A stretch of 32,620 nucleotides of DNA. Source: Gammaproteobacteria bacterium (lineage in GTDB: Bacteria > Pseudomonadota > Gammaproteobacteria > SZUA-152). Position 1 is the stretch's first letter, and every line of letters begins with the position of its first letter. The DNA lies in NCBI GenBank assembly GCA_024762755.1, contig JANTGX010000001.1, forward strand, positions 1 through 32,620, read 5' to 3'. Both the position numbers and the translations under genes were made by a program. Below, piece after piece: positions 1-32,620 of this stretch. Below the pieces are notes generated by a model. It was not told the DNA's origin. It saw only the letters and a program-made list of their open reading frames with translations, and searched no databases.

Positions 1-524
1 CCGCCGGCCATCACCAGGCCGATGAGGATGAGGGCGGGGCCGATGCCGGTGTTGAGCAGGGTGCTGGCCCAGGCGAGTTCGAAGACGCGCTCGAGATAGA
101 GCAGGCCAGAGTGCATCAGGGTGCCGGCAATGAAGATCCAGCTGAGCGCCTCTTTCCAGATCCGTGGCGCAGTGATGAAACAGAGCATCAGGCCGACCAG
201 GATATTGAGCACCGACTCCAGGTTGCCGTGGGCGTGCGGCCCGCCCTTGATGTAGTCGATGGAGAATTCGCGTGCGGCCACCTTGTTCATGGCCAGGATG
301 GCCTCGCTGTTGGTCATCGCCAGCTGTTTGGCGGTCAGTTCGTCGAGGGTCTCCGGGTCTTCCTCGTAGTCACCGGCCTGGAGCTGCTGCAACTGGCCGA
401 CCACCTGTTGTTTCTCGGCATTGGCCTGTCCCCACTCGGCGTACATGAAGACCATCAAGGGGCCCAGCGCGGCGGTGGTGGCGAGGAACAAAAAGCCAAA
501 GACGATATTTTTCTTGCCAGCCAT
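1..524 (-). CDS. Hypothetical integral membrane protein, 3' part runs off the window (5' start inside window)
   Basis: ATG at 524-522 (minus) sits 9 nt downstream of AAGGAGG (rc of 534-540). Hand translation starts MAGKKNIVFGFLFLATTAALGPLMVFMY... and has several hydrophobic segments. The frame stays open to position 1. It is absent from the ORF track because it is truncated. No family recognised. Confidence 0.6.
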   Translation of the reverse strand, partial: MAGKKNIVFGFLFLATTAALGPLMVFMYAEWGQANAEKQQVVGQLQQLQAGDYEEDPETLDELTAKQLAMTNSEAILAMNKVAAREFSIDYIKGGPHAHGNLESVLNILVGLMLCFITAPRIWKEALSWIFIAGTLMHSGLLYLERVFELAWASTLLNTGIGPALILIGLVMAG

Positions 525-608
525 GGTGTGAATCCTCCTTCTTTAATTATTAGAGTGTCCAAGCATAGCACTCTGGATTGGGCGGCGGGGAGTGGTTCGC
601 TGGGGCAT

Positions 609-644
609 AAAAAAAGCCCACTGTGCGTTCAGCGCACAGCGGGC
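609..644 (-). terminator. Rho-independent terminator downstream of typA
   Basis: On the minus strand, a 12-bp GC-rich stem (616-627 pairs with 633-644, one mismatch) has a 5-nt loop and is followed by a run of 7 T (rc of 609-615). It lies about 25 nt after the typA stop. Confidence 0.7.
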
Positions 645-669
645 CCCTCGGCAGGCTTCGGCCTCCGGC

Positions 670-2484
670 TCAGGTGCCGCGGCTGGCCTTTTTGCGCTCG
701 TGCTCCTTGAGGAACTTCTTGCGCAGACGGATGTGGTTGGGGGTGACCTCCACCAGCTCGTCGGCATCGATGAATTCCAGCGCCTGCTCCAGGGTGAGGT
801 CGATCTTCGGTGTCAGCAGCAGGTTCTCGTCGGTGCCGGCGGCGCGCACGTTGGTCAGCTGTTTGGCCTTCAACGGGTTGACCACCAAGTCGTTGTCGCG
901 CGAGTGGATGCCGATGATCATGCCCTCGTAGACCTCCTCGCCGTGGCCGATGAACAGGCGGCCGCGCTCCTGCAGATTGAACAGGGCGTAGGCCAGGGCC
1001 TTGCCGTTGCCGTTGGAGATCATGACGCCGTTGATGCGTGAGCCGAAGTCACCCTTCTTCATGGGCCCGTAGTGGTCGAAGACGCTGTAGATCAGGCCGG
1101 TACCCTGGGTGGCGGTGAGGAACTCGGTGCGGAAGCCGATCAGGCCGCGCGCCGGCAGGAGGTAGTCGATGCGTACCCGGCCCTTGCCGTCGGGCAGCAT
1201 GTTCTTCAGCTCACCGCCGCGCTCGCCGAGCTTTTCCATCACACTGCCCTGGTGCTGCTCTTCGACGTCCACGGTGACCTGCTCGTAGGGTTCCTGCTTC
1301 TCGCCATCGACCTCGCGCAGGATCACCTCGGGGCGGGAGACGCCCAGCTCATAACCTTCGCGGCGCATGTTTTCGATCAATACGGAGAGATGCAGCTCGC
1401 CGCGCCCGGAGACCTTGAACTTGTCTGGGTCGTCGAGTTGTTCGACGCGCAGGGCGACGTTGTGCAGCAGTTCGCGATCCAGGCGCTCGCGGATCTGGCG
1501 GCTGGTGACGAACTTGCCGTCCTTGCCGGCGAAGGGGGAGTTGTTGACCTGAAAGGTCATGCTCACGGTGGGCTCGTCCACGGTCAGCGGGGCCAGGGCC
1601 TCCACCGCGTTGGGGTCGCACAGGGTGTCGGAGATGTTCAGTTTCTCGATGCCGGTGAAGGCGATGATGTCGCCGGCTTGTGCCTCGGGCACCTCGACGC
1701 GTTCCAGGCCCATGAAGCCGAGGATCTGCAGGATACGGCCCTGTCGGCGCTCCCCTTCGTCGTTGACGATGGTCACCGGGGTGTTGGCCTTGACCCGCCC
1801 GCGGGCGATGCGGCCGATGCCGATGACGCCCACGTAGCTGTTGTAGTCGAGCTGGCTGACCTGTAGCTGAAAGGGGTCTTCGGGCTCCACCTGCGGCGGG
1901 TGTACCTTGTCCACGATGGTCTCGAACAGGGGCGTCATGTCCCCCTCGCGCACCGTGTCCTCGAGACCGGCGAAGCCGTTCAGGCCGGAGGCGTAGACCA
2001 CCGGGAAGTCGAGCTGCTCGTCGGTGGCGCCGAGGCGGTCGAAGAGGTCGAAGGTCTGGTCCAGCACCCAGTCGGGCCGGCTGCCGGGGCGGTCGATCTT
2101 GTTGATGACGACGATGGGGTGCAGGCCGCGTTCCAACGCCTTCTGCGTGACGAAGCGGGTCTGCGGCATGGGACCTTCCACCGCATCCACCAGCAGCAGC
2201 ACCGAGTCCACCATGGAGAGGACGCGCTCCACCTCGCCGCCGAAGTCGGCGTGTCCGGGGGTGTCGACGATATTGATGCGGTACTCGCCCCAGCGGATGG
2301 CGGTGTTCTTGGCCAGGATGGTGATGCCGCGCTCTTTCTCCAGGTCGTTGGAGTCCATGGCGCGCTCTTCCAGCTGGGTGCGTTCGTCCAGGGTGTCGGA
2401 CTGCTTCAGCAGCTGATCGATGAGGGTGGTCTTGCCATGGTCGACGTGGGCGATGATGGCGATGTTACGGAGGTTTTCAATCAC
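670..2484 (-). CDS. typA: Translational GTPase TypA/BipA
   Basis: 604 aa. The N-terminus [21 protein letters not shown] (G1 motif AHVDHGKT), DTPGHADF (G3) and NKID (G4) match BipA, and the length is typical. The start is GTG at 2484. Confidence 0.97.
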
Positions 2485-2592
2485 GGGATTGCGGCTTCTC
2501 GAGGGTAATAGGGCCGCGGATTATACAGCAAAGCCCCGGGGAAAGGGGGCTGGGAGCGCGCGTCGGGCGTTGGGAGATAAAGGGCGGGCAGC

Positions 2593-2624
2593 AAAAAGGG
2601 GGCGCCACCCACGGTGACGCCCCC
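2593..2624 (-). terminator. Rho-independent terminator downstream of the binding-protein gene
   Basis: The minus strand reads GGGGGCGUCACC-GUG-GGUGGCGCCCCC (about 12 bp including one G-U pair) followed by UUUUU. It lies 14 nt after the stop at 2639. Confidence 0.7.
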
Positions 2625-2638
2625 GCTCTGCCGTCGGC

Positions 2639-3607
2639 TCAGTCGTTCAGCGGTTTGAGTTTCAGCTCGCTGTCGGTGGCCTTGATGAAGCCGTAGCTGG
2701 CGTAGATGTCCTGTGCCGCGGGGGTGCCCAGGTAGCTGAGGAAGCGCATGGCATTGTAGGGGTTGCGTCCCTCGCGCAGGGCGCCCATGGCGTAGGCCAC
2801 CTTGTCCTGCATGTTGTAGGGCGCGGGGATGGGCACGCCATCCACCTTGCGCCCCTGCGCCTTGGCGTATTTCACCTCGGTGGTCCAGACGATGCCCACG
2901 TCGGCCTCACCGTGCTCGATGCGGTAGGGAGTCTCGCGGTGGTGGCGGGCGGTGAACCAGGTCTTGCCCGGCACGGCCCAACAGCTCTTGCACTTCTTGC
3001 CGCCGGTGACCTTCTCGTAGATGCCCAGGTCCTTCAGCATCTGCGAGCCGTAGAACTTGAAGATGCCCTCGGTGAGGGGATTGGGGTGAGACTGCACCAA
3101 GTCGTCGCGCGCCAGGTCCTTGGGGCCCTTGATGCCCTTGGGGTTGCCCTCGGCCACCATCAGCTCGAGCTTGTTGTGGGTGTAGATCATGTAGTCGTGC
3201 ATCTTGCCCTTGCCGGCCAGCTTCTTCAGGTGCTTGAAGTTGACGCTGGCGTACAGGTCGGGATTCATGGCGGTCTTCTGGCCATTGATCATGCCCTGCT
3301 TGAGCAACTGGCCCTTGAGGATCTGGCCGGGGGGAATGGTCTCGACGTAGACACTCTCGATGTCGGGGTTCTTGCGCAGGAAGTCCTTCATCAGGTCCTC
3401 CATGACCATGAACTGGTTGCCGGCCAGATACATCACCAGCTCGGCGGTATAGGAATCGCCGATACGGCCATAGTCGATACGGCCGTCGGCGTGGAAGGTG
3501 CGGTAGTCGTGTCCCTCGCCCGCATCCTTCGCCGCCAGGGCGGGCGTGGCCGCGCTGGCCAGCAGTGCGGCTGCCAGCAGCAGCCCCCCTCGGTGTGAAG
3601 CTCTCAT
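2639..3607 (-). CDS. Periplasmic substrate-binding protein, ModA/PBP type-2-like (ligand unknown)
   Basis: 322 aa with signal peptide LLLAAALLASAATPALA-AK and RBS AGAGGAG upstream. The overall pattern (YLAGNQF..., ADVGIVWTTEV...) resembles molybdate/tungstate/sulfate-type binding proteins. It contains CKSC. No permease or ATPase gene is adjacent. Confidence 0.7.
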   Translation of the reverse strand: MRASHRGGLLLAAALLASAATPALAAKDAGEGHDYRTFHADGRIDYGRIGDSYTAELVMYLAGNQFMVMEDLMKDFLRKNPDIESVYVETIPPGQILKGQLLKQGMINGQKTAMNPDLYASVNFKHLKKLAGKGKMHDYMIYTHNKLELMVAEGNPKGIKGPKDLARDDLVQSHPNPLTEGIFKFYGSQMLKDLGIYEKVTGGKKCKSCWAVPGKTWFTARHHRETPYRIEHGEADVGIVWTTEVKYAKAQGRKVDGVPIPAPYNMQDKVAYAMGALREGRNPYNAMRFLSYLGTPAAQDIYASYGFIKATDSELKLKPLND

Positions 3608-3819
3608 GTGTATCTCCTCTTGTGTCAGCGCCGCTGGCGCCTGTTGTATTTATTGTTGCCACGCCCTGGGGCGTGAAAGGGGCAGGGATGCTGGGAAGAT
3701 CCCGCCTCCGGGGGTAGGACATTGCCCAGGGGGTAATTATTCCATCGGACTTCAGGGTCTGGCCCCGGCTGCCGACAGGAAAGGCTGACGATATCCGCAA
3801 TGACCGAAGGAAGACGACC

Positions 3820-4386
3820 ATGACCGACCCCGCCGCGGGCCTGCGCCCCCGCTCCCGAGCCGACCGCCCCGACCTGGACTGGAGCCAGGTGCGGGAGACG
3901 GTCCTCATGCTCCAGGTGGCGGTGGCACAGATCGGTTGCGCCCAGCGCGACGGTGACGAGTCGGTGCAGAGCCTGGCCGACGCCTTCGCCGATATGATGG
4001 CCGGGGTGCAGAGCATCCAGCAGCACGCCGCCGAGCTGCCTGAGCAGAGCGGCCAGCGCGAGGGCATCGAGGCCGCCTGCGAGGCCGTGGGTGCGCGCAT
4101 GCAGTCGGCGGTGGTGGCTTTTCAGTTCTACGACAAACTCAGCCAACGCCTGGCCCATCTCACCGACAGTCTGGCCGAACTGGCCGGCGTGGTGGAGAGT
4201 CCCGAGCGTCTATACAACCCGGCCGCCTGGCAGGCCCTGCAGGACGACATCCGATCGCGCTACACCCTGGAGTCGGACAAGATCATGTTCGAGGCCATCC
4301 TCGCCGGCGCCAGCGTGGCGGAGGCCCTACAGCAGATGATGGCTACCTGTCCGGGCACGGAGGAGTCGGACATCGACCTGTTCTGA
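3820..4386 (+). CDS. Hypothetical cytoplasmic protein with an F-x-D-x3-Q motif
   Basis: 188 aa with RBS GAAGGAAG upstream. Acidic and helical in appearance, with the motif FQFYDKLSQRLAHL. No family confidently recognised. Confidence 0.55.
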   Translation: MTDPAAGLRPRSRADRPDLDWSQVRETVLMLQVAVAQIGCAQRDGDESVQSLADAFADMMAGVQSIQQHAAELPEQSGQREGIEAACEAVGARMQSAVVAFQFYDKLSQRLAHLTDSLAELAGVVESPERLYNPAAWQALQDDIRSRYTLESDKIMFEAILAGASVAEALQQMMATCPGTEESDIDLF

Positions 4387-4501
4387 TCGGTCTGTCCTAC
4401 GCCAGCTCGCCCCGCCCCTCTGTGCAGCCGCCGGCTCCCGGCGCTATGCTTGCGTCTTCGCCCATGCCGGCAGGACGCCGGCGTCACCCTCGGAGTCTGC
4501 C

Positions 4502-5386
4502 ATGCCCCCTGTGCTGGAAGCGCGCGCCCTGAAGAAGGCCTTTGCCGGCGTGCAGGCCGTGGACGGTGTCGGCTTCAGCCTGCAGGAGGGGCGCTGCTTC
4601 GGTCTGTTGGGCCCCAACGGCGCGGGCAAGACCACCACCCTCGAGATGCTCGAAGGCCTCGTCCGCCCGGACGCCGGCGAGATCCTGTTCCGCGGCCGGC
4701 CGGCCGACGCCGCCTTTCGCGAGCAGGTCGGCATCATGTTCCAGTCCACCGCCCTGCAGGACTACCTCAGCGTGCGTGAGGCGCTGACCATGTTCGCCAG
4801 TTTCTACGCCCGCAGTGTGCCCATCGACCGTCTGGCCGAGGACTGTGCCCTGAGCGAATTTCTCGACCGCGACAGCAACAAGCTCTCCGGGGGGCAGCGC
4901 CAACGGCTGCTGCTGGCCATCGCCCTGGTCAATGACCCGCAGGTGGTGTTTCTCGACGAACCCACCACCGGCCTCGACCCGCAGGCACGGCGCAATCTGT
5001 GGTCGTTGGTGAAGCGTATCCGTGAGCAGGGCAAGAGCGTGCTCCTCACCACCCACTACATGGAGGAGGCCTACACCCTGTGTGACGCCATCGCCATCAT
5101 GGACCACGGCCGCATCATCGCCCGTGGCTCGCCCCGCGAGCTACTCGCCGAGCATTTCGACGAGGTGGTGCTGCAGCTGCCGGTGAGCGACATTCCCGGA
5201 GATCCCCTGGCCCTGCCCATGCCGCTGGACGTGCACGACGGCGTGGTGCAGATCCTTAGCCACGACGTCAACACCACGGTGCGTCAGCTGCTCGACGCCG
5301 GCGCCTCCCTGGCCGCTTTGCAGATCCGTCCGCGCAGCCTCGAGGAGCTGTTCCTGGCCCTCACCGGGGAAGGGCTGCGGGCATGA
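4502..5386 (+). CDS. ABC transporter ATP-binding protein (ABC-2/DrrA-like exporter subunit)
   Basis: Walker A GPNGAGKTT, signature LSGGQRQRL, Walker B VVFLDEPTTGLD and H-loop TTHYMEEA. Confidence 0.93.
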   Translation: MPPVLEARALKKAFAGVQAVDGVGFSLQEGRCFGLLGPNGAGKTTTLEMLEGLVRPDAGEILFRGRPADAAFREQVGIMFQSTALQDYLSVREALTMFASFYARSVPIDRLAEDCALSEFLDRDSNKLSGGQRQRLLLAIALVNDPQVVFLDEPTTGLDPQARRNLWSLVKRIREQGKSVLLTTHYMEEAYTLCDAIAIMDHGRIIARGSPRELLAEHFDEVVLQLPVSDIPGDPLALPMPLDVHDGVVQILSHDVNTTVRQLLDAGASLAALQIRPRSLEELFLALTGEGLRA

Positions 5387-6426
5387 ACTGGCGCCGCTTC
5401 CGTGCCGTGCTCGCCGCGCGCAACCGCGAATTCCTGCGCGACCGCGCGGCGTTGGGCTGGAACATCGCCTTCCCTGTGCTCATCGTCGCCGGTTTCGCCT
5501 TCGCCTTCTCTGGCAAGCCCAGCCTGCAGTTCAAGGTGGGGGTGTATGCCGCCCAGCCCGAGCAGGCCCTGGCCGAGCGCCGGGCCAGCGATCCCTTCTT
5601 CCGCAGCGAGAATCTGCAGTTCATCCCGGTCCGTGACCTGGCTCATGCGATGACCAAGGTGGAGCGGCATCAACTGGACATGCTCTTCGATCTCGACCGC
5701 CGGCGCTACTGGATCAACCGCGAGTCGCCGCGCGGCTATGTGCTCGAACGGGTGCTCTACGGCAGCGAGGCCAAGGCCCGCGGTGAGGCCGCCGGCGACT
5801 TCCGCCGCGAGACCGTCAGCGGCCGCGAGATCCGCTACGTCGACTGGCTGATCCCCGGCGTGCTGGCCATGAACATGATGTTCTCGGCCCTCTTCGGCGT
5901 CGGTTACGTGCTGGTGCGCTACCGCAAGAACGGGGTACTGAAACGCCTGCGTGCGACGCCGCTGAGCGCCTTCGAATTCCTCGCCGCGCAGGTGGTGTCG
6001 CGGCTGTGGCTGATCCTCGCCATCACCGTGGCGGTCTATTTCGGTGCCGACCTGTTCATCGACTTCAGCATGTTCGGCAGCTATGCCCTGTTGCTGCTGG
6101 TGTTCGCCCTCGGCGCCTTCAGCCTGATCAGCCTGGGCCTGCTGGTGGCCGCCCGCATCGCCAGTGAGGAGCTGGCCGGCGGCCTGCTCAATCTCATCAG
6201 CTGGCCCATGATGTTTCTCTCCGGCGTCTGGTTCTCCCTCGAGGGCAGCCATCCCTGGGTTCAGAATCTGGCCCTGATCTTCCCCCTCACCCACATCATC
6301 GATGCCGCCCGTGCGGTGATGATCGATGGCGCCGGGCTGTGGCAGATCGCCCCCCAGCTCACCGTGCTGGGGCTCAGCAGCCTGCTGTTTCTGGGCCTCG
6401 GCGCGGCCCTGTTCCGCTGGAAGTGA
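5383..6426 (+). CDS. ABC-2 type transporter permease
   Basis: 347 aa. ATGA start/stop overlap with the ATPase gene. There are multiple C-terminal TM segments after a soluble loop, an architecture typical of ABC-2 permeases. Confidence 0.85.
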   Translation: MNWRRFRAVLAARNREFLRDRAALGWNIAFPVLIVAGFAFAFSGKPSLQFKVGVYAAQPEQALAERRASDPFFRSENLQFIPVRDLAHAMTKVERHQLDMLFDLDRRRYWINRESPRGYVLERVLYGSEAKARGEAAGDFRRETVSGREIRYVDWLIPGVLAMNMMFSALFGVGYVLVRYRKNGVLKRLRATPLSAFEFLAAQVVSRLWLILAITVAVYFGADLFIDFSMFGSYALLLLVFALGAFSLISLGLLVAARIASEELAGGLLNLISWPMMFLSGVWFSLEGSHPWVQNLALIFPLTHIIDAARAVMIDGAGLWQIAPQLTVLGLSSLLFLGLGAALFRWK

Positions 6427-6435
6427 GGTCACGTC

Positions 6436-6660
6436 GTGGCCGAGTACCGCTTCCGTCTGAGCCTCACCGCCGAGCGTTATCTGAGCTACTACCGCGGCAG
6501 CGCGCGTGCCGTGCTGGTACAGGCGGAGGACGGAACCCGGGTGCAGTTTCCCGCCCGCCATCTGCAACCCTTCGTCACCCGGGATGGTATCTTTGGCCGC
6601 TTCCTGCTGCGCACCGATGACCAGCAGCGGGTGACCGCACTGCGGCGCCTCGGTGATTGA
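6436..6660 (+). CDS. DUF2835 family small protein
   Basis: 74 aa. GTG start 6 nt after GAGG. The pattern YRFRLSL..YL.YY.G.....V....G.RVQFPA.HL.PFVT..GI.G.F.L matches my recollection of DUF2835. Confidence 0.7.
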   Translation: MAEYRFRLSLTAERYLSYYRGSARAVLVQAEDGTRVQFPARHLQPFVTRDGIFGRFLLRTDDQQRVTALRRLGD

Positions 6661-6696
6661 GGGCGCACACACAGCGAGAGACGAGGAGAGTCAAGC

Positions 6697-7302
6697 ATGA
6701 AGATGGGCATCATCAGCGGCAGCCACCGCCGTGCACAGAGTCTGAAGGTGGCGGAATACATCGGCGGGCAGCTGGCCGAGGGCGGCGTGGAGACGGAGCT
6801 GTTCAGCCTGGCGGGCAACCCGTTGCCGCTGTGGGACGAGGGCGTGTGGGCCGCTGACGAGGACTGGGTGGAGCGCCTGGCCCCCTGGCGCGAGGGCCTG
6901 GGTGCGTGCGATGGTTTCGTCGTGGTCACCCCGGAGTGGCACGGCCAGGTGCCGGCGGGGTTGAAGAATTTCTTCCTGCTCTTCGGTCAGGCCGAGCTGG
7001 GACACAAGCCGGCGCTCATCGTCGGTGTCTCCGCTGGCGACGGTGGCGCCTATCCGGTGGCCGAGTTGCGCATGAGCAGCTACAAGAACTGCCGTCTCTG
7101 CTATATCCCCGAGCAGATCATCGTGCGCCATGTGGAGCAGGTGCTGAACGCCGAGGCGGCAGACAACGACGCCCGTTCCGACGACTACTACCGCCGGCGC
7201 ATCGCCTGGGCCCTGGGCATCCTGCGCGAATACGCCAGCGCCCTGGCCGGGGTGCGCCGCAGCGGCGTCACCCACAGCGACGACTTCCGCAACGGCATGT
7301 GA
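6697..7302 (+). CDS. NAD(P)H-dependent FMN reductase family oxidoreductase
   Basis: 201 aa. MGIISGSHRR..S and VVVTPEWHGQVPAGLKNFF are typical of the FMN_red family. RBS AGGAGA upstream. Confidence 0.85.
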   Translation: MKMGIISGSHRRAQSLKVAEYIGGQLAEGGVETELFSLAGNPLPLWDEGVWAADEDWVERLAPWREGLGACDGFVVVTPEWHGQVPAGLKNFFLLFGQAELGHKPALIVGVSAGDGGAYPVAELRMSSYKNCRLCYIPEQIIVRHVEQVLNAEAADNDARSDDYYRRRIAWALGILREYASALAGVRRSGVTHSDDFRNGM

Positions 7303-7318
7303 GGCCGCGACGCCGCGG

Positions 7319-7603
7319 TCAGGGACTGTTCACCGGCGGCAACACCCCGCGCGCGCCCTCCAGGCGGGCGCCGTCGAGCAGGGCATCACGCAGGTCGGCA
7401 CCGCGCAGATCCGCCTCGCGCAGGTCGGCCAGGCGCAGGTCGGCACCGCGCAGATCCGCCTCACGCAGGTCGGCACCGCGCAGGTCCGTCTGCACCAGAT
7501 TGGCATTCTCCAGCTGCCGGCCGCGCAGGTCGGCACCGCGCAGGTCGTTGGCCTCCAGGCGCAGCAGGCGGCTGAGTCCCTTGCGGTCGTAGATCTCGAT
7601 CAT
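7319..7603 (-). CDS. Pentapeptide repeat protein
   Basis: 94 aa dominated by A(D/N)LxG-type pentapeptides ([33 protein letters not shown]). Its start lies 4 nt downstream of the GGDEF gene stop. Confidence 0.9.
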
Positions 7604-7607
7604 CGGT

Positions 7608-9065
7608 CTATTTTCCTACGATGGGGTGTTCGTCATCGGCCGCGGACAAGGCCGCCTCGGCGCGTGCCAGTACCTGCGCGGGATCGTTGTCGCGATGGCG
7701 GTGGATGAGGGTGTAACCACAGCGGATGCCCACCTCGTGGTCCTCGGCCCAGAGGCTCTGGAAGCGGGCCTGCAGCCGTTGCAAGAAGGGTTGCACGCCG
7801 GTCGGCTTCATGTCGAACAGCAACAGGGCGAAACGGTCGTCGCCCAGACGGGCGGCCAGGTCCACCTTGCGGCTGTTCTTCAACAGCCCGCGGCCGAGGG
7901 CGCGGACCGCCTGATTGGCGGCGTCCGCGTCCAGCGCGTCGATACCCTGCAGGCGCACCAGGGCCACGCAGACCGGCATGTTGCGCCGGGCGAAGTCGTA
8001 GGCACGGCTGAATTCCTCGTTGAACTGGCGGCGATTGAGCAGGCCGGTGAGCGGGTCGCGGCGGTTCTGCCGGGCCAGTTGCTGGCGTTGACGATGCAGG
8101 TCGCGGTCGAGGGCTTCGAGGGCCGGGCGCAGCACGGCGGTGTTGCGCAGTTCGGGCAGTAGGGGGCGGGCCTGCGCCGCGGCCAGTTGTCCCAGATAGC
8201 CGCCGATGGCGTTCAGCTCCCGCCGCAGGCGTCGGCGCTGCCGGCGTTGCTGGAGGTACAGGCCGGCGGCGGCCAGCAGCAGGGCGGCGAGGTTGAGTCC
8301 GGCCAGCCAGGGCAGGGGCAGGGCGGCCTGGTCGCTGGGCCGGATCAAACGCAGGCGCCAGTCGGTGCCCTCGATGGGGTGGCCTGCCTCGTCGGCCTCT
8401 CCGCCCGGCCCGGCCCGGGCGATGGGGCGGCCATCGCCGCTGAGCAGTTCGAGGCCCACGCCGGCGGTGGCCTGCCGGGCCAGCAGGGCCTCGATCGGGG
8501 CCAGGGGGAAGGCGACGCGCAGTACCCCGAGCAGGTCGCCCGCCTCGTCCCGCACCGGGCTCAGCAGGTCGAAGTGGGTGGCCGGCTCGGGGTACACGGG
8601 GATGTGGCGCGTCAGGCGCTCGCTGGGCCACTGCGGCAGCTCCTCGATGGCGTAGGACGGGGTCGGCGCATCCGCCACCACGCCGAGCCGGCGCCCGTCG
8701 CGGGTGATCAGGTCCGCCGCCGTGGCCGCCGGCAGGAAGCGCAGGAGCTGCAGGGACCAGCGCAGGGCCGCGTCCTCGTCACCGCTGTCCAGCAGGTCCT
8801 GGGTGGTGGGCTGCTGGGCGAGGGCCGCGAGCAGTCCGCGCAACAGGGCGAGGTGGGCCTGCAGCGGCGCGGCGGCGGCCTGCCGGGTGGGCGCCTCGGC
8901 GGGCGTCGCGGCATGGCGTTGGAGCAGGCCGAGATCGAGGGCCATCACCCCGGCCAGCAATATCAGCCAGGGGGCGGCGGCCAGACGGCGGCGTGGGCGG
9001 GCGGGTGGCGCGCTGGGCGCTGGGGCGGAGACGGCGGGGCCGGCCTGGTCCGGGCTCTGATACAT
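7608..9065 (-). CDS. Membrane sensor protein with a degenerate GGDEF domain (GDDRF, I-site RxxD retained)
   Basis: Start chosen at ATG 9065 (MYQSPDQ...), just before the first TM segment ([16 protein letters not shown]). A second TM ([18 protein letters not shown]) is followed by the GGDEF-domain signature [12 protein letters not shown]. The active-site position reads RLGDDRF (7830-7844), and RKVD (7860-7871) lies 5 residues upstream. Confidence 0.8.
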
Positions 9066-9340
9066 ACGGGTCGGGATCCTCTTCACCCTCTGGGCGGTTC
9101 GGGCAGGGGGTGGCGGTTCATGCGTGTTCGGCTGGCCGTTGCGAGACGGGATAGAGGCAACGGAACCATCCCCTTCCACCACCGGTTCATGGGAAGGCCC
9201 GCTCCTTGGCCCGTCGGCTGCCGCAAGGCGGCAGCATTGAGGTGTAACGCTGTCCGGCCGGCTTTGGTTCCCTCGTGCGCGCATCATCATTCATTGTAAT
9301 ACGGTCAGTCGGACTTTTTATCACACCGTGAGAATGGGGT

Positions 9341-11248
9341 ATGCTCGGCGGGATGCGCGCATTCAGAATCAATCCCCTTTTGTCGTGCCGGCGGCGTGTC
9401 TCGTGCCGACTGGTTGGGCTGTTCCTGCTCGCGGCCCTCGGTGTGGCCAACGCCGGTACGCTCGAGGAGCCGCCCCAGGCCCCGTCTCGGCAGGCGATCC
9501 AAGACGGCCTGGGCGAGGTTCAGGACCTCGCCGCGGCGCTGTACGCCGCCCGCGCCGAACCCCTGCAGACCCAGTTACAGGTGTTGTTCTCCCTGCGCCC
9601 GGATCGCCGTTTTGGCCTGCAGGGCATCACCCTGTCGGTGGATGGCGAACGCATGGCCGAACACACCTATTCGGCCGCCGAGATCGCGGCCCTCGCCGAC
9701 GGCGCCGCTCAGCCCCTGCTCAGTCTGCATCTGCCGCCCGGCGAACACCGCCTGACGGCCCACTGGCAGGGCGAGGCACCGCGCAGCGAACAGTTGCAAC
9801 GCGGCCTGGCGTGGTCTGTGCGCAGCGGCCAGGGCCGGCAGGTGGTGTTGCTGCAGCTGGCCCGGGCGGAGGGGGAGGATCTGCCCCGCCTCACGGCGCG
9901 GCCGGTGACGAGGCTGCTCGCGATCCAATACCGGGCGGCCCGTTTCGAGCAGGCTCTGGGTCGGCCGCTGGCGGCCAGCGCGCGCCTGTTGGCCGAGCGT
10001 GGGTTCGAGACCGGGGCGTCGACCGAGGACGTCGACGCCCTGCTGGCCGAGCTGTATCTGCAGCAGGGTCTGACCCTGCGCGCCGCTGCGCAACTACAGC
10101 GGCTGGCTAGGGCCGATGACCGCAGCTGGCTGTCTCTGGCCCGCCAACAGGCATGGACGGGAGATGCCGCCGGCGCCCTGCAGGCCCTGGCACGCATCGG
10201 CGACGGCCTGCCCGAGGCAATGGCGCGAGAGCGCGTGTTGCTCGAGGGCCGACTGCTGTTGGCGGTCGGGCGACTGCCGGCGGCCAGGCAGCGCCTGCAA
10301 CGGCTGGTGGAGGACGGGGGAAGGGCCGACGAGGCAGCCTATGGCCGCTTCAATCTGGCCGTGGCGTTGCGGCGTGAGGGCGACGCCGAGGCGGCGCGCG
10401 AGGCCCTCGATGAGCTGGGCCGGGCCAGGGGCGGCGGCGCCGAGCGCCAGGCCCTGCGCGACAAGGCCAATCTCACCCTCGCCTACGACCGTCTGCAGGC
10501 CGGTGAGCTGGAGCCGGCCGCCCGCTACTTCAAACGGGCGCGTCTCGAGGGTCCCCTCTCCAGTACCGCCCTATTGGGCCTGGGGCGGGTGTATGCCGCC
10601 GAGGAGGCCTACAAAAAGGCCCTGGTGCCCTGGCTGCGCCTGAGCAAGCGCGACCCCTCCGACCCCGCCGTGCAGGACGCCCTGCTGGCCGTGCCTTATG
10701 CCCTGGGCAAGCTGAATGCCTACAAACAGGCCTTGGCCTACTACAAACAGGCGGTGGCCAGCTTTCGCTTGGAGGCGGAGCGCCTGGCCAAGATCCGGCA
10801 GACGGTGGACGACGGCAGCCTGGTGCAGACCCTACAGCGGGCCTTCGTCGAAGAGGCGGGGGGTCTGTCGCAGGCACGCCTGCGTCGCCTGCCGGCGGCC
10901 ACCGGTGCCACGCACCTGTGGCAGCTTTACTCCACCAACCTGTTTCAGCAGGACCTGAGGAACTCTGCGCAGATCACCGGGTCATTGGAGAAAATCCATC
11001 GCTGGACGTCAGAGATATCCAGCGATAGCCGTCTGGCCACTGTGCGCCGCCGCGCCCTGCTGGCCCAGGCCGCCGATCTGGAGAACCGATTGAAGCCGTT
11101 GTCCCACCAGCTAGAACAGCACATGCAGGGTCTCGCCCGGCAGGAGTTGAGCCGCCGCGACGAGCGCATCAAGGCCTATGCCGAGGAGGCCCGCTTCTCC
11201 ATCGCCCAGATCTACGACTACGCGGCCAAGCGCTGGGGCGAACGTTAA
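9341..11248 (+). CDS. Secreted TPR-repeat protein (cluster gene 1)
   Basis: 635 aa. Signal peptide LVGLFLLAALGVANA-G. The C-terminal two thirds are Ala/Leu/Arg-rich helical repeats of TPR type. The start could instead be Met5 (9353). Confidence 0.8.
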   Translation: MLGGMRAFRINPLLSCRRRVSCRLVGLFLLAALGVANAGTLEEPPQAPSRQAIQDGLGEVQDLAAALYAARAEPLQTQLQVLFSLRPDRRFGLQGITLSVDGERMAEHTYSAAEIAALADGAAQPLLSLHLPPGEHRLTAHWQGEAPRSEQLQRGLAWSVRSGQGRQVVLLQLARAEGEDLPRLTARPVTRLLAIQYRAARFEQALGRPLAASARLLAERGFETGASTEDVDALLAELYLQQGLTLRAAAQLQRLARADDRSWLSLARQQAWTGDAAGALQALARIGDGLPEAMARERVLLEGRLLLAVGRLPAARQRLQRLVEDGGRADEAAYGRFNLAVALRREGDAEAAREALDELGRARGGGAERQALRDKANLTLAYDRLQAGELEPAARYFKRARLEGPLSSTALLGLGRVYAAEEAYKKALVPWLRLSKRDPSDPAVQDALLAVPYALGKLNAYKQALAYYKQAVASFRLEAERLAKIRQTVDDGSLVQTLQRAFVEEAGGLSQARLRRLPAATGATHLWQLYSTNLFQQDLRNSAQITGSLEKIHRWTSEISSDSRLATVRRRALLAQAADLENRLKPLSHQLEQHMQGLARQELSRRDERIKAYAEEARFSIAQIYDYAAKRWGER

Positions 11249-11249
11249 T

Positions 11250-14081
11250 ATGCGTCTGCGTCATTGGCTGCCCGTCGGGGCGTTGCTGCTGTCCGCCTGT
11301 GCCGGGGAGCAGACCCTGGAGGATCTCGGTGAGCTGGAGATCAAGATCGAGGACGACGCGCCCATCGCCGGCGCCCGTGACAAGGCCATGGACACCTACT
11401 GGGAGTTCATGTCCACCACCGCCGAGAAGGAACAGAAGGTCGAGGCCATGCGGCGCCTGGCCGATCTGGAGATGGAGCGCAGCGACGAGCGCTTCCAGCG
11501 GCAGATGGAGGTGCTCGACCGCATGGCCGAGGGTGAGGGCGCCGATCTGGCGACCCTGCGCGAGGTCACCTACCGCGGCGCCATCAAACTCTACGAAGAT
11601 GCACTGAAGGTGGCGCGCGGCGGGCCGCAGGAGCCCATCCTGCTGTATCAGCTGTCCAAGGCCTACGAGCAGGCAGGCCGCCAGCAACAGACCGTGGATG
11701 CCCTGCAGGCCCTGATCAAGCTGCGGCCGGAGGCCGAAAACCGCGACGAGTTGCACTTTCGCCGCGGCGAGATCCTCTTCGACATGCGACGCTTCGCCGA
11801 GGCGGAGCAGGACTACGCCGCGGTGGCCGCGCTGGGACTGCGCAGCAGCTACTACGACAAGGCCCTGGCCAAACAGGGCTGGTCGGCCTTCAAACAGGAG
11901 CACTACACTCAGGCCCTGGACGCCTTCACCGCCCTCATCGATCGCAAGTTGCGCACGGCCGATGGACGCATCGTCGATGACGACAGTCGCCTGAGCACCG
12001 GCGATCGCGAGCTGCTGCGGGACATCTTCCGGGTGGTCACCCTCAGCGTCAAGGAACTGGGCGGGGCGCCGGCCATCGCCCGCTACTTCGAGGCCAAGGG
12101 GCAGCGCCCCTACGAGCTGCGCCTGTACCGGGATCTGGGCGACTTCTATCTGCAGCAGGAGCGGATCCAGGACGCGGCCCTCACCTACCAGGCCTTCGCC
12201 CGCGCCTATCCGCTGCACCCACAGGCCTTCGAGTTCGACCTCGAGGCGATGCAGGCCTATGCCCGCGCCGGCTATGCCGGCCCCCTGATGCAGGCCAAGC
12301 AGGCGTTCGTCCGCCGCTACCGGGTCAACGGCCCCTTCTGGCGCCATCACATCGAGCACGAGACCACGGTGCTGGCCCGCCTGCGCCCCCTGCTGCGCAG
12401 CAATTCCGAGGACGTCGCCCGCTACCTGCACGCCCAGGCGCAGAAGACGAAGCGGGCCGAGGACTACCAGCGTGCCTTCATCTGGTACAAGCAGCACCTG
12501 AAGTGGTTCAACAAGAGCCGCAAGGCAAAGGAGCTCAACTTCCTCTACGCCGAGCTGTTGTTCGAGGCCGGCGACTACGCGCAGGCGGCCAAGGAGTACG
12601 AGAAGACCGCCTACGGTTATCTGCGCTACGGCAAGGATGCCGAGGCCGGGTATGCCTCCCTGCTGGCCTACACCGAGCACGAGAAACAGCTGACGGGCAA
12701 GCAGAAGGAGATCTGGAGTCGCCTGGCGGTGGGCAGCGCCCTGCGCTTCGGCAAGACCTTTCCCGACGACCCGCGCGCGGCCAAGGTCTTGACCCGCGCC
12801 GCGGAGGACATGTTCGCCCTGAAGAAATATCAGCAGGCGGCGGTGGCGGCGCGGCAGATCCTCGAGCTGTCCACCAAGACCTCGCCGCAGACCCGGCGCA
12901 CGGCCTGGAAGATCATCGCCCGGGCGGAGATCGAGAAGGGCGACTATGCGCGCGCCGAGGTGGCCTACAAGGTCGCCCTGAGCCTGACGCCGAAAGAGGA
13001 CGAGACCTCGCGCAGGCTGTTGCAGGACGGCCTGGCGGCGGCGGTGTACAAACAGGGCGAACAGATGCGGGCCAAGGGCAACCTGCAGGGGGCCATCACC
13101 CAGTTCACGCGGGTGGGGACGGTCGCCGCCGGCTCGGCGGTGGCCAGCGCCGCCGAATTCGACATCGCCAGTAGCCTGTTGACCACCGGCGACTACCGGG
13201 CAGCCATCGAGGCCCTGGCCAGCTTCCGGGAGGCCAATCCCGACAGCGAGTTGCTGCCCAAGGTGAGCCAGAATCTCATCCTGGCCTATCAGAAGACCGG
13301 CCAGCCGGGCATGGCGGCGCGCGAGCTGGAGCGTTACATGGCCCTGCAGAAAAAACCGGAGCTGCGCCGCGAGGCCCTCCTGCAGGCCATCGAGCTGTAC
13401 CAGGAGGCGGGCGAGACGGCGCGTGTGGTGGATGCCTACGAGCGTTATCTGCAAGCCTTTCCACGGCCCTTCGAACAAGCCATGGAGATCCGCCACACGC
13501 TGGCCGGCCTGGCCCGCGAGAGGGGTGACATGAGCGCCCTGCGCCGCTGGCAGGAGGCGCTGGTGCGGGAGGAACGGGCGGCGGGTACGGCGAGTACGCC
13601 GCGCACCCGCTTCCTCGCCGCGCAGGCGGCCTTCGACCTGGCCCAGCCGAGCCTGGCGGCCTATCGGCGGATCGAACTGGTGGCGCCCCTGAAGCAGAAC
13701 CTGAAGCGCAAGAAGGCGCAGATGCAGCGCGCGGTGGAGGCCCTCACCGAGGTGGCCAACTATGGGGTGGCCGAGGTGAGCACGGCGGCCACCTACCAAC
13801 TGGCCGAGGTCTATGCCGGGTTTGCCCAGGCGTTGATGGATTCGGAGCGCCCCGCTGGCCTCGACGACGAGGCGTTGGAGCAGTACGAGATCCTGCTCGA
13901 GGAACAGGCCTATCCGTTCGAAGAGAAGTCCATTACCCTCCACGAGTCCAACGTGGCCCACGTCAAGGAAGGAATATTCGACGACTGGGTGAAGAAGAGC
14001 CTGGCGCGCCTGCGCGAACTCAAGCCTTTCCGTTACGCCAGGGCCGAACGCCCTGAACCACTCGTCGAAGGTATTCGATGA
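11250..14081 (+). CDS. Large TPR-repeat lipoprotein (cluster gene 2)
   Basis: 943 aa from ATG 11250, 1 nt after the TAA of the upstream gene (TAATATG). Lipobox LLLSAC. TPR-like repeats run throughout (YQLSKAYEQAGR..., YAELLFEAGDYAQAAKEYEK...). Confidence 0.85.
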   Translation: MRLRHWLPVGALLLSACAGEQTLEDLGELEIKIEDDAPIAGARDKAMDTYWEFMSTTAEKEQKVEAMRRLADLEMERSDERFQRQMEVLDRMAEGEGADLATLREVTYRGAIKLYEDALKVARGGPQEPILLYQLSKAYEQAGRQQQTVDALQALIKLRPEAENRDELHFRRGEILFDMRRFAEAEQDYAAVAALGLRSSYYDKALAKQGWSAFKQEHYTQALDAFTALIDRKLRTADGRIVDDDSRLSTGDRELLRDIFRVVTLSVKELGGAPAIARYFEAKGQRPYELRLYRDLGDFYLQQERIQDAALTYQAFARAYPLHPQAFEFDLEAMQAYARAGYAGPLMQAKQAFVRRYRVNGPFWRHHIEHETTVLARLRPLLRSNSEDVARYLHAQAQKTKRAEDYQRAFIWYKQHLKWFNKSRKAKELNFLYAELLFEAGDYAQAAKEYEKTAYGYLRYGKDAEAGYASLLAYTEHEKQLTGKQKEIWSRLAVGSALRFGKTFPDDPRAAKVLTRAAEDMFALKKYQQAAVAARQILELSTKTSPQTRRTAWKIIARAEIEKGDYARAEVAYKVALSLTPKEDETSRRLLQDGLAAAVYKQGEQMRAKGNLQGAITQFTRVGTVAAGSAVASAAEFDIASSLLTTGDYRAAIEALASFREANPDSELLPKVSQNLILAYQKTGQPGMAARELERYMALQKKPELRREALLQAIELYQEAGETARVVDAYERYLQAFPRPFEQAMEIRHTLAGLARERGDMSALRRWQEALVREERAAGTASTPRTRFLAAQAAFDLAQPSLAAYRRIELVAPLKQNLKRKKAQMQRAVEALTEVANYGVAEVSTAATYQLAEVYAGFAQALMDSERPAGLDDEALEQYEILLEEQAYPFEEKSITLHESNVAHVKEGIFDDWVKKSLARLRELKPFRYARAERPEPLVEGIR

Positions 14082-14707
14082 CGATTTCCACCGAAGCGAG
14101 GAACCCACCCGTGCATAGCCGGAAATGGATACTGATGCTGCTCGTCCTGTGGTTGGCCGGCTGCGCCACCACGCCGCAGGAAGAGGGCGCCGAGCAGGCG
14201 CAGGCCAAAGCGCCGGGGACGGGCGTCGAAGCCCAGGCCAAGGCGGCCTTCGAACGCGCCCTGGCGGCCATGCGCGAAGGTCACGACGCGGAGGCCGCCC
14301 GCCTGTTCCAGCAGATGACGCAGACCTACCCGACACTATCCGGCCCACATGCCAATCTCGGCATCCTCGCCTTTCGTGCCGGCAAGCTGGACGAGGCCGA
14401 GGCGGCCTTCAAGCGCGCCCTGGCGTTGAATCCCAAGAGCGCCGTGAGCCTGGACTACCTCGGTGTCATCGCCCGCGAGCGCGGCGACTTCGAGCAGGCC
14501 GAGTCCTATTATCGGCAGGCCATCGCCGCGCGGCCCACCTACCCCAACGCTCACCGCAACTACGGCATCCTGCTCGACATCTACCTCGGGCGCCTGGACG
14601 AGGCGCTGGCCCAATACCGCGAATACGCCAAGTTGAGCGGCGGGGAGGACAAGCAGGTGGCGAAGTGGATCGTCGATCTGGAGCGCCGCACGGGGGCGAA
14701 GAAATGA
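14078..14707 (+). CDS. TPR-repeat lipoprotein (cluster gene 3)
   Basis: 209 aa. ATGA overlap with the upstream gene. Lipobox LWLAGC. Canonical TPRs are present (AEAAFKRALALNPKSAVSLDYLGVIARERGDFEQAESYYRQAIAARP). Confidence 0.85.
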   Translation: MTISTEARNPPVHSRKWILMLLVLWLAGCATTPQEEGAEQAQAKAPGTGVEAQAKAAFERALAAMREGHDAEAARLFQQMTQTYPTLSGPHANLGILAFRAGKLDEAEAAFKRALALNPKSAVSLDYLGVIARERGDFEQAESYYRQAIAARPTYPNAHRNYGILLDIYLGRLDEALAQYREYAKLSGGEDKQVAKWIVDLERRTGAKK

Positions 14708-14988
14708 GCCGCGCGATGGTGTTGTCTGCCGCCCTGCTGCTGAGCCTCGGTGCGCGGGCGGAGGATCGTCTGCAATTGGACGAGGCGGCCATCAAGGGCA
14801 CCCGCGAGTTGCCCAAGGTGCTCTATATCGTGCCCTGGAAGAGCGCCCGCCTCGGCGCCCTGGTGGGCGGGGTCGGCAGCCAGTCGCTGGGCGTGGGCTG
14901 GGACGTGCTGGACGACGAAGAATTCCGCCGTCAGGTGGCCTACTTCGAAATGCTGTATCCGGATAGTGGTTCTCCGGAGGTGCGCTAG
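14704..14988 (+). CDS. Small secreted protein of unknown function (cluster gene 4)
   Basis: 94 aa. ATGA overlap with the upstream gene. Signal peptide MSRAMVLSAALLLSLGARA-ED. It is the in-frame tail of track ORF 14125..14988, whose N-terminal part is off-frame junk overlapping the TPR gene. Confidence 0.65.
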   Translation: MSRAMVLSAALLLSLGARAEDRLQLDEAAIKGTRELPKVLYIVPWKSARLGALVGGVGSQSLGVGWDVLDDEEFRRQVAYFEMLYPDSGSPEVR

Positions 14989-15070
14989 TTCCCGTTGTGC
15001 GCTAAAGTTCGCCGTCGTTTTTGCCGACGAAACAGCACGACAATCAACGAATTGTGAATTTGATCAACAC

Positions 15071-15090
15071 GCCCCAAGGTGACTTGGGGC
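15071..15090 (+). other. Perfect 8-bp hairpin capped by a GNRA-type tetraloop, in the only long gap of the cluster
   Basis: GCCCCAAG-GTGA-CTTGGGGC. No T-tract follows it. Confidence 0.5.
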
Positions 15091-15178
15091 AAGCTAGAGG
15101 CTTCGTGCAGCAGGGCATGGGGTCGTCACGCCGGATTTCGACGCCGATATCCGACGCGGGTTTTCGAGGAGACAAGGT

Positions 15179-15835
15179 ATGGATGGCGTAACAGCAATCG
15201 TTAAATTCTTCCAAGATGGTGGCGTGTTCATGTACGCCATCCTGCTGGTGTTCGCCTTTGGCGCCGCCATCGCCTTGGAGCGCTACATCTATCTGACCAA
15301 GGCCAAGCTGGTCAATCGCAGCATGTGGAACAAGTTGACGCCGCTGGTACAGGCCAACAACTTCCAGCAGGCCATGGCCCTGGCCGGCAAGTCGAAGAGC
15401 GACGTCGGTCACATCCTGGCCTACGGCCTCAGCCGCCTGCAGACCACCAAGCGCCGCGACGACATCGAGATGGCCATGGACGAGGGCCTGATGGAGGTCA
15501 TCCCGCGCCTGGAGAAGCGCACCCACTACCTGGCCACCTTTGCCAATATCGCCACCCTGCTCGGTCTGTTGGGCACCATCATCGGCCTGATCCAGGCCTT
15601 CACCGCGGTGGCTAACGCCAACCCGGCCGACAAGGCCGACCTGCTCTCGGCGAGTATCTCGGTGGCCATGAACACCACCGCCTTCGGCCTCATGGCGGCG
15701 ATCCCCCTGCTGCTCATGTATACCGTCTTGCAGACCAAGACCACGCAGCTGGTGGACAGCCTGGAGATGGCCGCGGTGAAGTTCCTCAACTCTTTGACCG
15801 AATTCCGCAACCCCAGCGTCCGTAAGTCGGACTGA
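15179..15835 (+). CDS. MotA/TolQ/ExbB proton-channel family protein (cluster gene 5)
   Basis: 218 aa with three TM segments. C-terminal signature LGLLGTIIGLIQAF...AMNTTAFGLMAAIPLLL. RBS GAGGAGA upstream. Confidence 0.93.
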   Translation: MDGVTAIVKFFQDGGVFMYAILLVFAFGAAIALERYIYLTKAKLVNRSMWNKLTPLVQANNFQQAMALAGKSKSDVGHILAYGLSRLQTTKRRDDIEMAMDEGLMEVIPRLEKRTHYLATFANIATLLGLLGTIIGLIQAFTAVANANPADKADLLSASISVAMNTTAFGLMAAIPLLLMYTVLQTKTTQLVDSLEMAAVKFLNSLTEFRNPSVRKSD

Positions 15836-15849
15836 CAGGGCCGCCAGCG

Positions 15850-16347
15850 ATGTCGATCAGGGCCCGAGTCAGGCGCGCCAAACCGGACGCGCCGGAGCTG
15901 GATATCACCGCCTTCATGAATCTCATGGTGGTGTTGGTGCCGTTCCTGCTGTTGTCCGCGGTGTTTTCCCACCTCTCCGTCCTCGAACTCAACCTGCCGC
16001 CGGACACTCCGCAGCAGGCGGCCAACAAGGACAAGAAAAAAGAGCGCAACTTCGAGGTCGTCGTGCGCAAGGACGAACTGGTGGTGGCCGACACCCTCGG
16101 CGGCGTCATCAAGCGCCTGCCCAAGCGCGACGGGCGATACGATTTCAAGGCCCTCTCCGATCTGCTGGTGGCGCTCAAACTCAAGTTTCCGCAGAAGCAG
16201 AACATCAGCCTGCTGCTGGAACCGAACATCCCCTACGAGACCTTGGTGCAGGCCATGGACACGGTGCGAGAAGTGACCGTGGTGGAATTCGCCCAGGCGG
16301 TGCGCAAGGAGCTGTTTCCGCAGATCGCCATCGGTGACGCCCCATGA
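15850..16347 (+). CDS. ExbD/TolR family protein, paralog 1 (TM Asp replaced by Asn)
   Basis: 165 aa. N-terminal basic segment, then a single TM (DITAFMNLMVVLVPFLLL) and a periplasmic domain. Asn24 (15919-15921) aligns by eye with ExbD Asp25 / TolR Asp23. Confidence 0.85.
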   Translation: MSIRARVRRAKPDAPELDITAFMNLMVVLVPFLLLSAVFSHLSVLELNLPPDTPQQAANKDKKKERNFEVVVRKDELVVADTLGGVIKRLPKRDGRYDFKALSDLLVALKLKFPQKQNISLLLEPNIPYETLVQAMDTVREVTVVEFAQAVRKELFPQIAIGDAP

Positions 16348-16853
16348 AGGCCTCGCGTCGCGCCCGGCGCATGAGTCAGCATCACGCGCGCAACAAACGT
16401 GCGGCGGGGCTGAACATGGTCTCCCTGATGGACATCTTCACCATCCTGGTGTTCTTTCTTCTGGTGAGCTCTTCCTCGGTACAAGACCTGCCCAATGCGA
16501 AGCAGATTCAGTTGCCGGAATCCACCTCCCAGCAGTTGCCCAAGGAGACGGTGGTGATCACCGTCAACCAGGCGGGTATCGTCGTGCAGGGGCGCAAGGT
16601 GGCCGAGGTCACGGGGTTGACGGGCAATGACGACAAGCCCATTCCCGCGCTCAAGGCCGAGCTGGAGAATCTGGCCAAGCGCAAGCTGACGCAGACCGGT
16701 GCCGACGGCAAGCCGGTGATGCGCGAGGTCACCATCCTCGGTGACAAGTCCATCCCCTTCAAATTGCTCAAGCGCATCATGCTCACCTGCACCCAGGCCA
16801 ACTACGGCAACATCTCCCTCGCCGTGCTGCACAAGACCGAGGGCGAGGGATAG
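16344..16853 (+). CDS. ExbD/TolR family protein, paralog 2 (TM Asp conserved)
   Basis: 169 aa. ATGA overlap with paralog 1. The TM is LNMVSLMDIFTILVFFLLV, with Asp30 at 16431-16433. Confidence 0.9.
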   Translation: MKASRRARRMSQHHARNKRAAGLNMVSLMDIFTILVFFLLVSSSSVQDLPNAKQIQLPESTSQQLPKETVVITVNQAGIVVQGRKVAEVTGLTGNDDKPIPALKAELENLAKRKLTQTGADGKPVMREVTILGDKSIPFKLLKRIMLTCTQANYGNISLAVLHKTEGEG

Positions 16854-16856
16854 TCC

Positions 16857-17828
16857 ATGGCCAGTCTTTACCGCCAGTACATCCTGCCCTGGACGCCGCT
16901 ACCCGACGACGATGGCTTGCTCAAACGCATCCTCATCGTGGTGCTCGCGGTGACCGTGGTGCTCAGTGTGGTGATCCCCTTCATCCCGGTGCCGAAGGAA
17001 GACCGTAACAAGGTCGAACCGCTGCCACCGCGCCTGGCCCAGTTGGTGATGGAGAAGCAGAAGCCCAAGCCGAAGCCGAAACCCAAGCCGGTCGAAAAGA
17101 AGAAGGAAGAAAAGAAGGCGGAGAAGAAGAAAGAGGAAAAGAAGAAAAAACCGCCGGAAAAGAAAAAGGTCGCGAAGAAGCCGGAACCGAAAAAGGTCGT
17201 ACCGCCCAAGCCCAAGGTGGATCGCGTCGCCGAGGCGCGGAAGAAGGCCGCGAGCACGGGCCTGCTGGCCTTTTCCGACGAGTTGGCCGATCTGCGCGAG
17301 GTGCCCAAACTCAAGCAGGGCAAGCCCCTGGTGAAGGGGGCCAAGGCGGCCAAGCCGCGCGCCCGCAAGGTGCTCACCGCGGGCCCGGCGAGCAGCGGTG
17401 GCATCGACACCTCCGGCCTGAGCAGTGGCGTGGGGCGGAGCGAGTTGGCCGGGCGGCAGATCACCCAGGTGGAGAGTCCGTCGGAACTGGTCGCTGCGGC
17501 CAAGCCGGCGGAGGCCGCGGCCAAGCCCGGCAAGAAACCCTCGCGCACCTACGAAGAAGTATCGTTGGTCTTCGATCGCAACAAGGGCGCCATCTATTCC
17601 CTCTACAGCCGCGCACTGCGCAAGGACCCCACCCTGCAAGGCAAGGTGGTGCTGGAGATCACCATTGCGCCGTCGGGCAAGGTGACGAAGTGCCGTATCG
17701 TCTCCAGCGAGCTGAACAACCCGCGTCTGGAGCGCAAGCTGGTCTCACGGGTGAAGATGCTCAACTTCGGCGCGCGTGACGTCGACACCCTGGTCGTCAC
17801 CTACCCCATCGATTTCCTGCCCTCGTAG
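16857..17828 (+). CDS. TonB-like energy-transducer protein with a C-terminal domain of AgmX/PglI type (cluster gene 8)
   Basis: 323 aa. N-terminal TM (ILIVVLAVTVVLSVVIPFI), then the linker QKPKPKPKPKPVEKKKEEKKAEKKKEEKKKKPPEKKKVAKKPEPKKVVPPKPK. The C-terminal roughly 90 aa read IYSLYSRALRKDPTLQGKVVLEITIAPSGKVTKCRIVSSELNNPRLERKLVSRVKMLNFG. RBS GAGGGA upstream. Confidence 0.8.
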   Translation: MASLYRQYILPWTPLPDDDGLLKRILIVVLAVTVVLSVVIPFIPVPKEDRNKVEPLPPRLAQLVMEKQKPKPKPKPKPVEKKKEEKKAEKKKEEKKKKPPEKKKVAKKPEPKKVVPPKPKVDRVAEARKKAASTGLLAFSDELADLREVPKLKQGKPLVKGAKAAKPRARKVLTAGPASSGGIDTSGLSSGVGRSELAGRQITQVESPSELVAAAKPAEAAAKPGKKPSRTYEEVSLVFDRNKGAIYSLYSRALRKDPTLQGKVVLEITIAPSGKVTKCRIVSSELNNPRLERKLVSRVKMLNFGARDVDTLVVTYPIDFLPS

Positions 17829-17833
17829 AATTT

Positions 17834-17903
17834 GAGTGCTGAGTGCTGAGTGCTGAGTGCTGAGTGCTGAGTGCTGAGTGCTGAGTGCTGAGTGCTGAGT
17901 GTC
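17834..17903. repeat. Heptanucleotide microsatellite (GAGTGCT) x9 perfect plus 1 degenerate unit
   Basis: Counted unit by unit: nine perfect copies at 17834-17896, then GAGTGTC at 17897-17903. It begins 5 nt after the TAG at 17826-17828 and abuts the minus-strand TGA at 17904-17906. Confidence 0.97.
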
Positions 17904-18452
17904 TCAGGCGATGGCGTCGAAACCGGCCAGGCTGGTGCCGCTGTCCTCCAACTCGGCACCGATCTCGGCATAGCGTTGCGCCCCCTTGGCGGGCGCTTGC
18001 TGCAACAGTTCGCGCTGTGCGCTGGCGGCCATCTGCGCCGCGCGTGCCGCCACGGCATGATCCTGTGCCGACGGCCGCGCTGGTGCCAGGGCGGCGGCGC
18101 GGATGGCCTCGGCCTTGCGCAGGCTGGCACGGGGATCGTCGGCCACCGCCGAGGTGTCGATGCTCACCTCGCCTCCCACCGCATAGCGTCGATTGTCTGG
18201 TCCCACTTGGTAGCTGAAGCTGGCGGCACCGCGCGCCAGTCCGCCGGCGGCGGCCTTGTGTGCCGCCTCGTGGGCGCGCACCTCACGATCGCGCGCCTTG
18301 AGCTTGTCTACCACGGCGCGCTGCTCGTCGCTCAGCGCCGTCCCGGCGCCCCCGTGATTCCCCGTTAGTTTCCCCTTCGTCGTCTCGGCTGGTGTATCCG
18401 TCGCTGGTCGCTGCGGCGGCATCGGGCCCGGGCGGCTGTGGCCGATCTGCAT
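17904..18452 (-). CDS. SprA-related / putative HExxH metalloprotease family protein
   Basis: 182 aa. The stretch KLKARDREVRAHEAAHKAAAG...SFSYQVGPDNRRYAVGGEVSIDTS...KAEAIRAAALAPARPSAQD matches my recollection of the SprA-related family. HEAAH is an HExxH motif. Confidence 0.75.
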   Translation of the reverse strand: MQIGHSRPGPMPPQRPATDTPAETTKGKLTGNHGGAGTALSDEQRAVVDKLKARDREVRAHEAAHKAAAGGLARGAASFSYQVGPDNRRYAVGGEVSIDTSAVADDPRASLRKAEAIRAAALAPARPSAQDHAVAARAAQMAASAQRELLQQAPAKGAQRYAEIGAELEDSGTSLAGFDAIA

Positions 18453-18460
18453 GGCGGACC

Positions 18461-18685
18461 TCAGGCCTCGACGTCGAGCAGGCTGCCGAGCAGGCCGTCG
18501 GCCGCCTGCAACACCTTCACCGAGGCCTCGACCTGGCGCTGTCCGGCGCGCAGCTCGAGCAGCGACTGTGCCGTCGCCTGGGGGCCTGCGTCGGGCTGGT
18601 TGGCGATCTCGGCGGCGGCGCGACGCAGGCCCTGCTGGCCATTGGCGATGCCGTTAAGGGCGGCGTTGAAGGGGGGGAGTTGCAT
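18461..18685 (-). CDS. Small hypothetical protein (74 aa), upstream partner of the SprA-related gene
   Basis: 8-nt gap to the downstream gene. The C-terminal segment LLELRAGQRQVEASVKVLQAADGLLGSLLDV weakly recalls the C-terminal helix of flagellar rod/hook proteins. Coding status rests on ORF length and operon position. Confidence 0.5.
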   Translation of the reverse strand: MQLPPFNAALNGIANGQQGLRRAAAEIANQPDAGPQATAQSLLELRAGQRQVEASVKVLQAADGLLGSLLDVEA

Positions 18686-19067
18686 GGGCGGCTCAATGGG
18701 GTTGGCGACAGGAGGTGTCGGTTCTCCCTGCCTGTATCGTCCGCTGGCGAAAAGTCCCTAGGGTTCATTCGGGATCGCCGTTCAGCCTTCAGCGAGGCAG
18801 AATATTTCTAAACCAATAGCCTTGTAGGTAATATGGTCAATTATTTGGTGAGTCTTTAGCGCGGCCACGGCTACCGGGACTCTGAACACTGCAGAACAAA
18901 CTTCTAATAAAATTTCTAATACCAAATGTACGAGTTCCTGCTGAGCATCACAGCCACAATTGGCGGGCCAAGCAGCAAGATCAAGTAGCTTCGATACATG
19001 ATTCCCGACAATCTCTTTCAGTCATTTCGGACTTGCCCTGGAATACAGTGATTTCATACGCTGCTAG

Positions 19068-19088
19068 ATGCCGGATCGAATCCGGCAT
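19068..19088. repeat. Perfect 9-bp inverted repeat (hairpin) resembling a tRNA T-arm
   Basis: ATGCCGGAT-CGA-ATCCGGCAT. The inner part GCCGG-ATCGAAT-CCGGC resembles the T-arm consensus GGTTCGAATCC. No full cloverleaf could be folded around it. Confidence 0.5.
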
Positions 19089-19225
19089 GACAAAATGAGG
19101 TTTATTGGATAGCCGTGTTGCAATATATAAATACGTCAAGCCCGAAAGGATTCGGTATCTCGTATAACCTACCTATTTCTCTCCCTGTAAATAATCAACA
19201 GCCATGTTCAGGAACTATACCTATC

Positions 19226-22200
19226 TCAGAATCTGCGTGTCTTTCGAGTAAGGCTGGGTGCTAGCATAAAAACTAAGGTAAGCAGTTGCCAGGCATCAAT
19301 ACTCCCTCCAGAAACCGAACCACTATTCTCAAGATGATCCGGCTGTAGAGCAGCGTCCTCTCCGGTATCACCATCAGCAGCCACATCACCAGAGCCAGTA
19401 CTGCCCGACGAATTATCCACGCCGCCAGAGGTAGGATTTAGTCCTCCCGCCACATTCCCGGCGCTACCGTCTGGTGCTGCGTTTACCGTAACCGTAAGAC
19501 TACGCACAGCATTGCCGGCACTACCTTCGCAGGTCAGCACGAAGCGCGTATCTGCACTTAGCGGCCCCACAGTCTCACTGCCAGAAGGTCCTTTGATTCC
19601 TGACCAGCCACCGTCGGCCACGCATTTTCCCGCATCGGACGAAGACCAGCGCAAACTTACACTTGAACCGCTGTCCACACTGGCGGCACTGGAAGTAAAA
19701 TCCAATGAAGGATATGGCGTGGAGGAACCGCTACCCTCTGCCAGCTTATAGAGGAAGACATTTTGGTCAATGGCATTGACCAGCACATAGAGGTTTTTCG
19801 AAGGTATGTAGCGAAAGCGGCCATAGGTTCCCATGGCGCTGGGTCGGCTGGGGACAACCAAGTTACTTTTGGCGGCATCCATGCGATACCACACCAGGGA
19901 ATCTGGATCCAGGGCATAGACTTTATCTCCGCCATTCCAGGCAACGAAGCGGTCGGTCTTTGGATCGAAGACAAAACCAGCGGCTTTCGAGTCCTCGATC
20001 TCGTTTGCTCCCGTTGTGGGGCTCCATCCACCGGACACCGAAGCGGGGTCGGCGATGTCGTACACGACGGTCATGGCAGGCCCACCATAATTCGTGCCAC
20101 CGATGTAGACCAGTTTGCGACGATTCGGATCGATGGCCCCTGTCATGTAATACTCAAAGTCCGCGTTATCGAGATAGGTATTCCATGGATCCGAGGGATT
20201 GAGTGGATCGTATCGCTGCAATTTGCCATCCTTGACGAGCCAGACGTGGCCGGTAACCGAATCGTAGGCGGTTAAATTGCCGCAGCCACCCGGACCATCT
20301 GCCACCTTCTGCCAACCACTCTCAGCAGGAACCTCATCGAAATCATACAGCCATGTTGCACCCTGACAACCACCACTCCCGGGTACTGAGCCACCGGCAC
20401 TGAAGAAGCGATCGATATTAGGAAGGTATTCTAGACCGTTATATGTATGGCGGGAGGAAGGAAGGCCATCAAGGTAGATGTCTGAATTCAATTGACGCTG
20501 ATCAGCTGGGGTATCCAATGTGAGCTGCTGCCAATGCAGTGAGTTTATATCGAAAGCATAGAGCTCATTGCCATAATAGTTGTTGTGCCCGCCACCCCAA
20601 ACCACAAGACGATCGCGTTTGGTATCATAGGCCGCACCACTCCAGGGTTCCATGACATTTGGTTTGATACCACCGAGTTGGCTATAGATACTGGACTCCG
20701 GTACCTCGTACCAGTGCCCGGCCGGCAAGCTATCGAGCACGCTACTACTGGCCGCCGGGGCAGATATCATCACGGCTTTCGATCGCGCTGATTCGTTGCC
20801 TGCACCATCGAAGGCCGTGACTTGGTATGTATGTGTCGTACCAGGCGGCATGGACCGATCAATGAATCCGCTGGTGCCTGTTGTACCAATGAGTGCATCG
20901 TCGCGATAGATGTCATAACCGGCGACAAACATATCATCTACGGGAATATCCCACTTCAGGTAACTCTCCTGCGGAGAGACGGCGACCACGTGTAAGCCTG
21001 CAGGTATCTGCGGCGCAGTACCATCATTCAGCGGCAAGGCGCTGGCAAGCCACGAAACCTCGTCGGGGGATAGAGTTCGGGCATAGATACGCAAGTCGTC
21101 CAGGGCACCGTTCAACGCATTGCCCCATTCCGTGCTGTATTTCCCATTGTATACACCGACACTGAGCTTTCCGGATACATCCAGTGCCTGGGTACGACCG
21201 ATGTCCTCGGCCCGGAAGGCTTCCACGCCATCCTTATAGATCACCAGCACGCCATTACGTTTATGCCATGTCACTGCCACGTGGTGCCAGCCACCGTCAT
21301 CCAGGGCAATACCCGTGCTGACATCCCTGTCAGTGACTGGTTTCTTGAGGAATGTCATCCCTAGATCGCGCAGATTGAAGATCCGTAGTTGCTCGGTCAG
21401 CATGTCATCGGACATAAACGACAGAATGACCCGAGATCGATCACCTTCACCATTGCTTCGCACCCAAAAGGCGATGCTCAACTCGCTGTTGGAAAGGCCA
21501 CTGAGCGGCACAGAGACCCGGTCTCTCCGTGTGCTGTCGAACTGCATGGCGGTTCCGAGCATACCCGTGTCGGACACCGGGATCTCTTTGGACTTTCCGT
21601 CGTTACCCAGCCCGCTGCGGTCGATGATAGTGGCGTCGGTCAGCCCATCGAAATCCCAGTGCATCACCAGACCGGGTGCTGCATGGGCCATGCTGCTCGC
21701 CAGCACAAGTCCGCCAACGAGCAGCAGGTGAAAATTCCTGCCGCCTTTCCTGTCCAGGAGACGAGATACAAGACTGCGATACATCAGCAACATACTCAAA
21801 AGGATGAGTCCCCAGGGGGTGGTTGCACCGGCGCCGATCTTTTGGGCAACAGTAGTGGCATCAACCACTGTACTCGCGGCGTCTCCGTTTCCGTTGTCAC
21901 CACTGCTATTACTATCGCCACTGCTACTGCCACCGCCAGCGGTACTGCTGCTACCGCCACTATTACTACCATTATCGCTCCCCGATACCCTGATCAGCAC
22001 CGAACGTGTCGTTTCACCACCACTCCCAGAGCATTTCAAGGTATATACCGCATCACTCTGTAATTCGCTTGTGGCGTAAGTTCCGCTAAACTCTTTTTGC
22101 CCAGACCACGCACCACTTGCCACGCACCCGTCGGCGGAAGCAACAGACCAGCTCAGGTTGGCAATACCACTTGCAGGAACCTCGAAGCTATCTGCCGAAA

Positions 22201-24325
22201 AGTTCACCTTTGGACCACCCAAAGCCGAATCCAGTGAAAGTGGGGTAATAGCAAACTGTGGATCACTGGCATAATCTCTCGAGCTCGGATCACTGAAATC
22301 GCGAGGGTACTTCATTCGACCGACCAGCTTATTCCAGGCGGCATCGGCATTGGGGTAACCATAGTCGACGGCAAGCGCCAGCGCAGGTTGTAGATTGGAC
22401 GGGTAGCCCTCCGGGTTTGATGAATGTCCCGCCATTTCACCCGCCGCATACACCTTATTGCCATAAGGGTCGGTTTCAGTCAGCCAATTGGCCATTTCCT
22501 GCCCGCCACAGGCCATATCCTTGACATAGGTTCCCTGGCTGTCCTGCTTGTTACCAAAGGTATTCAGGTATACCTCCCCCAGACTCTGATACCAGTCATC
22601 CGGTGTGGCGACAATGCCATACACATGTTTGCCAATCGCCAGTTGATACACACCGCCAAAGATCCAACAGTAGACGTCGTCTGGCGAACTCATCCGTTCC
22701 ACGGGATACTTGGACTTCCATTGCAACATGGGCAGGAATTCGTCAAATCCCAAATTGACGATATAACCCGTCGCCCATGTGAAAAAGTCATCCATCCAGG
22801 GTGCAGAGGTATCCAGTTCACGATGGTGTGGCAAGGCGCCGAGCTTGTTGGCGTCTGGATTATTGGGGAATTGCTGTAGGTAGTAATCCAGATTGCGCTG
22901 CAACCGGTCACCAAAATAATCCTTCATGGGATGATTGTCGGGTGTAATGTATGCAGCTTGTGCCAAGGTGCGAAGGCCCCAGGCCTGGCCGCGAACTTCC
23001 TCTCCCTTTAGCAGCCCATCTCCATACTGACGCTTGCCAAGACTGGCTGAAATCATGTTCCCATTGGCCCAGAACAACAGTTCATCCAGATAAAAGTGAT
23101 CTCCGGTCAGCAAATAGGGAAGAAAGGCAAAGGAAGGTTGGTGCGCGGTATCTTTGCTATGAGGAATAGCACAATCAGTTGAGCATAGTGCAATAACATT
23201 GTCATTGGGATTCTGTCGTGAATCCCCGGTCACATTCGGGTAGTCGTCCAGTGAGACTGGCAAATCGGTATTGATATCCCGTAGGTGAGCGGCATAGGAG
23301 CCGGCAGCATCCCCATTGGCAAGCACGCTGCGATAGGCACGGTAATCCCCACTCACGATATAACGTGCCGCCCAACGGGGTAATGGTGCGATGCTGAAAT
23401 CTGCACCCCCAGCAGACATCCGCAACCGATTGCGCATATCCGCAAGCCCCATGGGTTCATAGACAGTCTTCCCCTGGCTCTCCAGCACATCCTCCGGAAT
23501 GGTTAACGCAGGATCATAGTGCGGCACCGCTTTGGTCTGCTGTAAATATTTTACGTCGTGACGAACGTATATCTTTGGCTGCGTGCCCCACCAGAATACC
23601 TTGTGCCAGCGCGCACGTTGATAGTGCGTCAGCTGGCCCTGGCGGTAAGCCTCCCGCCCTCCCACCAGAACACGGACGTCGTAGGTAAAATTCCGTGGTT
23701 CGGGAACATAGGTCCAGTTGTTCTCAACAATGGCGTCTACACGCACCGTACCCAAGCCACGATAAGCCCTGATATCAAAACGCGCCGTCAGATGCGGATG
23801 TGCTACACCATTTTCCGTGGTGAATTTTTCTTTAAGCAGAAATTCCGTCACTAGTGGACCTGATAACCAGCGATGGCTGCTATCGACATTCAGGGCATTT
23901 CGAGCCGAAGCGGTATACACCACCCCATCAAGGGTCAGCTCGATCACCGCATCAAAAGACGTATCGAGCAGGTCTGCGGCGCTCACAGGCACGCCGACCG
24001 CCGTTACATCACCCTTCGTCAGCTCAGATGCCAGCTGGTCGCCCCCCTGTAATGGCGGCAATTCAGTCGTGATCACGGCGTGACGCAGGGAGCCATCGCG
24101 GTGAGTCGCCTTGACATCGACTTGGGTTGGCAACTGCGCGCCCCCAACCTTGACAACAACGCCCGAACCCACAGGTACCTCGCCCTCCGAAAATACCTGC
24201 GCAAAGGTCACCGGTACACCGTCGACGGCTATCCCGCTTTGATCAATAAAAGTCACTTCTGGCATCGCCTGAGCGTTCCCAGCAGTAAGCAGCATCACAA
24301 ACACGGCGGACAACAAGCGACTCAT
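19226..24325 (-). CDS. Giant secreted multidomain protein (1699 aa from ATG 24325): two secreted-protein architectures in one reading frame
   Basis: The ORF is open from 24526 (GTG). A classical signal peptide MSRLLSAVFVMLLTAGNAQA-MP starts at ATG 24325. The order is as follows: an unrecognised domain of about 700 aa; an Ig-like Cys module; a Ser/Gly linker; a hydrophobic-basic tail; a second signal-peptide-like segment. After that come a LamG/ConA-like domain, FN3, a Kelch-like beta-propeller, a second Ig-like Cys module, a second Ser/Gly linker and the tail SGGSIDAWQLLTLVFMLAPSLTRKTRRF. Confidence 0.85.
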   Translation of the reverse strand: MSRLLSAVFVMLLTAGNAQAMPEVTFIDQSGIAVDGVPVTFAQVFSEGEVPVGSGVVVKVGGAQLPTQVDVKATHRDGSLRHAVITTELPPLQGGDQLASELTKGDVTAVGVPVSAADLLDTSFDAVIELTLDGVVYTASARNALNVDSSHRWLSGPLVTEFLLKEKFTTENGVAHPHLTARFDIRAYRGLGTVRVDAIVENNWTYVPEPRNFTYDVRVLVGGREAYRQGQLTHYQRARWHKVFWWGTQPKIYVRHDVKYLQQTKAVPHYDPALTIPEDVLESQGKTVYEPMGLADMRNRLRMSAGGADFSIAPLPRWAARYIVSGDYRAYRSVLANGDAAGSYAAHLRDINTDLPVSLDDYPNVTGDSRQNPNDNVIALCSTDCAIPHSKDTAHQPSFAFLPYLLTGDHFYLDELLFWANGNMISASLGKRQYGDGLLKGEEVRGQAWGLRTLAQAAYITPDNHPMKDYFGDRLQRNLDYYLQQFPNNPDANKLGALPHHRELDTSAPWMDDFFTWATGYIVNLGFDEFLPMLQWKSKYPVERMSSPDDVYCWIFGGVYQLAIGKHVYGIVATPDDWYQSLGEVYLNTFGNKQDSQGTYVKDMACGGQEMANWLTETDPYGNKVYAAGEMAGHSSNPEGYPSNLQPALALAVDYGYPNADAAWNKLVGRMKYPRDFSDPSSRDYASDPQFAITPLSLDSALGGPKVNFSADSFEVPASGIANLSWSVASADGCVASGAWSGQKEFSGTYATSELQSDAVYTLKCSGSGGETTRSVLIRVSGSDNGSNSGGSSSTAGGGSSSGDSNSSGDNGNGDAASTVVDATTVAQKIGAGATTPWGLILLSMLLMYRSLVSRLLDRKGGRNFHLLLVGGLVLASSMAHAAPGLVMHWDFDGLTDATIIDRSGLGNDGKSKEIPVSDTGMLGTAMQFDSTRRDRVSVPLSGLSNSELSIAFWVRSNGEGDRSRVILSFMSDDMLTEQLRIFNLRDLGMTFLKKPVTDRDVSTGIALDDGGWHHVAVTWHKRNGVLVIYKDGVEAFRAEDIGRTQALDVSGKLSVGVYNGKYSTEWGNALNGALDDLRIYARTLSPDEVSWLASALPLNDGTAPQIPAGLHVVAVSPQESYLKWDIPVDDMFVAGYDIYRDDALIGTTGTSGFIDRSMPPGTTHTYQVTAFDGAGNESARSKAVMISAPAASSSVLDSLPAGHWYEVPESSIYSQLGGIKPNVMEPWSGAAYDTKRDRLVVWGGGHNNYYGNELYAFDINSLHWQQLTLDTPADQRQLNSDIYLDGLPSSRHTYNGLEYLPNIDRFFSAGGSVPGSGGCQGATWLYDFDEVPAESGWQKVADGPGGCGNLTAYDSVTGHVWLVKDGKLQRYDPLNPSDPWNTYLDNADFEYYMTGAIDPNRRKLVYIGGTNYGGPAMTVVYDIADPASVSGGWSPTTGANEIEDSKAAGFVFDPKTDRFVAWNGGDKVYALDPDSLVWYRMDAAKSNLVVPSRPSAMGTYGRFRYIPSKNLYVLVNAIDQNVFLYKLAEGSGSSTPYPSLDFTSSAASVDSGSSVSLRWSSSDAGKCVADGGWSGIKGPSGSETVGPLSADTRFVLTCEGSAGNAVRSLTVTVNAAPDGSAGNVAGGLNPTSGGVDNSSGSTGSGDVAADGDTGEDAALQPDHLENSGSVSGGSIDAWQLLTLVFMLAPSLTRKTRRF
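19715..20734 (-). other. Kelch/galactose-oxidase-like beta-propeller region within the giant ORF
   Basis: Repeated blade-like segments are present (WSGAAYDTKRDRLVVWGGGHNNYYGNELYAFDINSLHWQQL; GHVWLVKDGKLQRYDP; RFVAWNGGDKVYALDPDSLVWYRM). Boundaries are approximate. Confidence 0.6.
20759..21016 (-). other. Fibronectin type III domain within the giant ORF
   Basis: The stretch APQIPAGLHVVAVSPQESYLKWDIPVDDMFVAGYDIYRDDALIGTTGTSGFIDRSMPPGTTHTYQVTAFDGAGNES matches the FN3 pattern. Confidence 0.75.
21041..21679 (-). other. LamG / concanavalin-A-like lectin domain within the giant ORF
   Basis: The stretch LVMHWDFDG...IDRSGLGNDG...GTAMQFD...SIAFWVR...WHHVAVTWHK..VLVIYKDG...GALDDLRIYARTLSPDEV is the classical Laminin_G_3 pattern. 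Confidence 0.8.
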
Positions 24326-24933
24326 GCGCCGAATCCCACCAGCAAGTAGCCAATCGGATGATAACGCTATGCTTCTGGCTGCGGGCACCTTCTTCCTATT
24401 GCGTTGCTTCGTAGCAATAATGACCCGATTCGTTATTTGCATATTCACATCAGTGCTCCAAAATTGGTCACGAGACGCTAAACTCTGTATCTGCCTTGTA
24501 TCATCGCTCACAGGAAAATGCGTCACGTGATCCGCGTCACAAAGCCTAGAAGCTACATTTTTCTCTTTACATACAAAACTTCACGGTTGTCCGCGTGAAT
24601 ACGCAGTATCTGGGTTGCTGGGGCATTGAGGCGGCAGGCGATTATTTAAACCATTGTGTACAAGGTCCAGGCGGTTCGGGGCCGGTTGACTGAGCATTAT
24701 CGTATCCATCTGCTGACAGTTCGACCTATTCATCATGGTTGCATGTTCTAGAGGGGGCTCGATCCATTGGAACGGCTTGCTATTGATCGCGGCGATTTTG
24801 CCAGTGCTTCGATACGAAAGGCCGAGTTTGAACGCTTCATCAATGTCCGGAATGCGAAAGGCGCGGAGCTATTTTAGTGGATCAAACCGGCAAGTCGGAT
24901 TCTGACAGCCGTTGGTCATGCAAAGGAGTCGTT

Positions 24934-25506
24934 TCAGGATTTATTGCCTGGATCCCTAGTGGCCTGTCCCGGCTGCCAGAGCACGTCGGGGCGGCCGGCG
25001 TGGCGGTTGAGGCATCGGGCGATGACGAACAGCAGATCGGAGAGCCGGTTGAGGTAGCCCAGGGCGGGGCCGGAGACGGGTTCCTGGCGGTGCAGGGCGA
25101 ACAGACGGCGCTCGGCGCGGCGGCAGACGCTGCGCGCCACATGGGCCTGTGCCGCCGCCGGGCTGCCGCCGGGGAGGATGAATTCCTTCAGCGGGGGCAG
25201 CTCGGCGTTGAGTCGGTCGAGGAGCGTCTCCAGCCAGCTCACGTGGGTCGGCTGCAGGGCCTCGCGGCCGGGGATGCTCAATTCGCCGCCGAGGTCGAAG
25301 AGGTGGTGCTGGATGCGCGTCAGGGGCTCGGCGATGTCGTCCGGAAGGGCCTGGCTGAGCAGCACGCCGAGCTGGCTGTTGAGCTCGTCCACCTCGCCAA
25401 TGGCCTCGATGCGTGGCGCCTCCTTGGCGACGCGGCTGCCATCGCCCAGGCCGGTGTCGCCGGCATCGCCGGTGCGGGTGTAGATCTTCGATAGGCGGTG
25501 CCCCAT
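24934..25506 (-). CDS. ATP:cob(I)alamin adenosyltransferase, PduO type
   Basis: 190 aa. The stretches SKIYTRTGDAGDTGL, IEAIGEVDELNS, FILPGGSPAAAQAHVARSVCRRAER and YLNRLSDLLFV form the PduO-type signature. Confidence 0.92.
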   Translation of the reverse strand: MGHRLSKIYTRTGDAGDTGLGDGSRVAKEAPRIEAIGEVDELNSQLGVLLSQALPDDIAEPLTRIQHHLFDLGGELSIPGREALQPTHVSWLETLLDRLNAELPPLKEFILPGGSPAAAQAHVARSVCRRAERRLFALHRQEPVSGPALGYLNRLSDLLFVIARCLNRHAGRPDVLWQPGQATRDPGNKS

Positions 25507-25682
25507 CAGTCGTCCTCCAATCGGCGGCGGTGCTGGGCGATCTCCACCATGGTCTCCAGGCGTACCAGGCGTTTGTCCATGTCGATGGTGCGCGCGGAGA
25601 GCGTCTCGGTGAGGCGGTTGAGGCGTTTCACCTCGTCGCTCAGGGTCAGCATCTCGCGCAGGATCTCCTTCCAGCCGGCCAT
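25506..25682 (-). CDS. Small coiled-coil protein (58 aa), unknown function
   Basis: Sequence MAGWKEILREMLTLSDEVKRLNRLTETLSARTIDMDKRLVRLETMVEIAQHRRRLEDD, with a heptad-like pattern. It has single-nucleotide TGATG-type overlaps with both neighbours (25682 and 25506). It is the tail of track ORF 25506..26195. Confidence 0.6.
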   Translation of the reverse strand: MAGWKEILREMLTLSDEVKRLNRLTETLSARTIDMDKRLVRLETMVEIAQHRRRLEDD

Positions 25683-25966
25683 CAATCGTTCTCCTGCGCG
25701 GGCTCGTTGGCGGAGAGCCTGCGCAGGGCGTCCTCCACGGTGTGATTGGCCCGTCGGGTGGACTCGATGGCCTCCTTCAGACGCTCGGCGACCAGCTCCA
25801 TGAGTGCCTCCGGGGCCTCCTCGTCGGTCTCGCCGGCGGGTTGGTAGGCGTCGATGGCCCGGCGCACCACCTCGGTGGCCGAGATGCCCTCGTTGCGGGA
25901 GATCAGGCTGAGTTTGCTGACATTCTCCTCGGTGACCAGGAATTGCTTGCGCAGGAGTTCGGCCAT
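25682..25966 (-). CDS. Ribbon-helix-helix (CopG/Arc/MetJ-like) domain protein
   Basis: 94 aa from ATG 25966, with GAGGA 9 nt upstream. N-terminal beta-strand plus two helices: KQFLVTEENVSKLSLISRNEGISATEVVRRAIDAY. The tail is acidic. Confidence 0.75.
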   Translation of the reverse strand: MAELLRKQFLVTEENVSKLSLISRNEGISATEVVRRAIDAYQPAGETDEEAPEALMELVAERLKEAIESTRRANHTVEDALRRLSANEPAQEND

Positions 25967-26006
25967 GTCGGTGTCCTCGTCGGTGGCTGCTCGTGGGGAT
26001 GAGAAG

Positions 26007-26035
26007 AGTATAGTTGCCGAAGTCGGCATACACAA
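26007..26035 (-). promoter_or_regulatory. Candidate sigma70 promoter for the RHH/coiled-coil/adenosyltransferase unit
   Basis: The minus strand reads TTGTGT, a 17-nt spacer, then TATACT, about 40 nt upstream of ATG 25966. Pattern match only. Confidence 0.3.
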
Positions 26036-26047
26036 GCACATACATAC

Positions 26048-26794
26048 CTAGTCCGTGCCGAGCAGGGCGAGCAACACCGCGGCCTCGGCCATCTCGGTCA
26101 GGGCGCCGGCCACGTCGCCGGTGCTGCCGCCGAGACGCTGCAGGCTGAGGGCGCGCAGGGCCACGGTCAGGGCGCACACCAGGGCCACGGCCCAAACCCC
26201 GGCCACACCGGCCAGCAGGGGGGCGGCGAGGGCGCTGGCGATGACCGCCGCCCAGGCGGCACGGCGCGGCAGGTGACGGGTGAGTGCGGCGCCGAAGCCA
26301 TCGTCGCGCGCGCTGGGGGTGGTGAGGAAGAGCGCCAGCGCGGCACCGCGGCCGAGGCTCGGGGCGAGCAGCAGGGCCAGTGGCAGGGCGCCGTCCTGGG
26401 TGCTCGTCAGCAGGGCCTGCAGGGCAGCGAACTTGAGGATCAGCAACAGGCCGATGGCGATGACCGCGGCGGCACCCGAGCGGGGGTCCTGCATGATGCG
26501 CAGGCTGCGCGCGCGGTCACCGTGGCCACCCAGCCAGGCATCGGCGCTGTCGCCCAGGCCGTCCAGATGCAGGCCGCCGGTGATTCCCACCCAAAAAACC
26601 AGTAAGAGGGCGGCGAGGACCCCCGGCGGCAGGTCGGCGCCGAGACCCGCCGCGGCCCAGAGCAGGAAGCCGATGAGCAGGCCGACGAGGGGGAAGAACG
26701 GCGCCGAACACCCACCGAGGGCTGCGTCGTAGTGCGTCAGGCGCGGCGTCGGGATGCGGGTGAGGAACTGCAGCGCGGCCCACCAGGCCTTCAT
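26048..26794 (-). CDS. cobS: Adenosylcobinamide-GDP ribazoletransferase (cobalamin synthase)
   Basis: 248 aa from ATG 26794. The stretch [15 protein letters not shown]...GGLHLDGLGDSADAW...RIMQDPRSGA is the CobS signature. ATGA overlap with the cobC stop. Confidence 0.92.
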   Translation of the reverse strand: MKAWWAALQFLTRIPTPRLTHYDAALGGCSAPFFPLVGLLIGFLLWAAAGLGADLPPGVLAALLLVFWVGITGGLHLDGLGDSADAWLGGHGDRARSLRIMQDPRSGAAAVIAIGLLLILKFAALQALLTSTQDGALPLALLLAPSLGRGAALALFLTTPSARDDGFGAALTRHLPRRAAWAAVIASALAAPLLAGVAGVWAVALVCALTVALRALSLQRLGGSTGDVAGALTEMAEAAVLLALLGTD

Positions 26795-27399
26795 GGCTGT
26801 GCCCCATGGGCCACCAGGCGGGCGCTGGGCACGCCGTCCACGCGCGACACATGCAGGCGGCTGCGACAGGCGTAGGGCACCTCCACCTGGTGCAGCTTGA
26901 GCAGCGGGATGCCCAGGATGTGGTGCAGCAGGACGCGGATGGTGCCGCCGTGGGTGACCAGCAACAGGTGCCGCCCGGGCGGTGCCGCCAACAGGGCCTG
27001 CCAGGCGTCGATGGTGCGCGCGGTGAAGTCGCCGAGGGTCTCGCCGCCGTGTGGGGTGTGGCGCACGGGATCGCGCCAAAAGCGGCCCAGGGCGGCGGCC
27101 TCGTGCTGCATCAGGGTGGCGGCGGTGAGGCCCTCCCAGCGACCGAAGTCGATCTCCGTCAGGCCCGGCGCCAGCAGCAGTGGCAGCCGGTGGCGCGCGG
27201 CCAGGCGCTCGGCGAAGGCCCGGCAGCGGCTCAGGGGCGAGCTGACCAGGGCGTCCCAGGGGCAGTCACCGTGCAGGGCGCGGTACATCTGCAGCCAGCC
27301 GCGGCCGGTGAGGGGGTCGTCGGTCTGCCCGCGGTAGCGTGGTCCGCCGCAGGGTTCGCCGTGGCGCAGCAGGTCGACGATCAGCGACGGCCCGCTCAC
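26791..27399 (-). CDS. cobC: Alpha-ribazole phosphatase (histidine phosphatase family)
   Basis: 202 aa from GTG 27399, which overlaps the cobT stop as GTGA. Motifs [16 protein letters not shown] and LLVTHGG are present. The rest of track ORF 26791..28293 is off-frame over cobT. Confidence 0.85.
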
Positions 27400-28457
27400 G
27401 ACGGCGTCGGGGTGTCGCTCACCCCCGCCTCGGCGAAGGTGGCCATGTCCCGATGCAGGGCGCAGGCCTGGCGCAGCAGGGGCACGGCCAGCGCGGCGCC
27501 GCTGCCTTCGCCCAGGCGCAGGCCGAGGTCGAGCAGGGGCTCGGCGCACAAGGCCTCGAGCACACGCCGGTGACCGGGCTCGGCCGAGCGGTGGGCGAAC
27601 AACAGCCAATCGCGCACCGTCGGCTGGATGCGCACGGCGAGCAGGGCGGCGACGCTGGTGATGAAGCCGTCGACCAGGGCCGGCAGCCCGCGCTGCGCCG
27701 CGGCGATATAGCTGCCGGTGAGGGCGGCGATCTCGAAGCCACCCAGGCGGCGCAGGATCTCGAGGGGATCGTCGCCGGCCCCGGCGTGGCGATCCACGGC
27801 CTGCTGCACGATGGCCGCCTTGCGCGCCACGCCGGCGGCGTCCAGGCCGGTGCCGGGGCCGGTGAGGGCACTGGCCGGCAGGCCGAGCAGGGCGCAGGCG
27901 CAGGCGCTGGCACTGGCGGTGTTGCCGATGCCCATCTCGCCGCCGAGCAGGAGCTGCGCGCCGGTGTTCAGCGCGCGCTGCACCGCCTGGCGCCCGGCGT
28001 ACAGGGCGCTGGCACACTGCTCGGTGGTCATGGCGGGGCCGAGCAGGGCGTTGGCCGTGCCGGGCCCCAGGTGTACCCGCTGCACATCGGCCAGGGGGCC
28101 GGGGTCGTTGACGCAGCCCAGATCGACCACCTCCAGGCGGGCGCCGAGGCCGCGCGCGAGGACGTTGATGGCGGCCCCGCCGCGGGCGAAGTTCTTCACC
28201 ATCTCGCCGGTGACCGCCTGCGGGAAGGCCGATACCCCGGCCTCGGCCAGGCCGTGATCGGCGGCGAAGACGCAGATGGCGACCCGCTCGCAACTAGGGC
28301 TAGCACTGGCCTGGCGAGCGGCCAGCCAGATGGCCAGATCCTCCAGTCGGCCCAATGCCCCCGGCGGCTTGGTGAGCTGCCGCTGATGGGCCTCGGCGGC
28401 GGCCCCGGCAGCGGGGTCGAGGGCGGCGGCGGGGCGCTGCAGCCAGTCTTCGTTCAT
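27396..28457 (-). CDS. cobT: Nicotinate-nucleotide--dimethylbenzimidazole phosphoribosyltransferase
   Basis: 353 aa. The stretches [30 protein letters not shown] and GGFEIAA form the CobT signature. Confidence 0.95.
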
Positions 28458-28487
28458 GGCGTGTTCCTCGTCGATGGGGGCGCCGGG

Positions 28488-28997
28488 TCAGCCCGGCGCC
28501 GGTTTCAGGGTCAATGGCAGGCCGGCGGCGCACAGGGTGACGCGGTCGCAGAGGGCGGCGAGGTCCTGGTGCAGACGGCCGTTTTCGTCGACGAAGCGGC
28601 GCGTCAGGCGACCCAAGGGGATGACCCCGAGGCCCACCTCGTTGCCTACCAGGATGAGCCGGCCGGGCAAGTGTGGGAGGCTCGTCAACAGGGCCCGTCG
28701 GTGGGCCGCGAAATCGTCGGCGAGGACGTTGTTCAGCCACAGGGTGAGGCAGTCCACCAGCAGGCAGCGGTCGGCGGCGGCCTCGGCGCGCAGGGCGCCG
28801 GCCAGGTCCCGGGGCTCCTCCACGGTGCGCCAGTGGGCGGGGCGTTCGGCGCGGTGACGGGCGATGCGCGTGGCCATCTCCTCGTCCTCCGCACTGGCCG
28901 TGGCGATGACGCAGACCGCCAGGCCGCTGTCCGCGGCGCGTTGCTGGGCCAGGCGACTCTTGCCCGAACGAGCGCCGCCGAGGATCAGCTCGCGCAT
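28488..28997 (-). CDS. cobU: Bifunctional adenosylcobinamide kinase / adenosylcobinamide-phosphate guanylyltransferase
   Basis: 169 aa from ATG 28997. The stretches MRELILGGARSGKSRLA (P-loop), VDCLTLWLNN and LVGNEVGLGVIP form the CobU/CobP signature. Confidence 0.92.
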   Translation of the reverse strand: MRELILGGARSGKSRLAQQRAADSGLAVCVIATASAEDEEMATRIARHRAERPAHWRTVEEPRDLAGALRAEAAADRCLLVDCLTLWLNNVLADDFAAHRRALLTSLPHLPGRLILVGNEVGLGVIPLGRLTRRFVDENGRLHQDLAALCDRVTLCAAGLPLTLKPAPG

Positions 28998-29035
28998 GGC
29001 GCTATACTGCCGTCGATCACGCGTCGGGAGACCCC

Positions 29036-29935
29036 ATGCAGCACGCCGCCATCCTGTTGTTCTGCCTGCTTTCCGTGGCCTTGCCATGGTCGCCGCCAGC
29101 CGCCGCCGGCCCCCTCGAGGTGACCGACGACAGCGGCGAGACGGTACGCCTCGCGCGGCCGGCGCAGCGCATCGTCAGCCTCGCGCCACACGCCACCGAG
29201 CTGTTGTTCAGCGCCGGCGCCGGCGATCGCGTGGTGGGGGTGGTGGACTACAGCGACTATCCGCCCGCGGCGCGCCGCCTGCCGCGCGTCGGCGGCTACA
29301 ATGCGCTGGACCTGGAGGCCATCCTCGCCCTGCGCCCGGACTTGGTGGTGGGCTGGGCCAGCGGCAACCCGCCGGGCCTGGCCGAGCAGTTGCGCGGCCT
29401 GGGGCTGACGGTGTTCCTCAGCGAGCCGCGTCGGTTGGAGGACATCGCCAGCAACCTGCAACGCCTCGGTCGCCTGGCCGGTACCGAGGTCGTGGCCTCG
29501 CGCGTTGCCGCCGACTTCCGCCGGCGTCTGCAGGATCTGCGCGCGCGCTACGCCGAGCGGCCGCCGGTGCGTGTGTTCTACCAGATCTGGCATCGCCCAC
29601 TGCTGACGATCAACGGCGAACACCTGATCAGCAAGGTGATTCGCCTGTGCGGCGGGCGCAACGTCTTCGCCGATCTGCCGGTATTGGTGCCCACCCTGGA
29701 CATCGAGGCGGTGTTGGCGGCGGACCCGGAGGTCATCGTGCGCGGTGTGCGTGCCGACGCCGACGAGGACTGGACCGCCTTCTGGCGGCGCTGGCCACAG
29801 CTGCGTGCGGTGCGCGAGGGCCAGCTCATCGGTCTGCCGGCCGACTTGCTGCAGCGCCCCACGCTGCGCCTGCTGGAGGGCGCGCAACAGCTGTGCGAGG
29901 CCCTGGAGACGGTGCGCCGGCATCGGTCGCCGTGA
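29036..29935 (+). CDS. btuF: Periplasmic cobalamin-binding protein (BtuF-like, ABC substrate-binding cluster A)
   Basis: 299 aa. Signal peptide, then RIVSLAPHATELLFSAGAGDRVVGV..YSDYP, ALRPDLVV and the C-terminal LQRPTLRLLEGAQQLC, as in BtuF. The context is B12 genes. Confidence 0.8.
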   Translation: MQHAAILLFCLLSVALPWSPPAAAGPLEVTDDSGETVRLARPAQRIVSLAPHATELLFSAGAGDRVVGVVDYSDYPPAARRLPRVGGYNALDLEAILALRPDLVVGWASGNPPGLAEQLRGLGLTVFLSEPRRLEDIASNLQRLGRLAGTEVVASRVAADFRRRLQDLRARYAERPPVRVFYQIWHRPLLTINGEHLISKVIRLCGGRNVFADLPVLVPTLDIEAVLAADPEVIVRGVRADADEDWTAFWRRWPQLRAVREGQLIGLPADLLQRPTLRLLEGAQQLCEALETVRRHRSP

Positions 29936-29993
29936 GGCCCCGCGCTTGTCCGGGCTGCGTCGAGTCCCATGCCGACCGTGCGGCGCCACGGGC

Positions 29994-30860
29994 TCAACCC
30001 GCCTGCAGCCGGTAGATCACCGGCAGACGCAGTTGCAGAGGGGCGAAGTCCGCCGGCAGGGGCAGGCGCTCCACCCGGTGCAGGGCGCGCAGGGCGGCCC
30101 GATCCAGCACCGCGTGGCCGGAGCTGTGCAGCAGCCGGATGTCGCGTAGCCGGCCGTCGGCATCGATGCGCAGGCCCAGCAGCACCTCCCCCTCCCAACC
30201 GCGCCGCCGCGCCCGCGGCGGATAGGTCAGGTGGCGCGCCAGGCGGCTGCGCAACGCGCCGAGTAATTGATTGCGCAGGGCCTCGCGGCGGGCCGACTGG
30301 GTGTCGGCTGCGGCGGCGGGCTTCGAGCGGCTCGCCTCGCCCATTGCGCCGACGGGGGACGCCTCGGTGGGCATTGCCGCGACGCTGGGCGTTGCTGCCC
30401 GGGCCCTGGTCGGCCGCGGTGGCGGCTTGGCCGGTGGCGCGAGGGGGCGTCGGGCGGGTTTGTCGATATCTGCAGCGGCGGCCTTTGCTGCCCGCGGCTC
30501 GGCCGGGCCAGCGATCCTGCTCGATGCCCGACCGGCGGCCTTCGGTGTGGGGCTCTCCTCGGCGGATGGCTGGGTCTCTGCCGTGCTGTCTTCTCCGGCA
30601 TGCGCTTTGGTGCCCTCTCCAAATCGCTCCCCAGGCCTCTCGCCCATGCCTTCCCCGGCAGGCTCCCCGGCCTGCGACTGGGGAGTGAGCACGGCACGGA
30701 TGTAGGGTGCGCCGAGGGCGGCCGGCGGCACGGCCGGGCCTCGTCCGGCCAGCAGCAGGGCGTGCAGCAGCAGGGAGAGCACGACGAAGCCCAACAGGCG
30801 CCAGGGCGGCCCCGCGGGTGACGCGGGCGCGCCCTGCGCCATGCCTCCGCCGGGTGTCAT
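29994..30860 (-). CDS. tonB: TonB family energy transducer
   Basis: 288 aa. N-terminal TM (LLGFVVLSLLLHALLLAG), a Pro/Ala/Glu-rich linker and a C-terminal domain (YPPRARRRGWEGEVLLGLRIDADGRLRDIRLLHSSGHAVLDRAAL). It lies directly downstream of the TonB-dependent receptor. Met7 (30842) is an alternative start. Confidence 0.8.
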   Translation of the reverse strand: MTPGGGMAQGAPASPAGPPWRLLGFVVLSLLLHALLLAGRGPAVPPAALGAPYIRAVLTPQSQAGEPAGEGMGERPGERFGEGTKAHAGEDSTAETQPSAEESPTPKAAGRASSRIAGPAEPRAAKAAAADIDKPARRPLAPPAKPPPRPTRARAATPSVAAMPTEASPVGAMGEASRSKPAAAADTQSARREALRNQLLGALRSRLARHLTYPPRARRRGWEGEVLLGLRIDADGRLRDIRLLHSSGHAVLDRAALRALHRVERLPLPADFAPLQLRLPVIYRLQAG

Positions 30861-30902
30861 CTCAACGTCACCGCGCCCGCCTGCGCCACTGTCTCGCGCC
30901 GC

Positions 30903-32620
30903 CTAGAGTTTGGCGCCGAGCTGCAGGTAGAAGGCGCGCTCGGGCAGCGGGTAGTAGTAATAGGGATTGGGCTTGCTGCCGCGATAGAAACCGCTGTCGG
31001 CGGTCTTCACGTCGGTCAGGTTCTGCACCAGCAGGCGCGCGTGCCAGCGGCCCATGTCGTGGCGATAGCTGAGGTCCACGCGGGTGTAGGGCGACATCCG
31101 CTTGCCGGCATTGCCGTCGTCATTGCCGAAGTAGCGGCTGCCGGTGTAGATCACGTCCAGGCCCAGCCGCTGGTTCTGGGCGAGGTCGAACTGCTGGCCG
31201 AGGGTGAATTTGCTGCGCGGCACGAGGGGTACCTCCTTGCCCTCGTGACTGCCGGCACGGTAGGTGGCGTGGCGCCAGGCATAGCCGGCCTCGAGGGTGT
31301 AGGCGTCACCCACGGGCAGGCGCATATTCCAGTCGAGGCCGTCACGGCGGGTCTTGTCCAGGTTGACGTTGGCGAAGCTGGCCAGGTCGTAGGCGATCTC
31401 GTCTTCCAGGTTCATGCGGAACAGGCGGAGGCTGGTCTGCAGGCCGTTGGCGTAGTGGGCGCGTGTGCCGATCTCGTAATGGCGCGCGGACTGCGGCTTG
31501 ATCAGGCTCAGGTCGCCGCTGCTGTAGTTCCACATCTCGTCGAGTACGGGGGCGCGGAAGCTCTTGGCCACGCGCAGGTAGTTGGTGGCGCCGTAGTTGT
31601 GGCGGTGGCTGAGGCTGATGTCCCACACGTTGATGCCGTCGCGGCGACGGTCGTTGCCACTGCTCACCTGGTCGGCCTTGACCCGGATCCACTGCCGGCG
31701 CAGGCCCAGGTTGAGCTGGCTCCGTTCGCCGAGGGCGATGGCGTCGGTAAGGTAGAGGCCGTCGCTGTCCTGCTTCACCTGCTGGCGGTTGTCGCTGTTG
31801 AAGAACGGGCTGCGATAGGTGGAGCTGGCATCGAGGTCGCTGCGGTAGAGGTCGACGCCGCCGATCAGGGCGTGGCGGCCATAGTGGCGCTTGACCCGCG
31901 GGGTGAGGGAGAGGGTGCGCAGGTCGCCCTTGCTGTCGAAGATGCCACCGAAATCGTCCGGCGCGTGATAGGCCTGGTGTTTGTTGCGCAGGGCCAGCTC
32001 GGCGGCGTAGCCCGCGTCCTCGACGAACAGCTCCGTGGTGTAGCGGTGCTCGCGGGCCTTGTCGCGGGCATTGGACTGGGTGGGATCCGCCTGGTATTCC
32101 GGCTCATTGAGGGAGCCGGGGAGTTCGAGGATCTCGCGATTGGCATTGAGGCGCAGGCCGGCCACGGCGTCGCCCCACTGATGGCTGAGCTCGCCCATGA
32201 GCGAGAGGTCTTCCTGGGCATTGTTGTCACGATAGCCGTCGGATTTGAGGCCGTCGAGGGCGAGGGACAGGGCGCTGTCACCGGCCATCTGCTGCAGGTT
32301 GGCGCGCAGGCGGCGGGTCTGGAAGCTGCCATATTGGAGCTCGGCACTGGCCGCCTCGCCGTCGAAGGCGCTCTTGGTGACGATGTTGATGACGCCGCTC
32401 ACTGCGTTGTCGCCATACAGCACGCTGGCGCTGCCCTGCACGATTTCGATGCGCTCGATGCTCTCCAGGGGGATGGCGGCGAGGTTGGCGCCCTGCAGGT
32501 CGAGGTCGTTGAGGCGGCGGCCATTGAGCAGGATCAGGGTGTTGCTGGTGCCGTTCTCGCCGAAGCCGCCGAGGTCCACGCGGTCGCGCGCGCCGTTGAT
32601 GCCGAACAGGCTGGAGACGC
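30903..32620 (-). CDS. TonB-dependent outer-membrane receptor, N-terminus outside the window (BtuB-like by context)
   Basis: The plug segment LILLNGRRLND...IERIEIVQGSASVLYGDNAVSGVINIVTK is followed by a long beta-barrel region. The frame stays open to 32620, so the listed Met at 32579 is not the start. Cobalamin specificity is inferred only from the neighbouring genes. Confidence 0.85.
   Translation of the reverse strand, partial: VSSLFGINGARDRVDLGGFGENGTSNTLILLNGRRLNDLDLQGANLAAIPLESIERIEIVQGSASVLYGDNAVSGVINIVTKSAFDGEAASAELQYGSFQTRRLRANLQQMAGDSALSLALDGLKSDGYRDNNAQEDLSLMGELSHQWGDAVAGLRLNANREILELPGSLNEPEYQADPTQSNARDKAREHRYTTELFVEDAGYAAELALRNKHQAYHAPDDFGGIFDSKGDLRTLSLTPRVKRHYGRHALIGGVDLYRSDLDASSTYRSPFFNSDNRQQVKQDSDGLYLTDAIALGERSQLNLGLRRQWIRVKADQVSSGNDRRRDGINVWDISLSHRHNYGATNYLRVAKSFRAPVLDEMWNYSSGDLSLIKPQSARHYEIGTRAHYANGLQTSLRLFRMNLEDEIAYDLASFANVNLDKTRRDGLDWNMRLPVGDAYTLEAGYAWRHATYRAGSHEGKEVPLVPRSKFTLGQQFDLAQNQRLGLDVIYTGSRYFGNDDGNAGKRMSPYTRVDLSYRHDMGRWHARLLVQNLTDVKTADSGFYRGSKPNPYYYYPLPERAFYLQLGAKL

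Follow-up and report, generated by a model that had tools for sequence, protein, structure and literature searches.

A probable Agl-Glt core complex in a gammaproteobacterium: an operon for a TolQR/TonB-like, proton-driven machine of the envelope with TPR lipoproteins

The window analysed here, 32,620 nucleotides of contig JANTGX010000001.1 (assembly GCA_024762755.1) from an uncultured gammaproteobacterium, contains genes for a TolQR-like motor, a TonB-like transducer and three TPR proteins, to which no receptor gene is attached. The locus raises the question of which kind of machine such a set of proteins forms. The region 9341-17828 (+) is an operon; its products, listed below, form a proton-driven envelope machine of the TolQR/TonB-like kind with TPR lipoproteins:

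9341-11248 (+), GltC-like periplasmic TPR protein fused to an N-terminal 'U1' module, 635 aa; signal peptide; Pfam TPR_16 and TPR_19
11250-14081 (+), GltD-like TPR lipoprotein, 943 aa; lipobox LLLSAC; multiple Pfam TPR families
14078-14707 (+), GltE-like small TPR lipoprotein, 209 aa; lipobox LAGC, Ala at +2; Pfam TPR_2, 75.7 bits
14704-14988 (+), X94, conserved secreted protein, 94 aa; signal peptide; between the gltE-like and aglR-like genes
15179-15835 (+), AglR-like TolQ/ExbB/MotA-family proton channel subunit, 218 aa; Pfam MotA_ExbB, 103 bits
15850-16347 (+), first ExbD/TolR paralog (AglQ position), 165 aa; Pfam ExbD, 54 bits
16344-16853 (+), second ExbD/TolR paralog (AglS position), 169 aa; Pfam ExbD, 70.6 bits
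16857-17828 (+), GltG-like TonB-like transducer, 323 aa; one N-terminal TM helix, KP/KE linker, GltG/GltJ-type C-terminal domain

The eight co-directional ORFs are tightly packed. The 635-aa and 943-aa genes are separated by 1 nt (at 11249), ATGA overlaps are present at 14078, 14704 and 16344, and the other gaps are of 190 nt (before 15179), 14 nt (before 15850) and 3 nt (before 16857). Overlaps of 4 nt and very short gaps point to co-translation. The junctions and products agreed with a preliminary description made from the sequence, all ORFs of which were confirmed, as were the TPR domains in the first three proteins (Pfam). Its title counted nine genes, which does not hold for the window with its eight ORFs; nine genes are found in relatives, because the 635-aa gene corresponds to two genes there. 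Judged by their lipoboxes and signal peptides, the four non-motor proteins are periplasmic or located at the outer membrane.

A seven-gene "core complex" consisting of gltC, gltD, gltE, gltG, aglR, aglQ and aglS has been described earlier (Luciano et al. 2011, PMC3169522). Its genes, along with one extra gene, form a cluster with no assigned function in beta- and gammaproteobacteria that do not glide and in Geobacter, as the preliminary description had correctly stated. Examples are Methylibium petroleiphilum Mpe_A1224-1231, Cellvibrio japonicus CJA_3312-3319 and Marinobacter Maqu_1595-1602 and Maqu_1807-1814, and further carriers are Saccharophagus, Teredinibacter, Hahella, Shewanella frigidimarina, Thioalkalivibrio and Geobacter (PMC3169522). 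The window has GltC-, GltD-, GltE- and GltG-like proteins, one TolQ/ExbB-like and two TolR/ExbD-like proteins in one cluster (Pfam, NCBIfam), and the proposal that it represents such a core cluster was supported by composition, order and sizes, which are as in gltC-gltD-gltE-(small gene)-aglR-aglQ-aglS-gltG of PMC3169522. Families, order and strand agree, with sizes that are almost identical; those of Methylibium Mpe_A1224-1231 are 634, 941, 243, 217, 170, 163 and 371 aa, with no size given for the small gene (Table S3, PMC3169522). The published clusters and the window also share a small unnamed gene between the gltE-like and aglR-like genes, and in neither are a receptor or gliding-specific genes attached. 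The window differs from them in its host, a different, uncultured gammaproteobacterium, and in its GltC-like protein, which is fused to an upstream secreted module of ~180 aa and has a TPR part of the short (~470-aa) clade type. Among named records, an Ectothiorhodospiraceae metagenome-assembled genome is nearest, its GltD-like protein being 72 % identical. The literature searched contained no experiment on a stand-alone core complex. Such clusters were known as a class before, and the novelty was overrated in the preliminary description; the new details are the fusion in the first gene, an Asn in the first ExbD paralog, the conserved 94-aa protein and the redox neighbours in distant relatives.

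The closest relative, L081, and 40 related loci encode the first ~180 aa of the 635-aa protein as a separate secreted protein, and downstream of it a TPR protein of 468-476 aa with its own signal peptide. The 635-aa gene is an in-frame fusion of these two genes; in the window an in-frame deletion of ~75 nt has taken away the stop codon together with the second signal peptide. An AlphaFold2 model of the 635-aa protein (pLDDT 88.4, pTM 0.83) predicted a helix (50-72), an Ig-like beta-sandwich (78-188), a TPR solenoid (192-457) and long C-terminal helices (461-632). The position and size of the gene match the GltC (MXAN_2541) homologues in the published core clusters, and the protein contains a YbgF/CpoB-like TPR stretch (33.2 bits, NCBIfam).

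The start of the GltD-like gene was placed at 11250 rather than at the mechanical ORF start, 11178, since the 943-aa homologues align at 100 % coverage. Nearly all of its 659 homologues are 930-960 aa long, and the size fits the range of the core-cluster GltD homologues (933-1016 aa). The Ala at +2 indicates that the lipoprotein is probably anchored in the outer membrane, and the conserved motif TLxxLGELxIKIE follows directly after the lipid anchor. A YfiO/BamD-like stretch was identified in the Pfam search and a YbgF-like stretch with NCBIfam (62.7 bits, under the cutoff of 90.1). This protein is likely the central scaffold. The 209-aa lipoprotein matched PilW (60 bits), Tgl (54 bits) and GltE (49.6 bits, cutoff 225) in NCBIfam, all far under the cutoffs, which indicates only generic TPR-lipoprotein similarity, so that the GltE match is unspecific. 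Its gene keeps the same position in relatives, and its size is within that of the core-cluster GltE homologues (162-263 aa). The full-length identity of the GltD-like protein to those of 80 syntenic loci was 37-72 %, with 41 % for Methylibium sp. (L038). By an architecture identical to that of the published core clusters and by this identity to their relatives, the three TPR proteins appear, indirectly, to be related to Glt proteins.

X94 had no family match in Pfam or NCBIfam. With tblastn it was found in 77 of the 80 best related loci, in each case with the gltE-like gene on one side and the aglR-like gene on the other, and an exhaustive search gave 632 representative clusters at E<=1e-3. 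Conservation is high in the motif ELPKVLYIVPWK, with invariant P and W and several further positions at >=95 %; a D.(D/E)VFRRQ segment follows it. In the numbering of the published core clusters one locus tag is left out here (Mpe_A1227, CJA_3316, Tgr7_0540), and Luciano et al. mention an additional small gene inside the cluster without a Myxococcales homologue (PMC3169522). From the skipped tags and its position, X94 fits this 'additional gene' of Luciano et al. (2011). A role as an adaptor is proposed for it.

The 218-aa channel subunit is neither TolQ nor ExbB, as it missed both equivalog cutoffs in NCBIfam (TolQ 70.3 bits, cutoff 221; ExbB 46.6 bits, cutoff 206.2); its similarity to ExbB (6e-9) and TolQ (3e-8) in the PDB was about equal. 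Across related loci it is 52-89 % identical. The first ExbD paralog has Asn24 at the position of the usual transmembrane proton-relay Asp, a column with Asn in 50 of 67 sequences (the window included) and Asp in 17. The second paralog retains the transmembrane Asp (D30), as do all 67 sequences, and scored 26.2 bits with the TolR model (cutoff 127.3). The ExbD equivalog gave 17.5 bits (cutoffs 123-153). The Asn could make the first paralog a non-canonical or regulatory stator. In M. xanthus, the AglR-GltG interaction and the Asp-dependence of the motor have been established experimentally (PMC3858216).

The 323-aa transducer has a cytoplasmic N-terminus of ~22 aa, conserved mid-segments and a Pro/Lys/Glu linker. 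Conservation is found in the segments LPPRLA.LV, ARKKAA..GLLAF.DELADLR and SGGI.T..LS and in the C-terminal domain. Residues 232-320 passed NF033768, the AgmX/PglI C-terminal domain, with 71.1 bits (cutoff 40), and residues 57-320 aligned to positions 375-645 of the 650 in the GltG equivalog NF033760 (45.7 bits, cutoff 650). PglI is GltG (Text S2 of Luciano et al., PMC3169522), from which AgmX is taken here to be GltJ. A canonical iron-type TonB_C, named in the preliminary description as evidence against its reading, gave a divided result: Pfam TonB_C was missed (23.5 bits, cutoff 24.6) and TIGR01352 was passed (32.9 bits, cutoff 27.1), so that the transducer is formally also a TonB-family protein; the AgmX/PglI model scored much higher than either. 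No sequence match to it was found in the PDB at E<1. The window provides an internal control in a second TonB, which, as described before, adjoins a TonB-dependent receptor:

29994-30860 (-), second TonB; Pfam TonB_C, 58 bits
30903-32579 (-), TonB-dependent receptor

At least 591 stretches matching the GltD-like protein were present in a species-representative genome collection. The order C-D-E-X-R-Q-S-G on one strand was identical in 59 of the 80 best related loci, an arrangement far beyond chance. Loci of these 80 without the full order were mostly cut by contig ends. A profile search of the window ORFs upheld the earlier statement that no TonB-dependent receptor, tolA, tolB or pal flanks the cluster; the flanking ORFs are those of BipA, a solute-binding protein, an ABC transporter, an FMN reductase, GGDEF, SprA-related and LamG proteins, and cobalamin genes. 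No gliding-specific Group A genes were attached in the flanks within the 32.6-kb contig. Co-variation of the cluster with receptors or Fur boxes, named earlier as evidence for an accessory TonB system, was not seen: the flanks of the 80 loci contain no recurring receptor family, and no Fur box was matched in the window at up to 3 mismatches. One of 31 large unclassified flank ORFs from these loci is a TonB-dependent receptor, an orthologue of the distant BtuB-like receptor of the window.

Several components of the window recur in the M. xanthus Agl-Glt machine (AglRQS with GltA-K and CglB). Its motor is TolQR-like and has two TolR-like paralogs, the C-terminal domain of its TonB-like transducer is of the same type, and its TPR proteins comprise a large central one, a small lipoprotein and a periplasmic one. 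A small periplasmic protein is also shared, with its gene between gltE and gltG there. In contrast to M. xanthus, all genes of the window are in one operon, and its first TolR-like paralog has Asn where AglQ has the essential D28. The proteins of 943, 209 and 323 aa are much shorter than those of M. xanthus, of ~1200, ~450 and 650 aa. With seven core gene families in common, a gliding machine as in Myxococcus or Bdellovibrio might be considered, but there is next to no probability of this. Within the 32.6-kb contig there is no outer-membrane barrel/adhesin module (GltA/B/H/K, CglB) and no cytoplasmic platform (GltI, GltJ, AglZ, MglA), and their absence from the cluster argues against a motility machine; gltA, B, F, H, I, J, K and cglB were not recognisable in the flanks. 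The GltG-like protein, with its ~22 cytoplasmic residues, has no FHA domains that would couple it to such a platform, and Luciano et al. (2011, PMC3169522) showed that possession of the core genes does not suffice for motility. The M. xanthus Agl-Nfs spore-coat machine applies the same motor and a Glt-like periplasmic set to non-motility work, the transport and compaction of surface polysaccharide. It has the outer-membrane proteins NfsA/B/C/H and works with Exo polysaccharide export genes, whereas no polysaccharide genes adjoin the cluster of the window.

An accessory TonB-ExbB-ExbD system, energising receptors encoded elsewhere with the TPR proteins as accessories, as in multi-gene TonB clusters of other bacteria, would share the channel/plug superfamily, the TonB-like topology and the Pro/Lys-rich linker, and is consistent with the MotA_ExbB and ExbD domains and the TIGR01352 score above cutoff; with one contig of the genome known, receptors or partners may be encoded elsewhere. 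This reading is nevertheless very improbable, as the transducer has a divergent, GltG/GltJ-type domain (71 bits) with Pfam TonB_C under cutoff, the ExbB and ExbD equivalogs were missed widely (47 vs 206 and 17.5 vs 153 bits), the TPR lipoproteins are obligatory partners, the cluster lacks a receptor partner and Fur control, with no recurring receptor family in the flanks of the 80 loci and no Fur box in the window, and a separate canonical TonB with its receptor is present in the same window. A Tol-Pal-like paralog for outer-membrane tethering or invagination and envelope integrity, with TPR lipoproteins replacing TolB, Pal and CpoB, is also quite improbable, if slightly less so. Tol-Pal (TolQ-TolR-TolA, TolB, Pal, CpoB/YbgF) likewise combines a proton channel of the same superfamily and a periplasm-spanning transducer with a TPR partner and an outer-membrane lipoprotein, TolQ (70 bits) and TolR were the best NCBIfam models for the channel and the second ExbD paralog, the 943-aa and 635-aa proteins have the YbgF/CpoB-like stretches (62.7 and 33.2 bits), and AglRQS is described as TolQR-like in the literature. 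Every Tol model was, however, far under cutoff, including the Tol equivalogs, there are two TolR-like paralogs instead of one, the transducer domain is of the GltG/GltJ type, and no TolA, TolB or Pal genes are found in the window or relatives. The Tol-Pal-like reading overlaps the core-complex reading, because the two assume the same machine and part only over its output.

What was observed directly in this analysis is the set of genes, the families to which they were assigned, their synteny and the lack of a link to a receptor. The locus is most probably an "Agl-Glt core complex" operon, encoding a stand-alone PMF-driven, envelope-spanning transducer akin to the motor and periplasmic part of Agl-Glt and Agl-Nfs. 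In a structural model of the M. xanthus machine, GltD is central and gripped by the linker and C-terminal domain of GltG, and GltE, GltC and a small bridging protein are placed with it (PMC11761067). In the window, the AglR-like subunit would form an inner-membrane proton channel, probably pentameric like the ExbB and TolQ complexes of solved structure, enclosing the two TolR/ExbD-like paralogs as a pair, of which only the second retains a protonatable transmembrane Asp. Proton flow would be converted to conformational work in the single-pass GltG-like protein, whose Pro/Lys-rich linker would cross the periplasm and whose mid-segments and C-terminal domain may bind the GltD-like scaffold, probably outer-membrane anchored. 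The GltE-like lipoprotein, the GltC-like protein with its Ig-like fusion and the 94-aa protein would complete the periplasmic/outer-membrane assembly. The output would be mechanical work on an outer-envelope partner or cargo, possibly a polymer or protein that is handled or exposed, or outer-membrane tethering, and presumably neither the opening of a TonB-dependent nutrient receptor nor cell movement.

Redox, flavinylation or cytochrome genes were found within ~10 kb of the cluster in 53 of 79 related loci. They encode an ApbE flavin transferase, a TlpA-like redoxin, the flavinylated barrel protein DUF3570, heme-motif/LamG proteins, a 540-aa protein with a TAT signal or a hydrazine-synthase-like cytochrome c of ~1000 aa. 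Where spacing was inspected, these genes directly preceded the cluster on its strand, overlapping or at gaps of 3-35 nt. Such neighbours are beside the cluster in many distant relatives, and not in the window. A more general role of the core machine, as energiser or positioner for extracytoplasmic redox modules, is a rather unlikely reading; if it were true, the X94 motif ELPKVLYIVPWK and the strand after the lipid anchor of the 943-aa protein would be TonB-box-like strands, docking the C-terminal domain of the transducer, and the change from Asp to Asn in one stator paralog would give an obligately asymmetric stator. Many carriers of the cluster are sulfur or iron oxidisers or electroactive bacteria.

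One further gene is located divergently upstream of the operon:

7608-9290 (-), dCache protein with degenerate GGDEF (motif RLGDDRF); Pfam GGDEF, 57 bits

The dCache_1 match was weak (23.3 bits, under the Pfam cutoff of 45). Orthologues of 34-41 % identity occupy the same divergent position in four related loci (L001-L004), and the divergent GGDEF arrangement was also seen in L081-L083. The protein is a clade-specific conserved neighbour outside the core, and possibly a regulator.

The cluster at 9341-17828 consists of eight open reading frames (ORFs), all on the forward strand, which are given below with the sizes of their published counterparts. The junctions are as noted in the preliminary description (a gap of 1 nt, ATGA overlaps at three places, and larger or similar gaps of 190, 14 and 3 nt); the nine genes of its title were a miscount, eight ORFs being present in the window and nine in relatives.

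Genes of the cluster (window coordinates, strand, product), with protein sizes in the published core clusters (Luciano et al. 2011; PMC3169522, Table S3)
9341-11248, +, GltC-like protein, 635 aa, with signal peptide and TPR; published 550-692 aa
11250-14081, +, GltD-like protein, 943 aa, with lipobox LLLSAC and numerous TPRs; published 933-1016 aa
14078-14707, +, GltE-like protein, 209 aa, with lipobox LAGC and TPR; published 162-263 aa
14704-14988, +, X94, 94 aa, with signal peptide and without known domain; published as a small extra gene, one locus tag skipped
15179-15835, +, AglR-like channel subunit, 218 aa, MotA_ExbB (103 bits); published 217-245 aa
15850-16347, +, first ExbD paralog, 165 aa, ExbD (54 bits); published AglQ-like 168-188 aa
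16344-16853, +, second ExbD paralog, 169 aa, ExbD (71 bits); published AglS-like 162-185 aa
16857-17828, +, GltG-like transducer, 323 aa, with N-terminal transmembrane helix, KP/KE linker and C-terminal domain; published 321-371 aa, Thioalkalivibrio 535 aa

The upstream flank (genes for BipA, a solute-binding protein, an ABC transporter and an FMN reductase, and a divergent dCache-GGDEF gene) and the downstream flank (a SprA-related gene, a gene for a 1766-aa LamG protein in a low-GC island, and cobalamin genes) are unrelated to the cluster. The window forms an entire NCBI contig (32,620 bp) from an uncultured gammaproteobacterium. Promoter, terminator and Rfam scans were uninformative, both for the 190-nt internal gap and for the rest of the window. 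An antisense ORF of 1059 aa (11169-14348, -) exceeds in length the genuine 943-aa gene which it overlaps; it is a typical high-GC artefact and would mislead longest-ORF gene calling.

Luciano et al. (2011) described seven "Group B" genes, gltC, gltD, gltE, gltG, aglR, aglQ and aglS, together with one additional gene, the Group B genes being clustered in Methylibium, Cellvibrio, Hahella, Marinobacter, Saccharophagus, Shewanella frigidimarina, Teredinibacter, Thioalkalivibrio and Geobacter (PMC3169522). The class of homologous core clusters to which the preliminary description referred is this published arrangement, and its protein sizes coincide with the 635/943/209/94/218/165/169/323 aa of the window (PMC3169522, Table S3). 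We regard the window locus with high confidence as a bona fide member of this known, functionally orphan Agl-Glt core-complex class. The core complex was reported to be of unknown function and insufficient for motility (PMC3169522). A "basal transport machinery" was later suggested for the core (Wartel 2013), and its function was still called unknown in papers of 2013 and 2020. Our literature search found no report on the role of the stand-alone core, later work only stating that the function is unknown, and searches by locus tags of the published core clusters, or by gliding-protein name combined with host genera, returned nothing relevant. The stand-alone core, thought to be ancestral to Myxococcus gliding and spore-coat assembly, has been an orphan machine since 2011. 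No new principle emerges from the window locus; the comparison sharpens the problem, and yields concrete experiments in tractable carriers (Cellvibrio, Marinobacter, Methylibium and Shewanella frigidimarina).

At least 591 stretches in a one-genome-per-species collection matched the profile of the 943-aa protein, and the best 80 of these were surveyed. They belong to Ectothiorhodospiraceae, Chromatiales, Acidiferrobacterales, Thiodiazotropha/Sedimenticolaceae, Woeseiaceae, Steroidobacteraceae and Burkholderiales, including Methylibium, the nearest named record among the matches listed being an Ectothiorhodospiraceae metagenome-assembled genome (943-aa protein 72% identical). The cluster is widespread, its carriers including many sulfur-oxidising gammaproteobacteria and Burkholderiales. 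The full C-D-E-X-R-Q-S-G order (gltC-, gltD- and gltE-like genes, X94, then aglR-, aglQ-, aglS- and gltG-like genes) was found on a single strand in 59 of the best 80 loci by tblastn with the eight window proteins; the remaining loci were mostly broken by contig ends. TPR-only partial clusters without adjoining motor genes are present in at least two loci, L016 and L019. These (L016:8001-13041, L019:8301-13711) have the composition GltC-GltD-X or GltC-GltD-GltE-X, with several kb downstream free of motor or transducer genes. They are similar to Hahella HCH_02601-02603; their motor is presumably a shared one with its genes at another locus.

In the closest relative, L081 (943-aa protein 83% identical), the window's 635-aa gene is replaced by two genes, coding for a 180-aa secreted protein and then for a TPR protein of 468 aa that has a signal peptide of its own. 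This split form was found in 40 of the best 80 loci. Relative to L081, the window has an in-frame deletion of about 75 nt, with which the stop codon of the first gene and the signal peptide of the second are lost (window 9800-10020, compared with L081:2400-2640 and L004:1830-2070). None of the near homologues is fused, and the fused form of the window may be either genuine or an artefact of assembly. Other lineages have independent fusions of 748-824 aa, which argues that the 180-aa secreted protein and the GltC-like TPR protein act together. The AlphaFold2 model of the fused 635-aa protein was of high confidence (pLDDT 88, pTM 0.83) and consisted of a helix, an Ig-like beta-sandwich (78-188), a TPR solenoid (192-457) and long C-terminal helices. 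Foldseek with the entire model returned generic TPR relatives only, and with the N-terminal module alone no significant match, the best (E 2.6e-3, TM 0.36) being to generic Ig-like or transthyretin-like sandwiches.

The X94 gene was detected by tblastn in 77 of the best 80 loci, the motif ELPKVLYIVPWK is strongly conserved in its product and precedes D.(D/E)VFRRQ, and its family comprised 632 representative clusters in an exhaustive search; for these reasons X94 is a real, conserved component of the cluster. It is most likely the "additional gene" of Luciano et al. (2011). The true conserved unit of the cluster is nine modules, two of which are unnamed small secreted proteins. In the M. xanthus model (PMC11761067), the GltG linker lies in a groove of GltD, the GltG C-terminal domain is placed at the GltD N-terminus, and a small protein contributes a strand. 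The window's transducer has conserved segments between its linker and C-terminal domain, and a strand-like motif is conserved in the 943-aa lipoprotein immediately behind its lipid anchor; both fit this model. X94 may take the role of the small strand-adding protein.

The likeness of the transducer to the AgmX/GltG type, suggested earlier from the sequence alone, was borne out by the family models. The transducer passed NCBIfam NF033768 (AgmX/PglI C-terminal domain) with 71.1 bits against a cutoff of 40, and scored 23.5 bits in canonical Pfam TonB_C, under the cutoff of 24.6; TIGR01352 was passed narrowly (32.9 bits, cutoff 27.1). Its periplasmic part (residues 57-320) aligned with positions 375-645 of the 650-position GltG model. 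A PDB sequence search with the transducer gave no match, TonB and TolA domains included. The channel subunit was about equally distant from TolQ (70 bits, cutoff 221) and ExbB (47 bits, cutoff 206), with PDB matches to TolQ at 3e-8 and ExbB at 6e-9. No models for GltD, GltC or AglRQS came up in NCBIfam at E<=10.

At the column of the transmembrane Asp, the first ExbD/TolR paralog (15850-16347) had Asn in 50 of 67 sequences (N24 in the window) and Asp in the other 17, mostly from loci of Steroidobacteraceae type by record title, whereas the second paralog (16344-16853) had Asp in all 67 (D30 in the window). In M. xanthus, the D28N substitution in AglQ abolished proton conductance (PMC3858216). 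This makes an asymmetric core stator probable, with one protonatable Asp per heterodimer; the Asn/Asp pairing of the two paralogs is the usual state across the class.

A different reading would make the cluster an accessory TonB system energising TonB-dependent receptors. When all flank ORFs of the best 80 loci were clustered, however, no receptor family recurred; the cluster shows no link to TonB-dependent receptors. Among 31 large unclassified flank ORFs only one TonB-dependent receptor was found: the orthologue, in the closely related locus L002, of the distant BtuB-like receptor that the window itself has. Nor did the window contain a Fur box when up to three mismatches were allowed, and the ExbB, ExbD, TolQ and TolR equivalog models were all missed by wide margins. 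The second tonB of the window adjoins a TonB-dependent receptor, as described before, and codes for a canonical TonB (TonB_C 58 bits). The cluster is not a TonB system that energises receptors, and it is not Tol-Pal or a gliding motor either. For the Agl-Glt-type machine, a general mechanism may be drawn from the Myxococcus and Tol/Exb paradigms: a proton-driven TolQR-like stator would most likely work through the GltG-type TonB-like transducer, which would in turn most likely pull on a TPR assembly around the large lipoprotein, probably anchored in the outer membrane.

A dCache protein with a degenerate GGDEF motif (RLGDDRF; 7608-9290, -) is a conserved divergent upstream neighbour of the cluster in the clade (L001-L004 and L081-L083). 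Cyclase activity is improbable for this protein, which may serve as a regulator, sensor or receptor. Periplasmic redox and flavinylation genes are often found near the cluster: at least one gene of a recurrent set lies within about 10 kb of it in 53 of 79 related, more distant loci, the kinds being ApbE, a TlpA-like redoxin, DUF3570 (a known ApbE substrate; PMC8238504), a heme-motif/LamG protein, a DUF1585-like protein, a TAT-signal 540-aa protein and a cytochrome c of about 1000 aa with a hydrazine-synthase-alpha-like domain. These genes lie upstream in L009, L015, L037, L039, L043, L063, L068, L074 and others, and downstream in L012, L020, L021, L028-L030 and others; in Thiodiazotropha, ApbE is downstream. 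In the loci with spacing inspected, they directly preceded the cluster in the same orientation, either overlapping or separated by 3-35 nt, an operon-like arrangement. Because none is found in the window or its nearest relatives, the redox link is to be read as a lead on the class and not as a feature of the window locus.

The 1766-aa ORF (19226-24526, -) lies in an island of 52-57% GC, compared with about 67% elsewhere, and has Laminin_G_3 and a weak Kelch-repeat match. Two hydrophobic-plus-basic segments resembling C-terminal sorting signals, at about residues 900-930 and at the extreme C-terminus, suggest two fused genes or an internal duplication; the product is probably a horizontally acquired surface protein. 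It was rejected as the counterpart of the LamG proteins adjoining the cluster in relatives, there being no sequence similarity beyond domain type. The SprA-related gene (PF12118; 17904-18452, -), convergent with the cluster and directly downstream of it, is kept in the closest relatives (L081:10602-11207, L002:17017-17247); the next gene in L081 codes for 75 aa and gives a weak flagellar basal-body-rod C-terminal match. Rfam gave no cobalamin riboswitch within the window; the leader of the TonB-dependent receptor, which extends nearly to the contig end, would fall past it. The region 26048-32579 (-) codes for CobS and a histidine-phosphatase-family protein, then the canonical TonB and the receptor; the histidine-phosphatase-family protein may be CobC-like.

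What the first reader, a model, noticed from the sequence alone, without database searches (positions are those of the whole stretch)
21680..21830. The giant ORF is two complete secreted-protein architectures joined head-to-tail with no stop codon
Seen in sequence: module 1 runs from the signal peptide at 24325 through a domain of about 700 aa, an Ig-like Cys module and a Ser/Gly linker. It ends in ...GAGATTPWGLILLSMLLMYRSLVSRLLDRK, a hydrophobic stretch followed by basic residues, like a C-terminal sorting or anchor tail. The frame then continues straight into GGRNFHLLLVGGLVLASSMAHA-AP, which reads as a textbook signal peptide: basic n-region, h-region and an AHA cleavage site ending at 21680. 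From the in-frame Met at 21784 (MYRSLVSRLLDRKGGRNFHLLLVGGLVLASSMAHA) it would be a complete leader. Module 2 follows with LamG, FN3, beta-propeller, Ig-like Cys module, Ser/Gly linker and tail. I see no obvious Shine-Dalgarno sequence before 21784. Inference: there are three possibilities. (a) Two adjacent paralogous-architecture genes fused by loss of a stop codon. (b) Module 2 is also expressed from an internal start. (c) It is a genuine single polypeptide in which the two hydrophobic segments form a membrane hairpin that displays both halves outside the cytoplasm. Topologically, (c) is self-consistent.
Basis: partly seen in the sequence, partly recalled or inferred. Interest (0 to 1): 0.7.

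Follow-up and report, generated by a model that had tools for sequence, protein, structure and literature searches.

The report
Two secreted proteins fused by membrane hairpin
One 1699-residue bacterial gene encodes two complete secreted proteins, each with its own export leader and membrane sorting tail, joined through a tail-plus-leader membrane hairpin; the same join recurs in many relatives, so it is probably a natural bacterial "polyprotein" that is cut in two at the membrane.

Summary
ORF 19226-24325 (-) runs without a stop through a hydrophobic tail (aa 829-849), a basic loop (aa 850-866) and a signal-peptide-like segment ending AHA|AP at 21680.

It is not an error. About 28 different relatives carry the same cassette: Gly-rich motif, TM helix, basic loop, leader with small-x-small or a lipobox. 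The cassette occurs in both module orders, in a three-module protein and with other partner modules. Unfused tandem genes also exist (L010, L013, L021, L030), as do seamless fusions without a hairpin (P0013).

In relatives the tails pass the GlyGly-CTERM model, and a rhombosortase gene lies next to the unfused pair in L030. The window's own tails fail that model. They match only a family-specific tail profile.

An internal ribosome-binding site is absent in the window and in 6 of 8 relatives examined.

Best reading: a stop-loss fusion of two adjacent genes, kept because a tail (N-out/C-in) followed by a leader (N-in/C-out) preserves topology. Signal peptidase and probably rhombosortase then release a PL26-like lyase module and a LamG-FN3-propeller module. 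Processing is inferred, not shown.

This is a new variant of known kinds and of moderate to high interest.

The parts
24266..24325 (-). N-terminal signal peptide of module 1 (MSRLLSAVFVMLLTAGNAQA | MPEVTF), aa 1-20
   Evidence: Read directly. One of only two rule-based leader-like sites in the protein. It aligns with the N-terminal leaders of relatives, which end AQA|KPDVTF.
22241..24265 (-). Module 1 core (aa 21-695): beta-sandwich plus alpha-helical barrel, a distant structural relative of the PL26 exo-rhamnogalacturonan lyase
   Evidence: AF2 model of aa 21-700 has pLDDT 90.2 and pTM 0.93. Foldseek best hits are 5xq3/5xqg/5xqo (PcRGLX, PL26): E 1e-6, prob 1.0, TM 0.35-0.45, 9% identity. There is no Pfam or PDB sequence hit. 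Several homologues carry PF19501.
21977..22240 (-).
   Evidence: BLAST shows it repeated within the protein (q696-783 and q1530-1617) and in 1-3 copies in relatives. No Pfam match.
21842..21976 (-). Ser/Gly/Asn-rich low-complexity linker, aa 784-828
   Evidence: Read directly. Its length and composition vary among relatives.
21779..21841 (-). Internal sorting-tail transmembrane segment (KIGAGATTPWGLILLSMLLMY), aa 829-849. It is GlyGly-CTERM-like but divergent; predicted N-out/C-in.
   Evidence: Family tail profile gives 8.1 bits against a shuffle maximum of 3.7. It aligns with SGGGSSGPWSLLLLGLFVVW in P0004, which scores 21.1 bits on TIGR03501 (cut-off 15.5). The window segment itself gets no NCBIfam hit.
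21728..21778 (-). Basic loop (RSLVSRLLDRKGGRNFH), aa 850-866; five Arg/Lys and one Asp; predicted cytoplasmic
   Evidence: Read directly. All hairpins in relatives have 3-9 Arg/Lys and at most 1 Asp/Glu in this loop.
21680..21727 (-). Internal signal peptide, h-region LLLVGGLVLA plus c-region SSMAHA, aa 867-882. Predicted signal peptidase I site between 21680 and 21679 (AHA|AP).
   Evidence: Rule-based scan. All 23 tabulated junctions have Ala at -1 and Ala/Val/Ser/Thr at -3. The site lies at the same distance from the LamG domain as the N-terminal leader of the separate gene in L010 and L013 (SHSLA|ANELGLILHWDFD). The 10-residue h-region is the length of a cleavable leader, not of a stable anchor (general knowledge).
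21782..21784 (-).
   Evidence: Anti-SD duplex energy is -2.2 kcal/mol, and -5.5 for Met845. The gene background has a mean of -2.9 and a 5th percentile of -7.1. No promoter-like site nearby.
21053..21526 (-). Laminin_G_3 (concanavalin-A-like lectin) domain of module 2, aa 934-1091
   Evidence: Pfam PF13385, E 8.4e-21, 75.1 bits, cut-off 27.6.
20777..21004 (-). FN3-like domain, aa 1108-1183
   Evidence: Pfam fn3 is weak (E 0.033). The FN3 region of NCBIfam CbhB matches aa 1095-1193 with E 4e-14.
19736..20737 (-). Kelch-type beta-propeller, aa about 1197-1530
   Evidence: Weak Kelch hits in Pfam (E 9e-6 to 0.05, below cut-offs). This region recurs as a separate leader...tail protein (P0136, P0138) and in over 100 representatives.
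19475..19735 (-). Two-Cys beta-rich repeat, copy 2, aa 1531-1617
   Evidence: BLAST self and cross matches.
19229..19324 (-). C-terminal sorting tail of module 2 (SGSVSGGSIDAWQLLTLVFMLAPSLTRKTRRF), aa 1668-1699: Gly-Gly motif, TM segment, basic end
   Evidence: Family tail profile gives 6.2 bits against a shuffle maximum of 3.7. No TIGR03501 hit. It resembles SGGSLDALMLAV.. (P0022) and GGGSFDPWMVAALL.. (P0017).
18750..24900 (.). Low-GC island (0.42-0.62) that holds only this gene, inside DNA of 0.62-0.76 GC
   Evidence: Composition profiles. No tRNA. No flanking repeats.

Best explanation
The gene is a real, expressed fusion of two adjacent genes for secreted proteins, and the hairpin at 21680-21841 is what makes the fusion workable.

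Origin. The ancestral state is a tandem pair. Each gene encoded a Sec leader, a catalytic or binding module, a two-Cys repeat, a Ser/Gly linker and a GlyGly-CTERM-type tail. Loss of the stop between them left tail 1 and leader 2 next to each other in one frame. A tail spans the membrane N-out/C-in and a leader spans it N-in/C-out, and both put their basic residues in the cytoplasm. The two segments therefore form a helical hairpin with a short basic cytoplasmic loop.

Proposed mechanism:
1. Leader 1 takes module 1 (the PL26-like lyase fold) through SecYEG.
2. Tail 1 stops transfer.
3. Leader 2 re-starts translocation of module 2 (LamG-FN3-propeller).
4. Tail 2 anchors the end of the chain.
5. 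Signal peptidase I cuts after AHA (aa 882) and frees the N-terminus of module 2.
6. A rhombosortase-type intramembrane protease cuts the two tails near their Gly-rich motifs.

The result would be two separate envelope or surface proteins in 1:1 amounts, plus a small hairpin peptide that is degraded.

What is shown: continuity of the ORF, the anatomy, its conservation and recurrence, the unfused and the seamless states, the lack of an internal ribosome-binding site in this window, and purifying selection on the hairpin.

What is inferred: the topology, both cleavages, the identity of the tail-cleaving enzyme in this organism, and export across the outer membrane.
For: 1. The fusion is real.
- The ORF is continuous.
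- Nine fully sequenced relatives of 45-64% identity have the same order and the same junction.
- The P0002 cluster has three members of 1951 aa from three assemblies.

2. The cassette is recurrent.
- A scan of 232 family proteins found 31 internal hairpins in 30 proteins, 28 of them non-identical.
- Every one follows a Gly-rich motif, has a net-positive loop, and is followed by small-x-small or a lipobox Cys.
- They occur in the order M1->M2 (P0001-P0010), in M2->M1 (P0011, P0012) and in propeller->M1 (P0014, P0021, P0022, P0024, P0026, P0028, and L031).
- There is a third module behind a second hairpin in P0006, and other partners in P0084, P0101, P0107, P0120, P0143 and P0175.

3. The ancestral and derived states exist.
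- Tandem unfused genes: L010 and L013 (M1 stop, 25 nt, ATG leader ..SHSLA|ANELGLILHWDFD); L030 (leader-M1-GGGGSLGWLSLLGLVF-tail, stop, then leader-propeller-tail); L021 (three tandem genes, each with a leader, the first two ending in GlyGly-type tails, with short spacers of 13 nt and a few tens of nt).
- Seamless fusion without a hairpin: P0013 and many propeller+M1 proteins.

4. Tail class.
- TIGR03501 GlyGly-CTERM scores above its 15.5-bit cut-off for the internal tail of P0004 (21.1) and for the C-terminal tails of P0026 (16.4) and P0050 (19.7).
- A rhombosortase gene (TIGR03902, 136.9 bits, cut-off 84) lies divergently next to the M1 gene in L030.
- The window's two tails are the only matches in the protein to a family tail profile.

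5. An internal start is not needed.
- Among nine junctions with DNA, only P0010 (-8.9 kcal/mol) and P0012 (-6.0) have a start codon with an SD at the leader.
- The window, P0002, P0004, P0006, P0022, P0026 and P0028 do not.
- No promoter-like site lies near the junction.

6. Selection. Hairpin dN/dS is 0.18, 0.40 and 0.42 in three pairs. The flanking domains give 0.08-0.16.

7. Mechanistic precedent. In Vibrio cholerae, rhombosortase cuts after the Gly-Gly of the tail and the product reaches the surface through the type II system (PMC6219818, PMC13393428).
Against: - No processing data exist for any member.
- No SignalP, TMHMM or DeepTMHMM run was possible.
- My home-made leader profile was not discriminative. 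The true N-terminal leader scored -1.7 bits, the internal one -0.7, and the shuffle maximum was 2.9.
- The window's two tails do not reach any NCBIfam sorting-domain model. Tail 1 has only about 12 strongly hydrophobic residues (WGLILLSMLLMY).
- No rhombosortase is encoded in the 32.6-kb window, and the rest of the genome is not available.
- GlyGly-CTERM is defined as lying at the extreme C-terminus (PMC3237569). Whether rhombosortase accepts a tail that is followed by another membrane segment is untested.
- Two relatives keep a good internal ribosome-binding site, so separate translation of module 2 may occur in some lineages.
- P0013 shows that the two modules can work as one uncut chain.
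Confidence: 0.65

Rival explanations
1. Two products arise by internal initiation. The ORF is continuous, but module 2 is mainly translated on its own from an in-frame start inside the tail or loop (Met845/Met848 in the window). The full-length fusion would then be a minor or irrelevant product.
For: Several relatives have a Met exactly where a leader would begin (P0004 MGRRSTRTL.., P0010 MNAKKKCAL.., P0012 MPELRSFRM.., P0022 MRLRKVLL..). Two of them have an SD-like sequence: P0010 gaggagacacgATG at -8.9 kcal/mol, stronger than that gene's own start at -7.3, and P0012 at -6.0. The same SD+ATG is kept in L009.
Against: In the window the only in-frame ATGs lie inside the tail TM segment, 35-38 residues before the cleavage site, and have no SD (-5.5 and -2.2). 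No start codon lies in the loop. The window, P0002, P0004, P0006, P0022, P0026 and P0028 lack a credible internal site, yet all keep the leader features. No promoter-like site is present. If module 2 were always made separately, nothing would explain why the stop is missing in so many lineages and in both gene orders.
Confidence: 0.12
2. The hairpin is an uncut anchor. It inserts as proposed, but one or both cleavages do not occur. The protein then stays in the inner membrane as a two-lobed periplasmic enzyme held by a hairpin and a C-terminal anchor.
For: The topology evidence is the same as for the main model. The window's tails are too divergent to pass TIGR03501 and no rhombosortase is in the window. 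P0013 shows that covalent linkage of the two modules is tolerated.
Against: Every junction examined keeps Ala at -1 and a small residue at -3, or a lipobox Cys, after a short h-region (about 9-14 residues). That is the signature of a cleaved leader rather than of a signal anchor. Gly-rich motifs before the tail are kept in all hairpins. Relatives pass the GlyGly-CTERM model, and one has an adjacent rhombosortase.
Confidence: 0.2
3. It is an artefact or a decaying gene: a sequencing or assembly error removed a stop or joined two genes, or the fusion is a recent neutral accident on its way to becoming a pseudogene.
For: The window is a metagenome-assembled contig. The gene lies in a foreign-looking low-GC island. 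L011 and L014 show a mosaic pattern around the linker.
Against: The same in-frame junction is found in independent assemblies from different samples and lineages at 45-64% identity. Three assemblies carry the identical-length P0002. ORFs of 1634-2216 aa are intact. dN/dS is 0.08-0.16 in the domains and below 0.45 in the hairpin.
Confidence: 0.03

Closest known systems
GlyGly-CTERM proteins sorted by rhombosortase (e.g. VesB/RssP of Vibrio cholerae; TIGR03501/TIGR03902)
   Same: The tail is tripartite: a Gly/Ser-rich motif, one TM helix and a basic cluster, after an unstructured linker on a Sec-exported enzyme. Relatives' tails pass TIGR03501. A rhombosortase gene lies next to the unfused gene pair in L030.
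   Different: One of the two tails is internal and is followed in frame by a second leader and an 817-aa module. The family is defined by a position at the extreme C-terminus (PMC3237569). The window's own tails do not reach the model's cut-off. No rhombosortase is visible in the window.
Viral envelope polyproteins with internal signal peptides and stop-transfer anchors (flavivirus C-prM-E, bunyavirus Gn/Gc), cut by host signal peptidase
   Same: The topological logic is the same: an anchor (N-out/C-in), a short cytoplasmic loop, an internal leader (N-in/C-out), then signal peptidase cleavage on the far side that separates two exported proteins made from one ORF (e.g. PMC5113920, PMC7926653).
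   Different: Here the setting is a bacterial chromosome and the Sec/SPase I (or Lsp) machinery. The anchor is a sorting signal for an intramembrane protease. The modules are enzymes, not virion proteins.
Bradyrhizobium japonicum FbcH, the cytochrome b-c1 precursor split at an internal signal peptide (from my own knowledge: Thony-Meyer et al. 1989/1991; not retrievable in the held library)
   Same: It is a bacterial precedent for one gene giving two envelope proteins through cleavage at an internal leader that follows a membrane segment.
   Different: FbcH joins a polytopic membrane protein to a periplasmic cytochrome. It does not join two complete secretory precursors, it has no sorting tail, and it is a single case rather than a recurrent cassette.
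PL26 exo-rhamnogalacturonan lyase PcRGLX (PDB 5xq3) and PcRGLX-like Pfam domains (PF19501)
   Same: The overall fold of module 1 matches (Foldseek E 1e-6, prob 1.0). PF19501 is recorded on several homologues. Relatives lie in polysaccharide loci.
   Different: Identity is 9% and TM-score 0.35-0.45. The window sequence has no Pfam hit. Catalytic residues were not compared.
Ordinary multidomain secreted proteins made by gene fusion (Rosetta-stone fusions)
   Same: Adjacent, functionally linked genes became one ORF. Seamless versions exist in this family (P0013, P0015, P0027 and others).
   Different: The internal sorting tail and leader are retained and conserved instead of being deleted.

Membership tests
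GlyGly-CTERM sorting domain (TIGR03501) | Score at or above the curated cut-off (15.5 bits) on the family model | tested here: not met
   The window's internal tail and C-terminal tail give no TIGR03501 hit, even at E<=10. The cut-off is met by relatives: P0004 internal tail 21.1, P0050 19.7, P0026 16.4 bits.
GlyGly-CTERM sorting domain (TIGR03501) | Tripartite anatomy: Gly-rich motif, one hydrophobic TM segment, basic cluster | tested here: met
   Internal tail: GAGA-TTPWGLILLSMLLMY-RSLVSRLLDRK. C-terminal tail: SGGS-IDAWQLLTLVFMLAPSL-TRKTRRF. Both are picked out by a profile of 60 family tails, 8.1 and 6.2 bits against a shuffle maximum of 3.7.
GlyGly-CTERM sorting domain (TIGR03501) | Location at the extreme C-terminus of the protein | tested here: not met
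   The tail at aa 829-861 is followed by 838 more residues. The second tail (aa 1668-1699) is terminal.
GlyGly-CTERM sorting domain (TIGR03501) | A rhombosortase (TIGR03902) encoded in the same genome | not testable with these tools
   Only 32.6 kb of the genome is available. It holds no rhomboid-family gene. In relative L030 a rhombosortase (136.9 bits, cut-off 84) lies next to the unfused pair.
Sec-type (SPase I) signal peptide, internal copy | Positive n-region, h-region of about 7-15 hydrophobic residues, small uncharged residues at -3 and -1, no Pro at +1 | tested here: met
   The segment is ..DRKGGRNFH / LLLVGGLVLA / SSMAHA | AP. All 23 tabulated junctions in relatives obey the -3/-1 rule. 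This is a rule-based test only. SignalP was not available, and my own leader profile was inconclusive.
Sec-type (SPase I) signal peptide, internal copy | Actual cleavage by signal peptidase | not testable with these tools
   This needs N-terminal sequencing or proteomics of module 2.
Polysaccharide lyase family 26 (PcRGLX-like) | Shared fold with the solved PL26 enzyme | tested here: met
   AF2 model with pLDDT 90.2. The 13 Foldseek matches with E<=0.001 are all PcRGLX chains, with E 1e-6 to 9e-5, prob 1.0 and TM 0.35-0.45.
Polysaccharide lyase family 26 (PcRGLX-like) | Sequence-level membership (Pfam PF19501/PF21345/PF21346 or CAZy PL26) and conserved catalytic residues | tested here: not met
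   No Pfam family is found for aa 21-700 at E<=0.1. There is no PDB sequence or profile hit. Catalytic residues were not compared.
Laminin_G_3 / concanavalin-A-like lectin domain (PF13385) | Score above Pfam's gathering cut-off | tested here: met
   75.1 bits against a cut-off of 27.6, aa 934-1091.
Exosortase-A (XrtA) system-associated EPS locus | Neighbouring marker genes TIGR03097/03098/03099 | tested here: not met
   The window's neighbours are TPR, ExbB/ExbD/TonB, a SprA-related fragment and cobalamin genes. The feature is met for the closest relative P0002 (L003): 547, 772 and 633 bits, all above cut-off.

The most novel reading that the evidence does not exclude
The 'sorting tail + leader' hairpin may be a general, topology-preserving fusion cassette in Gram-negative bacteria. 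Any two neighbouring genes for leader...GlyGly-CTERM proteins could merge by stop loss into a secreted polyprotein. Signal peptidase I, or Lgt/Lsp where the internal leader carries a lipobox (as in P0006, P0084 and P0120), together with rhombosortase would then cut it back into its parts at the inner membrane. This would be the bacterial counterpart of viral envelope polyproteins. It would also mean that rhombosortase and the lipoprotein pathway act on internal signals, not only terminal ones.
Probability: 0.45. Interest if true: 0.8.

Novelty: new variant of a known kind. Interest (0 to 1): 0.62.

Why it matters
C-terminal sorting signals and N-terminal leaders are treated, and annotated, as features of protein ends. 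Here both sit in the middle of a protein, conserved and recurrent. Four consequences follow.

1. Natural bacterial polyproteins of exported enzymes probably exist. They would be resolved by housekeeping membrane proteases.
2. The family offers a ready test of whether rhombosortase, signal peptidase I and the lipoprotein pathway accept internal signals.
3. It captures three stages of gene fusion for secreted proteins in one family: tandem genes, hairpin fusion and seamless fusion. It also explains why such fusions are not lethal to export.
4. There is a practical warning. Gene callers and domain models will mis-split or mis-annotate these proteins. P0091 is an example: its gene call starts at the internal Met only because its contig ends there.

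The constant pairing of the PL26-like module with the propeller module, in all three states, also predicts that they work together on an exopolysaccharide.

Tried and rejected
- NCBIfam scan of the window tails: no hit. I therefore do not file the window's tails as TIGR03501 members.
- Sequence and profile searches of module 1 against PDB: nothing. Only the fold search gave a lead.
- A home-made leader profile built from 104 family N-termini did not discriminate. The N-terminal leader scored -1.7 bits, the internal one -0.7, and the shuffle maximum was 2.9. I discarded it.
- P0091 first looked like a stand-alone module 2 with its own leader. Its contig starts 16 nt upstream of the Met and the upstream frame is open (KRGDT-M, as in P0010). 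I rejected it as evidence of a separate gene.
- My hairpin detector run on raw six-frame translations of the high-GC loci gave mostly noise from non-coding frames and polytopic proteins. Only hits in called homologues were used.
- Search for a rhombosortase in all 90 held loci and in the window: found only in L030.
- Island boundaries: no tRNA, integrase or flanking repeats.
- Literature: no mention of internal GlyGly-CTERM or of tail+leader fusions in the rhombosortase and myxosortase papers or in full-text searches. The library is incomplete, so absence there is not proof of novelty.
- Recoding or an alternative genetic code was rejected. The frame is open under table 11 and the homologues align in the same frame.


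Full report
**1. The observation**

On the minus strand an open frame runs from 24526 to the stop at 19226. The database product P0001 starts at ATG 24325, is 1699 aa long, and comes from a contig of exactly the window's length. Reading the junction gives these segments:
- A Ser/Gly linker, aa 784-828.
- KIGAGATTPWGLILLSMLLMY, aa 829-849, 21779-21841.
- A basic stretch RSLVSRLLDRKGGRNFH, aa 850-866.
- LLLVGGLVLA, aa 867-876.
- SSMAHA, aa 877-882, ending at 21680.
- APGLVMHWDFD, from 21679.

The description is accurate to the base.

A rule-based scan finds only two leader-like sites in 1699 residues: the N-terminus and aa 865-882. A profile built from 60 C-terminal tails of relatives, without the window protein, hits only aa 829-854 (8.1 bits) and aa 1668-1689 (6.2 bits). 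The best score in 300 shuffles was 3.7.

**2. The fusion is not an error**

A search with the full protein returned relatives of 1634-2216 aa that cover both halves.
- P0002-P0010 (45-64% identity) have the same order and a homologous junction. An example is P0004: SGGGSSGPWSLLLLGLFVVWRRLRGILSMGRRSTRTLAQRMAVVFALISVSAQA|NTPGLVLHWDFD.
- These proteins come from different samples and assemblies.
- The P0002 cluster has three members of the same length from three assemblies.
- dN/dS is 0.08-0.16 in the two modules and 0.18-0.42 in the 52-codon hairpin. The hairpin is therefore under purifying, though looser, selection, as leaders and anchors usually are.

**3. The cassette recurs**

- In P0011 and P0012 the module order is reversed (LamG-FN3-propeller first, module 1 second), and a tail+leader hairpin again sits between the modules.
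- In P0014, P0021, P0022, P0024, P0026, P0028 and L031 a propeller precedes module 1 with the same kind of junction. P0026 reads GGGGSLDVFTLLLLAFAVLWRYRTRVRHVFALTLAALLLSTSAKA|GDITTITLQ.
- P0006 has a third module behind a second hairpin whose leader is of the lipoprotein type (..WRRRYINMMLKVFFLPLIIVLLSAC|GG).
- A library-wide search with module 2 brought in further proteins with the cassette joined to other partners: P0084 (a TPR lipoprotein), P0101, P0107, P0120, P0143 and P0175.

In all, my scan found 31 internal hairpins in 30 of 232 proteins, 28 of them non-identical. Every hairpin is preceded by a Gly-rich motif, has 3-9 Arg/Lys and at most one acidic residue in the loop, and is followed by small-x-small or a lipobox Cys.

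**4. Ancestral and derived states**

*Unfused tandem genes*
- In L010 and L013 the module 1 gene ends in a stop. After 25 nt comes ATG MICIKKSKLLAITLAFFSCVTVTSHSLA|ANELGLILHWDFD. That is module 2 with an ordinary N-terminal leader, cut at the same distance from the LamG domain as the internal site of the window.
- In L030 (an Acidiferrobacteraceae MAG) the arrangement is leader-M1-...SSTGGGGSLGWLSLLGLVF...-stop, followed by leader-propeller-tail.
- In L021 three genes lie in tandem with short spacers (13 nt and a few tens of nt). Each has its own leader, and the first two end in GlyGly-type tails.

*Seamless fusions*
- P0013 joins the modules directly (..DDGSGGGSSGLVMHWDFD).
- Many propeller+M1 proteins have a single leader and no internal hydrophobic segment.

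The family thus shows three stages: tandem genes, hairpin fusion and seamless fusion.

One caution applies. P0091 looked like a stand-alone module 2, but its contig begins 16 nt before the Met and the upstream frame is open. It is probably a truncated fusion.

**5. What the tail is**

- TIGR03501 (GlyGly-CTERM) scores above its cut-off of 15.5 bits for the internal tail of P0004 (21.1) and for the C-terminal tails of P0050 (19.7) and P0026 (16.4). Other tails fall just below it.
- The two tails of the window give no hit.
- In L030 a gene divergent from and adjacent to the M1 gene scores 136.9 bits on TIGR03902, rhombosortase (cut-off 84).
- No such gene is in the window or in the other held loci.

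The family is therefore linked to the rhombosortase system. Membership of the window's own tails is not established.

**6. Is module 2 translated separately?**

I computed anti-SD duplex energies for every in-frame start in nine junctions.
- Only P0010 (gaggagacacgATG, -8.9 kcal/mol, MNAKKKCALSVVMAGILAGSAQA) and P0012 (-6.0) have a credible site at the right place.
- In the window the only ATGs lie inside the tail, 35-38 residues before the cleavage site, at -5.5 and -2.2. The gene background has a mean of -2.9 and a 5th percentile of -7.1.
- There is no start codon in the loop and no promoter-like site.
- P0002, P0004, P0006, P0022, P0026 and P0028 also lack a site, yet all keep the leader features.

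In most lineages, this one included, module 2 can reach the periplasm only if the internal leader works from within the chain.

**7. Mechanism**

*Shown:* the anatomy and its conservation.

*From established knowledge of Sec-dependent membrane insertion (positive-inside rule, stop-transfer and re-initiation):* a segment oriented N-out/C-in, a short basic loop and a segment oriented N-in/C-out form a hairpin, and both large modules end up outside the cytoplasm.

*Inferred:*
- Signal peptidase I cuts after AHA. Support comes from the 10-residue h-region and from the -3/-1 rule, which holds in all 23 tabulated junctions.
- A rhombosortase cuts the tails next to the Gly motif, as shown for VesB in Vibrio cholerae, where cleavage follows the double glycine and the product reaches the cell surface by type II secretion (PMC6219818, PMC13393428).

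The net result would be two proteins in equal amounts. Confidence that the fusion is real and descends from tandem genes is above 0.9. Confidence in the full processing model is about 0.6.

**8. What the modules are**

- Module 1 (aa 21-695) has no Pfam or PDB sequence match. An AlphaFold model (pLDDT 90.2, pTM 0.93) matches only the PL26 exo-rhamnogalacturonan lyase PcRGLX with confidence (E 1e-6, prob 1.0, TM 0.35-0.45, 9% identity).
- Module 2 holds a Laminin_G_3 domain (E 8e-21), an FN3-like domain and a Kelch-type propeller.
- Relatives lie in polysaccharide loci. For the closest relative, the neighbours pass the curated models for exosortase-A-system-associated genes: TIGR03097, 03098 and 03099.

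A role for the pair in cutting or remodelling an exopolysaccharide is a reasonable inference. It was not tested.

**9. Setting**

The gene is the only content of a roughly 6-kb island of GC 0.42-0.62 (about 18750-24900) inside DNA of GC 0.62-0.76. The island has no tRNA, no repeats and no integrase. The neighbours are TPR proteins, ExbB/ExbD/TonB and a SprA-related fragment on one side, and cobalamin genes on the other. TypA places the host among uncultured Gammaproteobacteria, 86% identical to Thiohalomonas denitrificans. All fused relatives found in the genome collection are MAGs (Gammaproteobacteria, Lysobacterales, Chromatiales, Steroidobacteraceae).

**10. Comparison with what is known, and novelty**

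The parts are known: Sec leaders, GlyGly-CTERM tails and gene fusion. The logic is also known, from viral envelope polyproteins and, from my own knowledge, from the cytochrome b-c1 precursor FbcH of Bradyrhizobium.

I could not find any description of a sorting tail and a leader retained back to back inside bacterial secreted proteins, or of this arrangement as a recurrent cassette. I searched the rhombosortase and myxosortase papers and the full-text library. The library is incomplete.

I rate the finding a new variant of a known kind, with interest 0.62. The main weakness is that all processing steps are inferred, and the window's own tails are too divergent to pass the curated model.

Noticed in passing
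window 18750-24900: A low-GC island (0.42-0.62) holds only the giant gene and is embedded in DNA of 0.62-0.76 GC. It has no tRNA, integrase or flanking repeats. This looks like a single-gene horizontal acquisition.
   Followed up: partly
L003 (locus of P0002), 301-22427: The closest homologue lies inside an exosortase-A-system EPS cluster. TIGR03097, TIGR03098 and TIGR03099 score 547, 772 and 633 bits, all above cut-off. The protein's tails are nonetheless GlyGly-type, not PEP-CTERM. The window copy has no such neighbours.
   Followed up: partly
L030 5222-5881 (-): A rhombosortase gene (TIGR03902, 136.9 bits) lies divergently next to an unfused pair of leader-M1-GlyGly-tail and leader-propeller-GlyGly-tail genes in an Acidiferrobacteraceae MAG.
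   Followed up: yes
P0006 aa 1703-1742 (L004); P0120 aa 630-667; P0084 aa 649-710: These are internal lipoprotein-type leaders (lipobox ..LSAC|GG, ..LGGC|GG) placed directly after an internal GlyGly-like tail. If they are used, Lgt/Lsp would have to act on an internal signal.
   Followed up: partly
L011 versus L014: The two MAG copies are 90% identical in the module 1 core. They are identical in the hairpin and in the first 233 codons of module 2 (pS 0.012). This is either a recombination mosaic or a chimeric assembly near the linker.
   Followed up: no
L009 1-19 (P0091): This apparently stand-alone module 2 gene starts at the internal Met only because its contig begins 16 nt upstream. The upstream frame is open and reads KRGDT-M, as in P0010. 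Database 'single-module' entries of this family can be truncation artefacts.
   Followed up: yes
window 9341-14707 (+) and 15179-17828 (+): Three consecutive large TPR proteins (635, 967 and 209 aa; the first two ORFs overlap by about 70 nt) are followed by ExbB, two ExbD genes and a TonB-like gene. The purpose of this cluster is unknown.
   Followed up: no
L005/L016 (P0012), upstream of 10001: The open frame extends about 139 codons upstream of the called start (1773 versus 1634 aa). The annotated N-terminus, which falls inside the LamG domain, is probably too short.
   Followed up: no
window 17904-18452 (-): A 182-aa ORF matches only positions 183-290 of the 335-position SprA-related profile. 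It may be a fragment next to the island boundary.
   Followed up: no
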